In this document: piece by piece, positions 1 through 64,000 of the stretch
Layout: each line of letters starts with the position of its first letter
Numbering within the stretch: position 1 is the first letter of the stretch
NCBI GenBank assembly: GCA_030674475.1
Contig: JAUSCZ010000023.1
Span: forward strand, 87,819 to 151,818
Length of the DNA stretch: 64,000 nucleotides
Origin: Candidatus Omnitrophota bacterium
GTDB lineage: Bacteria > Omnitrophota > Gorgyraeia > Gygaellales > UBA12090
Direction of reading: 5' to 3'
Notes under the pieces: model-generated
Seen by the model: the letters and a program-made list of their open reading frames with translations, nothing else
The model's database searches: none
Told to the model about the DNA's origin: nothing
Made by a program: the position numbers and the translations under genes

Positions 1-33
1 TGCCTTTCGGATCATAATGAGATAATTTCGCGG

Positions 34-711
34 GTGCGGGCTAAAAGGCCGCAACTTCTCATAGTGGACAAAGACCTGGCTCCGGCAGGAGGAATTCAGG
101 TTACCCGCGAGGCAAGAGAGCTTGACCGCGACCTGAAGATTGCGCTGTTAGCGAAAGATAATCTCGGCGCTGAAGATAAGTCTAAGGCCCTTCTCTTAAA
201 CGTGCGCGGCATTAAAAAGGATTTAGACAGCCATTTTACTCTTAAGGCGCTTTTGGAGATAAGCCTAGAAATTAATGATAAGGTTGAAGAGAGCCGCTAC
301 TTTCACTTAGGGAAGGTGCTTTTGGTGGATGATGCCGTTAAAATCCGGACGCCCTTGAAGATCTTTCTGAAGACGCGGGGTCTGGATGTCCGCGAGGCCG
401 CGGACGGCAGGCAGGCATTAAGCCGGGTATACGCCGAAAGGCCAAGGCTCGCGGTTATTGACGAAAGAATGCCGGGGATGAGCGGAACAGAACTTTTAAA
501 GAAGATAAAAGAATTTGACCCTTCAATACAGGTTATCTTGATCAGTGGCACCTATGATTCGGACAGCTTCCGGAAGGCGGCGGGATTAGGGGCTTGTGAT
601 TGTATTGCCAAACCCTTCAGCCTCCAGACCCTGGAGGCCTTGGTTTTGTCTGTTTTGATCGTGTCAAGAAAGGTAACAGATGGAAAAACCGACACTGCTT
701 GTGGTCAATGA
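34..711 (+). CDS. response-regulator receiver (REC) domain protein; reading frame is open to the window edge so the true 5' end may lie upstream
   Basis: GTG at 34. The C-terminal half has CheY-like receiver motifs (LLVDD acidic pair, VIDERMPGMSG phospho-acceptor Asp region, conserved Lys in IAKPF). No stop codon in frame between position 1 and 34. Confidence 0.55.
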   Translation: MRAKRPQLLIVDKDLAPAGGIQVTREARELDRDLKIALLAKDNLGAEDKSKALLLNVRGIKKDLDSHFTLKALLEISLEINDKVEESRYFHLGKVLLVDDAVKIRTPLKIFLKTRGLDVREAADGRQALSRVYAERPRLAVIDERMPGMSGTELLKKIKEFDPSIQVILISGTYDSDSFRKAAGLGACDCIAKPFSLQTLEALVLSVLIVSRKVTDGKTDTACGQ

Positions 712-1321
712 CCAAAAGGACCAGTGTGACTGTATCTGCGGATATTTTTCAGAGAGAAATTTCTCTGTGGTGAAGGCTATGACCGGGATTGATGCCCTTG
801 TCCTGGTCAGGAACCGCCGGCCGGATATAGTGCTCCTGGATTTCTCCCTTGGCGGGATTATGGATGGCAGGAATGTCTTAAGCGAGATACGCGTCTACGA
901 CCAAAGCTTGAAGGTGATTATCATTACCGGAGGCATCCTGGACGAAGAAGAGATACAGGAAATCGTCAGTTTAGGGGTAGTCAGCCTGATTCCCAAACCA
1001 ATTGATTTGCCGGGTTTGGAGACGGCGGTCCGGGATTCTTTGGGAACCAGCCGCAAAGGTCCGCTTGAGCTTGAGGAGGCAAAGGCCGCCTTGCGCAATG
1101 TTCAGTCCGGCGGCATATCCTTGATACGGCTAAGGCATAAACTGGCAAATATTTGTAACGATATCAGCGCCCAATGCGAGTTGTATCTTCTCAATGCCAA
1201 GGAAGGTTTTTACAAGGATAAAAACTGCCAGGAGCGCCTGGATATGGCAGTAGCGGTGATTAATTCTGTTTTAGACTCCACATTAAAACTTGCCGAATTA
1301 AGCCGTAAGATTACGGTTTAA
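680..1321 (+). CDS. stand-alone receiver-domain protein with C-terminal helical extension (partly degenerate REC: N in place of second acidic residue)
   Basis: ORF of 213 aa. Receiver-like block LLVVNDQ...DIVLLDFSLGG...KVIIITG...PKPIDL. Overlaps the upstream REC gene by 32 nt, suggesting co-transcription. Confidence 0.5.
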   Translation: MEKPTLLVVNDQKDQCDCICGYFSERNFSVVKAMTGIDALVLVRNRRPDIVLLDFSLGGIMDGRNVLSEIRVYDQSLKVIIITGGILDEEEIQEIVSLGVVSLIPKPIDLPGLETAVRDSLGTSRKGPLELEEAKAALRNVQSGGISLIRLRHKLANICNDISAQCELYLLNAKEGFYKDKNCQERLDMAVAVINSVLDSTLKLAELSRKITV

Positions 1322-1476
1322 GCGATAACCAACCCCCCGTTGAAAGCCTTTTCCATTTCCCCTGCGAAGTTATACTTTTGCCATTGCCCGGCTTAACTGG
1401 GCAATCTAGTGAAAGCGTTTTCTCAAAACCCCGGTTTTGCCCTTATTTTTGCCTTTTTATGTGATATACTTTAGGT

Positions 1477-4400
1477 ATGCTCCTCAAGCTTAAAAAGCTA
1501 ATATCCCTTTTTATCTCTTTTTGCCTCATTCTTGAGCAGACTACTTTTGCTCAAAGTATAAACCTGTCGCATTACTTTGCCAATCCCGGAAAACCTATTA
1601 TTCAAAGCGATAAGTTTAGGCCCTTACACCTAAGGTATCTGGGCTATGATAACCTGAGCCAGGACTTTAAGCTACTCTTAGACAGGGGAGATACCAAGAA
1701 GAAAGACCTGGAGAACAAGGCCTACATAGAGGAAAACACCCAAACCCTGCTCAAATACTTCTTCATCGGATTAGCCTTACCCAATGAGAAGTTCTGGGTC
1801 AACCTAAGGCCGGATGCCCCGGATAACATCATAGATGATGACTTGGCCCAGACAGATGTAGGCAAGATACTTCTTGAAGCAGACCTCCAACTTAAGAAAG
1901 ACACCGCCGGCTGGACCTCGCCCCAGACCCCGGAAGGCAAAGAATATTGGGATAAACTCTACCAGAAGGCTGGAGAGCTATTCGGAACCGAGAACATCAC
2001 TATTCCCACCCTCACCCGTCCCTGGATAGTCCCGGATGAAATAATAATCAGGGAAGCCCCGGATAATGCCTATATCTATAAGGCCACCTTGAAAGTGATG
2101 TTAGAGCAGGATTATCTCCAGGGGAATCCGCGCCTCGGGAGCGCGCAAGCAGTTTATAACTTTTCAGACCCCCGCTTGAAAGAGCTCAACGAATATTCCA
2201 CCCAGCTAATCAAAGAAAAAATAATTCCTAAGTTGACCTGTGAGGTGAATACTTCCAAGAGATACGCTCCCCTTAGACAAGTCTATTACTCTTTAATCTT
2301 AGCCCAGAATTTTAAAAAGAAGTTTAGCCAATCAACCGGAGAAAACCCCTATGTCAAGCTGATTGACTCTCGTAACCTCTCTAACCTCACCTCAAAAGGA
2401 CCCTGGGATAAGCGGACCTACTTTAGGGAATACCAGAAATCATTCCAGCAAGGCGAATACAACCTCAAAGCCACCGCATCCACAGTCTACGGTCAGACTA
2501 TCAGAAGCTATATGAGCGGGGGTGTAATAGTGGATATTACCTCTTCCAGTGTTAATATAACTAAGGTAGAGGCGAATAGAGAGTTGAAGCTAATAAGTAG
2601 TAGCGCGCTACTGGGGCCGATTAAGGTTCCTGCGCCCCCTGGATTTGAGCATAATGAAGCAGGCATTCTGGTCCCAGTCCCTAAGAAAAATAATAACGAT
2701 AACATATCCAATCAAGAACCTAAAGGGCATGAGCCTACAGAAGATAAAACAAAGCCGGAAATCATACTTCCTAACAGGGTAGATATTGATGCTGTCAGTG
2801 GTAAAGACCCGACACAAGAGCAATTCCATGATAAGTTTCTCCTGGAAAGTATGTCTGTTAAGGATATTCCTTTATTCTTCAAGGACTATTTAAAATCCTT
2901 GCGCCGCTACCATCTAAGACAAAAAGACAGGGATTCAGCTTATTCTTTGGAGTTGTCCGGGAAAGGAATCAGCCTGCCTGTTGGGTATGAACTCCTTTAT
3001 AAAATATTCGTTTCTGGCCAAGAAGAGGACATCCGGGAAGAAATGAAGCATCTTAGCCTTGAGGAAAGAAAGCAATTTGATCAGGCAGTGAAAGATTTAG
3101 AGAATCTGTTTATCTTGAAAGGAGTATTCGAGAAGTTTAATACAAATAATAAAGAAAAGATACAGCTTCAGCTTCTAAAAATGGCATATGCCTTTTTTAA
3201 GAAGTTAAAACAGGCAGGATTTAATTATTCTGAAGAGTTTGCTGAAAGTATATTGGAGGGATTAGAAGGAAATATTAAATTATGGGGGGCAATATACGAT
3301 GAACTGCAGATTCATTTACGCGTTGAGACTGAAAAGGCCGGACTCTCCCACCCGGAGGAATTATCGCGTTATTATTATCGGGAAAAATTCAAGCCTTATC
3401 TTGATGTTTCTAACCAGCTCCTCTCTTTGAACGTTTATTGGGATGCCTCCCGTAAAGCAAGGCTGTTAGATAACCTTGAGGAGTTGGTGGTTGTGGAGGC
3501 AATAGAGGAATTTTCCTGGGTTAAGGATATATTCAGTCAGGAGCAAAACCCCGAATTAAAGCTAAGATTTAAATTGATTGAGCCTTTCTTTGGTAAGGTA
3601 TCTTATGAGCCTCTTGAGCATTTAGGCCCGCAAGAAGCTTTTGGTCTGGAACTGGAAAAGGATGTCACGGATGAAGTCCGCTCAGGTAAACTTTTCAACA
3701 CTTCTAAGGGTTGGGAGGCTTTAAGAAAATACTTAAAAGAATACCAGCTGGACTACAATAATACTATGCATATCCATATAGATAGAGGCCGGGGGGATAT
3801 TAATCAGAGAAACCAAGAGGTCTTATATCTTGTAACTAGTTTTCTGGAAGGATACCTATTGTCGCTTAGTACTTCTCGCGCTATAGATTACCTGATGTTA
3901 GAAGCAGATGCCCAATATGCTTTAAGGTATGATTACCTCTCATATTTATATCAAACTATGAAACACGACAGAATGATCCAGTTTAATAATATGGGCAACA
4001 CCACCATAGAATTTCGTTTTGCCATGCCGCCGTTGAGGCATTTAGCCTTAAGTGAAAAAGCCAGGATAATTTATATCAAGGACCTGATTACTCTCTTTGC
4101 CGCGTTAAAAGAGATAATAATGCATCCTGAAGATAGGCTATCCTTAAAATATCTTGGTCTTCCGGTGCAAGCGGCTCAATATAAACAAAAGATTAATTTT
4201 AACCATTTAAATAGGATATTAGAAGTAGTATTCAGGGGGCATCCCCAAGCTAAGGAATCGTTCCGGAGATTGATGCTATTCAGCCAGCGCAAGAGTATTT
4301 GTTCTTATCGCAATAGCAGCAATAAGCAAATAGAGGAAAATGAGGCAAAGGCTTCTTTGCGGAAAGAGATAAGTAATTTTTACTATCTGCAAGGGTTAGG

Positions 4401-5478
4401 TCTGCTCTATGTTATTCATAGTGAATCAAAAGAAGGCATATCCTTGAATGTAGATGAAGACATAAAGGAAAAGATAGGGCAAGCAAAAACTCGTAAAAGA
4501 GAATATCCTCTTTACCATGAGGTCGCCATGTATTTACTTCGGACAGTAGCCGATGATTATGAAAATGAAGAAACAGTAAGAGTTATCTTGGGGGAAAAAA
4601 TGCAAGCTGATGAATATATAGTGGCCTTAGACAATGCTAGTACTTTTGTTGTTCCCGCTTTAGATAAAATTGGGAATAAGAGAGACTATTTTCTAACATA
4701 TGGTCTTCCGGCTTTAGTTCAAAGAGTCCATTATAACTATGAGATGTTTGGGCTCGCCTTAAAAGCCGCTACCGCCTTTAAAGATAGGGAAGAACGAAGC
4801 TATTTTCTGAACTACAGCATCCTGTTCCTGTGGCGGATGAGCGAAGGAGATGTAGCTAAGTTTAAGAAATTACTTGAGCTTGTTCAGCAGGGAGCCGTTG
4901 CCTTTGAGCCTGGGGTAGAACGAAACAATTTCCTGGAACAGGGAGTCAATAGGCTGGCCTACGGAATCAATTATAACTATGAGATATTTGCGGAGAGGTT
5001 GCTGAACATAAAGAATAAAGAATCTTCTTCAGCGCTCACTACAGAATTAAACAGAGGCGGCATTGATCTTACCGCACTGCCTATCACTACCCAACCACCC
5101 CTAAATCAGCCTTTGACGGCTAATATCTCTATAGCCAGCTTGGCTTTAAATCTCAATATTAACTTGGATAATGAGTTCAGGCAGATTCAGGATATGCTCA
5201 AGGCCGGGATTATGCCTTCAAGCGAAAGGATAAGGGAGTATGCTTTAACATCTTCATCTTTGCAAAAAGAGGAAGGCTATGCTCAGGAGATAGGTAGAAT
5301 ACTTGGCTGTATTGCGGAGATATTGAGGTTAGAAGAGGACAGGGGAGTGTCTACTGCTTTAGCCTTAAAGGAGATGCTCATTTTGTTTGAGTCGGATAAG
5401 CCCGCGCGGGATGTGCAGTTTGCCTTAAGCAAAATTACCGTTATGCCCAGGGAGCCGGCGAAGTATAGTTCGCAATAG
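1477..5478 (+). CDS. giant protein (1333 aa), paralog 1 of a three-member novel family. Hydrophobic N-terminal leader ending FAQS, conserved ~330-aa N module, long helical variable middle, conserved ~180-aa C module (GGIDLTALPITTQ ... LKAGIMPS ... LGCIAEILRLEE)
   Basis: Long uninterrupted ORF. N and C modules align residue-by-residue with the ORFs at 5517 and 52639 (and 8280 for the C module). ATG sits directly 3' of TATACT, so possibly leaderless or nearly so. Confidence 0.7.
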   Translation: MLLKLKKLISLFISFCLILEQTTFAQSINLSHYFANPGKPIIQSDKFRPLHLRYLGYDNLSQDFKLLLDRGDTKKKDLENKAYIEENTQTLLKYFFIGLALPNEKFWVNLRPDAPDNIIDDDLAQTDVGKILLEADLQLKKDTAGWTSPQTPEGKEYWDKLYQKAGELFGTENITIPTLTRPWIVPDEIIIREAPDNAYIYKATLKVMLEQDYLQGNPRLGSAQAVYNFSDPRLKELNEYSTQLIKEKIIPKLTCEVNTSKRYAPLRQVYYSLILAQNFKKKFSQSTGENPYVKLIDSRNLSNLTSKGPWDKRTYFREYQKSFQQGEYNLKATASTVYGQTIRSYMSGGVIVDITSSSVNITKVEANRELKLISSSALLGPIKVPAPPGFEHNEAGILVPVPKKNNNDNISNQEPKGHEPTEDKTKPEIILPNRVDIDAVSGKDPTQEQFHDKFLLESMSVKDIPLFFKDYLKSLRRYHLRQKDRDSAYSLELSGKGISLPVGYELLYKIFVSGQEEDIREEMKHLSLEERKQFDQAVKDLENLFILKGVFEKFNTNNKEKIQLQLLKMAYAFFKKLKQAGFNYSEEFAESILEGLEGNIKLWGAIYDELQIHLRVETEKAGLSHPEELSRYYYREKFKPYLDVSNQLLSLNVYWDASRKARLLDNLEELVVVEAIEEFSWVKDIFSQEQNPELKLRFKLIEPFFGKVSYEPLEHLGPQEAFGLELEKDVTDEVRSGKLFNTSKGWEALRKYLKEYQLDYNNTMHIHIDRGRGDINQRNQEVLYLVTSFLEGYLLSLSTSRAIDYLMLEADAQYALRYDYLSYLYQTMKHDRMIQFNNMGNTTIEFRFAMPPLRHLALSEKARIIYIKDLITLFAALKEIIMHPEDRLSLKYLGLPVQAAQYKQKINFNHLNRILEVVFRGHPQAKESFRRLMLFSQRKSICSYRNSSNKQIEENEAKASLRKEISNFYYLQGLGLLYVIHSESKEGISLNVDEDIKEKIGQAKTRKREYPLYHEVAMYLLRTVADDYENEETVRVILGEKMQADEYIVALDNASTFVVPALDKIGNKRDYFLTYGLPALVQRVHYNYEMFGLALKAATAFKDREERSYFLNYSILFLWRMSEGDVAKFKKLLELVQQGAVAFEPGVERNNFLEQGVNRLAYGINYNYEIFAERLLNIKNKESSSALTTELNRGGIDLTALPITTQPPLNQPLTANISIASLALNLNINLDNEFRQIQDMLKAGIMPSSERIREYALTSSSLQKEEGYAQEIGRILGCIAEILRLEEDRGVSTALALKEMLILFESDKPARDVQFALSKITVMPREPAKYSSQ

Positions 5479-5516
5479 AATTTAAAATCACGAATAGATA
5501 TTGTCCTTAACTAACT

Positions 5517-6419
5517 ATGCCCCCTAAGTCTAAAAAGCTAATCTCTCTTATCCTCTGCTTCTTACTTATCTTCCAGCAGACAGGCTTTGCCCAGACCGTC
5601 AGCCTTAACCTGGCTCACTATCTTAGTCAGGCCTCTTCGCCGGTAATCTCTGATACCTTCCGTCCAATCCACCTGCGCTATATCTCTTACGACAATCTAA
5701 GTAATAATTTTAAACTCCTCTTAGATAAGGGGGACTACTTAAAAGCATCGTCAGGCCGCCAGGATACAAAGTCGTCCGAGCAGGAAGATGATCTTAGTCG
5801 TCAGACGCAAGTTTTGCTGCGATATTTCTTTATCGGCTTAGCCCTGCCCAACAGTGCATTTTGGGTAAACCTTAGACCGGATGCTCCGGATAATATCATT
5901 GATGATGACTTGGCCAAGACCGACATCGGTAAGATACTCTTAGAAGCTGACCTCAACCTTAAGAAAGGCATCTCCAGCTTTACCTCACCCCAAACTCCGG
6001 AAGGCAAGGCCTATTGGGATAAACTTTACCAGAAGGCCGAAGAATTATACGGCACCAGCCAGATAACTATCCCCACCCTAACCCGTCCCTGGATAGTCCC
6101 GGATGAAATAATCTTAAGGGAATCTCCAGACACCAGCGCCTACGTCTACAAAGCCACCCTGAAGGTTATGCTGGAAGAAGACTATCTAGGAAAATCCGAA
6201 ACCCTAAACCCTGAATCCGAAACAAATTCCAATTTAAAAATCCAAAACCAAAAACCCTATGAATTCAAAGACCTAAGATTAAGAGAGCTCAATGAATACT
6301 CTACACAGCTGATCAAAGAGTTGATTATCCCCAAACTTACCCAGGAGATCAACTCTTCCAAGAGATACGCCCCCCCTGAGACAAGTCTATTACTCCTTAA
6401 TCTTAGCCCAGCATTTTAA
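5517..6419 (+). CDS. paralog 2 of the giant-protein family, N-terminal piece truncated by a +1 frameshift in a C7 tract
   Basis: Aligns with residues 1-270 of paralog 1 and paralog 3 up to RYAP. Paralog 1 has gctccccttag where this copy has gcccccccctgag (6370-6376). Confidence 0.55.
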   Translation: MPPKSKKLISLILCFLLIFQQTGFAQTVSLNLAHYLSQASSPVISDTFRPIHLRYISYDNLSNNFKLLLDKGDYLKASSGRQDTKSSEQEDDLSRQTQVLLRYFFIGLALPNSAFWVNLRPDAPDNIIDDDLAKTDIGKILLEADLNLKKGISSFTSPQTPEGKAYWDKLYQKAEELYGTSQITIPTLTRPWIVPDEIILRESPDTSAYVYKATLKVMLEEDYLGKSETLNPESETNSNLKIQNQKPYEFKDLRLRELNEYSTQLIKELIIPKLTQEINSSKRYAPPETSLLLLNLSPAF

Positions 6420-6621
6420 AAATAAGTTTAGAAACGAATCCGGCCCCTATTCAAATCTTATAGATTCAAGAGATCTTACTAATCTCACCTCTCAAGAGCC
6501 CTGGGATAAGCTTACTTATTTCAGGGAATATCAAAAATCTTTTCAAGAGGGCGAATATAATCTTAAAGCCAACCAGCCTACAGCCTATGGCCAGACTATC
6601 CGCAGGTATATAAGCGGGGGA

Positions 6622-8064
6622 GTGGAATTGGGAAATAGCGGTTCTTCAGCTCTGATTATTCCAACGAAAAATAACAGAATTATAGATCATCCTGAGATAT
6701 TAAAGGTTAGTAGTGTTATACTGCCAGGCGACCTTAAGGCGTTCGGTAGGTCAACCAGTAGTTCGGCAGTAAAATATGTGCCAGAGCCTGAAGATTTGCG
6801 GATTAGTGATAATCCTGAAATTAGCGGTATCTGGAGTAAAATGGTTGAGGAGAATCTGAAGTTAGGTGAATTTGCCCGGAAATTAGCCGAGTTTTCCCGT
6901 CGTTACGGCGTTATCAATAAATTCCCTCCGGATATATTAAATGAATTGCGCAAGTTTAGCGAGCTTTATAACATTCCGGATAGTAAAAACAAAGCCGATA
7001 AGGACACCATAGCTTATAATTTAGGTTTTATTACTCTTAATAGCGGTATAAAAGAAGAAGATGATTCGCTGTTAGTCGCGCAATTTAAATTCAACCTCTT
7101 GTTTTTAGTGAGCATGGTTAATGCCGGAATAAAACCAGTTGAACTTTTTAATCAATTTAAAGAGATTGATAAGGATAATTTAAATAAAATAGCTACTGGA
7201 GGAAAACTCAAAGATGGTAACGCGTTTTATGATTATACCTGGAAACCGTTTAAGGATATAAGAAGTATCGCTTGGAGTAGTCTTGGCAAAAAGAAAGTTA
7301 ACGATTTCTTTAAAAAATTTGAGTTTTTATTGAACCTTTTTCAGAAAGAACGTATATCATATCATGAGATTGCGCGCCGCCGCCATGCCGGGGAGAAACC
7401 GTATATGGTGATTTTAAAGCAATACCGCGGACAATTTCCCTCGGACATTATTAATTTTCCGCGGGAATATATTGAGCAGCAAGAACCTATTACCAAATAT
7501 GCCCCTGAAGGAGGGAAAATAGGAGATACAGTAAAAAACCCCGGCGGCTTGCTTTTACCGGGTGAATCTGCGGGAAAGGTAAGAAAATTCACGCTTAACG
7601 GCCTGGAGTTTTACGCGAAACGGGTTAATTCTTTATGGACGCGATATCCTGAGGAAGAAATCATGATTTCACTGAAAGCCGCCCAAAGTTTAAAGAAAGT
7701 CAGCCCTTATTTTGGCGTGCAAGAGTTTATCGGTATCGTTTATGACCAGGGAGCCTTTTACTTATTGTCTCGGGCTATTGTCAGTGAGCAGCCTAGACCA
7801 CCGGAAACAATAAGAGATTTGAATCGATTTAAATTAGACGTAGTAGATAGTATGGTTCGCTTAGGGATGCCGAAGCATGATATCCAAAAGGAGGTTGTTA
7901 ATAAATTTGGAGAGATAACTTGGGTATTTTTAGATTTTGAAACGTTTCCTTATCGTCTTGTCAAAGACGCAGCCAAAGCCCTGGAAGCCCTTAAGAGCAG
8001 AAATAACAAAGAAAAGGCAAATGAGAATACCGTATTACTAATGATAGTGATTCAGACGAGTTAA
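6622..8064 (+). CDS. paralog 2 middle piece; reading frame actually continues from the frameshift site near 6377 (YSLILAQHFKNKF...) through to 8064
   Basis: Translating 6377-6621 in this frame restores the conserved N-module sequence (LIDSRDLTNLTSQEPWDKLTYFREYQKSFQEGEYNLK...GQTIRRYISGG) seen in paralogs 1 and 3. Confidence 0.5.
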   Translation: MELGNSGSSALIIPTKNNRIIDHPEILKVSSVILPGDLKAFGRSTSSSAVKYVPEPEDLRISDNPEISGIWSKMVEENLKLGEFARKLAEFSRRYGVINKFPPDILNELRKFSELYNIPDSKNKADKDTIAYNLGFITLNSGIKEEDDSLLVAQFKFNLLFLVSMVNAGIKPVELFNQFKEIDKDNLNKIATGGKLKDGNAFYDYTWKPFKDIRSIAWSSLGKKKVNDFFKKFEFLLNLFQKERISYHEIARRRHAGEKPYMVILKQYRGQFPSDIINFPREYIEQQEPITKYAPEGGKIGDTVKNPGGLLLPGESAGKVRKFTLNGLEFYAKRVNSLWTRYPEEEIMISLKAAQSLKKVSPYFGVQEFIGIVYDQGAFYLLSRAIVSEQPRPPETIRDLNRFKLDVVDSMVRLGMPKHDIQKEVVNKFGEITWVFLDFETFPYRLVKDAAKALEALKSRNNKEKANENTVLLMIVIQTS

Positions 8065-8279
8065 TCTTTAAAGTTAAACCTAAAGCGGAAATATTAAAAA
8101 AGGCAATTGGGTCGCTTCAGCAAAAAGCAAAAAAAATAGAAGAAGAAGGAAAAGCAATAGAAATAGAAAATGAAAAAGTAAATATTTTTGAAAAATATAC
8201 AGCATTCAAGGATGTAATAGATAAAAATATTTTAAACGATCCTGAATTAATAAAGAAAGAGATAAAAAAATTTGGAGAA

Positions 8280-9068
8280 TTGTTAGATAAGTTTGGCGCG
8301 AAGGTGAAAAACATAGTGAAAAATAACAATGAAGAAAAAGTGTCTTTTTCAGGAATAAGTATTTCTATATTTTACGATTTAGTAGATAAATTGAATAAGG
8401 CCAGGCACTACCCGTATTATATTGATTATGGAGCTAAAGTGAATAGTTTTATAAGGGTGATGGATGCGTATATAAAATTATTGTCAGATATTCAAAACCC
8501 GGGAAAAATTGAGGAAGGATGCGCAGAAAGGATGGATGAGTCAAGGAGTGAGCCGGAATTAACCTATTGGTTATTGAAAGAATATAATAAATTGCCTCAA
8601 GAAAAAGAATCTATGAATTCTTCCCCCGTCTTAGCAAGTGAAATCGGTAGAAATATTTTTGCGCCAATTAAGAAAAAAGGCGGTATTGACCTTACCGCCT
8701 TACCCATAACCACCCAATCCCACTTAAATCAGCCTTTGACGGATAATATACCTATAGCAGGCTCGGCCTTAAATCTCAATCGCGCCCTGAGCGATAGTCA
8801 AAGGGTTAATTTAGATAAGGAGCTTCGGGATATTCAGAATATGCTTAAGGCTGGGATTATGCCTTCAGGTGAAAGAATAAAGGAATATGCCTTAGCCTCT
8901 TCGTCTTTGGGGCCGGAAGACCACAACTGGGAAATTGACCGTCTGCTGGGCTGTATTGCTGATGTTTTTAGATTAGAAGAAGAAAAGGCCAAACCCACCC
9001 CGCAAATCTTAAAAGATGTGCTTATTCTGCTGGAATCGGATAACCCCGCCCCGTTACAAATTCTCTGA
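8280..9068 (+). CDS. paralog 2 C-terminal piece carrying the conserved family C module; separated from the middle piece by a second frame change around 8036-8064
   Basis: GGIDLTALPITTQSHLNQPLTDNIPIAG...LKAGIMPSGERIKEYALASSSL...LGCIADVFRLEEE is about 85% DNA-identical to the 3' end of paralog 1. The frame is open back to 8039. Confidence 0.55.
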   Translation: MLDKFGAKVKNIVKNNNEEKVSFSGISISIFYDLVDKLNKARHYPYYIDYGAKVNSFIRVMDAYIKLLSDIQNPGKIEEGCAERMDESRSEPELTYWLLKEYNKLPQEKESMNSSPVLASEIGRNIFAPIKKKGGIDLTALPITTQSHLNQPLTDNIPIAGSALNLNRALSDSQRVNLDKELRDIQNMLKAGIMPSGERIKEYALASSSLGPEDHNWEIDRLLGCIADVFRLEEEKAKPTPQILKDVLILLESDNPAPLQIL

Positions 9069-9226
9069 AACCGTATTTTATGCTATAAGTCTATTGTAAT
9101 TTATTACCGTATGTGAGGTCTCTGCGGCAAGAAACGGGAATTTGTAACGGGGCCCGCCCAGGAATTACAACTTGCCTTAGCCGGGAAACGGTAAATAATA
9201 TTTCTAATTAACCAACTAATTGCGGG

Positions 9227-9242
9227 TGTGAATTATTTCACA
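9227..9242 (+). promoter_or_regulatory. perfect CRP/FNR-family palindrome TGTGA-N6-TCACA upstream of the nuo promoter
   Basis: tgtgaattatttcaca read directly. Its centre lies 15.5 bp upstream of the -35 hexamer. Confidence 0.45.
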
Positions 9243-9249
9243 GAATCGT

Positions 9250-9278
9250 TTGACAGTAATAGGCTTTTGTGTTAAATT
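9250..9278 (+). promoter_or_regulatory. sigma70-like promoter for the nuo operon (TTGACA-N17-TAAATT)
   Basis: ttgaca at 9250-9255, 17-nt spacer, taaatt at 9273-9278, about 57 nt upstream of the nuoA ATG. Confidence 0.5.
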
Positions 9279-9334
9279 AAACTTTCTTCGCTGGCGGGTG
9301 GTTTTGAAAGGATTAAAACTCAATACAGAGTAAT

Positions 9335-9694
9335 ATGTTAGTTAATACTTATAGTTGTGTACTTTTGTTTTTAGCGGCTTCAACTGTGTTTGTCCTGGCC
9401 TCTTTTGTTACCTCCTGGGTTTTAAGGCCGCATAAGCCCAGCCCCCAGAAGCTCTCTACCTATGAATGCGGTGAACCGACTAAAGGGACCAGCTTTATCC
9501 AGTATAATGTTCGCTATTACTTGTTTGCCTTAGCCTTTGTTATTTTTGACGTGGAGGCGGTGTTTTTACTGCCTTGGGCCGTGGTCTGCAAAGACTTCGG
9601 CCTTTTCGGCTTTATTGAGGCAGTGGTTTTCATCTTTATCCTTTTGGCCGGCTTAGTTTATGCCTGGAAAAAGAAGGTGCTGGAATGGCTCTAA
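9335..9694 (+). CDS. nuoA: NADH-quinone oxidoreductase subunit A
   Basis: 119 aa, three TM helices. Typical NuoA/ND3 length and the YECGEP motif. First gene of a contiguous nuo cluster. Confidence 0.85.
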
Positions 9695-10191
9695 TCAATA
9701 AGCTTCCCATAATTACCGAGAAATTGCCCGGCGGCCAGATTATCCTGGCTTCGGTAGATTTTATCCTGAATTGGTCTAAGGAATCCAGCCTCTGGCCGAT
9801 GAGCTTTGGCCTGGCCTGTTGCGCCATTGAGATGATGGCTGCCGGCGCCGCCCGATATGATATGGACCGTTTTGGGGCCGGGGTTTTTCGGGCTTCTCCC
9901 CGGCAGTGCGACCTGATGATTGTTGCCGGCACCGTTAATGAGAAGATGTCCAAGCGGCTCAGGTTGTTATACGACCAGATGCCTGAACCCAAATATGTGA
10001 TGGCTATGGGCAGCTGCGCTATTTCCGGCGGGCCGTATTATTATGATAGTTATAATGTGGTTAAGGGCGTGGATTTAATTGTTCCGGTGGATGTGCATAT
10101 TCCGGGTTGCCCTCCCCGGCCAGAGGCTTTGCTTTTCGGCCTGATGCAGTTACAGAAAAAAATCAAGAAGGAAAGTATTAAAAATGGCTGA
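9685..10191 (+). CDS. nuoB: NADH-quinone oxidoreductase subunit B (N2 Fe-S cluster subunit)
   Basis: [15 protein letters not shown] and PGCPP cysteine motifs of NuoB/PSST. Confidence 0.9.
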
Positions 10192-10633
10192 TCCGGATTG
10201 GGTTTTGGCCCTGAAAAATAAATTTTCTGATACAGTTGAGGAAGTCTCTATCGGCTGTTTGGTCCTGCCCAAGGAAGATATTTTTAGGGCTATTAATTTC
10301 TTAAAGAGAGAATATGGCTTTGATTATCTGATGAATCTGGCGGCTTTGGATTATAAGGATAGATTGGCCGTGGTTTATAATCTGTATTCGTTTAGGCTTA
10401 AGGGTAAGCTTTGCCTGAAGGTATTCTTGCCTCGGGATAATCCCGCCCTAGAAAGCATAACCGGGATTTACGCGGCGGCTAATTGGCAGGAAAGGGAGGC
10501 CTTTGATTTGATGGGAATAAATTTTACCGGCCATCCGGATTTAAGAAGAATCCTCCTGCCGGATGATTATGCCGGATACCCTTTAAGAAAAGATTACACT
10601 AAAGAAGGCTTTCTTCCCATGCCCGCGGTTTAA
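10184..10633 (+). CDS. nuoC: NADH-quinone oxidoreductase subunit C
   Basis: 149 aa, NuoC/30-kDa subunit-like. Position between nuoB and nuoD; not fused to nuoD. Confidence 0.8.
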
Positions 10634-10634
10634 T

Positions 10635-11741
10635 ATGCCTACCTTAGAGACTCAGCAATTTAGCGTAAGTTTTGGCCCTCAGCACCCTTCCACCCACGGA
10701 GTTTTGCATCTGCAGATGGATTTGGACGGCGAGGTGATTGTCAATTGCACGCCCCATATTGGCTATCTCCACCGCGATTTTGAGAAAATCTGCGAAAATA
10801 GAACTTATACCCAGATTATCCCTTTTACCGACCGCCTGGATTATCTGGGGGCGATGAATAATAACTTTGGATACTGTTTGACGGTAGAGAAACTACTGGG
10901 AGTGGTTATTCCGGAGCGCGCCGAATATATCCGGGTGATTATTGCCGAGTTAAACCGGATTGCCAGCCACTTATTGGCCGTGGGCACCTTTGTCCAGGAC
11001 CTGGGGGCCTTTGGCACGCCTCTTTTATATTGCTTCCGGGAAAGGGAGATGATCCTGGATATCTTTGAGCTGACCTGCGGAGCCCGGCTTACCTATAATT
11101 ACTATCGTCTGGGTGGAGTTTCCGCGGATATCCCGGAGGGGTTTGTCCAAAAGGTCAAGGATTTTATCCGCTATTTCCGGCCAAAGTTAACTGACTATCA
11201 CCGTCTAATTACCAATAATGCCATTTTTCTTATCCGCACCAAAGACATTGGGGTTTTGAGTAAGGAAAAGGCGCTTAACTATGCTATTAGCGGCCCCAGC
11301 CTAAGGGCCAGCGGGATAAAGTTTGATTTAAGAAAGGAAGAGCCTTATTCTATTTATCCGCGTTTTGAATTTGACATTCCCACCAGAAATAGCGGCGACT
11401 GCTGGGATAGATATATTGTCAGGATGGAAGAGATGGAGCAGTCCCTGCGCATAGTGGAACAGGCCATAGATAAGATTCCCGAAGGGGATTTTAGCGCCAA
11501 ACTGCCCAAGATTATCAAGGTGCCTGCCGGTGAGTTGTATTTCCGGACTGAATCTCCCCGCGGGGAGCTGGGTTTCTATCTAATCAGCGATGGCTCGGCT
11601 AAGCCTTATCGCTTGAAATGTCGGGCGCCTTCATTTTCCAATTTAAGTGTTATCGCGGAATTAGTCAAAGGGGTAAAGATAGCCGATGTAATCGCTATCC
11701 TGGGAAGCCTGGATATTGTGTTGGGTGAGATAGACCGATGA
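10635..11741 (+). CDS. nuoD: NADH-quinone oxidoreductase subunit D (49-kDa subunit)
   Basis: 368 aa; NiFe-hydrogenase large-subunit-like fold motifs (HPSTHGVL..., RGELGFYL). Confidence 0.9.
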   Translation: MPTLETQQFSVSFGPQHPSTHGVLHLQMDLDGEVIVNCTPHIGYLHRDFEKICENRTYTQIIPFTDRLDYLGAMNNNFGYCLTVEKLLGVVIPERAEYIRVIIAELNRIASHLLAVGTFVQDLGAFGTPLLYCFREREMILDIFELTCGARLTYNYYRLGGVSADIPEGFVQKVKDFIRYFRPKLTDYHRLITNNAIFLIRTKDIGVLSKEKALNYAISGPSLRASGIKFDLRKEEPYSIYPRFEFDIPTRNSGDCWDRYIVRMEEMEQSLRIVEQAIDKIPEGDFSAKLPKIIKVPAGELYFRTESPRGELGFYLISDGSAKPYRLKCRAPSFSNLSVIAELVKGVKIADVIAILGSLDIVLGEIDR

Positions 11742-12727
11742 TGTTTAAAATATCCCCGGAAAATTGGGCTTTTTTAATTGAGTTTGCTTGGCTTTGCGCC
11801 AAGGCCGCCGGGCTTTTGGGCTTTGTCAGCCTTTCGGTTATGTTTTTAATCTGGTGGGAGAGAAAAGTCAGCGCCCATATCCAGTCGCGCCTGGGGCCGA
11901 TGCGGGTGGGTTGGCATGGCTGTCTGCAGACCATTGCCGACACCATCAAGCTTTTGCTTAAAGAAAATATCGTGGCCAAGGATACGGATAAGGTTTCTTT
12001 TTGGCTGGCTCCGCTGGTGTCTTTTGTGGCGGCTTTTCTGCCTTTCGCGGCTATACCTTTTGCTAAGAATTTGGTGGTTCAGGATTTTGGGTTAGGCTTG
12101 CTCTATATCTTCGCGGTGAGCAGTCTGGGAGTAATCGGGGTGTTTATGGCCGGTTGGGGCTCCGGGAATAAATATTCTTTGCTGGGGGCAATGCGGGCCT
12201 CGGCCCAGATTATCAGCTATGAGATTCCTCTGGTGCTTTCGGTCTTAAGTATTGTGATGCTCACCGGAAGCCTGAATATGACTAAGATTGTGGAGGCTCA
12301 AGGGCAGGTGTGGTTTGCCTTTAGCCAGCCGATAGCCTTTTTGATTTATTTCATTTCCGCCTTAGCTGAGACCAACCGGGCCCCTTTTGACATCTCTGAG
12401 GCTGAGTCTGAACTGGTGGCCGGATTTCACACCGAATACAGCGGGATGAAATTTTCCATGTTTTTCCTGGCTGAATATACCAATATGTTTGTTGTTTCCG
12501 CCATAGCCGCCACGCTTTTTTTGGGCGGCTGGCAGGGGCCGTTTTTACCGGGAATATTCTGGTTTCTGGCTAAGGTCTATTTTCTTATATTTTTAATGAT
12601 GTGGATACGTTGGACCTTTCCCCGTTTTAGGGTTGATCAGCTGATGAACTTTGCCTGGAAATTTTTAGTGCCGTTGGCTTTCCTGAATATCTTAGCCACC
12701 GCGTTATTCTTAGTACTAAAAAAATAA
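11738..12727 (+). CDS. nuoH: NADH-quinone oxidoreductase subunit H
   Basis: 329-aa polytopic membrane protein; NuoH/ND1 signatures (ERKVSAHIQSRLGP, EAESELVAGFHTEYSG). Confidence 0.9.
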   Translation: MMFKISPENWAFLIEFAWLCAKAAGLLGFVSLSVMFLIWWERKVSAHIQSRLGPMRVGWHGCLQTIADTIKLLLKENIVAKDTDKVSFWLAPLVSFVAAFLPFAAIPFAKNLVVQDFGLGLLYIFAVSSLGVIGVFMAGWGSGNKYSLLGAMRASAQIISYEIPLVLSVLSIVMLTGSLNMTKIVEAQGQVWFAFSQPIAFLIYFISALAETNRAPFDISEAESELVAGFHTEYSGMKFSMFFLAEYTNMFVVSAIAATLFLGGWQGPFLPGIFWFLAKVYFLIFLMMWIRWTFPRFRVDQLMNFAWKFLVPLAFLNILATALFLVLKK

Positions 12728-12729
12728 AA

Positions 12730-13149
12730 ATGATCAAGAGAATAAAAAGAATATTTTCTGATAGTTTCAGCCTGCTCCAGGGTTTAGCGGTTACCGCCAA
12801 GTATTTATTTAGCCCGGCAGTTACCCTGCAATATCCCACACAACGCTGGACGCCTCCGGAGCGTTACCGGGGGAGGGTGGCTTTGCGGCCGAAGAAATGT
12901 ATCTCTTGCCAGATGTGCGTCCGGGCCTGTCCGAATTATTCCTTAGAGGTGAAGTTTAGCCTGGGGGAAGATAAGAAGAGAAAATTGAGTGGCTTTATAT
13001 ATCATTTAGATACCTGCTTGTTCTGCGGCTTATGCGTTGAACCCTGCCCTACCGCGGCGATATTTATGAACCAGGAGTATGAGCTCGCGGTGTATGAGCG
13101 CAAGGAACTAGTGATGGACTTGACTGAGGCGGATAAAAATGTGGAGTAA
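12730..13149 (+). CDS. nuoI: NADH-quinone oxidoreductase subunit I (2x[4Fe-4S] ferredoxin-like)
   Basis: Two CxxCxxCxxxCP motifs (CISCQMCVRACP, CLFCGLCVEPCP). Confidence 0.9.
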   Translation: MIKRIKRIFSDSFSLLQGLAVTAKYLFSPAVTLQYPTQRWTPPERYRGRVALRPKKCISCQMCVRACPNYSLEVKFSLGEDKKRKLSGFIYHLDTCLFCGLCVEPCPTAAIFMNQEYELAVYERKELVMDLTEADKNVE

Positions 13150-13639
13150 TTTTCTTAGCGCGTCAATTTTTTATCTGATAGCTATAGTCGGCATTATTTT
13201 CGCCATACTCTCGGTTACCTTGAAGAATATGTTTCATAGCGCCCTGGCCTTAATCGTGATGCTTCTGGGTGTAGCGGTGGTCTATATCTATTTAGACGCG
13301 GAGTTTCTGGCCCTGGTCCAGATTTTGATTTATGTGGGGGCGATTATGACCCTGGTTATCTTTGCCATAATGCTTACCGCGGAAATCTATAATAAAAACA
13401 TTAAGCGCCACAACCAGCAGAAGCTGATTTCCCTTATCATTGCCTCCAGTATGGCCGGTTTCCTAATCTTTGTCTTGAGCCGCTTTAAGGCCCAGGCAGG
13501 AGTAAGTTTTTTTGAACCGCTGACTTTAGCCATGATTGGAAAAGAACTATTAACTAAGTATGTGTTGCCTTTTGAGCTGATTTCAATAATCCTGCTGGCG
13601 GCCCTGGTGGGCTCGGCGGCTATAAGCAAGAAAGAATGA
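13139..13639 (+). CDS. nuoJ: NADH-quinone oxidoreductase subunit J
   Basis: 166-aa membrane protein, ND6-like; position in the operon. Confidence 0.8.
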   Translation: MWSNFLSASIFYLIAIVGIIFAILSVTLKNMFHSALALIVMLLGVAVVYIYLDAEFLALVQILIYVGAIMTLVIFAIMLTAEIYNKNIKRHNQQKLISLIIASSMAGFLIFVLSRFKAQAGVSFFEPLTLAMIGKELLTKYVLPFELISIILLAALVGSAAISKKE

Positions 13640-13944
13640 TACCTTTAAGCCATTATCTGATTTTATCGGCCATATTATTTTCTATCGGCCTTTACGGGGT
13701 CTTTACCCGTCGTAGCGCGATAGGGATTTTATTGTCTTTGGAGATTATGCTCAATGCCGTAAATATCAATTTTGTGGCCTTTGCTAAATTTATGGCTCCG
13801 CAAGCCCTCGCCGGGCAGATTTTTGTCATCTTTACTATTGGCGTAGCCGCGGCTTCCACCGTGGTGGGCCTGGCTATAATCGTGGCTATCTACCATAATT
13901 ATAAGACTATTTTTGTGGATGAGATAGATGTGATGAAATGGTAA
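13636..13944 (+). CDS. nuoK: NADH-quinone oxidoreductase subunit K
   Basis: 102 aa, three TM helices, ND4L-like; position in the operon. Confidence 0.85.
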   Translation: MIPLSHYLILSAILFSIGLYGVFTRRSAIGILLSLEIMLNAVNINFVAFAKFMAPQALAGQIFVIFTIGVAAASTVVGLAIIVAIYHNYKTIFVDEIDVMKW

Positions 13945-15857
13945 ACTACGCGTATCTAATTCCTCTGTTTCCTTTGCTGGCTTTCGCGGTTAATATCTTC
14001 TGGGGCCGCAGGCTAAAGGCTAAAAGCGCGCCGGTGGCTATTCTGGCTATGCTGGGCTCTTTGGTTATTTCCTGCCTAATCCTTAAAGAAGTTATTACCG
14101 GGAAAACCCTGGAGCAGAGCGTAGAGTGGTTTAAAGTTGGCCGGTATTCTTTTGAGGCCGGCTTTTTGGTTGACCCCTTGAGCGCGATGATGTTGTGTGT
14201 GGTTACCCTGGTGGGGCTTTTGGTTGAGGTATATTCCATCGGCTATATGCGCGGGGATAAGCGCTATCATCTTTTCTTTGCCTATGTATCCTTATTTATC
14301 TTTTCAATGTTGGGCCTGGTTTTATCCAACAATCTTATCCAGACGTATGTATTTTGGGAGTTGGTGGGGGTGTGTTCGTATCTGTTGATTAGCTTCTGGT
14401 TTGAGAAGAAATCCGCCGCCGACGCCGGGAAAAAGGCCTTTATCACTAACCGGATAGGAGATGCCGGATTTTTCTTAGGCTTGTCTACCCTGTTTTATTA
14501 TTTAGGCACGGCTAACTTTACTCAAATCAGCCAAAGATTAATGCATCATCCTGAGGGCTTAAGCCAGGGTATTTTGGCCCTGGCGGCAGTGCTGATTTTC
14601 TGCGGGGCAGTGGGTAAATCGGCCCAGTTTCCCCTGCATGTCTGGCTGCCGGACGCGATGGAGGGCCCTACCCCGGTAAGCGCTTTGATTCACGCCGCCA
14701 CCATGGTTGCCGCCGGAGTGTATCTGGTTGCCCGAAGCTACGCGGTCTTTGCCGCGGGGCATCTTTCCTTAGAAGTAGTTTCTTATATCGGAATCATCAC
14801 TTCGTTTATGGCCGGCTCAATCGCCCTGGTGCAGACCGATATCAAGCGCATCCTGGCTTATTCCACGGTCAGCCAATTAGGCTATATGATGATAGCTTTG
14901 GGGGTGGGTGGTTATAGCGCCGGGGTGTTTCATTTGATGACCCACGCCTTTTTTAAGGCCCTGCTTTTCCTGTGCGCCGGAAGCGTAATTCATGCTTGCG
15001 GGGTTCAGGATATCCGCCAGATGGGCGGTTTATTCGGGAAGATGAAGGTAACCGCGACTACCTGCCTGATTGGCTGTCTGGCTATTTCCGGGGTTCCGCC
15101 CTTAAGCGGCTTCTGGAGCAAGGATGAGATTTTATTATCGGTGTATAACAGCGGAAACCGGGTGCTTTACGGCCTGACTTTAATTGTGGCTTTTATGACC
15201 GCCTTTTATATGTTCCGGCTTTTGTTTTTGACATTTTTCGGAAAACCCAGGGAGAAACTGCATATCCATAAACCGGCCCCAACCATGGATTGGCCGTTGA
15301 TTATTTTAGCGGTATTCAGTATATTTTCCGGATTTGTCGGCTCACCTTTGATGGGCCATGCCTTTTCCCGTTTTATCTATTTTCATCCTGAGCATACTGA
15401 ACCGAATTATATGGTGATGATTTCTTCTGTTATCGTAGGTTTGGCCGGCATATCTTTGGCTTGGGTATTTTATATTTTATCTCCGGCACTACCCGCGGCC
15501 CTGGCTAAAAATTTCCAGCCGGTTTATAATCTTTTGCTGAATAAATACTGGATTGATGAGATTTACGACAGGTTTATCATTCAGCCGTTTTTACGCCTGA
15601 CCAAGTTTGCTTTCTCCTTTGACCGCTATCTGATTGACGGGGCAGTGAATCTTACCGGAACATCCTGCGTGGCGGTCAGCCGGGTTAAGGGCTGGATTGA
15701 TAAATATATCGTTGACGGTCTGGTTAACCTGATTGCCCTGGTGGTGGGGGCATTGGGTGAGGTTTTCCGCCGCTTACAGACCGGACTTATTCAAAACTAT
15801 ATCCTGTTGATTTTTACCGGGGTGGTGGTAATTGTTTTCTTGTTGAGATTTATTTAA
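13938..15857 (+). CDS. nuoL: NADH-quinone oxidoreductase subunit L (antiporter-like)
   Basis: 639 aa; Mrp/ND5 antiporter-like motifs (WLPDAMEGPTPVSALIHAATMV). Confidence 0.9.
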   Translation: MVNYAYLIPLFPLLAFAVNIFWGRRLKAKSAPVAILAMLGSLVISCLILKEVITGKTLEQSVEWFKVGRYSFEAGFLVDPLSAMMLCVVTLVGLLVEVYSIGYMRGDKRYHLFFAYVSLFIFSMLGLVLSNNLIQTYVFWELVGVCSYLLISFWFEKKSAADAGKKAFITNRIGDAGFFLGLSTLFYYLGTANFTQISQRLMHHPEGLSQGILALAAVLIFCGAVGKSAQFPLHVWLPDAMEGPTPVSALIHAATMVAAGVYLVARSYAVFAAGHLSLEVVSYIGIITSFMAGSIALVQTDIKRILAYSTVSQLGYMMIALGVGGYSAGVFHLMTHAFFKALLFLCAGSVIHACGVQDIRQMGGLFGKMKVTATTCLIGCLAISGVPPLSGFWSKDEILLSVYNSGNRVLYGLTLIVAFMTAFYMFRLLFLTFFGKPREKLHIHKPAPTMDWPLIILAVFSIFSGFVGSPLMGHAFSRFIYFHPEHTEPNYMVMISSVIVGLAGISLAWVFYILSPALPAALAKNFQPVYNLLLNKYWIDEIYDRFIIQPFLRLTKFAFSFDRYLIDGAVNLTGTSCVAVSRVKGWIDKYIVDGLVNLIALVVGALGEVFRRLQTGLIQNYILLIFTGVVVIVFLLRFI

Positions 15858-15929
15858 ATGAAAGTTTTCCCTTGCGTAAACGCTCGTAAATTTCTGCGAA
15901 ATTTACTTCGCACGCTACGGGATTAATTC

Positions 15930-15982
15930 GCGCATAAACTTATGCCTTCCTGCCTACCGGCAGGCAGGCATAAGTTTAGCGC
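15930..15982 (+). repeat. long imperfect palindrome / stem-loop in the nuoL-nuoM intergenic gap; its core TATGCC-TYCCTGCC-TACCGGCAGG resembles the palindrome inside the heptamer-array element at 59918-60024
   Basis: gcgcataaacttatgcc...ggcataagtttagcgc arms of about 15 bp with a central CCTACCGGCAGG, read directly. Confidence 0.5.
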
Positions 15983-16001
15983 TCATTAAGGAGGCTTAGC
16001 A

Positions 16002-17483
16002 ATGTTAGGTTTTCCACTTTTAAGTTCAGCTGTATTCTTGCCGATTTTGGGGATTTTGATTTTGTTTTTTATCCCTAAAAATAAAACCGCTCTAATCCGG
16101 GTAACCAGCGGCATAATTACTTTTCTTACCCTGATTGTTTCGCTGGTAATCTTTACTCACTTTAATAGCAATGACCCCGGCCTGCAATTGCAGGAACGCT
16201 TGAGCTGGATACCCCAGGTGAATATCAATTATCATTTGGGAGTTGACGGATTAAGCTATTCTATGGTTTTCCTGACCGCGCTTTTGTGTTTTCTGGCCTG
16301 CATTGCCTCTAATTCCATCAAGGAGAGAATTAAGGAGTATTATATCTTCTTTCTGCTCTTAGAAACCGGGATGATGGGGACATTCCTGGCTTTGGATCTG
16401 TTTTTGTTTTATGTCTTCTGGGAGATAACCCTGGTTCCGATGTATTTCTTAATCGGTATCTGGGGCGGGCCGAGAAAGGAATACGCGGCCATAAAGTTTT
16501 TCCTGTATACCTTAGCCGGCAGTGTCTTTATGCTCCTGGGTATTTTAGCTTTGTATTTTACCAGCACTCCCCATACCTTTAATATTTTAGAGTTGACCCA
16601 GCAGTCTAAGTTTTTCGCCCAGGCTTTTCAGAACATTGTCTTTTTGGCCTTGTTTTTCGGCTTCGCGGTTAAGGTGCCGGTGTTTCCTTTTCATACCTGG
16701 CTGCCGGATGCCCATGTGGAGGCCCCGACTCCGATAAGCGTGCTTTTGGCCGGGGTTTTGCTGAAGATGGGCGCGTATGGTTTTTTCAGGATAAGCTATC
16801 CTATATTACCCCAGGCCGCCAATTATTTCGGTTTCGCCATCGCGGTGCTGGCGGTAATCAATATCGTGTATGGGGCTTTTGTAGCCATGGCCCAGACGGA
16901 TTTCAAGAAGATGGTGGCCTATTCCAGCGTCAGCCATATGGGCTTTGTAATGCTGGGCCTGGCGGCCTTAAGCCCGGTGGGCTTTAGCGGCGCGGCAATG
17001 CAGATGTTTAACCACGGGATCATCACCGGGGCTATGTTTTTATTGGTGGGAGTTCTTTATGACCGCTCGCATACCCGGGAGATGGGCGCTTTTGGAGGCC
17101 TACGGGTAAACTTGCCGGTTTTCTCGGCAGTGTTGATTTTCTTTTCCATGGCTTCTTTGGGGCTTCCCGGTTTAAGCGGTTTTATCGGTGAGTTTTTATC
17201 TTTGCTGGGCGGCTTTAAGGCTTTTAAGCTGCTCACCGCCATCTCGGTCCTGGGCATTGTGATTACTGCCGGGTATATCCTGGTGATGATTCAAAAGGTT
17301 CTCTTGGGGCCGATGAATGACAAATGGAAGGGCCTGAGCGAAATTAGCTTTCGGGAATTGGTAACCGTGGTGCCTTTGTTAGTTATTGTCTTGGTTTTAG
17401 GGGTTTATCCCAAGCTGGCCCTGGATATTATCAATCCCGCTTTAAATCTTATTCTGAATAATATGGGAGTGGTTTTACCTTGA
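16002..17483 (+). CDS. nuoM: NADH-quinone oxidoreductase subunit M (antiporter-like)
   Basis: 493 aa, ND4-like (WLPDAHVEAPTPISVLLAGVLLKMG). Confidence 0.9.
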   Translation: MLGFPLLSSAVFLPILGILILFFIPKNKTALIRVTSGIITFLTLIVSLVIFTHFNSNDPGLQLQERLSWIPQVNINYHLGVDGLSYSMVFLTALLCFLACIASNSIKERIKEYYIFFLLLETGMMGTFLALDLFLFYVFWEITLVPMYFLIGIWGGPRKEYAAIKFFLYTLAGSVFMLLGILALYFTSTPHTFNILELTQQSKFFAQAFQNIVFLALFFGFAVKVPVFPFHTWLPDAHVEAPTPISVLLAGVLLKMGAYGFFRISYPILPQAANYFGFAIAVLAVINIVYGAFVAMAQTDFKKMVAYSSVSHMGFVMLGLAALSPVGFSGAAMQMFNHGIITGAMFLLVGVLYDRSHTREMGAFGGLRVNLPVFSAVLIFFSMASLGLPGLSGFIGEFLSLLGGFKAFKLLTAISVLGIVITAGYILVMIQKVLLGPMNDKWKGLSEISFRELVTVVPLLVIVLVLGVYPKLALDIINPALNLILNNMGVVLP

Positions 17484-18919
17484 TGAATTTATTGCTTGAT
17501 TTAAAATTTATCCAGCCGGAGATTATCTTAATTATTGCCTCTATCCTGGTATTGATGCTGGATTTTATATTCAAATCCAAGCGCCTGTTGGCCTATTTTT
17601 CCCTGTTTTCTTTATTTTCGGCTTTGCTGGTTTTGGGCCGGGGAACTCTATCGGCTCACAGCCTGTTTTCCGGGATGTTGGTCAGCGACCCCCTGGCTTT
17701 GTTTTTACGGATACTCTCGGTTTTTATTACGGCAATGGTAATTTTGCTCTCCATTGATTATCAGGAGATAGGCCCGGGAATGAGGTCAGAGCTTTATTCC
17801 CTCTTATTGATGGCGGCTTCGGCAATGATGTTTCTTTCCGCTGCCAACAATCTCTTGATGATTTATTTGGGGATTGAATTCATCAGCCTGATTTCTTATG
17901 TCCTGGCCGCCTACTGGAAAGGGAATCTTAAATCCAGCGAGGCCGGACTTAAATATTTTCTTTTTGGTACCGCCTGCTCCATCACTATGCTTTATGGTAT
18001 GTCAATTATCTACGGCATAACCGGCACCCTGGACTTACCGCAGATGAACCAGGCCTTGTTCAATAATCAATTTAGCCCTATAGTCATTTACATTGCTATC
18101 TTGATGGTCTCGGTGGGCCTGGCCTTTAAAGTGGCGATGGTGCCCTTTCATTTCTGGTGCCCGGATGTCTACGAGGGGGCTCCTACGCCGGTAACCGCCT
18201 TTTTCTCCGTGGGCCCTAAGCTGTTGGGATTCGCGGTGTTATTAAGATTTTTGCTCGGAGGCAGTGCTTTATTCTATCAGCATTGGATGCATCTTTTGGG
18301 GATTCTGGCCATCGCCACTATGGTGGTAGGAAATCTGACCGCCCTGGCCCAGACTAATATTAAGAGATTGCTGGCCTATTCTTCAATTGCCCACGCCGGC
18401 TATGCCTTAATTGGCTTAGTGGTCAATACCACTGCCGGATACATTAGCCTGTTTATTTATTTATCAACCTACATCGTGATGAATTTGGGGGCCTTTGCCG
18501 TGGTAATCGCGGTCTCGAACCAGACCAAAAGCGATGAGATCAAGGATTACGCCGGTTTATCGGTCCATTCCCCTTATTTAGCCGCCCTGTTTAGTCTGTT
18601 TCTGATTTCTTTAGCCGGCATCCCGCCCCTGGCCGGCTTTATCGGCAAGTTTTATATCTTTAGCTCGGCCATTAAAGAAGGTTTTCTCTACTTAGCGATT
18701 GCCGCGGTCCTCAACAGCGTCATTGCCGCCTACTACTATTTTAATATCATCCGCGTAATGTATTTAGTTCCCCCTTGCGCCTCAGCCGTAAAAATCAAGC
18801 CCTCCCCAGCCTTAAATCTGGCCCTAGTCTTAAGCTTACTCCTGGTTTTAGCTATGGGCTTGTATCCCAAACCGGTTATAGACTGGGTCAGTGCCGCCCT
18901 AGTCTTTCCCTCGCCCTAA
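17480..18919 (+). CDS. nuoN: NADH-quinone oxidoreductase subunit N (antiporter-like)
   Basis: 479 aa, ND2-like (FHFWCPDVYEGAPTPVTAFF). Confidence 0.9.
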   Translation: MMNLLLDLKFIQPEIILIIASILVLMLDFIFKSKRLLAYFSLFSLFSALLVLGRGTLSAHSLFSGMLVSDPLALFLRILSVFITAMVILLSIDYQEIGPGMRSELYSLLLMAASAMMFLSAANNLLMIYLGIEFISLISYVLAAYWKGNLKSSEAGLKYFLFGTACSITMLYGMSIIYGITGTLDLPQMNQALFNNQFSPIVIYIAILMVSVGLAFKVAMVPFHFWCPDVYEGAPTPVTAFFSVGPKLLGFAVLLRFLLGGSALFYQHWMHLLGILAIATMVVGNLTALAQTNIKRLLAYSSIAHAGYALIGLVVNTTAGYISLFIYLSTYIVMNLGAFAVVIAVSNQTKSDEIKDYAGLSVHSPYLAALFSLFLISLAGIPPLAGFIGKFYIFSSAIKEGFLYLAIAAVLNSVIAAYYYFNIIRVMYLVPPCASAVKIKPSPALNLALVLSLLLVLAMGLYPKPVIDWVSAALVFPSP

Positions 18920-18965
18920 AATTCATCTCAATCCGTTTATCACGTTTAACTATTTTCTCTCTATT

Positions 18966-19050
18966 TCCTCTCCCCTTGCGGGAGAGGTAAGAAATCCTCC
19001 CCTTACCAAGGGGAGGCGAGGAGGGGTTAGGTGAGGGGAAAAATTGCGAG
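18966..19050 (+). terminator. tandem GC-rich hairpins downstream of nuoN (cctctcccc/gggagagg, cctcccctt-acc-aaggggagg, ggggaaa-...-tttcccc)
   Basis: Three perfect 7-9 bp stems read directly after the operon's last stop codon. Confidence 0.5.
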
Positions 19051-19435
19051 TTTCCCCTGATAATTGACTGGCTACCCTAATTGTGATATTTTTATCGACA
19101 ATGGCAATGGCTGTGATAAACTGGGTGTATAAATTGGCCAAAGTAGCTTTGTTACGAGAGTGGAACTATTAGCGGGGTATTGGGATAGATTGGTAAGGCA
19201 ATGGAAGCGAATGATAAAGTTTTGGATTCGTCAGTCATTTGATAGCATCGAACAAGTTGAAAATAGATACGCGAATTTAACCGTGCCTGTTGAAGTGGCT
19301 TTGCAGTAGTTTCCACGAATCAACTTGTTGATAAGGGTACCAATGAAACTATGGAGAGAAACGAGGGATTAAAATCACTCACATTCAGGCGGTGTCATCA
19401 ATAGGGCATTGTGGCCACTGGGGAGCAAGGATATA

Positions 19436-19465
19436 ACACCTTGGCCTATCGGAAGGCCAAGGTGT
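19436..19465 (+). promoter_or_regulatory. perfect 11-bp-arm inverted repeat (acaccttggcc-tatcggaa-ggccaaggtgt) immediately upstream of the hsdM ribosome-binding site
   Basis: Read directly; followed by AAGGAG at 19476-19481 and GTG at 19489. Confidence 0.4.
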
Positions 19466-19488
19466 TCGCTTGTGCAAGGAGATCTCGA

Positions 19489-21495
19489 GTGACAATCAAT
19501 TTTAAAGAAAGCGCAAATTTTATCTGGGGTATTGCCGATCTTTTGCGCGGTGACTATAAACAGTCCGAATATGGTCGTATAATACTGCCTCTCACGGTTT
19601 TACGGCGTTTGGACTGTGTGCTTGAGCCGACCAAGGAAGCGGTTTTGTCATATCTTCCGCAGACCAAAGGCTTATCTCCGGAAGCCGCTGAGACGGTGCT
19701 TAAGAAAAAAGCGAAGTTGTCATTTTGTAATAAGAGCAAATTTGATTTCCAAAAACTGGTTGCCGACCCGAACGATATCGCCGTTAATCTTCGCAATTAC
19801 ATCAATGGTTTCTCCAAAAATGCCCGCAATATTCTGGAGCATTTCAACTTTGATGACCACATCGAGCGGCTCGATAAATCAAACCTCTTATATATGATCG
19901 TCAAGCGTTTTGCCGAAGTTGATTTGCATCCGAACAAGATCCAAAACATCGAGATGGGCTATATATTTGAAGAGCTTATCCGCAAATTCGCTGACTTATC
20001 AAACGAGACTGCCGGAGAACACTTTACGCCTCGTGAAGTTATTCGGCTTATGGTTAATATTCTCTTTCTAAACGACAAGGATGTCCTTACAAAGAAAGGA
20101 ATCGTTAAAACCTTATATGACCCGGCCTGTGGAACCGGCGGCATGCTTTCTGTGGCAGAAGAATATCTTCGCGAGCTTAACCCCGATGCGGATTTACGCG
20201 TATTCGGTCAAGAGTTAAATCCCGAGTCTTACGCTATTTGCAATTCCGATATGCTCATCAAGGGGCAGAATACCGATCACATCAAGTTTGGCAACTCTTT
20301 TACGCAAGACGGCCTTAAGGATGAAAAGTTTGATTATATGCTTAGCAATCCGCCTTTTGGCGTGGAGTGGAAAAAGATAGAAGAAGAGATTACTAAAGAA
20401 TACGAGCAGTTAGGTTTCTCCGGCCGTTTTGGCGCGGGGTTTCCGCGGATTAGCGACGGGTCTTTTCTGTTTCTACAGCATATGATTTCAAAGATGAAGC
20501 CGGAGAATGGCGGCGCGCGGCTGGGGATAGTCTTTAATGGTTCGCCTCTTTTTTCAGGCGGAGCCGGAAGCGGTGAAAGCGAAATCCGCAAATGGATCAT
20601 TGAAAATGATATGCTTGAGGCCATTATCGCGATGCCGGATCAGCTTTTCTATAACACCGGTATTTCAACTTATATCTGGATTGTTACCAACCGTAAGCTC
20701 AAGGATCGTAAAGGAAGAATTCAACTTATCAACGCGGTCGGATTCTTCAAGAAGATGTCCCGGAGCCTCGGCAACAAACGTAATGAGATCAGCGATGAAC
20801 ATATCGCGGAGGTCACAAAGATTTATGGCGCGTTTAAAAATGGGGAATTCAGCAAGATCTTTCCTAATGAGTATTTTGGGTATACCCGTGTAACGGTCGA
20901 GCGGCCATTGCGGTTGAATTTTCAAACTTCCAATGAGAGGATCTCCCGGCTGGATCAGCAAACAGGATTCGTTAATCTTGCCAAGTCTAAGAAAAAAGGC
21001 AGGGAAGGTATCAAAGAGGTTGAGGAAGGCGAAAAATCACAGAAAGCAATCAAAGCTATGCTTGCGGGAATAGACGGAACTCATTTCTATAAGAACCGGG
21101 AGAAGTTTGTAAGGGTTATGGAAGCGGCTATAGATAAGGCTGAATTAAAGATTAAAGCGCCGGTAATAAAAGCTATTCTTGGGGCCCTTTCGGAGAGGGA
21201 TGAGACAGCGGATGTGTGCAAGGACAGGGATGGTAAGCCGGAACCCGACAGCGAATTACGCGACTGTGAGAATGTGCCGCTCGCAGACAACATTGAAACC
21301 TATTTTAAGCGTGAAGTTCTACCTCACGTGCCGGACGCGTGGATGGACAGAGGCAGGGACAAGGTTGGATATGAGATCAACTTTACGAAGGAATTCTACA
21401 AATACAAACCATTGAGAAGCATCAAGGAGATACAAAAAGACATTTTAGAATTAGAGCAACAAACAGAAGGTTTATTAAAGGAGATTTTGCAATGA
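19489..21495 (+). CDS. hsdM: type I restriction-modification N6-adenine DNA methyltransferase subunit M (ORF is open from 19411; the GTG at 19489 has a perfect AAGGAG box 7 nt upstream)
   Basis: HsdM N-terminal domain (NFKESANFIWGIADLLRGDYKQSEYGRIILPLTVLRRLDCVL), motif I DPACGTGGML, motif IV NPPFG. Confidence 0.9.
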   Translation: MTINFKESANFIWGIADLLRGDYKQSEYGRIILPLTVLRRLDCVLEPTKEAVLSYLPQTKGLSPEAAETVLKKKAKLSFCNKSKFDFQKLVADPNDIAVNLRNYINGFSKNARNILEHFNFDDHIERLDKSNLLYMIVKRFAEVDLHPNKIQNIEMGYIFEELIRKFADLSNETAGEHFTPREVIRLMVNILFLNDKDVLTKKGIVKTLYDPACGTGGMLSVAEEYLRELNPDADLRVFGQELNPESYAICNSDMLIKGQNTDHIKFGNSFTQDGLKDEKFDYMLSNPPFGVEWKKIEEEITKEYEQLGFSGRFGAGFPRISDGSFLFLQHMISKMKPENGGARLGIVFNGSPLFSGGAGSGESEIRKWIIENDMLEAIIAMPDQLFYNTGISTYIWIVTNRKLKDRKGRIQLINAVGFFKKMSRSLGNKRNEISDEHIAEVTKIYGAFKNGEFSKIFPNEYFGYTRVTVERPLRLNFQTSNERISRLDQQTGFVNLAKSKKKGREGIKEVEEGEKSQKAIKAMLAGIDGTHFYKNREKFVRVMEAAIDKAELKIKAPVIKAILGALSERDETADVCKDRDGKPEPDSELRDCENVPLADNIETYFKREVLPHVPDAWMDRGRDKVGYEINFTKEFYKYKPLRSIKEIQKDILELEQQTEGLLKEILQ

Positions 21496-22583
21496 AAAAA
21501 CCATATGCTCCGCAATCATTGCCGCTTGATTCATTAGATTGGGTTAGATTTGTTTCGCTTATAGGACCGGCCAATGCCGAATTGGCGCGCTATGACGGAA
21601 TTCTGCAAGGGATTCTTAACCCTAGAGTACTGCTTTCCCCGCTAACAACCAATGAGGCAGTTCTTTCTTCAAAAATTGAAGGAACGCAGGCTTCGTTACA
21701 GGAAGTTTTGGAGTTTGAGGCATCCCCTGATTTAAGAACAGAGAAGCGAGAAGATATTCTGGAGATTCTCAATTATCGTAAGGCGATGCAGTTGTCCGTA
21801 GATTGGCTTAAGTCCAAGCCCATTACGCTTAATATGATCAAGGATGTTCATAACACGCTTTTAGACAGCGTGAGAGGTAAGGATAAAGCCCGCGGGCAAT
21901 TTCGCAGGTTACAAAATTGGATTGGGAAACCCGGGACGCCCATGGAAGAAGCTATGTATATTCCTCCAGACCCTATGTTTCTCATGGATCATTTATCCAA
22001 TTTTGAGAAATATATCCATTTTGATGAAAAAGACCGGCTTGTTCAGTTAGCCATCGTTCACGCGCAGTTTGAAATTATTCATCCTTTTTTAGATGGGAAT
22101 GGACGTTTGGGGCGTATTCTGATACCACTCTTTCTTTATGAGAAGAAAGCATTAGGGTCGCCGATGTTTTATATCAGTGAATATCTGGAATCCCATCGCG
22201 ATGAATATTACGCCAGGTTGAACGCGATAACCTCCGATGGGCAATGGAACGACTGGATTGAGTTTTTCTTAAAAGCCGTGCTTGAACAGGCAAAGAATAA
22301 TAGCGCAAAGGCAAAGGCTATCTTAGATCTTTACAATGCCAAAAAAGATAAGATTATGGCCGTAACTCATTCGCAATATACAGTTAAAATTTTGGATACT
22401 TTATTCAAGACGCCGATTTTTAATATGACTGATTTTATAAAAATTTCAGGTATTCCCAAAGCAAGCGCAACCCGAATTCTGAATATTCTTAAAAAAGAAG
22501 AAATGCTGGCGGTTTTACATCAAGGGAGAGGGAGATCTCCCGGGGTTATGGCTTTTACCAAATTATTAAAGATTTGTGGCTAA
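21492..22583 (+). CDS. Fic/Doc family protein (AMPylase-type, with C-terminal winged-helix) inserted between hsdM and hsdS
   Basis: Canonical Fic motif HPFLDGNGRLGR; overlaps the hsdM stop by 4 nt. Confidence 0.85.
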   Translation: MKKPYAPQSLPLDSLDWVRFVSLIGPANAELARYDGILQGILNPRVLLSPLTTNEAVLSSKIEGTQASLQEVLEFEASPDLRTEKREDILEILNYRKAMQLSVDWLKSKPITLNMIKDVHNTLLDSVRGKDKARGQFRRLQNWIGKPGTPMEEAMYIPPDPMFLMDHLSNFEKYIHFDEKDRLVQLAIVHAQFEIIHPFLDGNGRLGRILIPLFLYEKKALGSPMFYISEYLESHRDEYYARLNAITSDGQWNDWIEFFLKAVLEQAKNNSAKAKAILDLYNAKKDKIMAVTHSQYTVKILDTLFKTPIFNMTDFIKISGIPKASATRILNILKKEEMLAVLHQGRGRSPGVMAFTKLLKICG

Positions 22584-22735
22584 TAAAATTGCCTTTATCG
22601 TACATAACAATTCTTGTGTATATTCTATTGCGCGCAAATTACTTTGTGTCTCGTAATATCATATAAATGAGACACAAATTGGTTTATGAATAATGCGTGA
22701 AACACGAGCCATTTATAGCATAACTCATTATTTAA

Positions 22736-22861
22736 CAGACGGTTATGAAATACATAAAAATAGAATATCAGTCTTTACGTAGCCTTGAGGAAATTAGCAA
22801 AGATATCCTGGCCCTGGAAAAAGGAACTGAGGGGTTGATGGATGAGATTTTGGGAGGATAG
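22736..22861 (+). pseudogene. remnant of a second hsdM 3' end (about 40 codons)
   Basis: Translation TVMKYIKIEYQSLRSLEEISKDILALEKGTEGLMDEILGG parallels the C-terminus of the intact HsdM (TKEFYKYKPLRSIKEIQKDILELEQQTEGLLKEILQ). Confidence 0.6.
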
Positions 22862-22866
22862 ATAGT

Positions 22867-24213
22867 ATGAGTAACAATGATAATTATAGGATTGGAGAAC
22901 ATATCCGTGAAGACGGAAAGAAATATGCGGAGTTTGATACATTGGGTTTTGACTCTACGCGGGAAATTTTCATAAAAGTCATTAAGCCTGCGGGGCCTCC
23001 TCTGACGATTGGACTATATGGCTCGTGGGGAAGCGGAAAAACTGAGATGATAAAGGCGCTGGAAGAGGATTTAAAAACCAGCGACTGTTTAACGTTGATT
23101 TTTGATGCGTGGAAATATAGATATGAATGCAACTTGATTTTGCCTCTTATCTGTGCCCTTCAGCGGGAGCATCTATCTAAAATTGAGGATGCCAAAGATA
23201 GCGCTAAGAAGATAGTAACAAGCGCCGCGCTGGTTATGGCTAATCAGTTTCTTAAAAATAAGATAGGAGTTAATATCGGAGAAGTAAAGATGGCTCTCCA
23301 GACTTATGAGGAGGAATACAAACACTACAAGAAATACGATGATAATGTTGCGTTGATAGAGAAAGAATATAAGGATTTTATTGGGGTCCTTTTGAATAAA
23401 ACAGAGAAGAAAAAATTAACAGTATTCATCGATAATCTTGATCGTTGCCTTCCGGATATTACTGTAAACCTTTTAGAGGATATTTCTAGTTTTCTTTCGA
23501 TTCAAGGGGTGCCATGTATTTACGTGTTAGCAATGGATAAAGAGAATGTTATTAAGGCAATAAATCATCGTTACCCGGATTTTGACGGAATGCATTATTT
23601 AGAGAAAATCGTACATATCGGATTGAAGATGCCTTTGCCACGTAAAAGAGAAAATCACAACTCCAGTTATGGGACATATCATTTTCTCAAAAGATATGAG
23701 TGGGGTAAAAAATATGAAGCAGTTTCAAAATCTGGGGATTCAAGGGATAAATTGTTTGAAAGATTAGTTGCTATCGATAATGTGTTTGGAGGTGACCTTT
23801 TAGGAAATCCTCGGCGTGCAGAGCGTATCGTGAATAAGCTGATGATGTTAGAGATAATGGGGTTATTCCAGGCAGAAAGAAGCCATGACGACGTCTCTAT
23901 GTTGATTTTTTTATTGCTTCTTTGCGAGTATTTCCCGAAAATTTACGAGTCTTTAAAAGATAATGCGGATTTTAAATATCTGTTGGAAAATTTACAGATG
24001 TGCAAACAAAAAGAAACCACGCCATTTAATCAAAGAAAAGAAAGAGAAAGGCTTGAACCAAACTCGCGCATTCCAAACGAGATTATCTTTAATGCATATT
24101 GCGACGATGAAAAATTTTTCCATTTTATTAGAGACTTTGCAGATTTGGCAAATATTAATGATCTGCCAAAAAGGTTGATGGAAATAAAAAGTAATTTGGG
24201 TTATATCGGATGA
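22867..24213 (+). CDS. KAP-family P-loop NTPase
   Basis: Walker A GLYGSWGSGKT near the N-terminus, Walker B-like VFIDNLDRC, 448 aa; typical KAP NTPase architecture. Confidence 0.7.
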   Translation: MSNNDNYRIGEHIREDGKKYAEFDTLGFDSTREIFIKVIKPAGPPLTIGLYGSWGSGKTEMIKALEEDLKTSDCLTLIFDAWKYRYECNLILPLICALQREHLSKIEDAKDSAKKIVTSAALVMANQFLKNKIGVNIGEVKMALQTYEEEYKHYKKYDDNVALIEKEYKDFIGVLLNKTEKKKLTVFIDNLDRCLPDITVNLLEDISSFLSIQGVPCIYVLAMDKENVIKAINHRYPDFDGMHYLEKIVHIGLKMPLPRKRENHNSSYGTYHFLKRYEWGKKYEAVSKSGDSRDKLFERLVAIDNVFGGDLLGNPRRAERIVNKLMMLEIMGLFQAERSHDDVSMLIFLLLLCEYFPKIYESLKDNADFKYLLENLQMCKQKETTPFNQRKERERLEPNSRIPNEIIFNAYCDDEKFFHFIRDFADLANINDLPKRLMEIKSNLGYIG

Positions 24214-24229
24214 TGGCGAAGAAGAACTT

Positions 24230-25474
24230 ATGAAAAGGTATCCTGTATATAAAAATTCGGGGATTGAGTGGATTGGGAAAGTGCCGCAAGATTGGCAAGT
24301 TAATCGCCTGAAAACAGTCTGTACTTTTACCTATGGAGATTCTTTGGCGGATGAAGATCGGATTGAGGGCGGCATCCCTGTTTATGGCTCAAACGGAATT
24401 GTCGGTTATCATAACAAAGCAATTACCCATAAGCCGTGCATTATTATCGGGCGCAAAGGTTCATACGGCAAAGTGAATTTTTCGCAAACAGAATGCTTCC
24501 CAATTGATACTACCTATTTTGTTGATGATCGTTCAGCAAAATGTGATTTGAAATGGCTTAGCTATGTTTTGCCGCTTTTAGAACTGGATAAATTTTCCAA
24601 GGACACCGGCGTTCCAGGGCTTAATCGCGAAGATGCGCATGATAAAAGAGTGCCAATTCCTGAAAGTGAGGTTAAAAAAGTCATTACTGATTATCTTAAC
24701 CGCAAGACGGCGCAGATTGATGACCTGATTGCTAAAAAAGAGCGCATGATTGAGCTTCTCAAGGAGGAGCGGACGGTGATTATCAATCAGGCTGTGACAA
24801 AGGGGCTTAATCCCAAAGCTGAAATGAAAGAATCTGGCATTGAATGGTTAGGTAGGGTACCGAAACATTGGAGACTAAAACGGCTGAAATATGTCGTCAA
24901 TATCAATCCAGTAAGACCAAATACAATTTCAGAAGAATCAAAGGTTATTTTTATAGCCATGGAATCTATGAGTACTGACGGAACTTATGACAATTCTGTT
25001 ATGCGTTCATATTTAGAAGTAAAGACCGGATTTACTTATTTTGCTGAAGACGATGTAATTTTTGCTAAAATAACACCATGTTTTGAAAATGGCAAGGGGG
25101 CATTACTCCGTAATTTAGGATCTGCCATTGGCTTTGGCTCAACAGAATTTCATGTTTTGCGTTCAGTGAGAAATGAAACAATTCCAGAATATTTGTATTT
25201 TCTTACAATCTCTGGGTTATTCCGGAGATTAGGCGAAGCATTTATGCAGGGCGTGGCTGGACAGAAAAGAGTAACAAACGATTTTGTGCAAAATTTTCTT
25301 ATTGGAGTGCCTCCGATTGATGAGCAAGAGGCCATTTCCTCTTTTCTTGCAGATAAAATAAGAAAAATCGATGCGCAAGTGGCGCGAGAACAAAAATCAA
25401 TCGAGCTGCTCAAAGAATACCGCACTTCTTTGATCTCTGAAGTAGTAACGGGGAAAATCTGTTTATGCGAGTAA
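24230..25474 (+). CDS. hsdS: type I restriction-modification specificity subunit S (two target-recognition domains)
   Basis: Two variable TRDs separated by the conserved central repeat (TAQIDDLIAKKERMIELLKEERTVIINQAVTKGL) and C-terminal repeat (IRKIDAQVAREQKSIELLKEYRTSLISEVVTGKI). Confidence 0.85.
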   Translation: MKRYPVYKNSGIEWIGKVPQDWQVNRLKTVCTFTYGDSLADEDRIEGGIPVYGSNGIVGYHNKAITHKPCIIIGRKGSYGKVNFSQTECFPIDTTYFVDDRSAKCDLKWLSYVLPLLELDKFSKDTGVPGLNREDAHDKRVPIPESEVKKVITDYLNRKTAQIDDLIAKKERMIELLKEERTVIINQAVTKGLNPKAEMKESGIEWLGRVPKHWRLKRLKYVVNINPVRPNTISEESKVIFIAMESMSTDGTYDNSVMRSYLEVKTGFTYFAEDDVIFAKITPCFENGKGALLRNLGSAIGFGSTEFHVLRSVRNETIPEYLYFLTISGLFRRLGEAFMQGVAGQKRVTNDFVQNFLIGVPPIDEQEAISSFLADKIRKIDAQVAREQKSIELLKEYRTSLISEVVTGKICLCE

Positions 25475-25483
25475 TGTTACGAG

Positions 25484-26692
25484 GTGTTGATTATGCCACA
25501 TAGTATTCCGGCACTTGTTACGCCATCGGTTATGAGGTGGGCGCGAGAACAGGCAGGGTTTGACATCCCGACTGCTGCGCATCGTATTGGACGTTCAGAA
25601 GCAGATATTCGAGCATGGGAAAATGAAGCGACAACGACAAGGCCAACTTTGGCGCAAGCTCGTAAAGCAGCTGAAGTATATCGTAGGGCACTGGCAGTTT
25701 TTTATCTATCGGAACCACCCAAAGGATACCAAGTTATTAGGGACTTTAGACATTTAACAGATGCCAGTCTGCAAGCATTTAGTCCTGAATTGATGCAGGT
25801 AATTAATTTATTAGAATATAGACAAGAGTGGTTAAGAGAGTGGCGGATTGAAGAAGGGGAAAAAAAGATTGATTTTATTGGGTCTATAGCGATTACTATG
25901 GCGCCAGATAAAGTCGCTGGTGAAATAAAAGATAAGCTAGGCGTTGATTTCAAAGAGCATTTTAAGCGTCGGACTCGCGAGGATACATTATTGTTATGGG
26001 TTCGTTATGCAGAAGCTTTAGGCATTAATATCTGTCGTCAAGGCGAAATTGCATGTGAAGAAGCTAGGGGCTTCGTACTAACGGATGAATACGCCCCCTT
26101 TGTGTATATTAATAGTTCTGATGCAAAGGTGGCCCAACTTTTTACCTTAGTTCATGAGTTGGTACATTTGTGGCTTAACTTGTCAGGTATTTCTAATCTT
26201 GAAGGTATTGGGCGCACTGGGAAGACAGAAAACGACCGGATTGAAATATTTTGCAATAAAGTCGCATCGTTAGTATTGCTGGATGATAAACTATTCTTAG
26301 AGAAATGGGCAAAAACAGATACAAACGACCCTCTTGAAAAAAAGATAGCAGATGTCGCTAACATTGCAAAGGTTAGCGATGAAGTAGTTGCTAGGCGTCT
26401 TTTAGACAAGAGTATAATTACCATTGATAAATACGTTGATTTACGCAGGCAGTTTCAAGAGCGCTGGATACAGCATAAAAAAGACGCAAAGATTAGAAGA
26501 CAGGATTCCAAGGGTTATCCTTCTCCGCACTTAATGGCTGTCTTGGGAAATGGAAGGCTTTTTACCACAGCTGTCTTAGATTCATATTCTGGGGGATTTT
26601 TGTCGAGTACAATCGCGGCTAGTTTGTTAAATGCGAAAGTTAACAATTTCCAGAAGCTATCCGTATATGCCGGTATGGGTGAGGGGAAATAA
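25484..26692 (+). CDS. ImmA/IrrE-family zinc metallopeptidase fused to an N-terminal Xre-type HTH (COG2856-like)
   Basis: HEXXH motif HELVHLWL, N-terminal HTH region, 402 aa. Confidence 0.7.
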   Translation: MLIMPHSIPALVTPSVMRWAREQAGFDIPTAAHRIGRSEADIRAWENEATTTRPTLAQARKAAEVYRRALAVFYLSEPPKGYQVIRDFRHLTDASLQAFSPELMQVINLLEYRQEWLREWRIEEGEKKIDFIGSIAITMAPDKVAGEIKDKLGVDFKEHFKRRTREDTLLLWVRYAEALGINICRQGEIACEEARGFVLTDEYAPFVYINSSDAKVAQLFTLVHELVHLWLNLSGISNLEGIGRTGKTENDRIEIFCNKVASLVLLDDKLFLEKWAKTDTNDPLEKKIADVANIAKVSDEVVARRLLDKSIITIDKYVDLRRQFQERWIQHKKDAKIRRQDSKGYPSPHLMAVLGNGRLFTTAVLDSYSGGFLSSTIAASLLNAKVNNFQKLSVYAGMGEGK

Positions 26693-27186
26693 TGGACTTG
26701 AATAAGAAATACTGTCTTGATGCCAATGCATTTATTGAGCCATGGAATAAATATTTCACTATTAACCGGTGTCCTGGATATTGGGATATTTTAGAGGATT
26801 TGGGCAAGAAGCTAATTATTTTTTGCCCTGATCAAGTTAAGCGAGAAATTGATAGGGTCGACGATGGTCTAAAATCGTGGCTCGATGCGAGGCATTTCTT
26901 CTTTAGGCAAGAAACAGAGGTTGTACAGCAACATGTGCGTACGATTTTAAAAGCATTTCCTCAGTTAATCAATGTTGGGGCAAATCGGTCTATGGCCGAT
27001 CCATGGGTTATTGCTCACGCAATGGCTGAACAGGCGGTTGTAGTAAGTAAAGAATATCTGGTGCGTCCGGGACAGAAGAGTGCACAAATAAAGGTCCCAG
27101 ATGTGTGTAAGCATTTCAAGATCGCCTGTATTAATGATTTTAGTTTTATTGATGAGCTTGGCATAAAATTTAAGGCTAGTATTTAA
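26692..27186 (+). CDS. DUF4411-family protein (recalled as a predicted PIN-like nuclease partner of ImmA/IrrE; not verified)
   Basis: 164 aa; start overlaps the ImmA/IrrE stop (ATGA). Family assignment is from memory of the sequence pattern and the usual ImmA/IrrE pairing. Confidence 0.45.
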   Translation: MDLNKKYCLDANAFIEPWNKYFTINRCPGYWDILEDLGKKLIIFCPDQVKREIDRVDDGLKSWLDARHFFFRQETEVVQQHVRTILKAFPQLINVGANRSMADPWVIAHAMAEQAVVVSKEYLVRPGQKSAQIKVPDVCKHFKIACINDFSFIDELGIKFKASI

Positions 27187-27619
27187 ATTTGCGGATGAGG
27201 CAGTTTAAGTGCTATTTATAGTTTTTTTGAAGGGTTAATGAGGAGCTGGGGGGATTGATAAAATGAAAAGGGGCTGTTAGGTTCGGGCCAACAACCCCTC
27301 AGAAATGCCGACGGCTTTACTTGGTAAAGCCTTTATATAGTATATCATAGCATAGCATATATGCAAAAAAATAAAATTTTAGTGGATGGTGCAAAGTTGT
27401 TATTGAAATACGTGCATCAACAATGCAAGAAATATTACTCCAACCGCTGGTTGGAGTAATCGGCTGAGATGTTAGCTATATTTTGTTTTGGGCCTGATTT
27501 TTTATGTAACGCGATGTAACTGAAAGTGTTTAAAAATATAAACATTATTACAATACATTGATAATAAATGAGTTATGAGCATAAAGCATGTATCTTATAT
27601 GTAATTTTTGAAATAATTT

Positions 27620-30600
27620 ATGAGGCTTAGAATGGTTTCAATTATTAACGAAAAAGCTTTTGAAGAATCCATCGAACAAAGCCTGATTGATCATGGCGGC
27701 TATGTGAAGGGCGATCCGAATAATTTCAGTCGGGATCTGGCGATTGATCAAGCGGTCCTGTTTCAGTTCATCAAGGATACCCAGAAGAATGTTTGGGATA
27801 GCTTGACGGCTATCCATGGCGCGGATGTTGAAAAGAAGTTTTTATATCGTCTCAATCAAGAACTGGACGCGCGTGGAATGCTTGATTGTTTGCGCCGCGG
27901 CGTCACTGATTATGGCAAGAAAATCATGCTCGCCTATTTTAAGCCGGTCAGCAAATTAAACCCGGAAACCCAGAAACTGTTCGATAAAAACATCCTCACC
28001 GTTACCCGGCAGGTTCATTACAGCACCAAAGATGAAAGCTCGATAGACATGCTTTTGTCTATCAACGGCCTTCCTGTGGCTACCATTGAGTTAAAGAACC
28101 CGTTTACCGGTCAGGATGTGGATGATGCCAAGCGGCAGTATAAATATGACCGCGACGAGCGTGAGCTTTTGTTTCAGTTTAAGAAGCGCGCCCTTGTCCA
28201 CTTTGCCGTGGATACGGATGTTATTTACATGACTACGCGCCTTCAGGGGAGCAAGACAAGGTATTTGCCTTTTAATAAAGGCTATAACAAAGGTTCCGGG
28301 AATCCCCCGAATCCAAGCGGCCATAAGACAGCGTATTTATGGGAAGTCGTCTTGGTAAAAGATAGCTGGATGGATATCTTGGGAAGATTTTTGCATTTAG
28401 AAGTTGAAGAAAAGGCTTTTGATGGTAGAAAGTTCAAGATTGAGACACTGATATTCCCGCGCTATCACCAGCTTGATAGCGTCCGGAAGCTTTCCTCCGA
28501 TGCTCTTGCAAATGGAGCAGGAAAGAATTATTTGATTCAACACAGCGCCGGGAGCGGAAAAAGCAATTCTATCGCATGGCTTGCCTATCATTTGGCGGGC
28601 CTGTATGACAAAGGCGATAAGCGGATATTTGACGCAGTGATTGTGATCACCGATCGCATTGTTCTGGATAAGCAGTTACAGGATACGATTTATCAATTTG
28701 AGCACAAGTTAGGGGTGGTTGAGAAGATTGACAAAGATTCTACCCAATTGGCTCAAGCTCTCACCAGCGGAACGAATATTATTATCACCACGCTTCAAAA
28801 ATTTCCCTTTGTTTTGGATAAGGTTGGGGCATTGCCTAGGCGAAATTACGCGGTTATTGTTGATGAGGCGCATAGCTCGCAGGGTGGCGAATCCGCTAAA
28901 AAAATGAAAGACGTTCTTTCGGCCCTTGATAAAACCGAGATCGTATCGGAGAAGGCCGATGAGGACGATGATATTGAAGATGAAATCCGTGAATCCATGC
29001 TTAAACGGGGCCCTCGGCCAAATTTGAGCTTCTTTGGATTTACCGCAACACCCAAAGCAAAAACGCTGGAGTTTTTTGGACAAAAGGGCATAGACGGCAA
29101 ACCACAACCATTTCATCTTTATTCTATGCGGCAGGCGATCGAAGAAAGATTTATTTTTGATGTCCTTGAAAACTACACTAGCTATCAAACATTTTTCCAG
29201 TTGTCCAAGAAGATCGAAGACGACCCGAATATGAATAAGAAAAAGGCCGCCTGCGCGATTGCGCGCTTCTTGACGCTCCATCCGTATAACTTGGCGCAGA
29301 AGACCGAGGTCATGATTGAGCATTTCCGGCAGGTCACTATGAAAAAGATCGGTGGTAAAGCTAAAGCGATGGTAGTTACGGCTTCGCGCGAGCATGTGGT
29401 GCGGTATAAACATGAGTTTGACCGTTATCTAAAAGAAAAAGGGTATAAAGATATAAAGGCTCTCGTTGCTTTTTCCGGAAAAGTTTTATTGGATGGAATT
29501 CCTCCGGAATATACCGAAGAGGGTATTAATACCTATATTGATAAACAAGGGCAAACCAGATATGTTAGGGAAAAGGAGTTACCTGGGAAGTTTGCTACTT
29601 CTGAATATCAGATTTTACTTGTAGCAGAAAAATATCAGACCGGCTACGATGAGCCGCTTTTGCATACCATGTATGTGGATAAGCGGCTTGACGGCGTTAA
29701 AGCGGTGCAGACGATGAGCCGTTTAAACAGGACGTGTCCGGGTAAAGAAGATACATTTATCTTGGACTTCGTTAATAAGCGCGAAGACATATTAGCGGCT
29801 TTCCAGCCATATTATGAGCAGACCCAGTTAAGCGATGTTACGGATCCGAACAAGCTTTACGACCTCAAAACCAAGCTGGATTCGTTTAGGGTGGTATATC
29901 AATCAGACATTGATGCATTCTGTGTCGTATTCTTCAGGAATAAAGAATTACAGACGAAGCGCGAGCATGCTCAATTGAATTCAATAGTAGATGTGGCGGT
30001 TGAGCGGTTTAAGGTAATTGAAAAAGATGAGCACAAAGAAGATTTTGTCAATACCTTGGGCGTATTTGTTCGGCTGTATGCGTTCTTGGCGCAGATTATG
30101 CCCTTTCAGGATATTGAGCTCGAGAAATTCTACGCCTATTCCCGACTATTGTTGAAAAAACTTCCGGGGCCTGACCGCGGCGAAAGGTATCATCTTGGCG
30201 ATGAGGTCGCTCTTGAGTATTACCGCCTGCAAAAAATAGCTGATGGCAAAATTCAATTGCAAAAGGATTCGGGTGCGGCTATCGAGCCGATTTCAGAGGC
30301 CGGAACAAAGAAAGACAAAGACGAATACGCCTTGTTGTCCGAAATAATCAATCTTCTTAATGACAGATTCGGGACTGATTTTACCGAAGCCGACAAGCTT
30401 TTCTTCGATCAGATTGAAGAAGAAATGGTTATGGATGAGAAATTAGGCGTTCAAGCCAAGACCAACACAATGGATAATTTCAAATACGGGTTTGAAGATG
30501 TGTTTATCGCGAAGCTTGTTGACCGGATGGATCAGAATCAGGATATCTTCAACAAAATTATGGATGACAAAGCTTTCGCGGCTGTCGTAAAAGACTATTT

Positions 30601-31150
30601 ATTGAAAAAGGTTTACGATCGCTTAAATAAGGACAGTGGCGATCAGCCAGAACGTCCGTTGTTTTTTAAAGATGTGAGTCCGGATGAAGAGGTTGCGGAG
30701 GACCAGAAGTATGTTGATTTTCTGCCGGTATATTCGCTCCAGGCTGTAGCGACAAGCTTTGGTAAGGAAGAGCACGTGGAAATGCTTGGATGGAAGAAAA
30801 TAAAAAATAAACGGCTGAATAAAGACATGTTTATTGCTCAGGTTGTTGGTAAGTCAATGGAGCCGACAATTTTGGATGGTAGTTTTTGTCTTTTCCGCTT
30901 TGAGCGGGGCGGCTCGCGCAATGGTTTGGTGGTGCTTGTCGAATCTCGGTTGGTTACCGATCCTGAAACCAGCCAGAAATTTACAATCAAGCGCTATAAA
31001 AGTGAAAAAGAAACTTTGCCCGATGGCGGGTGGAGGCACAAGCGCATAATACTCTCACCTGATAACAAAGACTTTAAAGATATCACTCTGGAGAATGTGA
31101 GCGGTGATGATTTTAGAATCGTAGCAGAATTTGTAGAGGCATTATCTTAA
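27620..31150 (+). CDS. hsdR: type I restriction enzyme R subunit with a C-terminal LexA/UmuD-like S24 serine peptidase domain fusion
   Basis: SF2 helicase motifs (GSGKS Walker A, VIVDEAHSSQ DEAH box, GFTATP, QTMSRLNR). The C-terminal ~110 aa carry S24 motifs: VVGKSMEPTILDGSFCLF (Ser nucleophile), FTIKRYK (catalytic Lys), RIILSPDNKDF...GDDFRIVAEFVEAL. Confidence 0.85.
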   Translation: MRLRMVSIINEKAFEESIEQSLIDHGGYVKGDPNNFSRDLAIDQAVLFQFIKDTQKNVWDSLTAIHGADVEKKFLYRLNQELDARGMLDCLRRGVTDYGKKIMLAYFKPVSKLNPETQKLFDKNILTVTRQVHYSTKDESSIDMLLSINGLPVATIELKNPFTGQDVDDAKRQYKYDRDERELLFQFKKRALVHFAVDTDVIYMTTRLQGSKTRYLPFNKGYNKGSGNPPNPSGHKTAYLWEVVLVKDSWMDILGRFLHLEVEEKAFDGRKFKIETLIFPRYHQLDSVRKLSSDALANGAGKNYLIQHSAGSGKSNSIAWLAYHLAGLYDKGDKRIFDAVIVITDRIVLDKQLQDTIYQFEHKLGVVEKIDKDSTQLAQALTSGTNIIITTLQKFPFVLDKVGALPRRNYAVIVDEAHSSQGGESAKKMKDVLSALDKTEIVSEKADEDDDIEDEIRESMLKRGPRPNLSFFGFTATPKAKTLEFFGQKGIDGKPQPFHLYSMRQAIEERFIFDVLENYTSYQTFFQLSKKIEDDPNMNKKKAACAIARFLTLHPYNLAQKTEVMIEHFRQVTMKKIGGKAKAMVVTASREHVVRYKHEFDRYLKEKGYKDIKALVAFSGKVLLDGIPPEYTEEGINTYIDKQGQTRYVREKELPGKFATSEYQILLVAEKYQTGYDEPLLHTMYVDKRLDGVKAVQTMSRLNRTCPGKEDTFILDFVNKREDILAAFQPYYEQTQLSDVTDPNKLYDLKTKLDSFRVVYQSDIDAFCVVFFRNKELQTKREHAQLNSIVDVAVERFKVIEKDEHKEDFVNTLGVFVRLYAFLAQIMPFQDIELEKFYAYSRLLLKKLPGPDRGERYHLGDEVALEYYRLQKIADGKIQLQKDSGAAIEPISEAGTKKDKDEYALLSEIINLLNDRFGTDFTEADKLFFDQIEEEMVMDEKLGVQAKTNTMDNFKYGFEDVFIAKLVDRMDQNQDIFNKIMDDKAFAAVVKDYLLKKVYDRLNKDSGDQPERPLFFKDVSPDEEVAEDQKYVDFLPVYSLQAVATSFGKEEHVEMLGWKKIKNKRLNKDMFIAQVVGKSMEPTILDGSFCLFRFERGGSRNGLVVLVESRLVTDPETSQKFTIKRYKSEKETLPDGGWRHKRIILSPDNKDFKDITLENVSGDDFRIVAEFVEALS

Positions 31151-31181
31151 GGTAAAAATAAATAAATAAGGGATAGCTCAA

Positions 31182-31209
31182 TTGATTTAAAAGGTTTATT
31201 TGTTATAAT
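31182..31209 (+). promoter_or_regulatory. sigma70-like promoter TTGATT-N16-TATAAT upstream of the ABC-F gene
   Basis: ttgatt at 31182-31187, tataat at 31204-31209. Confidence 0.45.
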
Positions 31210-31306
31210 GGCGCTAAACTTCCTAACACTGGTTTGTTTATGCCGAATTCGTGGCGCGATGTCTACCGCGGCAATCGTTTTTTATGAAAGGTTAAAGGGA
31301 TAAAAT

Positions 31307-32941
31307 ATGATTTCAGTTAATAATGTGTCATTACAATTCGGTCAGCGTAAGCTGTTCTCAGAGGTCAGCATTGTTTTTTCGCCGGGCAACTGCTATGGCT
31401 TGATTGGCGCCAATGGTTCGGGTAAATCCACATTTTTAAAGATTCTTTCCGGAGAGGTTGATTCGTCCGCGGGAGAAGTTGCTATTGCTCCGGGTAAGCG
31501 GCTCTCTACCTTAAGACAGGATCAATTTGCCTTTGATGAATATACGGTATTAACCACGGTGATTATGGGGCATAAAAAGCTTTATGAAATTATGCTGGCC
31601 AAAGACGCGATATATTCTAAAACGCCTTTTACCGACGCTGACGGAATGCACGCCGCGGAGCTGGAGGGAGAGTTCGCTGAACTAGAGGGATGGAACGCTG
31701 AATCCGACGCGGCTAAGTTGTTAAGCGAACTGGGTATTGAGGAATTCCTGCATACGGCGCAAATGAAAACGCTTGAGGCCGGGCAGAAGGTGCGAATATT
31801 GTTGGCCCAGGCCTTATTTGCTAATCCCGATATCCTGCTCTTGGATGAGCCTACCAATTATCTGGATGTTGAGTCGAGTATGTGGCTGGAGGAATTTCTC
31901 TACGCTTTTGAGAATACCGCTATCATTGTCTCGCACGACCGGCATTTCTTAGATAAAGTCTGCACCCATATCGCGGATATTGATTTCGGTAAGATCCATC
32001 TCTATCCCGGCAATTATACTTTTTGGTCGGAGGCCAGCCAGCTGGCGGCGCGCCAGCGCAGTGAATCTAACAAAAAGATAGAAGAGCGGCGCAAGGAATT
32101 GAAAGATTTTATTATGCGTTTTTCCGGCAACGCCTCTAAGGCCCGCCAGGCCACCAGCCGCAAAAAAACCCTGGAAAAGCTTACTATAGAGGACATTGAA
32201 CCTTCTTCGCGCAAATACCCCTATATCAATTTTGAACCGGAGCGCGAGGCCGGCAATGACCTCCTGAATATAGATCATCTGTTTAAAACAGTTGACGAGC
32301 AGAGTATGTTTGAGCGGTTGAATATTACCATTCGCAGGGGTGATAAGGTTGCTTTTGTCGGCCCAAATGACCTGGCCAAGACCATACTTTTTCAGATTTT
32401 GATGAATGAGGCTCAATCGGATAGCGGCACTTTTAAGTGGGGCTCTTCTACCAAGCGGGCGTATTATCCCAGAGATAATTCCGCGTTTTTTAGCCGGGAC
32501 CTGACCATTATTGATTGGCTCAGGCAGTATTCCGCCAACACGGAACAGGAGTTTATCCGCGCCTTCTTAGGCCGGATGCTTTTTTCCGGGGAAGAATCGC
32601 TTAAGCCGGTAACTGTTTTATCCGGAGGAGAGAAGGCGAGGTGTATGTTAGCCCGGATGATGGTTTCTCAGCCTAATGTGCTTATTCTGGATGAACCGAC
32701 CAATCATCTGGACTTGGAAGCGATCACCTCCTTAAACCGAGGCCTGGAGAAATTCCGCGGGACCATCTTGTTTTCTTCCCACGATCATCAGTTAGTCCAG
32801 ACGGTAGCCAACCGCATTATCGAGATTACCCCTAAGGGATATATTGACCGGGTGGACACCACCTATGATGAATACCTGGCCAATGAGCAGATAAAACAAC
32901 AGCGCCATGAACTATACGCGGGGCGCCCGCTAAGTAAATAA
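31307..32941 (+). CDS. ABC-F family ATPase (two nucleotide-binding domains, no TM domain)
   Basis: NBD1 Walker A GANGSGKST, Walker B ILLLDEPTNYLD. NBD2 signature LSGGEKAR, Walker B ILILDEPTNHLD. NBD2 Walker A (GPNDLAKT) and NBD1 signature (LEAGQ) are degenerate. Confidence 0.8.
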   Translation: MISVNNVSLQFGQRKLFSEVSIVFSPGNCYGLIGANGSGKSTFLKILSGEVDSSAGEVAIAPGKRLSTLRQDQFAFDEYTVLTTVIMGHKKLYEIMLAKDAIYSKTPFTDADGMHAAELEGEFAELEGWNAESDAAKLLSELGIEEFLHTAQMKTLEAGQKVRILLAQALFANPDILLLDEPTNYLDVESSMWLEEFLYAFENTAIIVSHDRHFLDKVCTHIADIDFGKIHLYPGNYTFWSEASQLAARQRSESNKKIEERRKELKDFIMRFSGNASKARQATSRKKTLEKLTIEDIEPSSRKYPYINFEPEREAGNDLLNIDHLFKTVDEQSMFERLNITIRRGDKVAFVGPNDLAKTILFQILMNEAQSDSGTFKWGSSTKRAYYPRDNSAFFSRDLTIIDWLRQYSANTEQEFIRAFLGRMLFSGEESLKPVTVLSGGEKARCMLARMMVSQPNVLILDEPTNHLDLEAITSLNRGLEKFRGTILFSSHDHQLVQTVANRIIEITPKGYIDRVDTTYDEYLANEQIKQQRHELYAGRPLSK

Positions 32942-32963
32942 AGGACCCCACGATTCTGAAAAT

Positions 32964-34487
32964 ATGAAAAAAATTATAATAGTGGGTTTTGTTATGTCAG
33001 TAAGCGTTAGCATCGGTATTTTTTTTATTCTTCAAAAGCGTTCAGTGCCGCCACCGGTTAGTAAATGCGGCGATAACATCTGCGATGAATTTGAAAAAAG
33101 AAGCCCTTATTTATGTCCCAAAGATTGCGTATCTCTGCCCAGCGTTTTTAATAGGTCATCGCTTGATTCTCCCTTTGGAATGTTGCCATTTTTTTCGTTT
33201 GATAAGTCTCTTCGCGAAGGCCCGCCGCCGAAGCCCGAGCACTTTGATTTTAAGCCAACCGAAGATTTGGGTCTTAAATGGGGCAGGGCTCATTATTTAA
33301 TATGGTCAATGGTTCAGCCCACAAAGAACGATGTTGATAAAGAAAGGTATGATTGGTCGGATAGTGATTCGGTTTTAGGCTCTTATCCGGAGGGTTTCAA
33401 TGCCGTTGAAAACATAATAGCGTTTTCCGCCAAGGTGGATGATGAAGGAGAACATCTGGATAATTTTTCCTTTCCCAATAAAGAAGCAGAGGAGGAATAT
33501 ATTCGTTTTGTCAAAAAAGGAGTAGAAAGATATGACGGAGACGGCAAAGATGATATGCCTGGTTTGAAAAACCCGATAAAATATTGGCAAGTTGAAAACG
33601 AGCCGGACTTAAAAGCGAAAAAAGATTGGAGCGGTTACGCGAATTTGCTGAAAATAACTTATGAGGGGATAAAATCGGTGTGCGCCGATTGCCAGGTTAT
33701 AATCGGAGGAATGGGCGGGGAAATGAGAGGGTTAAATGAATTTTTTAAACCTGCTTTAGAAAAGCTTGGCGGGAAATATTTTGATATTTTTGACTACCAT
33801 TGTTATGGGAGTAAGGAAGATTGGTATAAATGCGGGCGCTTGGCGGAAGAAATAAAGATGGCTTTCCCGGATAATAATTTTGAAATCTGGCTTACTGAAA
33901 CGGGCACATGGAGTGGAAATCATAACGACCCGTCCGGCCAACCTTCCAAAATACAAACAGAAGAGGATCAGGCAAAAGCCCTTGTCAAATTCTATGTGTA
34001 TCCTCTTTCTAGGGGGGTTAAGAAAGTTTTCTGGGCATGGGGAATTTTGGAGGGTTTTGGAGGTCCGGAAAATAACATTTTTGATAAAACAGGTTTGATG
34101 TATGACGGTTATTATTCTGATGATCTTGGTTTCGGAGTCAAAAAACTCTCCTATTACACCTACAAAAAAATGGTGGAAATGCTTGAAGGCAGTGAGTGGG
34201 ATACTATTGAAACAATTACCGAGAAAAATGATATGTACGCGTATAAGTTTTTAAGAGGCGGCAAAACTGTCTGGATCGCGTGGAACGATAGCGATAGCGA
34301 GAAAGAGGTGGTAATAGAAGATATTGGTTCGCAAGAAGTTAAAATAACCGAAGCAGTCGCGAATTGCGACTCAGGAAAAGAGGTTAAGGATCGCTCAACC
34401 GCCTTCTCAACAAAAACTGAAGGCATTAAAAACGGGAAGATAATGCTAAAGATAAAAGATATACCGGTTTTTGTGGAGGAAATTTAG
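32964..34487 (+). CDS. membrane-anchored or secreted glycoside hydrolase, clan GH-A (cellulase-like TIM barrel)
   Basis: N-terminal hydrophobic helix. ENEP (acid/base) in WQVENEPDL and TETG (nucleophile) in IWLTETGTW, spaced as in GH5/GH39-type enzymes. Confidence 0.55.
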   Translation: MKKIIIVGFVMSVSVSIGIFFILQKRSVPPPVSKCGDNICDEFEKRSPYLCPKDCVSLPSVFNRSSLDSPFGMLPFFSFDKSLREGPPPKPEHFDFKPTEDLGLKWGRAHYLIWSMVQPTKNDVDKERYDWSDSDSVLGSYPEGFNAVENIIAFSAKVDDEGEHLDNFSFPNKEAEEEYIRFVKKGVERYDGDGKDDMPGLKNPIKYWQVENEPDLKAKKDWSGYANLLKITYEGIKSVCADCQVIIGGMGGEMRGLNEFFKPALEKLGGKYFDIFDYHCYGSKEDWYKCGRLAEEIKMAFPDNNFEIWLTETGTWSGNHNDPSGQPSKIQTEEDQAKALVKFYVYPLSRGVKKVFWAWGILEGFGGPENNIFDKTGLMYDGYYSDDLGFGVKKLSYYTYKKMVEMLEGSEWDTIETITEKNDMYAYKFLRGGKTVWIAWNDSDSEKEVVIEDIGSQEVKITEAVANCDSGKEVKDRSTAFSTKTEGIKNGKIMLKIKDIPVFVEEI

Positions 34488-34565
34488 TAAACTTGGTTTC
34501 TGTGATAAAGTAGTAGCACGAAAATAGCTATTGTTAGGTAATGCTCCCCATTACGCAAGGACAGA

Positions 34566-34802
34566 ATGAATAATAGTATTGAAAGGGATTTGGGCGAACA
34601 GCCTATAGCGCGGATAATGATAGCGGATGGATTAAGCCCGCATGATATTGTAGCCGCCTCAACCAAACAGATGACGCACAAGATGATATCGCGCGCGGCC
34701 AAGGGCAGAAGATTGACGCCCCCGGTGCAATTAAAGATTCTTAACGCCTTAAACAAAGCCACAGGAAAAAACTATTCATTAAGGGATCTCTTTAATTATT
34801 AA
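34566..34802 (+). CDS. small hypothetical protein (78 aa), possibly DNA-binding
   Basis: ORF preceded by AAGGA 5 nt upstream of ATG; preferred over the overlapping minus-strand ORF. Confidence 0.35.
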   Translation: MNNSIERDLGEQPIARIMIADGLSPHDIVAASTKQMTHKMISRAAKGRRLTPPVQLKILNALNKATGKNYSLRDLFNY

Positions 34803-34833
34803 ATCAAAGACCTTTAGAGGAAGGGAGTGAGCT

Positions 34834-36144
34834 ATGAATAAGATGGGTATAAAGTGGCTTTATCAGGAGTTGCCTGAGTTAATAATCAGGGGTGTTTTGA
34901 CCCAAGAAGCGGCTGATAAGATACGGCAGTATTATGGCGAAGTAAAAAGTATAAGTAAAACGACTGTAATGCTGATTATTTTAGGAACCATAGGAGCTCT
35001 TTTAATCGGCCTGGGGATAATCCTTTTGCTTGCCCACAACTGGGAGCAGCTTTCACGATTTACCAGAGCTGTCCTTTCTTTGGTCCCCTTAGTCATAGGA
35101 CAAGCCTTGGCCTTATGGGTTTTGTGGAAAAGGCCGCAATCCGGCGCGTTCAAAGAAGGCTCGGCAACTTTTTTGAGCCTCATGGCGGGAGCCTCAATAG
35201 CCTTAATCAGTCAGACCTATAATATCCCAGGAGATACAGGGACTTTTATTTTAACCTGGATGCTTCTTATTATCCCTTTGGTGTATCTTATGCAAGCGTC
35301 AATACCCGCGGTAATTTATTTAATAGGCATTACCGCCTGGTCCGGAACCCATGGGGATAACCCGGTTACGTCGGTTCTGTTCTGGCCTTTAGCGGCCATA
35401 GCTATGCCGCATTTTATCTGGGCTTTACGTCAAGAGATGTATGCCTTGCGCGCTGCCTTATTTTCTTTAACTATGATTATCTGCGTTTCTTATGCCGCCA
35501 GTTTCAGCTTGGGAAAAACCTGGCCCGGCTCCTGGGTTATTATTTTCCCCAGCATATATTCTGTGTTTTATTTTCTTGGGCGATTAGAAGTTAACAAGAT
35601 TACTACTAATTGGCAAAGGCCGTTACGTCTGATAGGGGCCATAGGGTTATTTATACTCGCGTTTCTATTTACCTTTCGTTATATCTGGCAGTATTTAGAT
35701 GATTATTCTTACGGAATGAGCGGAAATATCGCCGGCATCAGCGCTCTGCCGGATTATATTATAACCTTAGCGATCATAGCCGCGGCAATATTGTTATTCT
35801 ACGACCAGGTTAAACGTAAGAACATTACGATTTCATTGCCGGGGGCAGTTCCTTTATTAGCAATAATAGCTTATTTTTTTCGCGGACAGTCAATAGTCTT
35901 ACCTTTAATGATTTTTAATCTTTACCTGTTTATTTTGAGTCTGAGCCGGATGACAGCCGGTATTCGCGGCAATAATCTGGCGGTTATTAATACCGGGATG
36001 TTGATGCTGGCGATACTCATTATCGCCAGGTTTTTTGACAGCGATATTAGTTTTATCATAAAAGGGCTGGTATTCATAATCGTAGGTATCGGATTTTTAG
36101 TTACCAACGCGATACTCGTCCGCCGAATGAGAGGTGTAAAATGA
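34834..36144 (+). CDS. polytopic membrane protein, DUF2157-like
   Basis: 436 aa, about 12 predicted TM helices. Translationally coupled (ATGA overlap) to the downstream GDYXXLXY-like gene, a pairing I recall for DUF2157. Confidence 0.45.
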   Translation: MNKMGIKWLYQELPELIIRGVLTQEAADKIRQYYGEVKSISKTTVMLIILGTIGALLIGLGIILLLAHNWEQLSRFTRAVLSLVPLVIGQALALWVLWKRPQSGAFKEGSATFLSLMAGASIALISQTYNIPGDTGTFILTWMLLIIPLVYLMQASIPAVIYLIGITAWSGTHGDNPVTSVLFWPLAAIAMPHFIWALRQEMYALRAALFSLTMIICVSYAASFSLGKTWPGSWVIIFPSIYSVFYFLGRLEVNKITTNWQRPLRLIGAIGLFILAFLFTFRYIWQYLDDYSYGMSGNIAGISALPDYIITLAIIAAAILLFYDQVKRKNITISLPGAVPLLAIIAYFFRGQSIVLPLMIFNLYLFILSLSRMTAGIRGNNLAVINTGMLMLAILIIARFFDSDISFIIKGLVFIIVGIGFLVTNAILVRRMRGVK

Positions 36145-36701
36145 ATCGCAGGCTGATTATCGGATTATTTATATGCCTATCCTTTATTCAAATCACTGCT
36201 CCTCTGTCCATGATTATAAGGCGGGAATCTGTTCTTAAGAATGGCGAGCAGTTTAAATTCAAGACCGCGCCGGTTGATCCTTACGATGCCTTTAGGGGAA
36301 GATATGTTGCCTTGCGCCTTGAAGAGAATTATGTTCCTGCCGTGAAAGAAATAAAATTAAGCCGGGGCCGGACGGTATACGCGCTTATCACTACAGATAG
36401 CCAGGATTTCGCGAGATTTACTGCCGTAGTTACCGCCAGGCCGTCCGATAAACCGTATATTCAGACAAAGGTGCTATATGTCACCAGTGATAAAGTATAT
36501 TTAGATTTACCAATTGACCGGTATTATATGGAAGAAACTGCCGCTCCTGCGGCAGAAAGAATTTATCAGGAACACGCTCAGCGCGGCGCGCAAGACGCCT
36601 ATATTATGGTGAGGATAAAAGACGGCTTCGCTGTTATAGAAAGTCTTTATGTCGGCGCTCAGACCATTGAAGACGCGCTTAGGCAGGAAAGAAAAAGATA
36701 A
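36141..36701 (+). CDS. GDYXXLXY-domain-like protein with N-terminal signal/anchor
   Basis: 186 aa, N-terminal hydrophobic helix. C-terminal QDAYIMVRIKDGFAVIESLYVG resembles the GDYxxLxY motif region. Confidence 0.4.
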   Translation: MNRRLIIGLFICLSFIQITAPLSMIIRRESVLKNGEQFKFKTAPVDPYDAFRGRYVALRLEENYVPAVKEIKLSRGRTVYALITTDSQDFARFTAVVTARPSDKPYIQTKVLYVTSDKVYLDLPIDRYYMEETAAPAAERIYQEHAQRGAQDAYIMVRIKDGFAVIESLYVGAQTIEDALRQERKR

Positions 36702-36719
36702 TAGGTTTGAGCCGGCTAG

Positions 36720-36753
36720 GTCTTGAAACTTGACGGTTACTTTCTAAACATGG
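36720..36753 (+). repeat. direct repeat copy 1 (GTCTTGAAAnTTGACnGTTACTTTC...ATG) flanking the 36982-38016 cassette
   Basis: gtcttgaaacttgacggttactttctaaacatg; matches 38065-38097 at about 28 of 33 positions. Confidence 0.55.
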
Positions 36754-36981
36754 TAAAACATATCAGGGATATCTTTGAGGAAAATAAATCCGGGAGCGAA
36801 TATTAAAATTAATAATTAAGTATCGTATCCCGCTAATCTTTATGCGAGATACCGTTTGACTAAGAAGGGTGCTAAGGAAAAGATGAGATAATGTTTAATG
36901 TCCGGGTCTGACCCCTAAAGTTTCTGGTAACGCTAAAGCTATTTATTTTTTGGGTAATTAAGATGGTGAAGGAGAAATAAA

Positions 36982-37395
36982 ATGAAAAAACTAACGGTTT
37001 TGTTATTGTGCTTATTTTGTTTTGGTTGCGAGCAGAAATCAATCAAACCACCTTCAAAATTAGAAGACAGAGAAGCAGAACTTTTAATGAAAAATTCACT
37101 TAATGAAAATATAGAATTATTGGCTGTCAAATATGGCGTTGATACAAAGACTCTGGAAGGGGTTATTGGCGATTATGAAGAATTAACTCAAGGGATTAGT
37201 ATAACAAGAGCAATGCATAATATTGCAGATAAAACCAATGAAGAAAAAGCTACGACTTTAAAGCCGCAAATCGTGAGTATTCAGGTTGCTATAGAAGCGG
37301 TAAGCAACAAGTATCAAATTCCTAAGGAGAAAGTCGGCAATATATTGATTGATAACAAAATGATGATGCAGTATTCAGGGGAGCGAGATGAATAA
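36982..37395 (+). CDS. small lipoprotein (lipobox LFCFGC)
   Basis: Signal peptide plus lipobox cysteine MKKLTVLLLCLFCFGCEQ; GGAGA 6 nt upstream of ATG. Confidence 0.5.
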   Translation: MKKLTVLLLCLFCFGCEQKSIKPPSKLEDREAELLMKNSLNENIELLAVKYGVDTKTLEGVIGDYEELTQGISITRAMHNIADKTNEEKATTLKPQIVSIQVAIEAVSNKYQIPKEKVGNILIDNKMMMQYSGERDE

Positions 37396-37615
37396 AAAAC
37401 AATTAATAGTTGCTTGGGTGTCAATTTTATCTTATTGCTTAATGCTTTTATATTTTATGCTAAAGCGTTGGGCTTTATTCTATGAAACTGGGGGGTATGG
37501 TAAAAGCTTATCTGAACTTTTAACCGGAGTATACCAAGTTATAACACTATACTTTATTCCAATCTTTATTATTGGCGGTCTCATAATCTATACTCTAAGG
37601 GACAAGAAGAAATGA
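37388..37615 (+). CDS. small membrane protein (75 aa, 2 TM)
   Basis: Overlapping start/stop with neighbours, indicating a three-gene operon. Confidence 0.4.
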   Translation: MNKKQLIVAWVSILSYCLMLLYFMLKRWALFYETGGYGKSLSELLTGVYQVITLYFIPIFIIGGLIIYTLRDKKK

Positions 37616-38016
37616 AAAATAAAGCGTTGGTTCAAAAACAATTTGATAAAATTTTTGAATATTTTAAAGAAGATGTTTTTACTGGACAGACTGATAGAAA
37701 AAAAATGGAGAAAATAGCCAAATTGGTTGCTGATAATATTAATAATAACTATAAACAATTAATCTTCTTTTTATTATTAAAACTTGCAAAAATAGATAAA
37801 AAAATTGATGAGTATTTTGAGTTCATTGGGGTTAGTTCTGCAGCTAATGCGTATTGCATTGTAAAGAAGTTAGGTTTAAATAATAAGGAAACCAAAGAAA
37901 TTTTTGCTGATATGCAGACAGAAACTAAGTGGGGTATAGAAAAAATAAGAAAAGAAAAGAAAGAAATAAGAGAATTGGTAAAGATGTTTTCATTAAGATT
38001 GAGAAGAAAAAAATGA
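37612..38016 (+). CDS. hypothetical lysine-rich protein (134 aa)
   Basis: ORF coupled to the upstream gene; no recognisable motif. Confidence 0.35.
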   Translation: MKNKALVQKQFDKIFEYFKEDVFTGQTDRKKMEKIAKLVADNINNNYKQLIFFLLLKLAKIDKKIDEYFEFIGVSSAANAYCIVKKLGLNNKETKEIFADMQTETKWGIEKIRKEKKEIRELVKMFSLRLRRKK

Positions 38017-38064
38017 CTTTCAGGCTAATACAGACGTCTTAAATAGAGCATTAAAGGGGTCAAG

Positions 38065-38097
38065 TCTTGAAAATTGACAGTTACTTTCCAGATATGA
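38065..38097 (+). repeat. direct repeat copy 2 (partner of 36720-36753)
   Basis: gtcttgaaaattgacagttactttccagatatg. Confidence 0.55.
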
Positions 38098-38339
38098 GAG
38101 AATGGCGGGGTTAACCCTTGTCCCGACGAAAAGTCGGGATCCCGACCTTGTCGGGAAAATGTGAAAAGATTTGATAAATAAAGAAAAGGATTGCCCATAA
38201 TTTTAGAGTTAGGTTGATTGAGGCATATAGTTGTTATAAAAACTTGTAATTTACGGCAAAGAGTGATGTAATTGTATCAGATATTGAAGCGATTAATAAG
38301 CTTAATCGCCTCTCGGATTATTAATTTTATCTTTTCTAC

Positions 38340-38669
38340 ATGGCAACAAGTAATTGCAGAGATTTTGGCATTGAAAACATCAATGCTTTCCGCGTTAATG
38401 AAAATATTCACGATTTTTCAAATTTGATTAAAGATTATAAGCATAGATTAAAAACAACAGCAGAAAAATGTTCACGTTCATATCCTTCAGGAATAGTAGA
38501 ATATGATGAATATTATCCTGCAAAATCAAGGGATATCATCGACCAGATTGACTGTCTTCTTGCCCAGCACTACGGTTTCACCCACGAGGAGTTGGATTTC
38601 ATCATTAACTACGACAACAAATACCGCATGGGCAAGGAACTGGACAATGGGGAGGAGAATGAAAAATGA
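38340..38669 (+). pseudogene. 3'-terminal fragment of a DNA methyltransferase / type IIG-like restriction-modification gene
   Basis: C-terminal block LAQHYGFTHEELDFIINYDNKYRMG is the characteristic tail of N6-adenine MTase/Eco57I-like proteins; no catalytic domain is present upstream. Confidence 0.5.
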
Positions 38670-39700
38670 GCAAAACGATGCGTAAAACTTTTATCTCTGA
38701 AATCAAAGAAATCATAAACCAATCACGCAGAGCGGCCATTCGTAATGTGGACTTTCAACGTGTGTTAATGTATTGGCATATTGGGAAAGGTATATTTGAA
38801 GAAGAACAGCATGGCAAAGAGCGAGCTTACTATGGTGATTATCTTATTAAGAACCTGGCTAAAGAATTGGAACCAGAATATGGAAGTGGTTTCTCAGTAA
38901 GAATTTTGGAAATCAGCCGCCAATTTTATCGTACTTATCCAATTGCGAACGCGCTGCGTTCGCAATTGAACTGGAGTCAGTACCGGCTTTTGTTACGCAT
39001 TGGGAATCAGGATAAAAGAGAATACTATCTGCTCGAAGCAATTAATAATAGCTGGACTGGCAGGGAATTGGAGAGACAGATAAACTCAGGTCTGTATGAA
39101 CGATTGTTATTAAGCAACAATAAAGAAGCGGTTTTATCTGTAGCCCGCAAAGAGAAGATGCCTGAAGAACCGCAGGAAATCATCAAAGACCCAATGGTGT
39201 TAGAATTCCTTGGTTTGGAGCGTAAAGCAAAATACTATGAAAGAGATCTCGAAACCGCGATAATCAATCATCTTCAAATCTTCTTGCTGGAATTGGGAAA
39301 TGGTTTTTCTTTTGTAGCAAGACAAAAGCGGATACTCTTAGAAGATGATGAGTTTTTTGTGGACTTGGTGTTTTACAACCGCTTGCTGCGGTGTTTTGTC
39401 ATTATTGAGATCAAAGCGCAAAAACTCACGCATCAGGATTTAGGACAGCTGCAAATGTATGTGAATTACTACGACCGCACTGAAAAGTTACCAAAAGAAA
39501 ATCCGACTATCGGAATTTTACTTTGCGCTGATAAAAATAATACAGCGGTTAAATTTGCCCTCCCGGAAGATAATAAGACGATTTTGACGAGTCAATATCA
39601 GTTGTATCTGCCCACAGAAAAGCAGTTAATCAGTGAAGTAAAAAAAGACTTGGAAAGATACCGCATGGGCAGCCAACAGGATAACGGGGACGAGAAATGA
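38666..39700 (+). CDS. DUF1016 (YhcG-like) PD-(D/E)xK nuclease-family protein
   Basis: N-terminal YhcG_N-like block (NVDFQRVLMYWHIGKGIFEEEQHGKERAYYGDYLIKNLAKELEPEYGSGFSVRILEISRQFYRTYP). C-terminal PD-(D/E)xK core (VDLVFYNRLLRCFVIIEIKAQK). Confidence 0.7.
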   Translation: MSKTMRKTFISEIKEIINQSRRAAIRNVDFQRVLMYWHIGKGIFEEEQHGKERAYYGDYLIKNLAKELEPEYGSGFSVRILEISRQFYRTYPIANALRSQLNWSQYRLLLRIGNQDKREYYLLEAINNSWTGRELERQINSGLYERLLLSNNKEAVLSVARKEKMPEEPQEIIKDPMVLEFLGLERKAKYYERDLETAIINHLQIFLLELGNGFSFVARQKRILLEDDEFFVDLVFYNRLLRCFVIIEIKAQKLTHQDLGQLQMYVNYYDRTEKLPKENPTIGILLCADKNNTAVKFALPEDNKTILTSQYQLYLPTEKQLISEVKKDLERYRMGSQQDNGDEK

Positions 39701-39909
39701 TTGCGGCAGTTGATGCCGGAAGATTGTTGATTGTTACACCGTTTGTAAATAGCGTGAAGCGCGTATCAGCAGAAACCGCGGAAAAAAGAAATCGATTCAT
39801 GTTTGAACTGGCGGATGAGATTGCCATTGGCTATGCCGGCAAGGGCGGTATGTTAGAGAGGCTGGTTGCAGAAGTTAAAGGTAAGAAAGTAATCAGGATT
39901 CAAGAATGA
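39697..39909 (+). CDS. short ORF (70 aa), probable gene remnant of unknown family
   Basis: Coupled to the DUF1016 stop. Contains IVTPF...GYAGKGGMLERL resembling the C-terminal part of a Rossmann-like enzyme; no full domain. Confidence 0.25.
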   Translation: MIAAVDAGRLLIVTPFVNSVKRVSAETAEKRNRFMFELADEIAIGYAGKGGMLERLVAEVKGKKVIRIQE

Positions 39910-39942
39910 ATGTCCCGCTAATCTTTCTCCAGGAGGTGAAAA

Positions 39943-41904
39943 ATGGACTCAAGGGCGAAAAAAATGGAAACAGTTTCATCGGAAAATAGGCAATTCCCTC
40001 CGTCAGAGGCTTTCCGCCGGCAGGCCTATATTTCTTCAATGGCAGAGTACACCAAACTCTATAAAAAAAGTATTCGCGATCCCGAAGGTTATTGGGAATC
40101 CGTGGCCAAGGAACTTACCTGGTTTCAGAAATGGGATAAAGTCCTGGATGAGAGCGGCGCCCCTTTTTACAAATGGTTTGTCAACGGAAAAACAAATATT
40201 ACCTATAACTGCCTTGACCGCCATTTAGGAAGCGCGACGGGTAATAAGGCGGCGCTGATCTGGGAAGGGGAGACCGGGGAACAGCGCACGCTTACCTATA
40301 TCCAGCTCCACCGGCAGGTATGCCGGTTTGCCAATGCTTTAAAAAATATGGGTATTGGCCGCGGTGACCGGGTGGCTATTTACCTGCCTATGATTCCGGA
40401 GCTGGTTATCAGTATGCTGGCCTGCGCCAGGATAGGGGCGGTGCATTCGGTGATTTTCGCGGGATTTTCCGCGGACTCTATCCGTGACCGCGCGCTTGAT
40501 TGCGAGGCTAAGCTTATTATCACCGCTGATGGCGGATGGCGCCGGGGTAACATTTTACAGCTAAAAAATATTGTGGATGAAGCGATGCATGAGTGCGCCT
40601 GCGTTAAAAACATTATTGTAGTCAGGCGCTCTCCGGATAATTCTTTTCCCTGCCATATGAAAGAAGGGCGCGACCATTGGTATCATAGCATTATTGACGG
40701 TGTTTCTTCGGAGTGCGCGCCTCTGCCAATGGATAGCGAAGATATGCTTTTCCTTCTTTATACCAGCGGAACCACCGGCAAGCCCAAGGGAATTATCCAT
40801 ACCACCGGTGGATATATGGTGTATACCTACATTACTACCAAATATGTATTTGATTTAAAACCTCACGATGTTTATTGGTGCACTGCTGATATTGGGTGGG
40901 TTACCGGCCATAGCTATACGGTGTATGGGCCGCTGGCTAACGCCGCAACAGTGCTTATTTACGAAGGCGCGCCGAACTGGCCGGATAAAGGGCGCCTATG
41001 GAAAATGGTTGAGGAACATTCGGTAACCATATTCTATACCGCGCCGACCGCTATTCGCTCATTTATGAAATGGGGAGATGAATGGCCCAATAAATACAAT
41101 CTTTCCTCACTGCGCTTACTGGGGACAGTGGGAGAGTCAATTAACCCTGAGGCCTGGATGTGGTATCAACGCGCTATCGGTAAAGACCGATGTCCTATTG
41201 TGGATACCTGGTGGCAGACTGAAACCGGCGGGATTATGATTACTCCTTTACCCGGCTGCACATCTACCAAGCCGGGCAGCGCCACTCTGCCTTTTTTTGG
41301 GATAGAGGCGGCAGTTTTATCGGAAGAAGGTAAAGATGTTGAAGCCGGGATACTTGCTATCTGTAAGCCGTGGCCGGGAATGTTGCGGGGGATTTACGGT
41401 GATAATGAACGTTATAAGCAGGCCTATTGGTCAAAATGGCCGGGAAAATATTTTCCCGGGGACGGTGCCAAGAAAGACAAAGACGGTTATTATTGGATTT
41501 TGGGCCGGATAGACGATGTGGTTAATGTTGCCGGGCACAGGATAGGCACCGCGGAGCTGGAGAGCGTGTTTGTTGAGCATGAGACTGTCGCGGAAGCGGC
41601 AGTTATTAGTATTGACCATGAAATTAAGGGTCAGTGTTTGGTGGGTTTTATCAGTTTAAAAGAAAGCCGTCAAGCTGATGATAAACTGGCTGAGGAATTA
41701 AAAGAGTGGATTGGCAAAAAGATTGGACGATTCGCCATGCCGGAGAAAATTATTTTTGCCTCCGACCTTCCTAAAACCCGATCGGGAAAGATTATGCGAC
41801 GCCTCCTGCGTGATATCGCTAGCGGACGCGCGTTGGGTAATGTTGCTACTTTGGCCGACGCCAGTGTGGTTGAGCAATTAAAAAAGAAATACGAAGAGGA
41901 TTAG
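39943..41904 (+). CDS. acs: acetyl-CoA synthetase (AMP-forming)
   Basis: [14 protein letters not shown]-binding motif, [27 protein letters not shown]-terminal [11 protein letters not shown]; 653 aa. Confidence 0.85.
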
Positions 41905-41923
41905 AAAAAACATGGGAGCGGAT

Positions 41924-42052
41924 ATGATTAAGAAAACATTCAAGTTTATTATTGTGGGGATATTGTTGCTGTCTACTTCAGGCTGTGCCTTATTGGGTAT
42001 CGCGGCGAGCGCGGCGGCCAGCTATGGAATTTACCAGGCTACCAGGAAATAA
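41924..42052 (+). CDS. small lipoprotein peptide (42 aa, entericidin-like size)
   Basis: ATG at 41924 preceded by GGGAG. MIKKTFKFIIVGILLLSTSGC lipobox; below the ORF-track length cutoff. Confidence 0.4.
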   Translation: MIKKTFKFIIVGILLLSTSGCALLGIAASAAASYGIYQATRK

Positions 42053-42246
42053 ACTCAGGCCCTGGACTTAAAACTTGGCAGACACCTTGGCGTTTTGGCT
42101 ATATTGAAAGCCAATGCCAAAGATATTAAATAAAAGGATTGGATTCCGCGAAGGGTTTATGCTAATATAGCGGAAGTTTAATTATAGGCTCTTGCCGGAG
42201 TTTTTAGAGAAGTTGGCAGGAGAGAGTATTACAAAAAGGAGGTAAG

Positions 42247-42417
42247 ATGGGATATCAAGATGGTGGTGGTGGTGGATTTAATAGGGGGCCGCGGGAAATG
42301 CACAAAGCGGTTTGCGATGATTGCAAAAAAGAGTGCGAAGTTCCTTTCAAGCCCAGCGGAGGCCGTCCGATTTACTGTAAGGATTGTTTCTCTAAGCGCA
42401 AAGACAGCGGTCGTTAA
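42247..42417 (+). CDS. small zinc-ribbon protein (56 aa, Gly-rich N-terminus, CxxC...CxxC)
   Basis: MGYQDGGGGGFNRGPREMHKAVCDDCKKECEVPFKPSGGRPIYCKDCFSKRKDSGR. AAAGGAGGT 4 nt upstream of ATG, intrinsic terminator immediately downstream; missed by the 60-aa ORF cutoff. Confidence 0.55.
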   Translation: MGYQDGGGGGFNRGPREMHKAVCDDCKKECEVPFKPSGGRPIYCKDCFSKRKDSGR

Positions 42418-42430
42418 GAAGGCCATAAAG

Positions 42431-42476
42431 GAAACAAAAGGGACGGTTCTATTTTTTAAAGAATAGAATCGTCCCT
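42431..42476 (+). terminator. intrinsic terminator after the zinc-ribbon gene
   Basis: aaagggacggttcta-ttttttaaagaa-tagaatcgtccctttt: about 14-bp stem followed by a T run. Confidence 0.6.
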
Positions 42477-42527
42477 TTTGTTCAAATATCGTTGCCTGGC
42501 ATTATTTCTTGTGATAAGATAAGGCTT

Positions 42528-44252
42528 ATGAACGTGGATATTACCATAAAAATAGCCGGGGAGGCCGGCCAGGGCTTGCAGACTATTGGCCGGCTTCTGG
42601 CTAAGGCGTTTTCCCGGGGAGGCTGGCATGTATTTGCCAATCAGGTTTTGCAATCAAGAATCCGGGGCGGGCACAATTGGTTTCAAGTCCGAGTCTCGGA
42701 TATTAAAATTTTGGCCCCCGCGGAGGTTACTGATATTCTGATTGCCCTGGATAATGAAAGTGTTTATCATACCCGAGAGCTTAGTGAAAATTCGATTACC
42801 ATCTTTGATTCTTCCCTGATTAAATATAATTCCGAAAAGGGATTAATTTTGGATATTCCCTTTGAAAAGACCGCCAAAGAAAGCGGGGGAAATAAGCTGA
42901 TAAGTAATACCGTGGCCCTGGGAGCGGTGTTAGGCCTTCTGGAATACGATATAAATATTTTATTTGGCCTGCTTAAGGAAAGCTTTCAAGAAAAGGATCA
43001 AGGGATTGTTCAGGCTAATATTCAGGCGGCCCAGGCCGGATACAATCTCGCCTACCAAAAGATTAAAGCAAATAAGCTTCCCCGTTTAAACAGGACAAAC
43101 GGCCATCCGAGGATGCTGATTAATGGAAGCGAGACCATAGCTTTAGGGGCCTTGGCCGCCGGATGTAAATTTATCTCAGCTTATCCGATGAGCCCTTCCA
43201 CCGGCATAATGACCTATCTTGCTTCCCAGGCGGAGGAGTTTAAGGTATTAGTGGAGCAGTCCGAGGATGAGATTGCTTCCATAAATCTGGCCTTAGGGGC
43301 TTCTTATGCCGGGGTCCGGGCCATGACCGCTACCAGCGGCGGAGGTTTCGCCCTGATGGTTGAGGGCCTCAGCTTAGCCGGGATGACTGAAACCCCAATA
43401 GTTATTGTGGATGCCCAAAGGCCGGGCCCGGCCACCGGTCTGCCTACCCGGACCGCCCAGGAGGATTTGGAGTATGTAATTTATGCCGGTCACGGTGAAT
43501 CTCCCCGGGCGGTATTGGCTCCTCTAAGCATAGAAGATGCCTTTTATCTGACGGTAAAGGCCTTTAACCTGGCGGATAAATACCAGATACCGGTAATAAT
43601 TTTGAGCGACCAATTATTAGCTGATTCCTATTTAACCGTGGATAGTTTTGATGTTGAAAGCCTAAAGATTGAAAGGCATATCTTAAGCGATGAGGAGTTA
43701 AAGAATATAAAAAACTACAAAAGATACCAAATTACCGATTCGGGAATTTCTCCCCGGGCCTTGCCGGGAAATCCTTACGGCCTGGTGGTGGCGGATAGTG
43801 ATGAACACGATGAAGAGGGCCATATTACCGAGGATGTGGATTATATACGCCCGGAGATGGTCAAGAAAAGAAATCGTAAGACAGCCGGTTTATTGAAAGA
43901 GATGTCCGCGCCGATACAATACGGCCCCCCGGAGGCCAAAAACATAATCATCGGTTGGGGTTCAAGTTACGGCGCGCTTAAAGAAGCGGTGGATATCCTG
44001 AATTCGGAAAAAGAAAAGGTGAGCTTAGCGCATTTTAACCAGGTCTGGCCTTTAAATAAAGAATATTTTGACTTTCTGAATACGGCGGAATTCGTCTGCG
44101 TTGCGGAAAATAATTTCCGCGGGCAATTCGCCCATTTGATTGCCGGGGAAACCGGAAAGGTAATCAAAAACAGGATAAATAAATTTAACGGCTTGCCTTT
44201 TTCGGCGGCAGAGATAGTCCGGGAATATAAGAGGCTAAAAAATAGTTTATAG
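42528..44252 (+). CDS. korA: 2-oxoacid:ferredoxin oxidoreductase, fused gamma-alpha subunit (ORF opens with TTG at 42492; ATG at 42528 preferred)
   Basis: N-terminal gamma-like domain (IKIAGEAGQGLQT), alpha domain (SETIALGALAAGCKFISAYPMSPST), C-terminal domain III; 574 aa from 42528. Confidence 0.8.
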   Translation: MNVDITIKIAGEAGQGLQTIGRLLAKAFSRGGWHVFANQVLQSRIRGGHNWFQVRVSDIKILAPAEVTDILIALDNESVYHTRELSENSITIFDSSLIKYNSEKGLILDIPFEKTAKESGGNKLISNTVALGAVLGLLEYDINILFGLLKESFQEKDQGIVQANIQAAQAGYNLAYQKIKANKLPRLNRTNGHPRMLINGSETIALGALAAGCKFISAYPMSPSTGIMTYLASQAEEFKVLVEQSEDEIASINLALGASYAGVRAMTATSGGGFALMVEGLSLAGMTETPIVIVDAQRPGPATGLPTRTAQEDLEYVIYAGHGESPRAVLAPLSIEDAFYLTVKAFNLADKYQIPVIILSDQLLADSYLTVDSFDVESLKIERHILSDEELKNIKNYKRYQITDSGISPRALPGNPYGLVVADSDEHDEEGHITEDVDYIRPEMVKKRNRKTAGLLKEMSAPIQYGPPEAKNIIIGWGSSYGALKEAVDILNSEKEKVSLAHFNQVWPLNKEYFDFLNTAEFVCVAENNFRGQFAHLIAGETGKVIKNRINKFNGLPFSAAEIVREYKRLKNSL

Positions 44253-44329
44253 TTTATAGTTGATAGTTTATAGTTAATAGCAAATATAGCTAAAACCCTA
44301 AACCCTAAACCCTAAACCCTAAACTAAAT
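44244..44329 (+). mobile_element. heptamer-array element copy A: (AGTTKAT)x5 - AGCAAATATAGCT - (AAACCCT)x4, filling the korA-korB gap
   Basis: Tandem 7-mers read directly. The korA stop codon lies inside the first array and the korB ATG abuts the last repeat; related copies at 52528-52638 and 59918-60024. Confidence 0.6.
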
Positions 44330-45184
44330 ATGATGGTTGATTTGAACAGTTTTGGAAAATTTGAAACGGCCTGGTGTCCGGGATGCGGAGACTTCGGGAT
44401 TCTGGGGGCGCTCAAAGACGCCTTGGTTAAGCTTGACCTTGAGCCGCATAAAATGGTCCTGGTTTCCGGCATAGGCCAGGCGGCGAAATTGCCCCATTAT
44501 CTTTATAGTAATGTTTTTAACGGCCTGCACGGCCGGGCCATTCCGGCGGCCACCGGCATCAAGATGGCCAACAATAAATTGACGGTGTTAGTTACCTCCG
44601 GTGACGGGGATATCTATGGCGAAGGCGGTAATCATCTTATCCACGCTATCCGCCGGAATATAGATATAACCGTGATAGTGCATAATAATCAGGTGTATGC
44701 CCTCACCCTGGGCCAGGCTTCTCCCACCAGTGACTTAGGCTATGTAACCAGGGTCCAGCCGCGCGGGGTGATTGATGAGCCGATTCATCCTCTGGCTATG
44801 GCCATAGCTTTGGGCGCAGGTTTCGCGGCCAGGAGTTTTGCCGGGGACAAGGAGCATCTTTCTTTGATGATTCAGGAGGGGGTAAAATACCGGGGTTTGG
44901 CCATTATTGATGTCTTGCAGTGGTGCGTTACCTTTAATAAAAAAAATAATTTTGCCTGGTATAAAAAACGGGTTTATAAATTAGGGCCGGAGTATGATTC
45001 TTCTGATAAAACTAAGGCCTTAGAAAAATCCCTGGAATGGGGAGATAAAATTCCCCTGGGAATAATCTATAAGAACGGCCGACCCAGTTTTGAAGAGGCC
45101 TACGGCCTGCCGAAAGACAAGGCCCTGGTAGATGAGGAAATTGAGCCGGCCAAAGTAAATTCAATCTTAAAGGAATTTATTTAG
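44330..45184 (+). CDS. korB: 2-oxoacid:ferredoxin oxidoreductase beta subunit (TPP-binding)
   Basis: CPGCGDFGIL N-terminal motif and TPP-binding GDGD (TSGDGDIYGEGGNH). Confidence 0.85.
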   Translation: MMVDLNSFGKFETAWCPGCGDFGILGALKDALVKLDLEPHKMVLVSGIGQAAKLPHYLYSNVFNGLHGRAIPAATGIKMANNKLTVLVTSGDGDIYGEGGNHLIHAIRRNIDITVIVHNNQVYALTLGQASPTSDLGYVTRVQPRGVIDEPIHPLAMAIALGAGFAARSFAGDKEHLSLMIQEGVKYRGLAIIDVLQWCVTFNKKNNFAWYKKRVYKLGPEYDSSDKTKALEKSLEWGDKIPLGIIYKNGRPSFEEAYGLPKDKALVDEEIEPAKVNSILKEFI

Positions 45185-45192
45185 AGATAAAG

Positions 45193-47061
45193 ATGATTGA
45201 TTATCGGAATTTTTTATCCAGCCTTTCTAAAAAGCAGTGGGAAAGGATTGGTTTACAGCGGCGCTCCGGGGTAGTCGCGCCTTTGTTTTCCCTTTATTCG
45301 CAATACAGCTCCGGAATAGGGGAATTGACGGATTTAATCTTTTTGATTGATTGGTGTAAGGCTTGCGGGATGAGTATTATCCAATTACTTCCGATGAATG
45401 ATGTGGGTTTTGACTTCCGGCCTTACGATGCCCAGAGCACTTTTGCCCTGGAGCCGATGTATCTGTCTTTGCGGGGGCTAAAGGCAGTCAAGATGTCTGC
45501 TTTTAAGGCTAAGCTGGATAAGCTCAGTGAGAAGTTTCCGGCCGGGGGAGAGCGGGTGGATTATGGAATAAAACAGGCTAAGCTAGAGCTTCTCTGGGGA
45601 GTCTTCGAGAATCACCGGGATTTGACTGACTCCGGCGGCGTTAAAGATTTCAACCGTTATTTAGAGGAGAATAAATTTTGGCTCGCGGATTATGCCTTAT
45701 TCAAGGTAATTAAGGAAAAGAATAATCAGTCCGGATGGGAAGCCTGGGAAGATAAGCTGAAATATCGGGATCAAAAGGCCCTTGAATTATTTGAGCAAGA
45801 TAATTTAGAAAGGATAAGTTTTCACAAATGGCTGCAGTGGCAGTTATATGAGCAGTTTAGGGTGATCAAGAAATATGCCCAAGGCCGGCAGGTTTTCATA
45901 ATGGGAGATTTGCCGTTTTTGGTTTCCCGGGACAGCGCTGATGTCTGGGCCAAGCAGGATTATTTTAAGTTGCATCTTTGCTCCGGAGCGCCCCCGGATA
46001 TGTATTTTGCTCACGGCCAGCGCTGGGGGATGCCGGTGTATAATTGGCCGGCGATTGAGAAGAATGATTACGATTACCTGAAAGAAAAATTAAAATATGC
46101 CCAGAATTTCTACGATTTTTTTCGGATAGACCATGTGGTGGGAATATTCCGGGTCTGGACTATACCTTTAGATGAGCCTCAGGAAACCGGCGGCCTAAAT
46201 GGCACCTTTGACCCGGCTGATGAAAGCGTATGGGAGGAACACGGCCGCAAGATCCTTACGGTGATGGTGGAAAATACCACTATGCTGCCTTGCGCCGAGG
46301 ACTTAGGGGTAATACCACCTTGTTCTAATAAAGTTTTGTATGAACTGGGCATCCCCGGCATAGAGGTCCAGCGCTGGTCTAAGGATTGGGGCCGGACCTA
46401 TAATTTTAAGGCCCCGGGTGATTACCGGATAAATTCGGTGGCTACGGTTTCAACTCACGACAGCAGTTCGCTGTGCGCCTGGTGGCAGTTTGAGGCCGGG
46501 ACTATTGATGAACAGCTTTTTAAGAGAAAGTGCAAAAAATGGGGAGTGAACTTTGAGGAGTTAAGGAATGAACTTTTTGATTTAAAGCAATCAACGCATA
46601 ACCGTCTGCGCTGGAAAGAGAGCGTCCAAAACCCGGATGTCCTGCTTGAGAAATTGAAATTACCCCGGGATAGGGCCGGAGAATTTATCAATTTGTACTT
46701 AGAATCCCACGGAGAAAAAGGCAAGTTCTTAAATTATTTGGAGCCACAGGCGAAGCAGAAGGCAGGTCCTTCCGAGCCCGCTCGCATAGCTATGGAGAAG
46801 GCCTGTCTTTCTGACCTTATCCGTATGGCTATGGAGAAGGCCAGTAACACCGCTTCTATTTTCAGTATTCAGCTTCTCCATGATTGGATTTCCATAGACT
46901 GCCTGAATGAATGCGACCTTTGGGAATTCCGGATTAATTTTCCCGGAACCGTCAGCCCTAAGAATTGGTCATTAGTTATGCCTTTGTCTTTAGAGGATAT
47001 GCTGGCTTTACCGATGAATACTATTATCAAAAATATTAATTCCAAAGCCGAAAGGATATAA
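45193..47061 (+). CDS. malQ: 4-alpha-glucanotransferase (amylomaltase, GH77)
   Basis: GH77 catalytic motifs (RIDHVVGIFRVW, MGDLPFLVSRDSADVWA, LPCAEDLGVIP, STHDS); 622 aa. Confidence 0.8.
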   Translation: MIDYRNFLSSLSKKQWERIGLQRRSGVVAPLFSLYSQYSSGIGELTDLIFLIDWCKACGMSIIQLLPMNDVGFDFRPYDAQSTFALEPMYLSLRGLKAVKMSAFKAKLDKLSEKFPAGGERVDYGIKQAKLELLWGVFENHRDLTDSGGVKDFNRYLEENKFWLADYALFKVIKEKNNQSGWEAWEDKLKYRDQKALELFEQDNLERISFHKWLQWQLYEQFRVIKKYAQGRQVFIMGDLPFLVSRDSADVWAKQDYFKLHLCSGAPPDMYFAHGQRWGMPVYNWPAIEKNDYDYLKEKLKYAQNFYDFFRIDHVVGIFRVWTIPLDEPQETGGLNGTFDPADESVWEEHGRKILTVMVENTTMLPCAEDLGVIPPCSNKVLYELGIPGIEVQRWSKDWGRTYNFKAPGDYRINSVATVSTHDSSSLCAWWQFEAGTIDEQLFKRKCKKWGVNFEELRNELFDLKQSTHNRLRWKESVQNPDVLLEKLKLPRDRAGEFINLYLESHGEKGKFLNYLEPQAKQKAGPSEPARIAMEKACLSDLIRMAMEKASNTASIFSIQLLHDWISIDCLNECDLWEFRINFPGTVSPKNWSLVMPLSLEDMLALPMNTIIKNINSKAERI

Positions 47062-47063
47062 GT

Positions 47064-47366
47064 ATGTTTATTTTTTCTAACTTTTTAATGGCTATTGCCC
47101 ATATCTTAGAAATTGCTTTGACTATTTTCTATTGGCTAATACTCATCCGGGCTCTGATCAGCTGGGTGAGCCCTGACCCTTATAATCCGGTAGTACAGTT
47201 TCTGGAGAAAGCTACCGAATGGGTGCTCTCGCCGATAAGGAGGATGCTCCCCCATAACCTTAGAATGGGAATTGACCTCTCGCCCCTGATTGCTTTCTTC
47301 GCGATCATGTTCTTAAAGTCGTTTTTGGTCAAGACCTTAGCGGATATAGCGTTAAGAATGAGATAG
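47064..47366 (+). CDS. yggT: YggT/Ycf19-family small membrane protein
   Basis: 100 aa, two TM helices, LIRALISWVSPDPYNPVVQFL...SPIRRMLP characteristic of YggT. Confidence 0.7.
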   Translation: MFIFSNFLMAIAHILEIALTIFYWLILIRALISWVSPDPYNPVVQFLEKATEWVLSPIRRMLPHNLRMGIDLSPLIAFFAIMFLKSFLVKTLADIALRMR

Positions 47367-47368
47367 GG

Positions 47369-48112
47369 ATGTTTAATAAAATATTCAAAGCGGACACCCG
47401 TTGGTATGCCGCGGCCTTTATTGTTATCCTTCTGGTATCGGCAAAGTTTTATCAGCCTAAGGATATAGGCTATGTATTTTCAATCTGTGTTTCAAGCTGT
47501 ATTTTAGATTTTATCATACTGTGTTTAATCAACCGCAGGCCTTCTTTTCCCTTGAGCGCCCTGGTAAGCGGCTTAATAATCTCCGGGGTATTGGCCCCCG
47601 GCAGTTTTTCTTATGTGGCGGCGCTGGCGGCTATTTTTTCTAAACATATAATCAGGATTTCCGGAAGGCATATCTTTAATCCGGCTGGGTTCGGACTTTT
47701 TATTGCCAACGTTTTTTTAGGCCTGCCGCTTATCTGGACAGTATACGTGAATCCCTGGTTAGCGGTTCTATTCGGCCTGTTCCTGGCTTATAGGGTTAGA
47801 AAGCTAAGTTTAGTTCTTAGTTTCACCTTAAGCCTTTTTTTGTTATCCTTAGCGTATAGCCTGATTACGCGTCAGGGAGCATGGGCTAATGCCGGGCTTC
47901 TGAATTATTTCTTTATTTTCTTTATGCTCATTGAACCTAAGACCTCCCCGGTTTATTTAAGAAGCAAGATTATCTATGGTATAATAGTTAGCGTTTTGGT
48001 TATTCTGTGTTTTGCCTTTTTGCCCAAATATGACTTTTTGGTCTTGGGTTTGTTGTCGGGAAATATGCTACATGCCCTGTTGCGGCGAAAGACAGCTTTA
48101 AACTGGAGGTGA
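47369..48112 (+). CDS. short RnfD/NqrB-like polytopic membrane protein (247 aa), lacking the usual C-terminal flavin-attachment region
   Basis: HIFNPAGFGLF resembles the GxNxFNPA motif and FFMLIEPKTSP resembles the FFMxTDPVTSP motif of RnfD/NqrB. The protein is about 100 aa shorter than canonical RnfD. Confidence 0.4.
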   Translation: MFNKIFKADTRWYAAAFIVILLVSAKFYQPKDIGYVFSICVSSCILDFIILCLINRRPSFPLSALVSGLIISGVLAPGSFSYVAALAAIFSKHIIRISGRHIFNPAGFGLFIANVFLGLPLIWTVYVNPWLAVLFGLFLAYRVRKLSLVLSFTLSLFLLSLAYSLITRQGAWANAGLLNYFFIFFMLIEPKTSPVYLRSKIIYGIIVSVLVILCFAFLPKYDFLVLGLLSGNMLHALLRRKTALNWR

Positions 48113-48115
48113 AAT

Positions 48116-48226
48116 ATGGTTACAGTTATAGTGGTATTAGTCGTGGTTTTGATTATCGCGGCCTTCTTGCTCAAGAATAAAGGCGGTGGATGCGGCTGTG
48201 GAAGCACTCCTGAGAAAAAAGCTTGA
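48116..48226 (+). CDS. FeoB-associated Cys-rich membrane peptide-like small ORF (36 aa)
   Basis: MVTVIVVLVVVLIIAAFLLKNKGGGCGCGSTPEKKA: single TM helix, then basic residues, then a GCGCG cluster. GGAGGT 5 nt upstream of ATG. Overlaps the start of the next gene in another frame. Confidence 0.4.
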   Translation: MVTVIVVLVVVLIIAAFLLKNKGGGCGCGSTPEKKA

Positions 48227-49034
48227 GAAATTAAAAGAGGCCCTCTTATCCTATAAGAAGGTGGTTATTGCTTATTCCGGCGGGGTTGATTCCAGCTTCT
48301 TGCTTAAATGCTGTGTTGATTTTTTAGGTCCAGACCAGACTATCGCGGTAACCGCGGTTTCGCCTACCTATACCCGAAAAGAACTGCAAACCGCCCAGGA
48401 AATTGCCCAAGGGTTAGGGGTTATTCACAAAATTATTCACACCTCGGAAGTAGATGACCCAAATTTCAAGGCCAATCCCCAGAACCGCTGTTACTATTGT
48501 AAGAGCGAACTATTTTCCCTGTTGCAGTCATTAGCCAAAAAAGAGAAGGTGAGCTTTGTCCTGGACGGCACCAATGCCGATGACCTGAAAGACTATCGTC
48601 CGGGAAGCCTGGCTAAGAATGAGTTGGGAGTAAAATCGCCATTGGCTGAGGCGAATTTTACCAAAGAAGAAATCCGTGCTGCCTCTAAGGAATTGGGATT
48701 AGCAACCTGGGACGCGCCCCAGATGTCCTGTCTGGCCTCGCGTTTTGCCTACGGCCAGGAAATAAGATTAGAGGATTTAAGCCGGATTGAAAAAGCGGAA
48801 AATTACATCCGCGCCTTAGGCTTTAAGATGGTGCGCCTGCGGCATTATAAGCTCGCGGATGAAACCCTTTTGGCCCGCCTGGAGGTGGAGGGGGAAGATG
48901 TAGAGAAGGTTGCAAGTTACAAGTTGCAAGTTACAAATAAATTGAAAGAATTGGGATATAATTATATCACGCTGGATTTGGAAGGATATCGAACAGGAAG
49001 CATGAATGAGGGAATAACCGGAGGTAAGATATAA
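48186..49034 (+). CDS. PP-loop ATP pyrophosphatase, LarE-like ATP-dependent sulfur transferase family (COG1606)
   Basis: SGGVDSS PP-loop motif (VVIAYSGGVDSSF), 282 aa; family-typical Cys (QMSCLASRF). Confidence 0.6.
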   Translation: MDAAVEALLRKKLEKLKEALLSYKKVVIAYSGGVDSSFLLKCCVDFLGPDQTIAVTAVSPTYTRKELQTAQEIAQGLGVIHKIIHTSEVDDPNFKANPQNRCYYCKSELFSLLQSLAKKEKVSFVLDGTNADDLKDYRPGSLAKNELGVKSPLAEANFTKEEIRAASKELGLATWDAPQMSCLASRFAYGQEIRLEDLSRIEKAENYIRALGFKMVRLRHYKLADETLLARLEVEGEDVEKVASYKLQVTNKLKELGYNYITLDLEGYRTGSMNEGITGGKI

Positions 49035-49035
49035 A

Positions 49036-50199
49036 ATGGAACGGATATATTTAGATTACGCGGCTACTACGCCTTGCGACGCGCGGGTAGTGGAGGCAAT
49101 GCAGCCGTATTTTAGCGAGAAGTTCGGCAATCCCTCAAGCATACATTCTTTTGGTCAGGAGGCCAAGAAGGGTTTGGAGGATAGCCGTCAGGTTTTAGCG
49201 GATTTTTTGGGGGCAAAGCCTGAAGAGATTGTTTTTACCTCTGGTGGCACTGAGTCTAATAATTTTGCAATTTTTGGCATTGCCGCGGCGCAAGAGAAAA
49301 AAGGTAATCATATTATTACCAGCGTGATTGAACATCACGCGGTGAGCGAGCCGTGCAAAGTTTTAGAGAAGAAAGGCTATGCTACAACTTATGTGAAAGT
49401 GGATAAAGAGGGCATAATTGATCCGGCCGAGGTTAAAAAAGCGATTACCGATAAAACGGTCTTGATCTCCATAATGCAGGCTAATAATGAAATTGGGACC
49501 ATTCAGCCCATAGCGGAAATCGGTAAAATTGCCAAAGAAAAAGGGATTACCTTTCATACCGACGCGGTGCAAAGCGTAGGCCATATCCCGGTCAATGTCA
49601 ATGAGTTGAGTGTGGATTTATTAAGCCTTTCGGCGCATAAGTTTTACGGGCCCAAAGGGGTCGGGGCGTTGTATATCCGTAAGGGCATCCGGATAAACCG
49701 TCTTTTGCATGGTGGAGACCAGGAAAAAGGCCGCCGGGCCTCAACCTCTAATGTCAGCGGTATTGTGGGCATGGCCAAGGCCATTGAATTATGTAAAGAA
49801 AAGTTAAATGAGGAAGTCAAATTTCAGTCTGATTTACGCGATACCCTGATTAAAGGTTTAACGGCTAAGATTGAGAGAATTTATCTTAATGGCCATTCTA
49901 AATTGAGACTGCCTAACAATGTAAATATATCTTTTGAGTATATTGAAGGCGAGTCAATGCTTTTGAATCTGGATATGTTAGGGATTGCCGCTTCCACCGG
50001 CTCAGCCTGCACCTCCAGTTTTTTAGAGCCTTCCCATGTCCTGCTGGCTATTGGCCGTCCGCATGATCTAGCCCATGGCTCATTAAGGTTTTCTTTAGGC
50101 CGCTGGACTAAAAAAAGCGATATTGATTACCTTATTGAGGTTCTTCCGGGAATAGTGGATAAATTGCGCCAGATGTCGCCTCTATATGAAAAAAAATAA
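49036..50199 (+). CDS. nifS: cysteine desulfurase (NifS/IscS class)
   Basis: PLP-Lys motif SAHKFYGPKG, active-site loop SGSACTS, 387 aa. Confidence 0.85.
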   Translation: MERIYLDYAATTPCDARVVEAMQPYFSEKFGNPSSIHSFGQEAKKGLEDSRQVLADFLGAKPEEIVFTSGGTESNNFAIFGIAAAQEKKGNHIITSVIEHHAVSEPCKVLEKKGYATTYVKVDKEGIIDPAEVKKAITDKTVLISIMQANNEIGTIQPIAEIGKIAKEKGITFHTDAVQSVGHIPVNVNELSVDLLSLSAHKFYGPKGVGALYIRKGIRINRLLHGGDQEKGRRASTSNVSGIVGMAKAIELCKEKLNEEVKFQSDLRDTLIKGLTAKIERIYLNGHSKLRLPNNVNISFEYIEGESMLLNLDMLGIAASTGSACTSSFLEPSHVLLAIGRPHDLAHGSLRFSLGRWTKKSDIDYLIEVLPGIVDKLRQMSPLYEKK

Positions 50200-51217
50200 G
50201 AAAGCGTTAAGAACTAAAAAATACAGGCTGATGCCAGGAGATGGTAGTTTTATAGCGCGTATCACGGATAGCGTGCTTAAAGGGAGAGAGGTGAATCTCA
50301 GGCAGGCTAAGAGGCTGAACGCGATAAAAGGCGACGATATTTACAGTCTTTTTAATTCGGCCTACAAAATCCGCAAGAAATTTCGGGGGAAAAAGGTGGA
50401 GCTTTGCGCCATCACCAATGCCCGAAGCGGGGCCTGCGCGGAGAACTGCGCTTTTTGCGCCCAGTCCAGTTGGAATAAAACCGCGGTTAAGGTTTATCCC
50501 TTACTTAGCGAGAATGAGCTCTTTAAAAGGGCTAAGCAGGCCCAAAAAACCGGGGCGGGTTATTTTTGTATTGTTACCAGCGGCCGGCGCATCCAGAAGA
50601 AAAGCGATTTTTTGAAAATCTGTAAGGCTATTTCCAAAATCCGCTCTAAGCTAAAACTTAATGTTGATGCCTCATTAGGAGAACTAAGCCTTGATGAAGC
50701 CCGGGCGCTTAAAGACGCTGGCTTATTTCGCTATAACCATAACTTGGAGACTGCCGCAAGCCTGTATCCGGAAGTCTGCACTACCCACACCTATTCTGAC
50801 CGGATAAGGACAATTGAAAATGTCAAACAGGCGGGTTTAGAACTTTGCTGCGGCGGGATATTCGGGATGGGGGAGAGCTGGGCCCAGAGACTGGATCTGG
50901 CTTTTGCCTTGAAAAAGTTTAACCCGGAGTGCATCCCGGTAAACTTCCTGAATCCTGTTGCCGGAACTAGACTTGGCCGGAAAAAACCCTTATCTCCCCT
51001 GGAATTCCTCAAGATTACCGCTATCCTGCGTTTTATCTTTCCCCGCCAGGAAATAAAAATCTGCGGTGGCAGAGAGACCAACCTAAGGAGCCTTCAGCCG
51101 TTAATGTTTTTGGCCGGAGCAGACTCAATGATTATCGGCGACTACCTCACCACCAAAGGCAATCCTCCCCAGGACGACCTTAAAATGATTCAGGATTTAG
51201 GTTTATCCACGAATTGA
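50186..51217 (+). CDS. bioB: biotin synthase-like radical SAM enzyme
   Basis: CxxxCxxC (CAENCAFC) radical-SAM triad, YNHNLETA motif as in BioB; genomic context with bioF/bioC/bioH/bioDA. Confidence 0.65.
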   Translation: MKKNKKALRTKKYRLMPGDGSFIARITDSVLKGREVNLRQAKRLNAIKGDDIYSLFNSAYKIRKKFRGKKVELCAITNARSGACAENCAFCAQSSWNKTAVKVYPLLSENELFKRAKQAQKTGAGYFCIVTSGRRIQKKSDFLKICKAISKIRSKLKLNVDASLGELSLDEARALKDAGLFRYNHNLETAASLYPEVCTTHTYSDRIRTIENVKQAGLELCCGGIFGMGESWAQRLDLAFALKKFNPECIPVNFLNPVAGTRLGRKKPLSPLEFLKITAILRFIFPRQEIKICGGRETNLRSLQPLMFLAGADSMIIGDYLTTKGNPPQDDLKMIQDLGLSTN

Positions 51218-51232
51218 CCCGGACGTGCTACA

Positions 51233-51275
51233 GTAGCGGCGCGATTTATCGCGCTTGGAAGGAGATTTTCGGGTG
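51233..51275 (+). promoter_or_regulatory. conserved leader element (palindrome GGCGCGAT-TT-ATCGCGCT + AAGGAG + N8 + GTG) upstream of bioF; second copy at 62324-62366
   Basis: 43-nt sequence about 88% identical to 62324-62366; the differences inside the palindrome are compensatory. Confidence 0.55.
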
Positions 51276-52436
51276 ATAAATTTTAAAGAAGAATTGGCCG
51301 CGCTGGAAGCCAGAGGCTTAAGGCGCAAAATGCGCTTTGTTTCTTCGTCTTGCGATAGATACATCACGATTGAGGGTAAAAAGGTTTTAAACTTTTGCTC
51401 CAATAATTATCTGGGCCTGGCTAATGATAAACGGCTGAAAGCGGCGGCAATCTCGGCAATCAATAAATTTGGAGTGGGAACTGGGGCCTCAAGATTAGTT
51501 TCCGGCAGTAATATCCTGCATAAGCAATTAGAAGAAAAATTGGCTGATTTTAAAAGGCAGGAAGCCTGTTTAGTTTATCCCAGCGGCTATAGCGCCAATT
51601 TAGGGATAATTTCCGCCTTGGCAGATAGAAACAGTATTGTTTTTTGCGACCGCTTGAATCACGCTTCAATTATTGACGGGATTATCTTAAGCCGGGCCGA
51701 GCTGGTGAGGTATCCGCATCGGGATGTAGAAGCGTTAGAAAAATTGTTAGGTTACCATGTCACAAAGTCACAAAGTCACCAGAAACGATTGATAGTAACC
51801 GATAGCGTATTTAGTATGGATGGGGATATTGCTCCTTTGCCGGAGCTTTTGCGCTTAGCCAAAAAATACGATTGCCTGCTGATGATTGATGAAGCCCACG
51901 CCACCGGCGTTTTGGGTAAGAGCGGCAGAGGGACCTTGGAACATTTTGGCCTCAAGGCCAATAAGCGGATAATCCAGATGGGGACTTTGAGCAAGGCTTT
52001 GGGTGGCCTGGGCGGATTTCTCTGCGCAAGCCGGGAGCTGATTGACTATTTGGTTAACCGTTCGCGTTCCTTTATCTTTAGCACTGCCTTGCCCGCGGCT
52101 CTATGCGCCAGCGCTTTAGAGGCAATCAGGATAATTGAGAGAGGCGGCAATCAGCACGCAAGGCTTTTAAGTAATGCCAATTTTTTAAGAGACGGCCTAA
52201 ACTCCTTAGGTTTTAATACCTTAGAGTCTCAAACCCCGATTATTCCCATCCTCACCAAAGAACCGCGCCTAACCATGGAGTTCAGCCAAAAGCTATTTGA
52301 AAAAGGCATCTTGGTTCAAGGCATCCGCCCCCCGGCTGTCCCCGATAACCTCTGCCGTCTCCGGGTCACGGTGACGGCCAGCCACACCAAAGGCGATTTA
52401 GAGTTTGCCTTAAGTATGTTTAAAAAGATAAGATAA
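51273..52436 (+). CDS. bioF: 8-amino-7-oxononanoate synthase (ORF track starts at TTG 51255; GTG 51273 has AAGGAG 8 nt upstream)
   Basis: Class II aminotransferase fold of alpha-oxoamine synthases; PLP-Lys in TLSKALGGLGG; context with other bio genes. Confidence 0.65.
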   Translation: MINFKEELAALEARGLRRKMRFVSSSCDRYITIEGKKVLNFCSNNYLGLANDKRLKAAAISAINKFGVGTGASRLVSGSNILHKQLEEKLADFKRQEACLVYPSGYSANLGIISALADRNSIVFCDRLNHASIIDGIILSRAELVRYPHRDVEALEKLLGYHVTKSQSHQKRLIVTDSVFSMDGDIAPLPELLRLAKKYDCLLMIDEAHATGVLGKSGRGTLEHFGLKANKRIIQMGTLSKALGGLGGFLCASRELIDYLVNRSRSFIFSTALPAALCASALEAIRIIERGGNQHARLLSNANFLRDGLNSLGFNTLESQTPIIPILTKEPRLTMEFSQKLFEKGILVQGIRPPAVPDNLCRLRVTVTASHTKGDLEFALSMFKKIR

Positions 52437-52527
52437 TAGTAGCTCCTGCCCAAGAAAGCGCTTGCCCAAAACCCCTGTTTTGCCCTTGTTTTTACCCCTT
52501 TTATGTGGTTTACTTTAGGTAGCCGAA

Positions 52528-52638
52528 TTAGTTTATAGCTGATAGTTGATAGTTTAGAGCAAAAGATTAGCGAACTAAATAGAATTTATGTTTGTTTTTT
52601 TGCTATCAACTATCCGCTATCAACTATCAACCAAATAT
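52528..52638 (+). mobile_element. heptamer-array element copy B with terminal inverted heptamer arrays, inserted exactly between the ancestral leader (…CTTTAGGT) and the start codon of giant paralog 3
   Basis: Left array agtttat-agctgat-agttgat-agtttag, right array (reverse complement) gctatca-actatcc-gctatca-actatca. The flanking 52464-52524 aligns with 1424-1476 upstream of paralog 1, where the ATG follows immediately. Confidence 0.65.
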
Positions 52639-55600
52639 ATGCCTTTACGCCTAACCAAATTCCTATCTCTGTTTCTCTCTTTCTGCCTTATCCTTGAGCA
52701 GAGCGTCTTTGCTCAAAGCATAGACCTTTCCCATTACTTTGCCAACTCTGGCAAACCTATTATCCAGAGCGATAAATTTCGGCCCTTACACCTAAGGTAT
52801 CTAGGCTATGATAACTTGAGTCAGGACTTTAAGCTACTTTTAGATAAGGGAGATACTAAGAAGGAGGACTTAGAGAACAAAGCCTACATAGAAGAAAACA
52901 CCCAAACCCTGCTCAAATACTTCTTCATCGGATTAAGCCTGCCTAATGATAAGTTTTGGGTTAACCTAAGGCCGGATGCCTCGGAGAATATCATAGATGA
53001 CGACTTAGCCAAGACAGATATCGGCAGGATTATGCTGGAAGCTGATGTCCAGCTAAAGAAGGATACTGCAAGCTATACCTCACCCCAGGCCAAAGAAGGC
53101 CGGGAATACTGGGATAAGCTGTATAAGAAAGCAGAAGAGCTATTCGGAACCGAAAACATCACCATCCCCACCCTAACTAGGCCATGGATTGTCCCGGACG
53201 AGATTATTTTAAGAGAATCTCCGGATAACAGCGCCTACATTTACAAAGCTACCCTCAAGGTGATGTTGGAAGAGGACTACCTAAAAACCAGCAACCAGCC
53301 CGTCCTGGCAAAGCGAAGCGGGCCAGGGAAACCAGTAACCAGTAACCAGGTATATTCTTTTAGTGACCCCAGGCTAAAAGAGCTTAATCAATATTCTACC
53401 CAGCTAATCAAGGAAACCATAATCCCCAAGCTCACCCAGGAGATCAACTCATCCAGGAGATACGCTCCCCTAAGACAAGTCTATTACTCTCTCATCTTAG
53501 CCCAGCACTTTAAACGGAAGTTTGCCAAGCAGCCCTCGGGGCAGGCAGGAGAAAATCCCTATGTTAAGCTGATTGACTCCTGTAACCTTACCAACCTAAC
53601 CTCCAAAGAACCCTGGGATAAACTTACCTGCTTCCAAGGCTATCAGAAATCCTTTCAGCAGGGAGAATACAATATTCAAGAGCCGGTGTATACGCCTACG
53701 GGGCAGGCAATAAGAAGCTATTTTAGTGGGGGGCAGCTTCTAACAAATATTCTCAGAGTAACAACGGTAACCCCGGGGTTTGGACCACCTTCTATTTCAG
53801 GCAGCATCCATTTGAAAAAAATTGACTATTCTGTTTCGCCGGTTGCCAAAGGGGACGTAAGCCTTTTGACTGGGTTAAGGTCAAGCTCAGCGATTGAGGA
53901 AAGAAATAATGCGTCTTTATTATCTATGGGAAACTCGACCTTGAAAGGAAGGCCAACGAGAATAATGCTTTCTTTCTTTTCTAACGTTCGTGATAAATCT
54001 AAGCTTGACAATCCATTGGGAGTCGCAGTCTTAGGTGGTACTTTGAAACAGCAACTTAAGGATACTGTCCATATTGTTATGGCACATCATCTGATTGATG
54101 GCGGAGTAGAAGGAATCATCGAAAAAATAAAGATTGAGCATCCGGAAATATTAGGATTATCTCTCGGCTTTGGTTCTTTGCAACAACTGATTACTGTTAT
54201 GCAATATATTCGTTCATTGCCAGCCGCGGAAAGACCCATTGTTGCTTTAGGTAATGTTGTAGCGACTTATAACACAGAATTTTTTCTGAAGCAATACCCG
54301 GAGGTTTTTATTTGTGCAGGGCAAGGTGAAATGGCAATAGTCGATCTCGTCAAATATCGCAGAGGCGAAATAAAGAAAAATGAAATACATGATGTTGTGT
54401 ATATGAATGATGGTCAGATTATTGCAAATCCAAGGAGTCAGTCATTTCTCGTAGATATGGGAACGCCTATGACAGACTTTTTGCCCGATGTAGTAAAATC
54501 CGGGGGTGTTGTTTATATGGAGACCTCGCGCGGCTGTCCTTTTAATTGTACGATATGCGCGCGCAGACCTTTTTTGGGCATAGGTTGGAAAGGCAGGAAT
54601 TTAGATAATATTATTGGCGATATGGAGAAGGCGGCTAACTTGGGCGTCAAATTTATTAACTTTGTTGATGAAGATCTATTTGCTGGCGGTATGAAAAGGG
54701 TGATTCGTTTTGCTCAAATGATTCATGAGGCAAGAAAAGCAGGACGGATTCCTGATGATCTTATTTTTGGTACATCGGTAAGCGTAAGGAATATTTACAG
54801 AATAAATGATTCATTAGAAAATAATCTAAAAAGAAAGCAAGCCTTGGAATTATTGAAAGAGGCCGGCCTTACAGTTCTTTTCATAGGGATTGAATCTGGT
54901 TCGCCAAAGCAACTCGAGCGCTATGGTAAGGCTGCAACCATCAAAGAGAACGAGGAAGCCATTAGGATTATTGAGGATTGTGGAATATGGACTATCCCGG
55001 GTTTTATTATGCTGGATCCGCTTGTGACAATAGAGGAGATCAGGGAGAATATTGATTTTTTAAGACGAACAGGGATGGATGCCCGGATTACGTATCCTTT
55101 AAAGACATATATCCCAATGATAGGAAGCTCTTACACTCAAAAATTAATTGAAGAAGGTTTAGTTTATTCAGTCTCCTATATTCCTGATCGGTTAGCATAC
55201 GAATATTCATTTAGAGAAAAAAGAGTCGCAGATATCTTAAAAAGAATAAAAGATTGGGAAGAAAGCCAAGCAATGTTTTTCTGGGATCTAAAAATTATTT
55301 TTCGTTCCTCGCGTTTTGGTGAATTAAGCCGGGATAAACAAGAATTGGTTAGGACATTAGTTGATAAACAAACCAAGATTTTATTAGATTATTTGGATGA
55401 AATGGTTAATCTAAGCTTGAGCGAAATAGAACAAAAAGAAGTTTTTCAGAGAATATCTTTTAAGTTTGGCGTCCGCTTGATTAACGATATGTTGGAGGCC
55501 TTGCAGTACGTGGAAAATGGTTATTTGCCGCTTGGAGACAAAGAATTCAGAAGTATTATACAGAAAAGTATTATTCGGGAGATTTTGCGGTTATACTTTA

Positions 55601-56247
55601 CACAAAAACAATTTTCGATGGAGGAAGTAAGGCGTATTATCTCTGAGGAATTCCACTATAAATTTAAAGAAGATATTTTAAAGGAAATTTTTGCTTTGTT
55701 TATTAAGGAAGAACGCATCAAACAAATAGACGATAAGACGTTCTGCTTACACGAAAAGTTTTTTGTCTACAGGAATATTCCGTGGCCAGATTTGCCTAGG
55801 CCAGCTAAAGTTATAGTTGGCATTGATGATTTGGCAAGCTCGCCGTTGATTCCTCAGAAAGTTAAATTCCCGGGTGGCATCGACTTACGTTTTCTCCCTA
55901 TAGTTACCCAGGCCATAAGCAACCTAAGTTTGAACGCTTCCCGTATTCCTTTAAGCAAGTTGGATAGCATTAACCTTAATCAGGAATGGCGCCAGATACA
56001 AAAGATGGTTGAAGCCGGCATTACGCCATCAGCGGAGAGGATTAAGGAGTATATCCAGCTATCTTATCTTAATAAAGGTGAACCTAATGATATGCAGAAA
56101 GTCATTTCTTGCATTGCGGATATATTAAGATCTGAAGAAGAGCGCTGCGTTTCTACTGAGCCAACGCTAAAAGATATTCTGGTTGTGCTTGAGTCAGGAC
56201 GGTCGGCTCAGGAACTAAAAGCTGTTTTTACCGGTAGTCAGTCCTAA
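52639..56247 (+). CDS. giant paralog 3 (1203 aa from ATG 52639; ORF track begins at 52588 inside the inserted element). Family N module + B12-binding-like domain + radical-SAM core + family C module
   Basis: N-terminal 330 aa align with paralogs 1 and 2. Middle has a Rossmann-like B12-binding region, then radical SAM CxxxCxxC (CPFNCTIC) and FINFVDEDLF. C-terminus has the family C module (GGIDLRFLPIVTQ ... VEAGITPSAERIKEY ... ISCIADILRSEEER). Confidence 0.7.
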   Translation: MPLRLTKFLSLFLSFCLILEQSVFAQSIDLSHYFANSGKPIIQSDKFRPLHLRYLGYDNLSQDFKLLLDKGDTKKEDLENKAYIEENTQTLLKYFFIGLSLPNDKFWVNLRPDASENIIDDDLAKTDIGRIMLEADVQLKKDTASYTSPQAKEGREYWDKLYKKAEELFGTENITIPTLTRPWIVPDEIILRESPDNSAYIYKATLKVMLEEDYLKTSNQPVLAKRSGPGKPVTSNQVYSFSDPRLKELNQYSTQLIKETIIPKLTQEINSSRRYAPLRQVYYSLILAQHFKRKFAKQPSGQAGENPYVKLIDSCNLTNLTSKEPWDKLTCFQGYQKSFQQGEYNIQEPVYTPTGQAIRSYFSGGQLLTNILRVTTVTPGFGPPSISGSIHLKKIDYSVSPVAKGDVSLLTGLRSSSAIEERNNASLLSMGNSTLKGRPTRIMLSFFSNVRDKSKLDNPLGVAVLGGTLKQQLKDTVHIVMAHHLIDGGVEGIIEKIKIEHPEILGLSLGFGSLQQLITVMQYIRSLPAAERPIVALGNVVATYNTEFFLKQYPEVFICAGQGEMAIVDLVKYRRGEIKKNEIHDVVYMNDGQIIANPRSQSFLVDMGTPMTDFLPDVVKSGGVVYMETSRGCPFNCTICARRPFLGIGWKGRNLDNIIGDMEKAANLGVKFINFVDEDLFAGGMKRVIRFAQMIHEARKAGRIPDDLIFGTSVSVRNIYRINDSLENNLKRKQALELLKEAGLTVLFIGIESGSPKQLERYGKAATIKENEEAIRIIEDCGIWTIPGFIMLDPLVTIEEIRENIDFLRRTGMDARITYPLKTYIPMIGSSYTQKLIEEGLVYSVSYIPDRLAYEYSFREKRVADILKRIKDWEESQAMFFWDLKIIFRSSRFGELSRDKQELVRTLVDKQTKILLDYLDEMVNLSLSEIEQKEVFQRISFKFGVRLINDMLEALQYVENGYLPLGDKEFRSIIQKSIIREILRLYFTQKQFSMEEVRRIISEEFHYKFKEDILKEIFALFIKEERIKQIDDKTFCLHEKFFVYRNIPWPDLPRPAKVIVGIDDLASSPLIPQKVKFPGGIDLRFLPIVTQAISNLSLNASRIPLSKLDSINLNQEWRQIQKMVEAGITPSAERIKEYIQLSYLNKGEPNDMQKVISCIADILRSEEERCVSTEPTLKDILVVLESGRSAQELKAVFTGSQS

Positions 56248-56329
56248 CCAAAAAGTGGCATTTCCCGCCTAGTTTATTTTTTTTCCGCCTTCTCTTCCAT
56301 TATTCAATTTATCATTAGTAACTGTTAAG

Positions 56330-56400
56330 CCAAACCTACCCCGCTAACCTTAAAAGATGTGCTTATCCGGCTGGAAAATGACCCATCCTTATTTGACTAA
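56330..56400 (+). pseudogene. orphan 3'-end remnant of another giant-family paralog
   Basis: cctaccccgctaaccttaaaagatgtgcttatccggctggaaaatgac parallels 8994-9045 of paralog 2 (…TPQILKDVLILLESDNP); an in-frame stop interrupts it. Confidence 0.5.
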
Positions 56401-56537
56401 AGAGGGCTGGAAGAAGCTGGGGGGAGATAAAAGAGGGGGAGGAGATTGCCTGCCTATCCTGCCATCGGCTTCCCGTCTCGCCTTTGGCTCGCCGAGGCGG
56501 ACGCCGCGAGGCGAGCAGTCAAGCGGTATTAGGAGAT

Positions 56538-56801
56538 TTATCTTCTACGGTAGGCGTCTTCGCGGGTGTCAACGCCGTCAATAATTATATTAAGGCCTTC
56601 AATATAGAAACAAATACGATACTTTCCGACTCTGAATCTATGTGTAGCTGGCGGAAGATTAACCAGGGGTTTGGCAAAATGCAGGGGATTGCGGGAGGAA
56701 ATATATAGGCCGATTTTCTCGATAATTCTGTTTTGCAGTTGGTGGGAGAGCCTCTTGAAGTCTCGTTCTCCGGCAGGGGTAAATTCAAGACTTTCAATCA
56801 T
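56538..56801 (-). CDS. RelE/ParE-family type II toxin
   Basis: 87 aa; LEFTPAGERDFKRL ... HRFRVGKYRICFYI ... VDTREDAY matches the RelE/ParE fold signature. Confidence 0.75.
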   Translation of the reverse strand: MIESLEFTPAGERDFKRLSHQLQNRIIEKIGLYISSRNPLHFAKPLVNLPPATHRFRVGKYRICFYIEGLNIIIDGVDTREDAYRRR

Positions 56802-56809
56802 CTTGCTGG

Positions 56810-57262
56810 TCAGGATAATCCTAGCTCATGCTTGATCTTCTCAAAAGGAACCAGCCCTAACTTTTGGGCTTCAACAATGCCCTTTTTTAGTTTTAGCGCT
56901 AATTTAGGGTTGACCGGCAGGTGGGTTTCGATGGCGTCAATAAGCCAGCCGACAGGATTGTGGTGGACATATTCTTTGGCTGGAACGTTTTCTTCAAATT
57001 TCGTATCAAAGGCACAAAGCATATCCCAAAGCGAATATGTGTCAAATATAAAATACTTAGGAGAGCCGCCCTTATCTGTTATTACTCCGGCTTTGAAATT
57101 TTTAGGAGAAGATAATCCGGCATTTTTAAGCTCTTTGGCAGAAACAGCTGAAAATTTTGTCAGCTTCTCTAGCTTCACTAATTTTTTCCCCAAAGATATA
57201 CTGGACAATGATTTTGCTTTCATTTCTTTGCTCCTCAATAAAGAGGATAACATATCCAGCAA
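56810..57262 (-). CDS. Phd/YefM-like antitoxin (start codon uncertain; internal Met codons possible)
   Basis: Directly upstream of and co-oriented with the RelE gene (8-nt gap); the central region resembles the Phd/YefM fold. Confidence 0.5.
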   Translation of the reverse strand: MLDMLSSLLRSKEMKAKSLSSISLGKKLVKLEKLTKFSAVSAKELKNAGLSSPKNFKAGVITDKGGSPKYFIFDTYSLWDMLCAFDTKFEENVPAKEYVHHNPVGWLIDAIETHLPVNPKLALKLKKGIVEAQKLGLVPFEKIKHELGLS

Positions 57263-57329
57263 TTCAAGTCAAGGCAATTTCCAGGATTTGTCTTGATACT
57301 GAGTGATTACTTTAAGATTATATAGTATC

Positions 57330-57360
57330 TTGACAAGTCATATATAATATGTTATATAAT
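57330..57360 (+). promoter_or_regulatory. sigma70-like promoter (TTGACA-N17-TATATA/TATAAT) positioned so that transcription would start at or within about 3 nt of the ATG of the HTH-Fic gene (leaderless mRNA candidate)
   Basis: ttgaca at 57330-57335; tatataat at 57353-57360; ATG at 57365; no SD. Confidence 0.4.
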
Positions 57361-57364
57361 AATT

Positions 57365-58291
57365 ATGCTGAATAGCAATAATTATATTGGCAAAATCAGG
57401 GAAATGCTGGAAAAAACCGGCTGGGGGCAAGCTCAATTTGCCCAGGAGCTGGGCGTAACTTTTGCCACAGTTAACCGCTGGCTCAACGGCCACCACAGGC
57501 CGCATTTGAGCCAGATACGCCAGATTGAGAGGTTACATAAAAACATTATCGGAATCATCCCGGTAACCAAGCAAGAAATGGAGCAGATTATTTTACAGTT
57601 GAAGGCCAAGATAAAGCAGTATCCGGATATTAAGAAAATCTTGCGGGATGATACAACATCCGAGGAGTTTCTGTTGGAGTTGACCTATAATTCCGACGCC
57701 ATTGAGGGGAATACATTAACTAAGAAAGAGACGGAAACAGTTATCTTCAATAACGCCTCTATCAAGGATAAAAGCTTAATTGAACATCTGGAGGCGGTAA
57801 ATCATGCGGTGATCCTGAAGGATATTTTTTCGGGGAAGATTGGCTGCCCGGTTGATGAAGAGCTGATAAAAAAGACGCATAAGATATTGATGCAGGGCAT
57901 CCGGGATGACGCCGGCGAATACGCCAGCCATCAGAGGGCAATCCGGGGGGTGGATTTGATCCTGCCGTCCCCCGATGATATTGCCGGGGAAATGAAGTTA
58001 TTTTTAAGCAAAGTTAATGACTTCCCGCCTCGACCGATTGAGCATATTGCCAGGATGCACGCGGATTTTGAGGCGATTCATCCTTTCGGCGACGGCAATG
58101 GCCGCGTAGGACGGCTGATTATGATTGTTCAGTTAATTCATTGTGGTTTTGCTCCCTGTATCATTAGCGTTAATGAAAAAGCCCGGTATTATGAATCCCT
58201 AGAATATGTCCAAAAAAAGTCTGAAACGCATCTTGTGTGTTTCCTGGCTGAAGCGGTATTGAAGGGCTATGAGTTAATTAGTTCTCACTGA
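57365..58291 (+). CDS. Fic-family protein with N-terminal Xre-type HTH
   Basis: HTH (GQAQFAQELGVTFATVNRWLNG) and Fic motif HPFGDGNGRVGR. Confidence 0.8.
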   Translation: MLNSNNYIGKIREMLEKTGWGQAQFAQELGVTFATVNRWLNGHHRPHLSQIRQIERLHKNIIGIIPVTKQEMEQIILQLKAKIKQYPDIKKILRDDTTSEEFLLELTYNSDAIEGNTLTKKETETVIFNNASIKDKSLIEHLEAVNHAVILKDIFSGKIGCPVDEELIKKTHKILMQGIRDDAGEYASHQRAIRGVDLILPSPDDIAGEMKLFLSKVNDFPPRPIEHIARMHADFEAIHPFGDGNGRVGRLIMIVQLIHCGFAPCIISVNEKARYYESLEYVQKKSETHLVCFLAEAVLKGYELISSH

Positions 58292-58450
58292 AAAACTCTC
58301 GTTTTTCAGTGAGAACTAATTCCAAAGGGGCTCACGCCCCTATGGCGTTCGTTCCGACTCCGTCGGAACTCACTGTTACCCCTTAAGGGGGTTGCCTGCA
58401 ACCCCCTTAAAATCCCCCAGTAGTTACCACTTTTTCAGTGGTAACTAATT
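58279..58450 (+). other. cluster of five consecutive perfect stem-loops bounded by direct repeats TTTTTCAGTGRKAACTAATT (58302-58321 and 58431-58450); candidate structured RNA or REP/MITE-like insertion
   Basis: Five stems read directly: a 17-bp stem covering the Fic stop; aggggc-tcac-gcccct; gttccgac-tcc-gtcggaac; ttaagggggttg-cctg-caacccccttaa; agttaccact-ttttc-agtggtaact. Confidence 0.5.
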
Positions 58451-58469
58451 GGCAAGAGATATAAATGAT

Positions 58470-59171
58470 ATGGTTAAGACCCTGGTCTTTATCCACGGCT
58501 GGGCCAGCGCGCCGGAGATCTGGCAGAGGCAGAGGGAATATTTTGCCAAAGATTATGAGGTTGTCCTGCCGGATATAAGTCCGGCCCGGGATATTCAAGA
58601 AGCGGCAGGCCTGCTCAAGGATGCAATTAAAGACAGGAAGGATTTTGTCCTGATTGGCTGGTCTCTGGGCTGGATGGTGATTTTAGAAGCGCTCAAGAGT
58701 TTATCCTTAAAGCCTAAGGCCGTGGTGGCGGTAAATTCTACGCCTAATTTTTGCTCTGACGAATATCTGGAGACAGGTTTTACCCAAACCCATCTGAATA
58801 AGATGATAAGGGATTGTAAGCGCGATCCCCAAAAGACCAGGGAGAATTTTTATAAAGGACTCCTTACAGAGAGCGGAAAGAGCATGGCCAGCAGTTTTCA
58901 GTTTAAAAACATAGATTATAGCAAGCTGATTTATGGCTTGTCCATGCTTAAGGATGCTAATTACCGGGATTTTATCCGGGCTATAGATATCCCGGCGCTG
59001 ATTATTACCGGGGCCAGGGATACTATTTGTGTTCCTCAGGTATCCGAATATATGCGTCAGAGGATTAAGCAGTCGGAATTAAAGGTTTTTGACTGTGGGC
59101 ACTTGCCGTTTCTGGATAAGGCTGAGGAATTTAATTTCGCGATAGCTGATTTTATTAGAAAGTTAAAATGA
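58470..59171 (+). CDS. bioH: alpha/beta hydrolase, BioH-like pimeloyl-ACP methyl ester esterase (ORF track starts at TTG 58449)
   Basis: VFIHGW N-terminal motif, nucleophile elbow GWSLG, C-terminal His in CGHLPF; adjacent and coupled to bioC. Confidence 0.55.
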   Translation: MVKTLVFIHGWASAPEIWQRQREYFAKDYEVVLPDISPARDIQEAAGLLKDAIKDRKDFVLIGWSLGWMVILEALKSLSLKPKAVVAVNSTPNFCSDEYLETGFTQTHLNKMIRDCKRDPQKTRENFYKGLLTESGKSMASSFQFKNIDYSKLIYGLSMLKDANYRDFIRAIDIPALIITGARDTICVPQVSEYMRQRIKQSELKVFDCGHLPFLDKAEEFNFAIADFIRKLK

Positions 59172-59929
59172 TTTCCACTCAAAAAATAAGAGATAATTTT
59201 TCCCGCAGCGCGATACATTATGAGAAATACGCGGATATTCAGGCCAAGCTGGCCCAAGAACTACTGGAAGAGGTAATCGGAGCAGGATATACAGCGAATG
59301 AGGTCTTGGACATTGGATGCGGAACCGGATGGCTATTGGGTGAGCTAAAGAGATTTCTGCCCCAAAGCCGGCTCTGGGGTTTGGATATCAGCCTGGCAAT
59401 GGCGCGTAAGACAAAAGCAAAGATTGAAGAGGTGTTGACCGCGGATGCCGCCTTTTTGCCGTTTAAGGATAAGGCCTTGGACCTGGTTTTATCCAATGCC
59501 GTTTATCAATGGGTGCCGGATTTGGAGGCGGCCTTTAAAGAGGCGCGTAGGATTCTTAAATCCGGCGGCTGTTTTATGTTTAATTGCTTTGGGGCCAAGA
59601 CCTTGCGGGAACTGCGCCAGTGTTTTGGGATAGAGGAAACCTTTCTTCCTCGGGCGGATTTTATAAGAGAGGCGTTGGAGAGGGCAGGGTTTTCCTGCCC
59701 GGAGTTTAAGGTCAGGGAGTGCAACCGGCATTTTGATAATTTAGCCGATATCTTAAGCTGGCTGAAATATATCGGGGTAAACCGGATTAATCAGCATCAG
59801 GGGTTTTTAACCCCGTCCCGGCTGGCTAAGGCCGACCATTTCTATCGCAGTAACTTTCGCGGTAACGGCCAGGTCTATGCCACCTTTGAGGTCATCAGCG
59901 TAAAAGCAATAAAAGCAGTTGATAGTTGA
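59168..59929 (+). CDS. bioC: malonyl-ACP O-methyltransferase
   Basis: SAM-binding motif LDIGCGTGW, about 250 aa, N-terminal YEKYADIQ typical of BioC; the stop codon lies inside element copy C. Confidence 0.6.
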   Translation: MISTQKIRDNFSRSAIHYEKYADIQAKLAQELLEEVIGAGYTANEVLDIGCGTGWLLGELKRFLPQSRLWGLDISLAMARKTKAKIEEVLTADAAFLPFKDKALDLVLSNAVYQWVPDLEAAFKEARRILKSGGCFMFNCFGAKTLRELRQCFGIEETFLPRADFIREALERAGFSCPEFKVRECNRHFDNLADILSWLKYIGVNRINQHQGFLTPSRLAKADHFYRSNFRGNGQVYATFEVISVKAIKAVDS

Positions 59930-60024
59930 TAGTGTATGCCTGCCTGCCGGCAGGGTTTATAGCAAATAAATTAAAACTGTTTATCAATGAGCTATAAACT
60001 ATCAACCATAAACCATAAACTAAA
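59918..60024 (+). mobile_element. heptamer-array element copy C (GTTGATAGTTGATAGT - palindrome CCTGCCGGCAGG - …AAACTAT CAACCAT AAACCAT AAACTAA) between bioC and bioDA
   Basis: Read directly; provides the bioC stop codon and abuts the bioDA ATG with no SD. Confidence 0.6.
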
Positions 60025-62049
60025 ATGTCTAATTCTATATTTATCACCGCAACCGATACCGGAGCCGGGAAAACCATTATTTCCTGCGCCATTGGCCTGG
60101 CCTTGCAAAAAAAAGGTATTGATGTTGGATATATGAAACCATTTCAATGCTCCGGCGATGACACGGATTTTGTGATTAAGACCTTAGGTATTCAAGACGA
60201 TAAAAATTTGGTTAATCCTTATTACGCGAAAGAGCCGCTTGCTCCCTATGTCGCCTTTAAAAGGGAAAAAATAAGGATCAATTTAGATAAAGTCTTTTCC
60301 GCGTATCATAAGTTAAAAAAAAGACACGAATTCCTTATCATTGAAGGCGCCGGCGGGCTGTTAGTTCCCTTGCGAGAAAATTATCTGGTTGCGGATTTGA
60401 TCCGGGACCTGGATGTCCCGGCGCTCATTGTGGCCAGGGCAGGCTTAGGGACATTGAATCATACTTTGCTTACCCAAAGATACGCCCTGGATTACGGGGT
60501 TAAGGTTAAAGGCGTAATCATTAATAATTATCAAGGAAAGACTGCCGCGGAAAAGACCAATCCCAATGTCTTAAAGGAATTCCTGGATGTGCCTATTTTA
60601 GGAATAGTTCCTTGGTTGAAAAATGTTAAGTCTAAAGATGGCTTGAGGAGGCTGGGGAAAATAGCCGGGGAAAATATAGATTTAAAGACTTTACTAAAAA
60701 CAGAAAAGCCCCTCACCCGGCAGTTGATTAAGCGGGATAAGGATTTCCTCTGGCATCCTTTTACCCAGATGCGGGATTGGCTTAAGGATGAGCCTTTAAT
60801 TATTGATGAGGCCAAGGGGAATTATTTGAAAGATACTAACGGCAAATGGTATTTAGACGGAGTCTCCAGCCTTTGGGTGAATGTTCACGGCCACCGCAGA
60901 AGAGAGATAGACATAGCCATAAATAGACAACTGAATAAGGTGGCCCATAGCACATTGTTGGGATTAAGCAATGTGCCTTCTATTGAATTGGCCCAGCGGC
61001 TGGTAGAGATTGCCCCCAAAGGCCTGATCAAGGTTTTTTATTCCGACAGCGGCTCAACCGCGGTGGAGATTGCCTTGAAGATGGCTTATCAATATTGGCA
61101 GTATCTGGATAAGGCTAAAACAAGATTTATTCATTTGGAGAACGCCTATCATGGAGATACCATAGGCTCGGTGAGTGTGGGCGGGATGGATTTGTTTCAT
61201 AAGACCTACAAGGGTCTGCTTTTTGAGAGCTATAAGGCGGATTCGCCTTATTGCTACCGCTGTCCCAAGGGTAAAAATTATCCTGGGTGTAATTTTGAGT
61301 GTCTGGATAGGCTAAGAGATATTTTAAGACAACATCATTCTTCAACTGCCGCGCTTATAGTTGAGCCTTTAGTCCAGGCCGCCGGCGGTATCATTGTTTG
61401 GCCTGAAGGCGTATATAGGAAGATGCGCGAGCTTTGCCATAAGCATAATGTGCTTTTGATTGCCGATGAGGTGGCCGTAGGTTTTGGGAGGACTGGCTAT
61501 ATATTTGCCTCTGAGACTGAAGGTGTAACGCCGGATATCTTGTGCTTAGCCAAGGGGATTACCGGGGGGTATCTGCCTTTAGCCGCCACCCTGACTACCC
61601 AAAAGATATTTGATGCCTTTTCGGGAGAGTATAAGGAACAAAAGACTTTTTTTCACGGACACACCTATACCGGAAATCCCCTGGCCTGCGCCGCTGCCTT
61701 GGCCAATTTAGGGCTTTTTAAAAAAGAAAAAACCCTCCAAAAACTTCAGCCCAAGATTAAATTTTTAGGAAAAGAATTAGAGAAGTTTAAGAAATTGGAG
61801 CATATCGGAGACATCCGCCAGAAGGGTTTTATGGTGGGAATTGAACTGGTAAAAAATAAAGGAACCAAAGAGCCGTATTCCTGGGAAGAAAGGATTGGGA
61901 TAAAGATTTGCCAAAAGGCCAGGGAATATGGGGTCATCCTGCGCCCCTTAGGCAATGTCATTGTCCTTATGCCGCCTTTGGCGATAAGCAAAGAGGAATT
62001 GAAACAGCTTGTTGATGCCGCCTATAAGGCGATAAGTTTTGTGCAATGA
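60025..62049 (+). CDS. bioDA: bifunctional dethiobiotin synthetase / adenosylmethionine-8-amino-7-oxononanoate aminotransferase fusion (BioD-BioA)
   Basis: N-terminal BioD P-loop FITATDTGAGKT and EGAGGLLVP. C-terminal class-III aminotransferase motifs (DEVAVGFGRTG, HGHTYTGNPLACAAALA). 674 aa, a single ORF. Confidence 0.8.
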   Translation: MSNSIFITATDTGAGKTIISCAIGLALQKKGIDVGYMKPFQCSGDDTDFVIKTLGIQDDKNLVNPYYAKEPLAPYVAFKREKIRINLDKVFSAYHKLKKRHEFLIIEGAGGLLVPLRENYLVADLIRDLDVPALIVARAGLGTLNHTLLTQRYALDYGVKVKGVIINNYQGKTAAEKTNPNVLKEFLDVPILGIVPWLKNVKSKDGLRRLGKIAGENIDLKTLLKTEKPLTRQLIKRDKDFLWHPFTQMRDWLKDEPLIIDEAKGNYLKDTNGKWYLDGVSSLWVNVHGHRRREIDIAINRQLNKVAHSTLLGLSNVPSIELAQRLVEIAPKGLIKVFYSDSGSTAVEIALKMAYQYWQYLDKAKTRFIHLENAYHGDTIGSVSVGGMDLFHKTYKGLLFESYKADSPYCYRCPKGKNYPGCNFECLDRLRDILRQHHSSTAALIVEPLVQAAGGIIVWPEGVYRKMRELCHKHNVLLIADEVAVGFGRTGYIFASETEGVTPDILCLAKGITGGYLPLAATLTTQKIFDAFSGEYKEQKTFFHGHTYTGNPLACAAALANLGLFKKEKTLQKLQPKIKFLGKELEKFKKLEHIGDIRQKGFMVGIELVKNKGTKEPYSWEERIGIKICQKAREYGVILRPLGNVIVLMPPLAISKEELKQLVDAAYKAISFVQ

Positions 62050-62323
62050 GGATGAAGAGAATGTGGCTGACGGTTTTCTCGCTCAAGTCGATTTTGCCCC
62101 GCCTTTGGCGGGGCCGCCAAAGGTCTTTCGTATTTTCGGCGGCGGCGGGCCTCGCCCCGGCGGCCTCGTCGGGGCTCCGACAGCCGCGCCGTCCCGATAT
62201 TGTCCCGACTATCGTCGGGACATCGGGATTCCCGAAAATCCGAAAGCTGCTTTGGCTAAAATCGACATTCGCTGCGAAAACCGTCAGCCCCATTATTTAC
62301 ATTCTATCTTTTAGAAGTTTTAT

Positions 62324-62366
62324 GTAGCGGTGCGATTTATCGCACCTGTAAGGAGATTTTCAGGTG
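62324..62366 (+). promoter_or_regulatory. second copy of the conserved leader element (palindrome GGTGCGAT-TT-ATCGCACC + AAGGAG + N8 + GTG) upstream of the YjeF-N gene
   Basis: See 51233-51275; the palindrome arms carry compensatory substitutions. Confidence 0.55.
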
Positions 62367-63017
62367 AAAAATATAATTTCTGTCAGCCAGGCCAGAGAAA
62401 TTGATAACAGGATGCGGGAGAATTTTGGCGTGCCTTGTCTTGTGCTTATGGAAAATGCCGGAAGGTCGGTTGCTGAGGAGGCATTAAAGGCGTTAAGGGA
62501 TAAGAAAAGAACAGGTGTTGTTATCGTATGCGGAAAAGGTAATAACGGCGCTGACGGATTGGCCGCCTGCCGCCATCTGATGTGCCGGGGAATCAAGCCC
62601 AAGATATTCTTAGCCGCAAAGATTAGCCAGGTGCGGGGTGAAGCCAGGGTAAATTTGGATATTCTCTTAAAAATGAAACAGAAGGTGGTTGAGGTAAATA
62701 ATAAGAACTTAGCATTGGTAAGAAGATCTATTCTTGAATCCGGTTTGATTATTGATGCCCTTTTGGGAATAGGGATAAAAAGAGAGGTAAGAGGGATATT
62801 CCGGGATTTGATAAATATTATTAATGTCAGTAAGGCTTATATAATCGCGGTGGATGTCCCTTCAGGCCTGGATGCGGATAGCGGTAAGGCGCTGGGTTGT
62901 TGCGTAAAGGCGGATAAGACCGTAACCTTTGTGGCTAAGAAACAAGGAATGATTTCAGGGGCCGGCCCTGAATACTGCGGCAGGGTGATTGTGAGAGATT
63001 TAGGCGTAAAAATATAA
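62364..63017 (+). CDS. nnrE: NAD(P)H-hydrate epimerase (YjeF N-terminal domain, stand-alone)
   Basis: VIVCGKGNNGADG motif of the YjeF-N domain; 217 aa, with no C-terminal dehydratase domain. Confidence 0.65.
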   Translation: MKNIISVSQAREIDNRMRENFGVPCLVLMENAGRSVAEEALKALRDKKRTGVVIVCGKGNNGADGLAACRHLMCRGIKPKIFLAAKISQVRGEARVNLDILLKMKQKVVEVNNKNLALVRRSILESGLIIDALLGIGIKREVRGIFRDLINIINVSKAYIIAVDVPSGLDADSGKALGCCVKADKTVTFVAKKQGMISGAGPEYCGRVIVRDLGVKI

Positions 63018-63024
63018 CTTACTT

Positions 63025-63858
63025 ATGTCTGGGATTTTTAAGACGGAGAATACTCCGACTATTCTTTATCGGCAATGGATGATTCCAGAGTCCGGGGTGG
63101 TGTTGTTGCTGGTCCACGGTCTTGGCGCGCATACCGAGCGTTGGGAAGCCTTGGCGGATTTTTTTCAAAAGAATAATATCTCATCTTACGCCCTGGAACT
63201 TAAGGGTTTTGGCCGAACACAAGGAGAAAGAGGGGATGTGGATAGTCTGGATACCTACTTTCAGGATATTCGCTCACTCTATGATATAATCAGACAGGAG
63301 AATCCGAATAAAAAAATCTTTCTCCTGGGCGAGAGTATGGGGGCATTGATTTGTTTTTTATTTGCCGTTTCAGCCCCGCGGCTTTTTCCCGGCTTAATCT
63401 GTATCAGCCCGGCCTTTGCCGGTAAACTGCATTTTAACCTTTGGACATATCTAAATATAGGGCTGGCCTTGGTTTTTAATCTTAAAAGGCATTTTCCAGT
63501 GCCGATTACTCCTCAAATGTGCACCCAGGATACTGAATATCAAAAGATAATTGATGCTGACCCTCTGGATAAGCATACTGCCACAGCCCGGCTTTACTGG
63601 AATATCTTTAAGGCTCAAAAGAAGGTTAAATCTTGGGGAGATAAAATCAATATTCCCTTGTTGGTTTTAACCGCGGGAGAAGATACGGTAGTGGATTCTT
63701 TAGCCACGCGCAAAATTTTCAACAGCTTAAGAATTAAAGACAAAGAGATTATCAATTATGCCGGCATGCGCCATGCCCTTTCCGTTGATTTAGGAAAGGA
63801 AAAGGTTTTTGGAGATATTTTACGCTGGTTAGAGAAAATAATGAGAGGATCGCTATGA
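63025..63858 (+). CDS. alpha/beta hydrolase (lysophospholipase/monoacylglycerol lipase-like)
   Basis: LLVHGLGAH, nucleophile elbow GESMG, C-terminal His in MRHAL; 277 aa. Confidence 0.6.
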
Positions 63859-64000
63859 AAAAATGTCCTTATTGCGCTGAAGAGATACAGGATGAGGCCC
63901 TTAAATGCAAGCACTGCGGGGAGTTCCTGGAGAAGAAAGAAAAGGAGAAATGGTATCTTAAGACTAATATACTGATAATTTCTTTTCTCTGCACGGGGCC
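63856..64000 (+). CDS. partial ORF (runs off the window end): zinc-ribbon (CPYC...CKHC) followed by a TM segment
   Basis: ATG at 63856 overlaps the upstream stop; [45 protein letters not shown]…. Confidence 0.35.

Follow-up and report, generated by a model that had tools for sequence, protein, structure and literature searches.

An Omnitrophota type I restriction-modification operon with variable, putatively defensive passenger modules and a LexA-like domain on HsdR

Why would a type I restriction-modification (RM) operon hold several other genes amid hsdM, hsdS and hsdR, and do these genes form one system with the RM enzyme? The question is raised by a locus in a 64,000-nucleotide stretch of DNA (the window) from a metagenome-assembled genome of Candidatus Omnitrophota. 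Flanked by housekeeping genes, nuoL/M/N on the left with nuoN nearest and an ABC-F ATPase gene on the right, the locus reads hsdM - fic - hsdM 3' remnant - KAP - hsdS - ImmA/IrrE - DUF4411 - hsdR(S24). Searches with Pfam, NCBIfam and PADLOC profiles support each of the domain calls, and all eight elements are present, co-oriented on the + strand, at the coordinates first read. The catalytic motifs of HsdM, Fic, KAP, ImmA and HsdR are complete in a motif check. In our view the locus is probably an intact type I RM operon of the chromosome, from a lineage that habitually carries passengers, here three autonomous modules that likely serve second-line defence and are exchanged by recombination, with an optional LexA-like S24 module on HsdR.

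The operon leader (19435..19488, +), as read off the sequence, has a perfect 12-bp inverted repeat (19435-19466) followed by a Shine-Dalgarno sequence, AAGGAG, at 19476. The type I m6A DNA methyltransferase subunit encoded by hsdM (19489..21495, +) has HsdM_N and N6_Mtase domains in the 19411-21495 ORF (PF12161 and PF02384), an NPPF motif and a full-length PADLOC MTase_I match (3e-294). The open frame extends upstream to 19411; given the relatives, the called genes and the Shine-Dalgarno sequence, the likely start is GTG 19489 (668 aa), and DNA homology to relatives starts at this same position. The ATG of fic (21492..22583, +) overlaps the hsdM stop codon by 4 nt. Its product is a SoFic-type Fic AMPylase (Fic_N and Fic in Pfam; full-length PADLOC SoFic match, 4.6e-112) with a complete active-site motif, HPFLDGNGRLGR, that fits HxFx(D/E)GNGRxxR, and with the N-terminal inhibitory helix motif SSKIEG. 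Against the NCBIfam SoFic model it scores 180 bits, short of the 550 bits required of an equivalog.

A gap of 283 nt separates fic from the KAP gene. It consists largely of an AT-rich non-coding spacer (22584..22744, +; GC 0.31) with a 10-bp inverted repeat (22643-22678), also present in the related locus L055, and a 38-codon ORF (22745..22861, +) homologous to the C-terminal tail of HsdM. This ORF is identical to the HsdM tail of locus L012 at 24 of 32 residues (tblastn, 1e-11) and to that of the window's own HsdM at 19 of 30. L012 DNA (6677-8156) is collinear with window positions 22778-24271, spanning the L012 hsdM-KAP junction, and the remnant itself is common to the window and L055. Judged from its sequence, the hsdM 3' remnant is a recombination scar. 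Remnants of hsdR 5' ends sit before Schlafen-like cargo in L055 and L027, and such short leftover copies of hsdM 3' and hsdR 5' ends point to cassette exchange by recombination. The KAP gene (22867..24213, +) encodes a 448-aa KAP-family P-loop NTPase (PF07693, 1.6e-36; Walker A GSWGSGKT) that matches PADLOC PDC-S20 (3.9e-44), which is only a single-gene defence candidate family. An identity as QatA was rejected, at only 104 bits against a cut-off of 600.

The specificity subunit gene hsdS (24230..25474, +) encodes two target-recognition domains (PF01420 Methylase_S in two stretches; PADLOC Specificity_I, 6e-104), and its DNA is conserved relative to relatives only at the gene start, centre and end. 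It is followed by an HTH-ImmA/IrrE (M78, COG2856) zinc metallopeptidase, a putative antitoxin or regulator (25493..26692, +; PF06114 (Peptidase_M78), 2.1e-12; HELVH), for which relatives and called genes favour a start at ATG 25493 (399 aa) and not at 25484. Its HTH region matches HTH_31 weakly. The next gene, whose start overlaps the ImmA stop codon by 1 nt, encodes a DUF4411 PIN-like protein, a putative nuclease toxin (26692..27186, +; PF14367, 6.4e-43). ImmA matches PDB 9vzy_A over its full length (2.1e-40), and DUF4411 matches 9vzy_D and 9vzz_A, 'DUF4411 family protein' (4.9e-16). The two genes are adjacent in 20 of 23 loci, and in the remaining three the contigs stop just past ImmA. HTH-DUF955(ImmA) with DUF4411 has been proposed as a three-component toxin-antitoxin (TA) system (Matelska et al. 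2017, PMC5499597), so the first-pass reading of a TA-like pair agrees with the literature. The pairing, with a solved complex (PDB 9VZY), and TA modules within type I operons are already known; PIN-like TA systems can be coupled transcriptionally to type I subunits, in arrangements that vary among close species (PMC5499597). Relatives of the pair at 26-47% identity occur outside type I RM, beside type IIG enzymes or amid housekeeping genes; the window's sub-clade (73-81% identical) is found specifically between hsdS and hsdR in a single RM lineage.

Before hsdR is a 445-nt AT-rich spacer (27187..27631, no strand assigned; GC 0.34) with three hairpins (27268-27300, 27313-27331 and 27434-27460), in which neither an ORF nor an Rfam match was found. 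It is probably a terminator plus the hsdR promoter. Nearest relatives have no such spacer, the gap before hsdR there being 18-70 nt. Given the terminator-like hairpin and the spacer, hsdR seems to be transcribed as a unit of its own, and the 4-nt and 1-nt overlaps and 16-18-nt gaps make co-transcription of hsdM through DUF4411 plausible. Of the tight packing described at first, the co-orientation, overlaps, short gaps and AT-rich spacer hold, but the packing is not uniform, given the fic-KAP gap. The hsdR core (27632..30721, +) comprises an N-terminal PD-(D/E)xK-type nuclease region, an SF2 translocase and a C-terminal helical region (PF04313, PF18766/PF04851, PF22679), with complete AGSGKS and DEAH motifs and a TIGR00348 score of 201 bits, below the subfamily cut-off of 284.55 bits. 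The ORF 27620-31150 (1176 aa) contains HSDR_N, SWI2_SNF2/ResIII, T1R_D3-like and, as the claim of a peptidase-fused HsdR had it, Peptidase_S24 at the C-terminus (residues 1056-1171). Relatives and called genes place the likely start at ATG 27632 (1172 aa).

Whether these genes act together can be judged from about 35 related loci, mostly from metagenome bins and short contigs. The comparison bears out the view that what lies amid the three hsd genes is accessory cargo of defence or TA type, a known pattern within a type I RM operon. It does not support the proposal that exactly this combination forms one co-regulated system, since in the RM loci most closely related to it (HsdR 70-93% identical) the same slots are filled by other cargo. 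Fic and KAP do accompany this RM lineage elsewhere: Fic is upstream of hsdM in L017 (70% identity) and follows it in L055 (95%), and KAP is found as hsdM-KAP-hsdS in L012 (61%) and as KAP-hsdS-ImmA-DUF4411-hsdR in L033 (90%). Such recurring sub-arrangements, including hsdM-Fic-remnant...hsdS-ImmA-DUF4411 in L055, and the co-orientation with overlaps or short gaps would be expected if Fic, KAP, ImmA-DUF4411 and S24-HsdR worked with the methyltransferase as one integrated machine. However, the full set is in none of the other loci recovered: L055 has a 121-aa IS200-like gene where KAP would be, plus an extra Schlafen-like gene, and L032 and L034 hold other M-S cargo. S24-HsdR accompanies many different cargos, most of its loci having none of these genes, and close HsdR relatives are without S24. 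Each module also occurs alone, away from type I RM genes: Fic relatives at about 71% identity in three contexts, and KAP relatives at 41-58% in a phage-like island, an integrase island and a Bat operon. We regard an integrated machine as very improbable. The variable cargo, the unrelated contexts of the modules and the scars together argue for a defence operon of mosaic make-up rather than a single system of several dedicated components.

The slots themselves are rarely empty. By script, the M-S gap is occupied in 15 of 17 loci of the RM lineage and the S-R gap in 20 of 22; the script missed a 314-aa DUF4238 gene in L005 and omitted four Flavobacterium-type loci, and with the ORF list the M-S count is about 18 of 21. 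Across loci, M-S occupants are DUF4238, an unnamed 256-263-aa family, YhcG/DUF1016, a PLD-like protein and KAP; S-R occupants are Schlafen-AlbA_2/HATPase_c_4, DUF3800, DUF3644 and ImmA-DUF4411. Such high occupancy (about 85-90%) could go beyond plain hitch-hiking and mean that the cargo is functionally coupled to the RM complex. For instance, the EcoprrI type IC hsd locus contains prrC, whose product is an anticodon nuclease that becomes active once T4 Stp inhibits the EcoprrI enzyme (PMC12707154). If the passengers were likewise latent effectors, restrained by or monitoring the type I enzyme and firing when a phage anti-restriction protein disables it, the almost always filled slots would be accounted for, and the translational coupling of fic to hsdM would fit. 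Yet PADLOC finds no PrrC/RloC homologue at the locus, the same cargo families exist without RM genes, ImmA-DUF4411 has its own antitoxin-like partner, and no co-variation of cargo with RM subunits is seen in the loci compared. We think such a guard role unlikely. Still less probable, in our estimate, is that the passengers are addiction (post-segregational killing) modules or selfish hitch-hikers that stabilise or exploit the locus and have no role against phage. The TA architecture of ImmA-DUF4411 (PMC5499597) and the frequent turnover recorded by the scars would suit them, but Fic and KAP have no antitoxin partner at the locus, the remaining cargo in the slots is of nuclease or Schlafen type, as is typical of defence islands, and SoFic and RosmerTA-type systems defended against phage when tested (10.1101/2022.05.11.491447).

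The least ordinary part of the locus is the S24 module at the HsdR C-terminus (30722..31150, +; PF00717, 29.6 bits against a cut-off of 23.3). In the numbering of the 1176-aa ORF, it has a cleavage-site-like strand LPVYSLQAVA/TSF (A1044-T1045 at the slash), a catalytic Ser1079 (GKSMEP) and Lys1124 (TIKRY). With its AF2 model as query, every one of the best 26 Foldseek matches is a C-terminal domain of LexA or lambda CI; as modelled, the module folds like the LexA C-terminal domain, with the Ser/Lys dyad kept. The same S24 subfamily is C-terminal on type I, ISP/IIG, II and III restriction enzymes, DruE, Nhi-like helicases and STAND NTPases, and in the literature searched we found no paper describing its attachment to restriction or anti-phage enzymes. 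The module would tie R-subunit stability or activity to a DNA-damage (RecA*) signal. Self-cleavage in the window's HsdR is uncertain given that its site is Ala-Thr, not the canonical Ala-Gly. In this HsdR clade P1' is Thr or Ser, not Gly, and the LexA G85D mutant is not cleaved. LexA C-terminal domains also dimerise, and HsdR relatives up to 88% identical are without the module. These points would fit a domain for dimerisation or docking with no catalytic activity, or a pseudo-protease, in place of a damage-responsive switch. Against it, neither Ser nor Lys varies among the 18 aligned HsdR relatives or among the members of the wider family (81 of 81), of which 72 keep a canonical Ala-Gly or Cys-Gly site. 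The distance from Ala to Ser, 35 residues, is also the same as in E. coli LexA (A84-S119). We hold a non-catalytic role to be possible, if somewhat doubtful.

In the mosaic operon that we favour, the RM enzyme (R2M2S) would be the first line of defence. The passengers, namely the Fic AMPylase, coupled translationally to hsdM, the KAP NTPase, and the TA-like pair of zinc peptidase and PIN-like nuclease, would be expressed from the RM operon, each probably acting alone as a second line of abortive infection or toxin type. They may swap among RM loci by recombination anchored in the conserved RM gene ends, and imprecise exchange would leave behind short duplicated gene ends.

Miller et al. reportedly described in 2005 'restriction-linked ORFs' (rlo) in Campylobacter type I loci. 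Like these and EcoprrI-PrrC (PMC12707154), the window has accessory genes amid the subunit genes of a type I hsd operon, with content that varies by strain; unlike them, it lacks a PrrC/RloC homologue, has three unrelated modules rather than one and shows no sign of regulation by the RM enzyme. SoFic is a standalone defensive Fic protein (10.1101/2022.05.11.491447); the window's Fic shares its Fic_N and Fic architecture, intact motif and full-length PADLOC match, but is below the equivalog cut-off and coupled to hsdM. The modules of Matelska et al. 2017 (PMC5499597) have the identical domain pair in identical order, although the window's sub-clade is tied to the hsdS-hsdR gap of one RM lineage, and a homologous complex structure now exists (PDB 9VZY). 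RosmerTA (RmrT/RmrA) and CapH/CapP of CBASS also pair an M78 peptidase and HTH protein with a toxin or use it to control an effector (10.1101/2022.05.11.491447). The likeness, seen in weak PADLOC matches of ImmA to RmrA (6.5e-10), CapP (3.7e-8) and CapH (1.9e-5), is confined to the peptidase and HTH domains: the window's toxin is a DUF4411 protein with no PADLOC match, and PADLOC finds neither RmrT nor CBASS genes at the locus. Finally, the S24 module has the Ser-Lys dyad, LexA-like fold and cleavage-site strand at LexA spacing of LexA, UmuD and lambda CI, but it is fused to an enzyme C-terminus, not a DNA-binding repressor domain, and has an Ala-Thr site. In type IA/IB enzymes HsdR is known to come under proteolytic control after DNA damage (PMC12707154), and S24 on HsdR would have a comparable, putative role, akin to the ClpXP-dependent restriction alleviation of EcoKI.

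The locus (19411-31150, + strand) consists of seven co-oriented ORFs and one short remnant, in the order hsdM, fic, an hsdM 3' remnant, KAP, hsdS, ImmA/IrrE, DUF4411 and hsdR. It lies between nuoL/M/N (13938-18919) on the left and an ABC-F ATPase gene (31307-32941) on the right, and 19894-27990 is matched exactly by a Logan contig. Proteins from a Candidatus Omnitrophota metagenome-assembled genome match the Fic and KAP proteins at 100% identity. Profile searches (Pfam, NCBIfam, PADLOC) upheld every domain call that the first-pass annotation had made for these eight elements, including those for the Fic, KAP, ImmA/IrrE and DUF4411 genes. Start codons were revised from relatives and called genes, placing hsdM at a GTG at 19489 (AAGGAG upstream), ImmA/IrrE at 25493 and hsdR at 27632. 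With these starts hsdM and fic overlap by 4 nt, 283 nt separate fic from KAP, the following gaps are 16 nt and 18 nt, ImmA/IrrE and DUF4411 overlap by 1 nt, and 445 nt lie between DUF4411 and hsdR.

On the basis of domains and motifs, hsdM, hsdS and hsdR are predicted to encode a restriction-modification (RM) system of type I. HsdM has HsdM_N (PF12161) and N6_Mtase (PF02384) domains, NPPF at residue 313 and a PADLOC MTase_I match (3e-294), and HsdS has PF01420 (Methylase_S) in two stretches, giving two target-recognition domains (PADLOC Specificity_I, 6.4e-104). HsdR (PF04313, PF18766/PF04851, PF22679) combines an N-terminal nuclease region with an SF2 translocase in which AGSGKS and DEAH are intact. 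HsdM scores 93 bits against TIGR00497, under the equivalog cut-off of 242.75 bits, and HsdR scores 201 bits against TIGR00348, under the subfamily cut-off of 284.55 bits. About 95 residues in the C-terminal region of HsdM (~501-595; window ~20911-21195) are absent from the Flavobacterium-type comparison loci L019, L020, L022 and L023; HsdM is 575-603 aa long in Flavobacterium-type relatives versus 668 aa in the Omnitrophota type.

The two passengers between hsdM and hsdS both have relatives with reported or candidate roles in defence. The Fic protein (PF13784, Fic_N; PF02661, Fic; PADLOC SoFic, 4.6e-112 over residues 3-361) keeps the active site HxFx(D/E)GNGRxxR as HPFLDGNGRLGR at residue 197, and the inhibitory SSKIEG is also intact. 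Against the Shewanella SoFic model NF046030 it reaches 180.1 bits, under the 550-bit cut-off; judged by these matches it is a relative within the SoFic family and no equivalog. Millman et al. (10.1101/2022.05.11.491447) report as defence systems both SoFic and RosmerTA, the latter with a peptidase-antitoxin design. The KAP NTPase (PF07693, 126.5 bits against a cut-off of 20) has the Walker A motif GSWGSGKT and matches the PADLOC candidate PDC-S20 (3.9e-44). A Qat system with KAP as QatA was ruled out, given a QatA score of 104 bits against a 600-bit cut-off and a locus without Qat partner genes. Also ruled out was a PrrC/RloC-type anticodon nuclease, as none of the nine proteins scanned matched a PrrC/RloC model.

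Between hsdS and hsdR, the ImmA/IrrE protein has a Peptidase_M78 domain (PF06114, 47.4 bits) with HELVH (HEXXH) at residue 224 and an N-terminal helix-turn-helix that is matched weakly, below the cut-off, by HTH_31 (17.7 bits). It matches 9vzy_A ('HTH cro/C1-type domain-containing protein') over its full length (2.1e-40) and the DUF4411 protein matches 9vzy_D (4.9e-16), so that PDB 9VZY is a complex containing homologues of both; our literature search found no paper on this structure. Of 23 related loci, reaching down to 26% identity, 20 have DUF4411 directly 3' of ImmA/IrrE. The nearest pairs (73-81% identical) all lie between hsdS and an S24-type hsdR, and pairs at 26-47% identity adjoin type IIG enzymes or are flanked by thrS and holB-like genes. 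Matelska et al. 2017 (PMC5499597) described the pairing of HTH-DUF955 with DUF4411, as well as PIN-like toxin-antitoxin modules coupled to type I subunits. By architecture and conserved adjacency, the two genes form a toxin-antitoxin-like pair, with DUF4411 as the putative toxin and ImmA/IrrE as the putative antitoxin. RosmerTA was ruled out, as there was only a partial RmrA match in the peptidase region (6.5e-10) and DUF4411 had no PADLOC match; membership in a CapH/CapP-CBASS system was considered and rejected.

The reading of these genes as defence cargo embedded in an RM operon is supported by the wider lineage, in which passengers recur in the same two gaps. HsdR relatives span 58-93% identity; those at 80% or above come from metagenome-assembled genomes labelled Omnitrophota and Planctomycetes, and those at about 60% from Flavobacterium and others. 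A scripted count found passengers between hsdM and hsdS at 15 of 17 loci and between hsdS and hsdR at 20 of 22. For the former gap this count overlooked the 314-aa DUF4238 gene of L005 and omitted four Flavobacterium-type loci, and occupancy is about 18 of 21 when the ORF list is read as well. The occupants vary by locus: DUF4238, an unnamed 256-263-aa family, YhcG/DUF1016, a PLD-like protein or KAP in the first gap, and Schlafen-AlbA_2/HATPase_c_4, DUF3800 with a partner, DUF3644, a 200-aa family or ImmA-DUF4411 in the second. In L055 a 121-aa IS200-like gene stands where the window has KAP.

Defence cargo attaches outside the two internal slots too, in sister loci that have an SduA_C (Shedu-type) gene right after hsdR (L001, 13538-14761) or a 792-aa KAP NTPase gene right before hsdM (L002, 2243-4621). 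In the window a YhcG/DUF1016 PD-(D/E)xK nuclease gene (38666-39700) lies 7.5 kb downstream of the island; in L006 and L022, members of its family sit between hsdM and hsdS.

The first-pass annotation had further proposed that the genes may form one co-regulated system, and the comparison does not support this part of its reading. Linkage is seen in L033, which has KAP (90% identical), hsdS, ImmA, DUF4411 and hsdR in the same order, but cargo otherwise differs from locus to locus, and relatives of Fic, KAP and ImmA-DUF4411 also occur in other contexts. For Fic relatives at ~71% identity, one context is a stretch of housekeeping genes, another is an integrase-bearing island with a DUF4011 helicase as neighbour, and a third has a PLD protein alongside. 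For KAP relatives (41-58% identity), the settings are a phage-like island, an integrase island that also has a DUF1016-SNase gene, and the interior of a Bat operon. Because the passengers' relatives are autonomous elsewhere, the locus is best read from its gene content as a mosaic in which the RM operon is the carrier of independent second-line modules, rather than as one dedicated machine. It is possible that the passengers are instead tied to the RM enzyme as guards in the manner of PrrC, for which there is a precedent (PMC12707154); the high occupancy of the slots would fit such a guard, but no observation supports it directly.

Leftover ends of RM genes seem to record an exchange of cargo. 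The remnant between fic and KAP (22745-22861) codes for 38 residues with homology to HsdM's C-terminal tail; the HsdM of L012 is the closer match (24/32 identical, against 19/30 for the HsdM of the window itself). The remnant's origin as a DNA duplicate of the window's hsdM 3' end was rejected, as the two share 9-nt chance matches only; by sequence, it derives from another hsdM allele. From the remnant into the KAP gene, the DNA runs collinear with L012 across its hsdM-KAP junction. We conclude that an hsdM-KAP-hsdS arrangement came earlier and that hsdM-fic recombined in later, so that the tail of the old hsdM stayed in place. L055 has this structure of hsdM, fic, spacer and remnant too, at 84% DNA identity, so the event was not recent. 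The remnant ORF is intact, with start and stop, in both lineages (L055 2279-2395); codon differences between the two are 12 synonymous and 10 non-synonymous, which exceeds the constraint expected of a dead fragment, and there is no clear ribosome-binding site.

At the other end of the operon, L055 has DUF4411 followed by an hsdR 5' remnant and a Schlafen-like gene, and L027 shows a matching remnant-Schlafen pattern. These hsdR 5' remnants (25-36 or, in L055, 43 codons; L055 5809-5940, L027 10001-10108) lie just upstream of Schlafen-AlbA_2/HATPase_c_4 cargo that precedes the full hsdR, and mirror the window's hsdM remnant. RM gene ends thus seem to have been duplicated by cargo exchange. These scars, and the conservation of hsdS DNA relative to relatives only at the gene ends and centre, point to cassettes being swapped via recombination anchored in conserved RM segments. 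The leftover hsdM 3' and hsdR 5' ends mark the joints of this recombination, and they provide unusually clear sequence evidence for cargo exchange.

The spacer upstream of hsdR (27187-27631; 445 nt, GC 0.34) is unique to this genome among its close relatives; in the nearest ones the corresponding gap is only 18-70 nt. It has three hairpins, one terminator-like on the + strand, and probably ends the upstream unit and supplies a predicted hsdR promoter. The hairpins include a perfect 12-bp inverted repeat (27434-27460), and 61 nt of the spacer are similar to sequence upstream of the L005 hsdR. The spacer holds no ORF and is not repeated elsewhere in the window, and an Rfam scan of 18800-31500 gave nothing beyond a chance 5.8S match. 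Another perfect 12-bp inverted repeat (19435-19466) lies immediately upstream of the hsdM ribosome-binding site, and a 10-bp one (22643-22678), also present in L055, lies downstream of fic; these two have no motif in common and could be operators or terminators. A search for signs of an integrative element gave none: the window has no tRNA genes and the island borders have no common direct or inverted repeat of at least 10 nt. Farther upstream, four consecutive ORFs (1333, 300, 480 and 262 aa; 1477-9068) have no Pfam match; the stretch in which they lie takes in the part of the first 10 kb where GC is lowest (0.35-0.45).

The peptidase fusion reported for HsdR in the first-pass annotation proved to be a C-terminal Peptidase_S24 domain (window 30722-31147; PF00717, 29.6 bits against a cut-off of 23.3) with a Ser1079/Lys1124 dyad on the 1176-aa ORF. 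Across 18 aligned HsdR relatives, neither the Ser of GKSMEP nor the Lys of TIKRY varies. In the putative cleavage site, AVA/TSF (Ala1044-Thr1045), the Ala lies 35 residues before the Ser, the same spacing as in E. coli LexA (A84-S119). The site is not a canonical Ala-Gly or Cys-Gly; one HsdR relative carries AAAG there. Because phmmer found no match to the S24 region among PDB sequences and the S24 profile gave only weak LexA matches (E ~0.09), a fold search was needed. With an AF2 model whose quality was moderate (mean pLDDT 65.5), the 26 best Foldseek PDB matches were all C-terminal domains of LexA or lambda CI (probability 0.97-1.0, TM-score 0.35-0.62), and the module is accordingly modelled as a LexA C-terminal-domain fold that includes the cleavage-site strand.

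PF00717 is present in about 50 of the best 120 HsdR clusters. The module is optional, because HsdR relatives up to 88% identical lack it and proteins with and without it interleave in a neighbour-joining tree. Nor is it confined to HsdR. Among 1.84 billion representative proteins, 1548 relatives of the module were found (860 at E <=1e-10), in proteins of 170-1878 aa and at the extreme C-terminus in almost all. The subfamily was located in the window, in proteins P0293-P0442 and in locus L069 (6959-9429). In the 81 relatives of at least 280 aa chosen for analysis, Ser and Lys are kept throughout (81/81). Of the site triplets, 52 are AAG and 20 are ACG, thus canonical in 72 of 81, and seven are a window-like VAT, AAT or AAS. 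AAG and ACG are the LexA/CI-type and UmuD-type bonds.

In these 81 proteins, Pfam shows the module joined to ResIII, SLFN-g3/DUF2075 helicase, Type_ISP_C, Eco57I and MmeI methylases and MZB, as well as to STAND NTPases and AlwI, HNH, GIY-YIG, PLD and TnsA-like nucleases; PADLOC shows it joined to restriction enzymes of types IIG, I, II and III, to DruE, to Nhi/AbiO/PDC-S41-like proteins and to PbeA. A tblastn search of PLSDB plasmids gave a single match, on an unannotated Halomonas replicon, where the ORF of an Nhi-like DUF2075 helicase overlaps the next ORF, which is in a separate frame and holds the module; PIN_8, AbiEi/AbiEii and NACHT genes are its neighbours.

We tentatively suggest, as a possibility that we hold with some doubt, that the S24 module serves DNA-cutting immune enzymes as a portable switch, built in and responsive to DNA damage. 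In this scenario, damage to the host chromosome, or unmodified sites in it, would lead to RecA filaments, and the module would then cut itself off at the Ala-Gly or Cys-Gly site. The remaining enzyme would end in ...AAA-COOH and would be inactivated or degraded. Such an end resembles those of the ssrA tag and of the cleaved N-terminal fragment of LexA, which Neher et al. in 2003 reportedly found to be recognised by ClpX. ClpXP-dependent loss of HsdR is a known route of restriction alleviation (PMC12707154). We infer that the module couples these nucleases to the RecA* damage signal. Alternatively, the same cleavage could activate the enzymes; we favour an off-switch as most plausible, given the likeness of the new C-terminus to ClpX tags and the known loss of HsdR through ClpXP.

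For the window's HsdR clade, the switch would be present as a derived variant, and self-cleavage is uncertain there because the site is Ala-Thr. If the proposal is true, a hard-wired 'restriction alleviation' would be common to type I, ISP/IIG, II and III restriction enzymes, and also to DruE, Nhi-like helicase-nucleases and STAND NTPases. To our knowledge, how bacteria protect the chromosome from their own restriction enzymes after DNA damage has been worked out for only a few type I enzymes of E. coli, in which ClpXP degrades HsdR. The occurrence of the module on dozens of unrelated restriction and anti-phage enzymes, mostly with canonical sites, points to a general link between the SOS signal and the control of innate immunity nucleases.

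The literature searched held no description of S24 fused to restriction or anti-phage enzymes, and a 2025 review of RM biology (PMC12707154) does not mention S24. The island as a whole is an ordinary, well-documented member of a known pattern, and adds an example of type I RM operons carrying defence and toxin-antitoxin cargo. The S24-fused R subunit, together with the breadth of the fusion, is a variant for which these searches gave no description.

Follow-up and report, generated by a model that had tools for sequence, protein, structure and literature searches.

The 38-codon open reading frame (ORF) between the fic and KAP NTPase genes of this type I restriction-modification (R-M) operon is probably no independent gene: the last 32 of its codons read as the original 3' end of the hsdM gene of the locus. 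Our account of the whole arrangement, which we consider likely, is that a fic module carrying its own substitute hsdM tail entered the operon and left the native tail behind as a scar. The scar is real, its origin is well resolved, and as recombination scars go it is a fairly ordinary one. The route by which defence genes enter type I R-M operons is rarely visible, and this locus keeps a readable record of it.

Throughout, the window is the whole 64,000-nucleotide stretch analysed, and the genes of the R-M island lie on its forward strand. The R-M island runs from the end of nuoN (18919) to the start of an ABC-F ATPase gene (31307). Its hsdM, with N6_Mtase and HsdM_N domains in Pfam, is called mechanically as an ORF at 19411-21495; relatives point to the GTG at 19489 as the probable start. 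The native part of the gene (19489..21420) runs to ...FTKEFYKYKPLRS and is followed by the tail that the incoming module would have brought, here called tail A (IKEIQKDILELEQQTEGLLKEILQ and stop, 21421..21495). The TGA of tail A is shared with the ATG of fic in an ATGA overlap; fic (21492..22583) is a gene for a SoFic-type Fic/DOC AMP-transferase with Fic_N and Fic domains (Pfam). Beyond it lie the palindromic 3' element of the module (22613..22708), with three inverted repeats, then junction DNA (22709..22765; this includes the ATG at 22745 and the first seven codons, MKYIKIE), and then the remnant, tail B (YQSLRSLEEISKDILALEKGTEGLMDEILGG and stop, 22766..22861), the putative orphaned native hsdM 3' end. 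The KAP-family P-loop NTPase gene follows (22867..24213; KAP_NTPase domain in Pfam), and its Shine-Dalgarno sequence, read as GGGAGGA at 22852..22858, sits in the last codons of the remnant. The operon continues with hsdS (24230-25474; Methylase_S in two stretches in Pfam, as expected for two target-recognition domains), an HTH/M78 peptidase gene (25484-26692; Pfam), a DUF4411 gene (26692-27186; Pfam) and hsdR (27620-31150; Pfam and the PADLOC REase_I model). Pfam domains of hsdM, hsdS and hsdR all occur in this one locus, as expected of a type I R-M system.

The names that the first-pass annotation gave to the neighbouring genes agree with the HsdM, Fic and KAP_NTPase domains found in Pfam. 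The gap that it described after fic is also present, at 283 nt from the fic stop (22583) to the KAP start (22867) and not the 284 bp stated. In PADLOC the KAP protein falls into the candidate family PDC-S20 (E=3.9e-44); an exact look-up of the protein returned only the same locus, and a scan of viral contigs with it gave no match.

The ATG-started ORF (22745-22861) begins 161 nt past the fic stop, and its peptide opens MKYIKIEYQSLRSLEEISK. Translation of 22736-22864 gives QTVMKYIKIEYQSLRSLEEISKDILALEKGTEGLMDEILGG with a stop; the peptide quoted at first pass corresponds to 22739-22858, and the stop codon lies at 22859-22861. That peptide had been said to parallel the C-terminus of HsdM, and it does so: by Smith-Waterman alignment it falls without gaps onto the last 30 residues, 17/30 of them identical, with a score of 93. 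The alignment is significant against shuffled controls, as 5000 shuffles of the peptide averaged 28.7 ± 4.1 and peaked at 62, so that 0/5000 reached 93. It extends to the HsdM C-terminus, end to end with the stop codon, and in a six-frame translation of the window the hsdM frame is the only other high-scoring frame for the peptide. Homology to hsdM starts only at codon 7-8 of the ORF (about 22763-22766), and over the first six (MKYIKI) no hsdM matches at more than 3-4 of 18 nt. Upstream of 22745 there are stops in all three frames and no HsdM similarity, and the 38-aa ORF contains no Pfam domain. The arrangement is not an assembly artefact, because it is present in identical form in an independent Logan assembly (L001) and as diverged copies in three further contigs from other samples.

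Tail A and the remnant are 59% identical in DNA over 30 aligned codons, and the identity is distributed very unevenly among codon positions (57/90/30% at positions 1/2/3). With third positions near random and second positions almost invariant, the two tails must have diverged over a long time, each in a working protein gene. This bears directly on one of the two scenarios of the first-pass annotation, in which fic was inserted with duplication of the hsdM tail. Had the resident tail been duplicated and the copies diverged in place, the two tail copies would flank the insert in direct orientation, as they do, and in L003, another carrier of the module, the resident tail matches the L003 remnant at 40/45 nt over its first half. 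However, such a history needs long protein-level selection on both copies to produce 59% overall identity with 30% at third and 90% at second positions, and the divergence of the tails is far above the neutral divergence of the spacer (K 0.28). Furthermore, over its second half tail A shows 92% identity to the module as found in other hsd backgrounds, the remnant is orthologous to the hsdM tail of the relative described next, and the likeness within L003 is better explained by gene conversion or by the position of a crossover. The tails are two different alleles, and we regard local duplication as extremely improbable. A recent tandem duplication of the resident tail is ruled out by the codon-position pattern.

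The evidence for our preferred account, the entry of a module beside a native tail, comes chiefly from a relative whose operon is unoccupied. On L002, a contig of a Planctomycetia metagenome-assembled genome (MAG), a KAP relative that is 80% identical in amino acids comes directly after hsdM. The full-length hsdM of L002 ends ...KYKPLRSLEEIRKDILALEKETEGLMGEVLGG and stop (also ...KPLRSLEEIRKDILALEKETEGLMGEVLGG and stop), and the KAP ATG lies one base after that stop. In blastn comparisons, window 19487-21410 aligns with L002 3988-5911 at 82.4% identity and window 22784-23981 aligns with L002 5922-7115 at 82.1%, and the intervening 1.37 kb of the window has no counterpart in L002. The excess of the window over L002, ~1.36 kb, equals the substitute hsdM tail, fic and the palindrome-rich spacer. 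When 21421-22783 (1363 nt) is removed in silico, an in-frame HsdM of 669 aa joined to KAP is obtained, and this reconstituted protein is 90.4% identical to L002 HsdM; the native hsdM part by itself has 90.7% amino acid identity to L002 over 644 residues. After the shared KYKPLRS, the remnant is identical to the L002 tail at 21/25 residues and the resident tail at 14/24. Synteny agrees, as the full-length hsdM tail of L002 occupies the position of the remnant, directly before KAP, and L002 likewise has GGGAGG in the hsdM tail ahead of the KAP ATG.

Because excision restores an HsdM-KAP arrangement and the remnant is closer to the L002 tail, we take the remnant to be the native hsdM tail. On these alignments the hsdM body, the remnant and the KAP gene appear to belong together, and the last ~20-25 hsdM codons, fic and the spacer to be newcomers. 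Two expectations of the first-pass annotation are thereby borne out. A related hsdM allele closer to the remnant than the intact copy does exist (21/25 for the L002 tail against 17/30 for the resident one), and such better-matching alleles were found through the context of the KAP gene, not through peptide searches. The site is also, as it proposed, a recombination junction, given the co-linearity with L002 on both flanks and the recurrence of the same junction in other carriers.

Its remaining scenario, that a new hsdM-fic module replaced most of an older hsdM, fares less well. Under whole-gene replacement, the incoming hsdM-fic would have overwritten nearly all of the older gene, of which only the last 32 codons survive. 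The remnant is indeed the tail of an allele other than that of the resident tail, and hsdM bodies of this family share ~80-87% identity in the conserved N-terminal and catalytic part, so the 82% co-linearity is no proof of orthology there. However, the variable C-terminal region of hsdM (20760-21230) sets L002, at 81-90% identity to the window, apart from the module carrier L003, at only 52-76%, and past the remnant the KAP gene shows an equal degree of relationship to L002. Informative sites turn from L002-like to module-like only at about 21410-21435, and high identity to L003 and L092, a further carrier, begins only from about 21440. The body is L002-like and only the last ~20-25 codons are incoming, which makes replacement of the whole gene very unlikely. 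The same switch point places the exchange site in the hsdM 3' end, where the first-pass annotation had put it.

Parsimony argues for insertion and not loss as the direction of the change, with the caveat on polarity that L002 is a single unoccupied relative, only 82% identical and placed in another phylum. In principle, fic could have been dropped from L002 via recombination between the tails. The two-tailed state would then be ancestral; direct tail repeats would permit such a deletion, and only one unoccupied locus was found. However, this reversal merely shifts the insertion to an earlier time, as two tails would still require the insertion of a foreign tail and fic. In addition, the module is 92-98% identical between carriers, and the flanks are ~82% identical to L002 or less conserved than the module between carriers; therefore the module is younger than its flanks. 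We consider reverse polarity very unlikely, and keep to insertion in what follows.

The gene at the centre of the module is readily classified. The Fic protein of the window is 100% identical to a Candidatus Omnitrophota MAG protein, matches the PADLOC SoFic model over its full length (E=4.6e-112, residues 3-361) and matches PDB SoFic chains (E~1e-34). Its HPFxxGNGR motif is intact, and HPFLDGNGRLGR is invariant in the alignment. By these matches fic is a SoFic, a member of a known single-gene anti-phage defence family, and hence a predicted defence gene. The window fic had no DNA match in E. coli genomes, and its plasmid matches were too distant.

The nearest Fic relatives (95% aa identity) are encoded on contigs L003/L091 and L092, and at the nucleotide level fic is 94% identical to L003 and L092. 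The window, L003/L091 and L092 share a common order: hsdM with tail A, fic joined to it via the ATGA overlap, spacer, junction and hsdM tail. At the junction, L003/L091 and L092 read ATG AAA CAT ATG AAA ATA GAA, followed by the hsdM tail, so that the peptide across carriers is MK(H/Y)(M/I)KIE-tail, and 18/21 nt are conserved between the window and both L003 and L092. Because all carriers have the same junction, the joining of spacer and remnant was one historical event. On the other side of fic, the tail A segment 21442-21491 is 92% identical to the tails that precede fic in L003 and L092.

What differs is the surroundings. In L092 the remnant (...EAEGLMDEVLGL and stop) overlaps the hsdS start directly, which is an ordinary hsdM-hsdS junction. 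In L003/L091 a 0.39-kb insert with a 121-codon ORF separates the remnant from hsdS, and in the window the KAP gene comes after the remnant. The similarity between the window and L003 ends just past the stop of the remnant and resumes at the hsdS start, and the hsdS start, M78 and DUF4411 genes are 81-86% identical to L003. The 121-codon ORF matches no family in Pfam or PADLOC, and a 'RAYT-like' label for it was dropped on that ground. The hsdM 3' regions differ between module carriers as well. The module and its junction thus recur in no fewer than three different hsd backgrounds, and the carriers differ both in the hsdM 3' region and in the downstream genes. It follows that type I loci have exchanged the module among themselves, with homologous recombination within the tail as the probable means.

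The spacer is marked by palindromes, whose density over the 200 nt downstream of fic is 4.0 per kb, versus 0.08-0.10 per kb elsewhere. The best inverted repeat (22644-22677) is TTGTGTCTC-N16-GAGACACAA, of the type TTGTG...CACAA, and palindromes of this type follow fic in 52/84 loci. The palindromic element stays 3' of fic even where the genomic surroundings are unrelated. Searched against Rfam, 22450-22950 gave nothing near any gathering score. A scan of 21300-23000 for promoters and terminators did not rise above shuffled expectation and supports no claim of a KAP promoter.

Sequence identities along the module vary from segment to segment. Taking the window against L003, the window against L092 and L003 against L092 in that order, they are 0.83, 0.86 and 0.91 for hsdM just before the tail, 0.69, 0.69 and 0.74 for the resident 'core' (21400-21441), 0.92 in all three for the second half of tail A, 0.94, 0.94 and 0.98 for fic, 0.76, 0.74 and 0.91 for the spacer, and 0.74, 0.63 and 0.81 for the second half of the remnant. 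The resident core is the most diverged (0.69-0.74) in 3/3 pairwise comparisons, with its flanks at 0.83-0.92, and a boundary where differing hsdM backgrounds meet one module would look like this. As a separate observation, the core resembles neither L002 nor the module (29/45), which counts against our account.

Substitution rates separate the remnant from the rest of the module. Between the window and L003, fic has a dS of 0.24 and an omega of 0.10 and the spacer has a K of 0.28; the spacer behaves as neutrally evolving DNA with an ancestry in common with fic would. In the same comparison, the remnants differ at 13 of ~22 synonymous sites (pS 0.60) and at 11/92 non-synonymous ones (omega 0.10). 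As this pS is several times the local neutral level, the differences have not arisen in place since the shared junction was formed, and the pattern indicates that the right-hand parts of the remnants would have been imported separately, from different functional hsdM tails. Within the window remnant, codons 7-20 have 10 informative sites with L003 and L092 and 1 with L002, and from codon 21 to the stop there are 6 with L003 and L092 versus 10 with L002. The contrast is suggestive only of a mosaic, module-like up to about 22800 and L002-like beyond (Fisher p=0.0076, uncorrected, for the best of about 30 cut points). The remnant probably served as the left homology arm in the exchange of downstream genes, and this role explains why it is still an open frame, with no need for selection on a peptide.

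Selection on a peptide is what a functional 38-aa protein would imply, either as an antitoxin of SoFic, comparable to AS1, or as a mimic of the HsdM C-terminal helix that tunes the assembly of the methylase or restriction complex. A small ORF after the SoFic gene of E. coli H397 is reported to neutralise SoFic toxicity (PMC12249575). In the present case the ORF is intact, its ATG is conserved in the window, L003, L091 and L092, and selection on the peptide would give the same synonymous skew as is seen between the window and L003 (omega ~0.10). However, no orphan tail follows fic in 80 other metagenome Fic loci, and there is no homologous ORF after fic in L004, L006 and L087-L090, which have closer Fic homologues in other contexts. 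Because it is absent after SoFic homologues in other contexts, the ORF is not a conserved partner of fic. The pS of the remnant (0.60) is also much higher than the dS of fic (0.24) and the K of the spacer (0.28), which indicates separate import.

Translation signals and database searches point in the same direction. The anti-Shine-Dalgarno duplex energy is only -2.7 kcal/mol for the ORF, versus -10.2 kcal/mol for KAP and -8 to -10 for hsdM, fic and KAP as a set; a weak site is not decisive, as translation would still be possible. The Shine-Dalgarno sites of hsdS and the M78 gene are as weak as that of the ORF. A word-indexed homologue search with the 40-aa peptide gave no match. An exhaustive comparison of the 38-aa ORF with 1.84 billion cluster representatives gave three matches and no wider family: one is a cluster of the same type, P0244 (38 aa, 74% identity), another a 105-aa fragment resembling the HsdM C-terminus, and the third a weak match to an unrelated 622-aa protein (38% identity, six matched stretches).

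Like AS1 (PMC12249575), the ORF is short and immediately follows a SoFic-type gene; unlike it, the ORF is an hsdM tail that does not accompany SoFic elsewhere, and it has 38 aa, not the 47 of AS1 in E. coli H397. Co-occurrence of the AS1 type with SoFic homologues was not seen across contexts. A coding role for the ORF is thus unlikely, we infer that coding function is absent, and a functional small protein of either kind is very improbable. Annotations of related contigs should accordingly name the 38-codon ORF an hsdM fragment and not a hypothetical protein.

The history that we propose is as follows. In the ancestral operon, the KAP NTPase gene would have come straight after hsdM and been followed by hsdS, the order that L002 still has. 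A module of ~1.36 kb, comprising the last ~20-25 codons of another hsdM allele, fic, ~125 nt of palindromes and ~55 nt of junction DNA, would then have recombined into the codons of the HsdM C-terminal tail, some 25 codons short of the stop. The substitute tail and stop codon that come with the module leave hsdM at its full length. Through the ATGA, fic would be translationally coupled to the substitute tail, and the native tail, displaced downstream, would still give KAP its upstream sequence, including the Shine-Dalgarno. The C-terminal helix of HsdM is needed for docking on HsdS in type I enzymes. Keeping the methylase intact matters, as its loss beside an active restriction subunit would be harmful.

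Within the tail, the left and right switch points lie at nearly the same place, at the codons for ...LRS...KDI. As the switch points nearly coincide, the event would resemble a precise insertion flanked by two diverged tail copies of ~90 nt, and the copies on either side of fic may act as homology arms. The module could have entered by a double crossover with a donor that was already two-tailed, or by a single crossover with a circular intermediate; both routes fit the geometry, and the data favour neither. We infer homologous recombination as the mechanism. The segment 21421-22783 holds no integrase or recombinase gene, just tail, fic and non-coding DNA, and the ends of the insert have no identical core, the tail copies being 59% identical, with 12/21 nt at the junction codons (hand-counted). 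An insertion of the integrase or transposon type is rejected on both grounds, and homologous or illegitimate recombination is more likely than an integrase-mediated event. As to the first joining of spacer and tail, there is no recombinase or mobility gene to explain it.

A gene-end remnant at a recombination junction and defence genes embedded in R-M operons are both known kinds of feature, and this locus is a further example. In E. coli, e14 and phage 21 integrate into the 3' end of icd, and genomic islands do the same at the 3' ends of tRNA or tmRNA genes. As in those systems, an element enters the 3' end of a needed gene, a substitute end restores the gene, and the old end is left orphaned; unlike them, where an integrase and an identical att core are involved, the insert here carries only fic.

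Among defence genes embedded in type I R-M operons, PrrC is another case. Others are TgvAB of V. cholerae VPI-2 (PMC11411939) and DarTG2 in EPEC (PMC12255303); a 'guilt-by-embedding' preprint (bioRxiv 10.1101/2024.01.29.577857) surveys R-M-embedded defence genes. In the same way SoFic, the KAP NTPase (PDC-S20) and the HTH/M78 and DUF4411 pair sit between the hsd genes of the window. In term searches for mechanism, the preprint and PMC12255303 proved to describe such embedding, one of them raising the possibility of a recombination hot spot, with no scar described in either; the words 'recombination' and 'remnant' are absent from the preprint. Text searches of the literature found no description of hsdM tail remnants. 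The present case differs in that a scar marks the entry of the cassette inside the hsdM coding sequence, before the next gene. There is also a likeness to the silent hsdS genes of phase-variable type I systems (PMC7672463), where partial hsd copies adjoin the expressed gene and are substrates for recombination. Those, however, are target-recognition halves in inverted repeats on which a site-specific invertase acts to change specificity, whereas the copy here is an hsdM tail in direct repeat, no invertase is present, and specificity is not predicted to change.

One junction in three hsd backgrounds, together with an unoccupied site, gives a testable model in which recombination in the tail drives the exchange of R-M cassettes. 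We put forward tentatively, as a possibility that we rate well short of likely, that the tail copies make SoFic a portable cassette flanked by homology, hopping between type I operons of different bacteria, restoring hsdM as it does so and cleanly losable, with hsd ends acting as docking sequences for a slot in which the defence genes vary. A bolder version would be that a free 38-aa tail peptide is made and modulates the HsdM-HsdS assembly or SoFic toxicity. Several side observations on related loci point the same way as the docking-site reading: a vestige of an hsdM tail end lies ahead of hsdS in both L002 and L003, L003 has an orphan hsdR head, and the content between the tail and hsdS varies across loci.

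Just ahead of the hsdS start codon, 3' of the inserted gene, short vestiges of the hsdM tail end can be seen. In L003, a contig that shares the fic module and junction of the window, the 121-codon ORF ends in a fused vestige (2760-2787, ...KDEVLGL*) that is identical to the end of the hsdM remnant in L092, another contig with this module. In L002, a Planctomycetia contig where hsdM runs directly into the KAP gene, the vestige (7330-7355) reads GAT AAA GTA CTG GTT TTA TGA (DKVLVL*) and matches L092 at 14 of 20 nt; the database HsdM fragment P0162 also ends in DKVLVL. At the corresponding site of the window (24205-24232), before hsdS, an hsdM vestige is no longer recognisable. The vestiges of L002 and L003 suggest that the terminal hsdM codons were also the entry site of the KAP gene and of the 0.39-kb insert of L003.

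Public data hold many HsdM C-terminal fragments of 50-120 aa (P0126 and P0124-P0243), most of which probably come from genes truncated by contig edges. At least one, P0126 (MTINFKE|NVPL...), looks like the product of an internal in-frame deletion joining the first hsdM codons to the last ~74.

The hsdR side of the operon shows a comparable situation. Directly 3' of the DUF4411 gene, L003 carries a 43-codon ORF (5809-5940) whose opening ~24 residues are those of the HsdR N-terminus (MSKTNEKVFEEAIEQSLIDRGGYIK... vs ...NEKAFEESIEQSLIDHGGYVK in the window HsdR) and which then diverges, the next gene being AlbA_2/HATPase_c_4. This ORF looks like an orphan hsdR head adjoining another inserted gene, the contig ending before any full hsdR, and like a scar that mirrors the hsdM-tail remnant.

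The genes for the HTH + M78/IrrE-type peptidase and DUF4411 are embedded between hsdS and hsdR (window 25484-27186), overlap via a common ATGA and show 81% conservation with the corresponding pair of L003/L091. In PADLOC, the window peptidase weakly matches RmrA and CapP-like models. DUF4411 and hsdR are separated by a non-coding stretch of 433 nt (27187-27619), in which an inverted repeat rich in GC (CTCCAACCGCTGGTTGGAG) occurs and the DNA 5' of hsdR is AT-rich; this stretch is missing from L003, whose hsdR head starts 2 nt after DUF4411. The window HsdR itself (27620-31150) carries a C-terminal Peptidase_S24 (LexA/UmuD-like) domain at residues 1056-1171 (E=5.9e-07), and a weak match records this fusion for the L005 hsdR too. 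Fusion of Peptidase_S24 to a type I restriction subunit is an unusual domain combination.

Another Omnitrophota locus, L004/L005, places a 70% identical fic (6001-7092 in L004) upstream of hsdM (7270-9276), not downstream; this fic has a TATAAT-type promoter of its own, and on its 3' side lies the palindromic element seen in the window. This gene order shows that the association of this Fic family with type I operons is not limited to a single layout.

In the window, the palindromic element lies downstream of fic at 22613-22708, with its best inverted repeat at 22644-22677. Conserved palindromes occur 3' of SoFic-type fic across many phyla and contexts (L004, L006-L089 and others). Under strict criteria, palindrome density is 4.0 per kb within 200 nt after fic vs 0.08-0.10 per kb elsewhere; one or more palindromes are present in 52 of 84 loci. 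The element usually comprises two or three inverted repeats that keep an outer TTGTG/CACAA, while the inner arm bases covary between loci (e.g. GTGTCTCAT/ATGAGACAC, GTGGAGCG/CACTCCAC and GTGTTGCAT/ATGCAACAC). No family was matched in an Rfam search of the element. The half-sites show a recurrent non-wobble asymmetry (TGTATCA vs TGTCTCA), which favours a DNA site bound by a protein over an RNA hairpin. The candidate binder of such a site is perhaps the C-terminal winged-helix domain of the Fic protein itself. The element may also overlap 'AS1', an ORF that PMC12249575 reports 3' of the SoFic gene in E. coli.

Follow-up and report, generated by a model that had tools for sequence, protein, structure and literature searches.

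A LexA-type S24 peptidase module at the C-terminus of many unrelated restriction enzymes of uncultured microbes suggests an undescribed built-in proteolytic switch

How host killing by restriction is avoided after DNA damage, recombination or entry into a new cell has been worked out only for EcoKI-type enzymes, where ClpXP is responsible. In Types IA and IB restriction alleviation is induced by DNA damage and proceeds via proteolysis of HsdR by ClpXP; in the case of EcoKI the protease is external and recognises the complex during translocation, without any autoprotease domain (PMC3874165). Proteases are also linked to defence loci or mobile elements in CapH/CapP and ImmR/ImmA, in which a DNA damage-sensing metalloprotease acts in trans on a repressor and control is transcriptional, and in the nuclease-protease pairs of antiviral immunity (PMC12799240). 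In the latter a separate trypsin-like protease activates a pro-nuclease, and such proteolytic control of a defence nuclease has been gained repeatedly by unrelated systems. The S24 fold is shared by LexA, UmuD and phage cI-type repressors. LexA joins it to an N-terminal winged-helix DNA-binding domain; the cI-type repressors and IrvR, which are also transcription factors, consist of an N-terminal effector, a cleavage site and an S24 core; UmuD loses a short N-terminal arm to become UmuD', a precedent for cleavage that alters activity instead of simply destroying the protein. In LexA and LexA-like proteins ClpXP C-degrons adjoin the autocleavage site (PMC6590174, PMC5742171, PMC7101444), and the strongest C-degrons of E. 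coli end in Ala-Ala (PMC10862746). IrvR cleaves itself without RecA, and this cleavage is tied to a ClpXP C-degron (PMC7101444).

The locus that we compare with these systems lies in 64,000 nt of DNA (the window) from a Candidatus Omnitrophota bacterium (GCA_030674475.1, contig JAUSCZ010000023.1, positions 87,819 to 151,818 of the forward strand). An operon in the window encodes hsdM (19411..21495, +), which has an NPPF motif in its translation and 83-87% identity to genes annotated as HsdM_N/N6_Mtase in loci L001 and L002; hsdS (24230..25474, +), with two stretches of Pfam Methylase_S; and hsdR (27620..31150, +). The 1176-aa R subunit described in the earlier note was confirmed as an open reading frame at these coordinates by translation, and all the peptides quoted there lie inside it. 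Its Pfam domains are HSDR_N, SWI2_SNF2/ResIII, a T1R_D3-like domain and Peptidase_S24, and PADLOC matches it to REase_I (E 6.7e-38). The HsdR body (aa 1-1011, 27620..30652, +) comprises a PD-(D/E)xK nuclease, an SF2 motor and a helical C-terminal region, and its motifs are intact (D138..E-L-K159, GSGKS from aa 311, DEAH from aa 415). The NCBIfam model TIGR00348 scores 201.3 bits (E 2.7e-59), which is below its cutoff of 284.55. Features of the HsdR class that are present are the nuclease and SF2 ATPase domains and the location of hsdM and hsdS on the same strand. We treat the window protein as a divergent HsdR family that has no T1RH-like_C domain and is kept as HsdR by virtue of the other three features.

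The C-terminus of this HsdR is almost certainly a LexA-type S24 domain, as judged by homology and fold. The earlier note had proposed a LexA/UmuD-type Ser-Lys domain here, and profile search, profile-profile alignment and structure comparison agree with it, at scores well outside the range of chance. With a gathering cutoff of 23.3 bits, Peptidase_S24 reaches 29.6 bits when the full-length protein is searched and 35.7 bits (E 7.6e-9) when only the last 159 aa are. Aligned with residues 68-202 of E. coli LexA by hhalign, the family profile gives a probability of 95.2% (E 2.5e-8), and GKSMEP pairs with GMSMKD and TIKRY with TVKRL; hmmsearch of the module against PDB sequences gives marginal matches only (E 0.004-0.25). 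The AF2 model of the module (pLDDT 83.2, pTM 0.77) has a LexA-type fold, and its best 36 Foldseek matches in the PDB are all LexA, the lambda cI C-terminal domain or UmuD' (TM to LexA up to 0.74), with signal peptidases next. The module is also longer than had been thought. Instead of some 110 residues from position 30700, it comprises ~165 aa (aa 1012-1176, 30653..31147, +) and begins 47 nt further upstream. It opens with a linker motif, RPLFFKDVSPDEEVAEDQKYVDF (30653..30721, +; translation verified), whose family consensus is LFFSDVIPDE..KY, which is kept across different fusion partners and which is modelled at pLDDT 83-96. This is followed by the cleavage-site strand, LPVYSLQAVATSF (30722..30760, +), in which P1036, A1044 and F1047 are near-invariant, and by the core that carries Ser1079 and Lys1124.

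The nucleophile Ser1079 (30854..30856) lies in the GKSMEP motif (30848..30865, +) and is aligned to LexA Ser119, and the general base Lys1124 (30989..30991) lies in the TIKRY motif (30983..30997, +) and is aligned to LexA Lys156. The hallmark GxSMxPxIxDGD read from the sequence earlier holds for GxSM with its serine; the motif ends in DGS rather than DGD. Among 227 relatives at 38-90% identity the dyad is conserved almost without exception (Ser in 223/225, Lys in 224/226), a test that the earlier note had set for homologues bearing the extension, and the same is true of the close relatives, including the Ala-Thr subclade described below (Ser 119/120, Lys 116/116). Alignment A1 has 165 columns, of which just 19 are invariant, and Ser and Lys are among these. 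The module family is probably catalytically competent; for the window's own Ala-Thr HsdR we would put competence only slightly above an even chance.

A putative scissile bond, Ala1044-Thr1045 (30749..30754, +), can be assigned by homology, and cleavage there is predicted to free a 132-aa fragment containing the S24 catalytic core (30752..31147, +). An Ala-Gly or Cys-Gly site had been anticipated; these occur in relatives, and the window's HsdR and its subclade have Ala-Thr, with Val at P2. Across the family the dipeptides at this position are AG (126), AT (46), CG (22) and AS (15). Cys-Gly we take to be the UmuD-type site, and cleavage of Ala-Thr is not known to us from any characterised S24 protein. 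P1 lies 35 residues before the serine in the window's HsdR and 35-38 residues before it in most family members; in the standard numbering of LexA, Ala84 to Ser119 is 35 residues. In the AF2 model the loop 1044-1049, directly after the strand 1034-1043, is the sole low-pLDDT stretch, as expected of a mobile cleavage loop. Both hmmsearch against PDB sequences and hhalign align to LexA only from ~12 residues past the site, leaving the loop outside the aligned block; the site is therefore assigned from motif, spacing and family conservation. The LexA structures among the Foldseek matches include G85D and G91D, presumably mutants picked as non-cleavable. The predicted new C-termini across the family are AAA (119), AVA (41), AAC (22) and VAA (15); the would-be tail reads ...LQAVA in the window's HsdR and ...LKAAA in most relatives. 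LexA is cut at VAA^G and keeps the tail VAA.

The module resembles LexA in its fold, in the GxSM serine and (V/I)KR(L/Y) lysine, and in a putative internal site ~35 residues before the serine; the family consensus AAA^G resembles VAA^G, and the small nonpolar tail resembles the latent ClpX degron of LexA. It differs from LexA in its N-terminal partner, a 1000-aa nuclease/motor in place of the winged-helix domain, in the Ala-Thr of the window's HsdR and in a Ser-to-Lys spacing of 45 rather than 37 residues, which reflects an 8-residue insertion. It also has the additional conserved linker motif and invariant residues that are missing from LexA (W1058, C1090, R1100, D1114, Y1126, S1128, K1130 and H1140). 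With UmuD and UmuD' the module shares the S24 fold and, in 22 family members, Cys-Gly, but here a large enzyme, not a short arm, would be severed from the S24 domain. It has the same order of effector, cleavage site and S24 core as the cI-type repressors and IrvR, whereas its identified partners are nucleases or helicases. The role proposed below resembles the ClpXP-mediated alleviation of EcoKI in being proteolytic, R-subunit-specific and damage-inducible; unlike in EcoKI, the switch would lie within the subunit and be portable between enzyme types. The likeness to CapH/CapP and ImmR/ImmA ends with a damage-sensing protease linked to a defence locus, and in contrast to the nuclease-protease pairs the protease here is an S24 Ser-Lys autoprotease in cis.

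Many kinds of restriction and defence nucleases end in this ~165-aa S24 module, which is a mobile plug-in. At least 585 genomic loci encode it, its carriers fall into at least 409 protein clusters, and all 80 retrieved loci come from metagenome-assembled genomes (MAGs). Among the 120 nearest clusters of HsdR, 50 have this extension and 70 lack it, and the short proteins stop where the module starts. One of them (P0129, 1001 aa) is 88% identical to the query and ends at about aa 1005-1010; the module is therefore an add-on past the natural C-terminus. Between HsdR families with bodies just 25% identical, module identity is ~65%, which argues for mobility of the module. Its fusion partners include two unrelated HsdR families, Type ISP, IIG/L, IIS, IIM, III-like and IV enzymes, and SLFN/DUF2075 helicases; almost all are DNA-cutting or DNA-translocating defence enzymes, and all the partner-fused relatives tested pass the Peptidase_S24 cutoff. 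The fusion noticed earlier in a single HsdR is thus real but not peculiar to it. As had been supposed, it appears to be undescribed: our literature search for S24-restriction enzyme fusions found no description, and PADLOC has no model for them.

Self-cleavage, proteolytic control of restriction and sensing of DNA damage, all three raised in the earlier note, may by analogy be functions of the module. We infer that cleavage happens in response to a trigger, with degradation and shut-off as its outcome. A trigger would bring the cleavage loop to the active site. If LexA, UmuD and cI are a guide, this trigger would most likely be the RecA-ssDNA filament that forms upon damage or cutting of the cell's own chromosome. 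Ser1079 would then cut Ala1044-Thr1045 within the same chain, the 132-aa core would be freed, and HsdR would keep a new small nonpolar C-terminus, which ClpXP-type proteases could, as in LexA, recognise as a latent degron. Degradation of the nuclease/motor subunit would alleviate restriction, making the module a built-in circuit breaker against self-restriction. This whole chain, from triggered self-cleavage through the degron and the loss of HsdR to restriction shut-off, is a tentative reading to which we give somewhat less than an even chance. Several observations qualify it. Among them are the Thr at P1' and the Val at P2 of the window's own HsdR. Since ...AVA does not end in Ala-Ala, the case for a degron is weaker in the window's subclade than in the AAA^G majority, and because small P3-P1 residues are also demanded by the protease pocket, the tail is not independent evidence of a degron. 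The search of the window for a tmRNA, for comparison with the host ssrA tag, found none. The product 1-1044 would resemble a normal full-length HsdR, so that cleavage by itself should leave the enzyme active; the shut-off model hinges wholly on the proposed degradation step. Given the 8-residue insertion and the many module-specific invariant residues, the trigger may be something other than RecA. A few module matches come from archaeal MAGs. Archaea, as far as is known, use RadA rather than RecA and are without ClpXP; these matches count against a shut-off model based on RecA and ClpXP.

Extended to the family, the proposal is that domain shuffling has spread a portable self-destruct fuse onto Type I, ISP, II, III-like and IV nucleases and defence helicases, and that damage to the cell's own chromosome, signalled by RecA filaments or otherwise, leads to self-cutting and to degron-mediated removal of the nuclease. 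It is possible, and we advance it with considerable reserve. If true, it would provide an enzyme-independent answer to restriction autoimmunity and a route of alleviation for families outside ClpXP control. A self-cleaving module in the nuclease subunit, reused on nearly every restriction type, would constitute a new general regulatory principle. It would bring immune effectors that cut DNA into the LexA/UmuD/cI paradigm, alongside its transcription factors and polymerase subunit, and would represent a compact, transferable, signal-responsive switch of protein stability.

The same normal-length product invites the opposite reading, in which the uncleaved S24 domain keeps the nuclease/motor latent, for example by blocking either M2S assembly or the nuclease, and cleavage frees an active enzyme. 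The N-terminal product would end ~35 residues past the ends of S24-less orthologues and is expected to be competent as an HsdR; the partners include many helicase-nucleases of the defence-effector type, as opposed to classical restriction-modification enzymes; protease-activated pro-nucleases recur in antiviral systems (PMC12799240); and RecA-stimulated cleavage of UmuD to UmuD' provides an S24 precedent (PMC6590174). We nevertheless consider activation unlikely, as classical restriction must hit incoming DNA before it is methylated and a default-off enzyme awaiting RecA filaments would defend poorly, and as the module is also found on complete Type I, ISP and IIG/L enzymes with their own methyltransferases. 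Another reading dispenses with regulated cleavage altogether: the module would couple two nuclease subunits for cutting of both strands, or dock the enzyme on RecA filaments, and cleavage may be lost or vestigial in the Ala-Thr subclade. Type I, ISP, III and IIS enzymes make a double-strand break only when two nuclease domains act or two enzymes collide, which favours a structural role, as does the non-canonical Ala-Thr of the window's site; in addition, dimerisation determinants lie in the C-terminal domain of LexA (PMC3159453). The Ala-Thr subclade, however, retains an invariant Ser and Lys together with A1044 and F1047, and the family majority keeps a canonical Ala-Gly or Cys-Gly. A pure dimerisation domain would need neither dyad nor site, and a purely structural role seems to us rather unlikely. 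Even if the module serves activation or dimerisation, one S24 subfamily is joined to restriction nucleases repeatedly and almost to the exclusion of other partners, and this association is undescribed in the literature searched.

Cleavage might also be slow and signal-free, with the degron shortening the half-life of the R subunit so that restriction lags behind methylation on entry into a new host. IrvR behaves in a comparable way, as it autocleaves constitutively and independently of RecA and is then removed via an embedded ClpXP C-degron (PMC7101444); restriction is known to need a delay in a new host, which ClpXP provides for EcoKI (PMC3874165); and the module has spread horizontally across many phyla. 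We hold such a constitutive timer to be improbable, however, because the strong additional conservation of the module suggests a specific binding partner or signal over a simple clock. Very improbable is a tethered S24 protease that cuts another protein, for example an anti-restriction protein from a phage or one of the host's regulators. The conserved Ser-Lys dyad would suit it, and S24 proteins are able to cleave in trans, as in the intermolecular cleavage of UmuD, but nearly all members conserve an internal LexA-type site at LexA-like spacing, and no neighbouring gene is conserved as a candidate substrate, the neighbours varying between the loci examined. Chimeric assembly, or read-through joining hsdR to a separate S24 gene, might be suspected from some 'standalone' S24 proteins and split genes in the databases. 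Those matches (125-200 aa, on long contigs; L002, L003 and L004) are the tail ends of hsdR or helicase genes that are fragmented or pseudogenised, and therefore we also reject the idea of S24 genes that stand alone as separate partners. This in-frame architecture is seen again in ~50 independent HsdR clusters, and in dozens of genomes sampled by different studies, and by this recurrence an artefact is refuted for practical purposes; the similar GC content of the HsdR body (0.439) and the module (0.436) points the same way and gives no signal of a compositionally foreign insertion.

Several other interpretations were considered and rejected. The window protein is not a LexA orthologue, its N-terminal part being HsdR and no LexA NCBIfam model matching it, nor is it UmuD: NF007621 gives 16 bits where its cutoff is 110, the protein has 1176 aa, and no umuC-like gene is present among the neighbours examined. 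The subfamily is not a branch of HTH repressors, as an HTH occurs in only 4/49 otherwise unclassified partners. Downstream of the S24-less P0129 there is no S24 gene. The operon also contains a CapP/CapH-like HTH-M78 gene (25484..26692), and homologues of the HTH-M78/DUF4411 pair upstream of hsdR occur in just 4/85 and 2/85 module loci, which argues against a functional tie between the pair and the module. Phage-encoded decoy copies were likewise rejected, as the module is found in none of 50,697 phage records; IMG/VR gives three matches, one to an ordinary repressor and the other two to enzymes of host type. The ordinary phage repressor L088 shares 31% identity with the module subfamily.

The hsdR gene of the window (27620..31150, + strand) encodes a protein of 1176 aa in which a Pfam scan recognizes HSDR_N (aa 117-210), SWI2_SNF2/ResIII (aa 280-436), T1R_D3-like (aa 581-717) and, at the C-terminus, Peptidase_S24 (aa 1056-1171). 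The nuclease motif D..ExK, the GSGKS Walker A motif and the DEAH box of the HsdR body are intact, and the protein is matched by the PADLOC REase_I models. Its sequence places it in a divergent HsdR family, because it scores 201 bits (E 2.7e-59) against TIGR00348, below the cutoff of 285, and because T1RH-like_C, a domain common in HsdR, is absent from the Pfam scan of the protein.

An earlier note, made from the sequence alone, had read the C-terminus as a LexA/UmuD-type S24 peptidase domain, and profile, predicted fold and catalytic residues all agree that the domain is a Peptidase S24 member. Against Peptidase_S24, whose curated Pfam cutoff is 23.3 bits, the full-length protein scores 29.6 bits and its last 159 aa alone score 35.7 bits (E 7.6e-9). 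The alignment-based AlphaFold model of aa 1012-1176 (the S24 domain with its linker, hereafter the module) is confident (pLDDT 83.2, pTM 0.77), and a Foldseek search of the PDB with it puts LexA, the lambda cI C-terminal domain or UmuD' in each of the first 36 places, with signal peptidases next; about 150 columns align with LexA fragments that include the cleavage-site region. Comparison of sequence alone with PDB LexA is marginal (E 0.004-0.25). Profile comparison by hhalign with E. coli LexA 68-202 gives a probability of 95% (E 2.5e-8) and pairs GKSMEP with GMSMKD (Ser1079/Ser119) and TIKRY with TVKRL (Lys1124/Lys156); the LexA sequence used agrees with the LexA segments in the PDB sequence matches. 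LexA and UmuD themselves were rejected as identities, the former on the lack of a DNA-binding domain in the window protein and the latter on an NF007621 score of 16 against a cutoff of 110.

The putative nucleophile Ser1079 and general base Lys1124 are conserved in 119 of 120 and 116 of 116 close relatives (n=120). The S24 reading of the earlier note is also borne out by their conservation among homologues with the extension (223/225 and 224/226) in a wider set of 227 sequences composed of 50%-identity cluster representatives and ORFs from genomes. A strand N-terminal to Ser1079, LPVYSLQAVATSF (aa 1035-1047), is near-invariant. Within the 227-sequence set, Ala occupies position 1044 in 195 members and Cys does so in 23, and at position 1045 Gly occurs 154 times, Thr 49 times and Ser 15 times. 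A motif census counts 126 Ala-Gly, 46 Ala-Thr, 22 Cys-Gly and 15 Ala-Ser pairs. On these counts, the majority of the family has exactly a LexA-type (Ala-Gly) or a UmuD-type (Cys-Gly) putative scissile bond. The P1 residue precedes the Ser by 35 positions in the window and by 35-38 in most members; in LexA, Ala84 and Ser119 are 35 residues apart. The six residues that follow the strand (1044-1049) are the sole low-confidence stretch of the AlphaFold model, which fits a cleavage loop that is mobile. The block aligned to LexA by hhalign begins about 12 residues past the site, and the putative site is therefore assigned by motif, spacing and family conservation. The window protein and its subclade carry Ala1044-Thr1045 with Val at P2. 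Cutting at Ala-Thr is not known for any characterised S24 protein, and the cleavage competence of the window's own protein is therefore uncertain; even so, neither the dyad nor the site residues A1044 and F1047 vary within this subclade.

Sequence comparison indicates that window-type modules form a distinct S24 subfamily. Their Ser-Lys spacing is 45, in contrast to 37 in LexA, with a DPETGG-like insertion of 8 residues between Ser and Lys. Unlike LexA, they also have a linker motif, LFFSDVIPDE..KY, that is conserved some 30 residues ahead of the site, and many invariant residues; W1058, C1090, R1100, D1114, Y1126, S1128, K1130, W1138, H1140 and N1149 are near-invariant across the 227 relatives and have no LexA counterpart. 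The insertion and the extra residues suggest that the module has a second surface for binding, or that something other than RecA triggers it.

Alignments indicate that the module is an add-on to HsdR. A search with the HsdR body only (aa 1-1011) returned relatives 63-95% identical in two length classes interleaved by rank: about 70 proteins close to 1000 aa without S24, and 50 proteins of about 1140-1180 aa with it, including P0181, whose S24 domain was overlooked by precomputed Pfam annotation. The short proteins stop where the module begins in the query, and no S24 gene lies downstream of the one short orthologue inspected (88% identity). Within the window's HsdR family, divergence of the module tracks that of the body (mean identity 67% for the module and 77% for the body, r = 0.77). 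The module, including the linker motif, has been exchanged between unrelated enzymes, because a second HsdR family shares 65% identity with the window's family in the module and 25% in the body.

The module is mobile and prefers restriction enzymes. A search with the last 226 aa found 159 proteins that resemble the query in their S24 part (47-93% identity) and differ in their other domains, the nearest homologues of the window protein being from Omnitrophota MAGs. An exhaustive profile search yielded 409 clusters (50% identity, E <= 1e-30) with the module nearly always at the extreme C-terminus; in a few relatives (P0262, P0298, P0302, P0320 and P0377) it is non-terminal and followed by 60-200 aa without a Pfam match. 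Scanning one genome per species gave at least 585 module loci, and all 80 retrieved loci come from MAGs, among them Omnitrophota, Bacillota, Planctomycetota, Elusimicrobia, Nitrospirota, Acidobacteriota, Chloroflexi, Myxococcota, Bacteroidetes and Verrucomicrobiota, with one labelled only 'archaeon'. Partners were read by Pfam scan from full extracted ORFs. They comprise the window's HsdR family; the second HsdR family, with T1RH-like_C; Type ISP enzymes (Mrr_cat_2-ResIII-Helicase_C-coupler-Eco57I MTase-Type_ISP_C); MmeI/Eco57I-like Type IIG/L enzymes; ResIII helicases with TnsA-like or RE_endonuc nucleases; DEAD-helicase-MZB-REase proteins; SLFN-group-3/DUF2075 helicases of about 795 aa; small Mrr_cat, AlwI, DpnI_C, LlaJI, PLD/NgoFVII, McrBC, HNH and GIY-YIG proteins; and, in one case, HsdS. 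One second-family member (locus L008, 6207..10274) has a DUF559/MTES_1575 endonuclease (aa 340-441) inserted between HSDR_N and the motor, and thereby a second nuclease domain. In a rough census of 226 sequences that have 60 aa or more in front of the module, SLFN/DUF2075 was the largest class (52), ahead of the second HsdR family (29) and that of the window (25); an HTH was found in only 4 of the 49 partners left unclassified by similarity. Short proteins catalogued as standalone 'S24 family peptidase' are the tail ends of hsdR or DUF2075 genes that frameshifts or gene-calling have split (L002 5421..8492; L003 4935..8534; L004 5653..8032); in L003 the in-frame ORF is a full HsdR-S24 of 1199 aa and the stored gene call just 177 aa. 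No PADLOC model matches the module, no match was found in phage records, and two of the three viral-contig matches are host-type enzymes.

Profiles and model establish an S24 fold, a conserved dyad and a LexA-type site at LexA-like spacing, and the sequences place the module almost exclusively behind a DNA-cutting or translocating enzyme. We infer that the module self-cleaves, which would detach its core of 132 aa from the enzyme. Because the predicted N-terminal product would resemble normal HsdR, the cut by itself should not inactivate the enzyme; the main possibilities are that this product is degraded or that the uncleaved form is inactive. The latter, activation, could be UmuD-like or proceed as in protease-activated pro-nucleases (PMC12799240), and it accords with an N-terminal product like normal HsdR. 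It would also mean that the intact enzyme is off, but restriction must be on by default in order to block incoming DNA. This need, together with the precedents of LexA and restriction alleviation and the predicted new C-termini, leads us to favour degradation of the nuclease/motor product.

LexA cleavage uncovers residues directing it to ClpXP and Lon (PMC6590174), and in LexA-like proteins C-degrons of that sort adjoin the site (PMC5742171; PMC7101444). The predicted new C-terminus in our family is AAA in 119 members, AVA in 41, AAC in 22 and VAA in 15, and the strongest C-degrons of E. coli end in Ala-Ala (PMC10862746). Type I restriction alleviation is induced by DNA damage and acts via HsdR proteolysis. 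If the trigger is a RecA filament, degradation would constitute negative feedback, with cutting of the cell's own chromosome signalling nuclease removal. The degradation model is weakened by the Ala-Thr site and ...AVA tail of the window's subclade, by the rare archaeal matches, and because the protease pocket itself also needs small residues at P3-P1. Besides activation, rival readings are that the module could have a purely structural role, in dimerisation or docking, or could act as a constitutive timer by analogy with IrvR (PMC7101444).

The earlier note knew of no description of the fusion, and we found none in the full-text literature, for HsdR or other restriction enzymes; database names, where any, are 'DEAD/DEAH box helicase family protein', 'type I restriction enzyme R subunit' and 'S24 family peptidase'. 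It would be a self-cleaving switch of a known type that occurs here in an undescribed context, where its regulatory role is probably new. Among cultured organisms, Halomonas sp. PA16-9 (NZ_CP040452.1) has a distant copy (36.8% identical, site IAA^G) that may offer an experimental entry point. There (L089, 4959..7429) an SLFN/DUF2075 helicase ORF of 686 aa is followed by an S24 ORF in another frame with a 70-nt overlap, probably a frameshifted fusion arising from sequencing error or a pseudogene, and conceivably programmed; its neighbors are PIN_8 and AbiEi/AbiEii.

In the window, hsdM (19411..21495) and hsdS (24230..25474) lie upstream of hsdR on the same (+) strand, and the operon is split by further defence genes (21492..27186). 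These are a Fic gene (21492..22583) matching PADLOC SoFic (E 4.6e-112), a KAP NTPase gene (22867..24213) matching PDC-S20/QatA/PifA models, an HTH and Peptidase_M78 gene (25484..26692) matching RmrA, capP and capH models, and, directly after it with one base in common, a DUF4411 gene (26692..27186). Among 85 module loci compared, M78 homologues occur in 4 and DUF4411 homologues in 2, and the pair shows no linkage to the module elsewhere. The gap of 433 bp before hsdR (27187..27619), which may hold a promoter for hsdR itself, contains three hairpin/terminator-like sites (27268..27300, -; 27434..27460, -; 27313..27331, +) versus 0.3 expected from shuffles. An antisense ORF of 234 aa within hsdR (28709..29413, -) is taken as a chance ORF. 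Just past the hsdR stop, a sigma-70-like promoter (31182..31209; 10/12 matches, extended -10 TG) precedes an ABC-F ATPase gene (31307..32941), and another module-bearing locus, L029, also has an ABC-F gene, 72% identical to that of the window.
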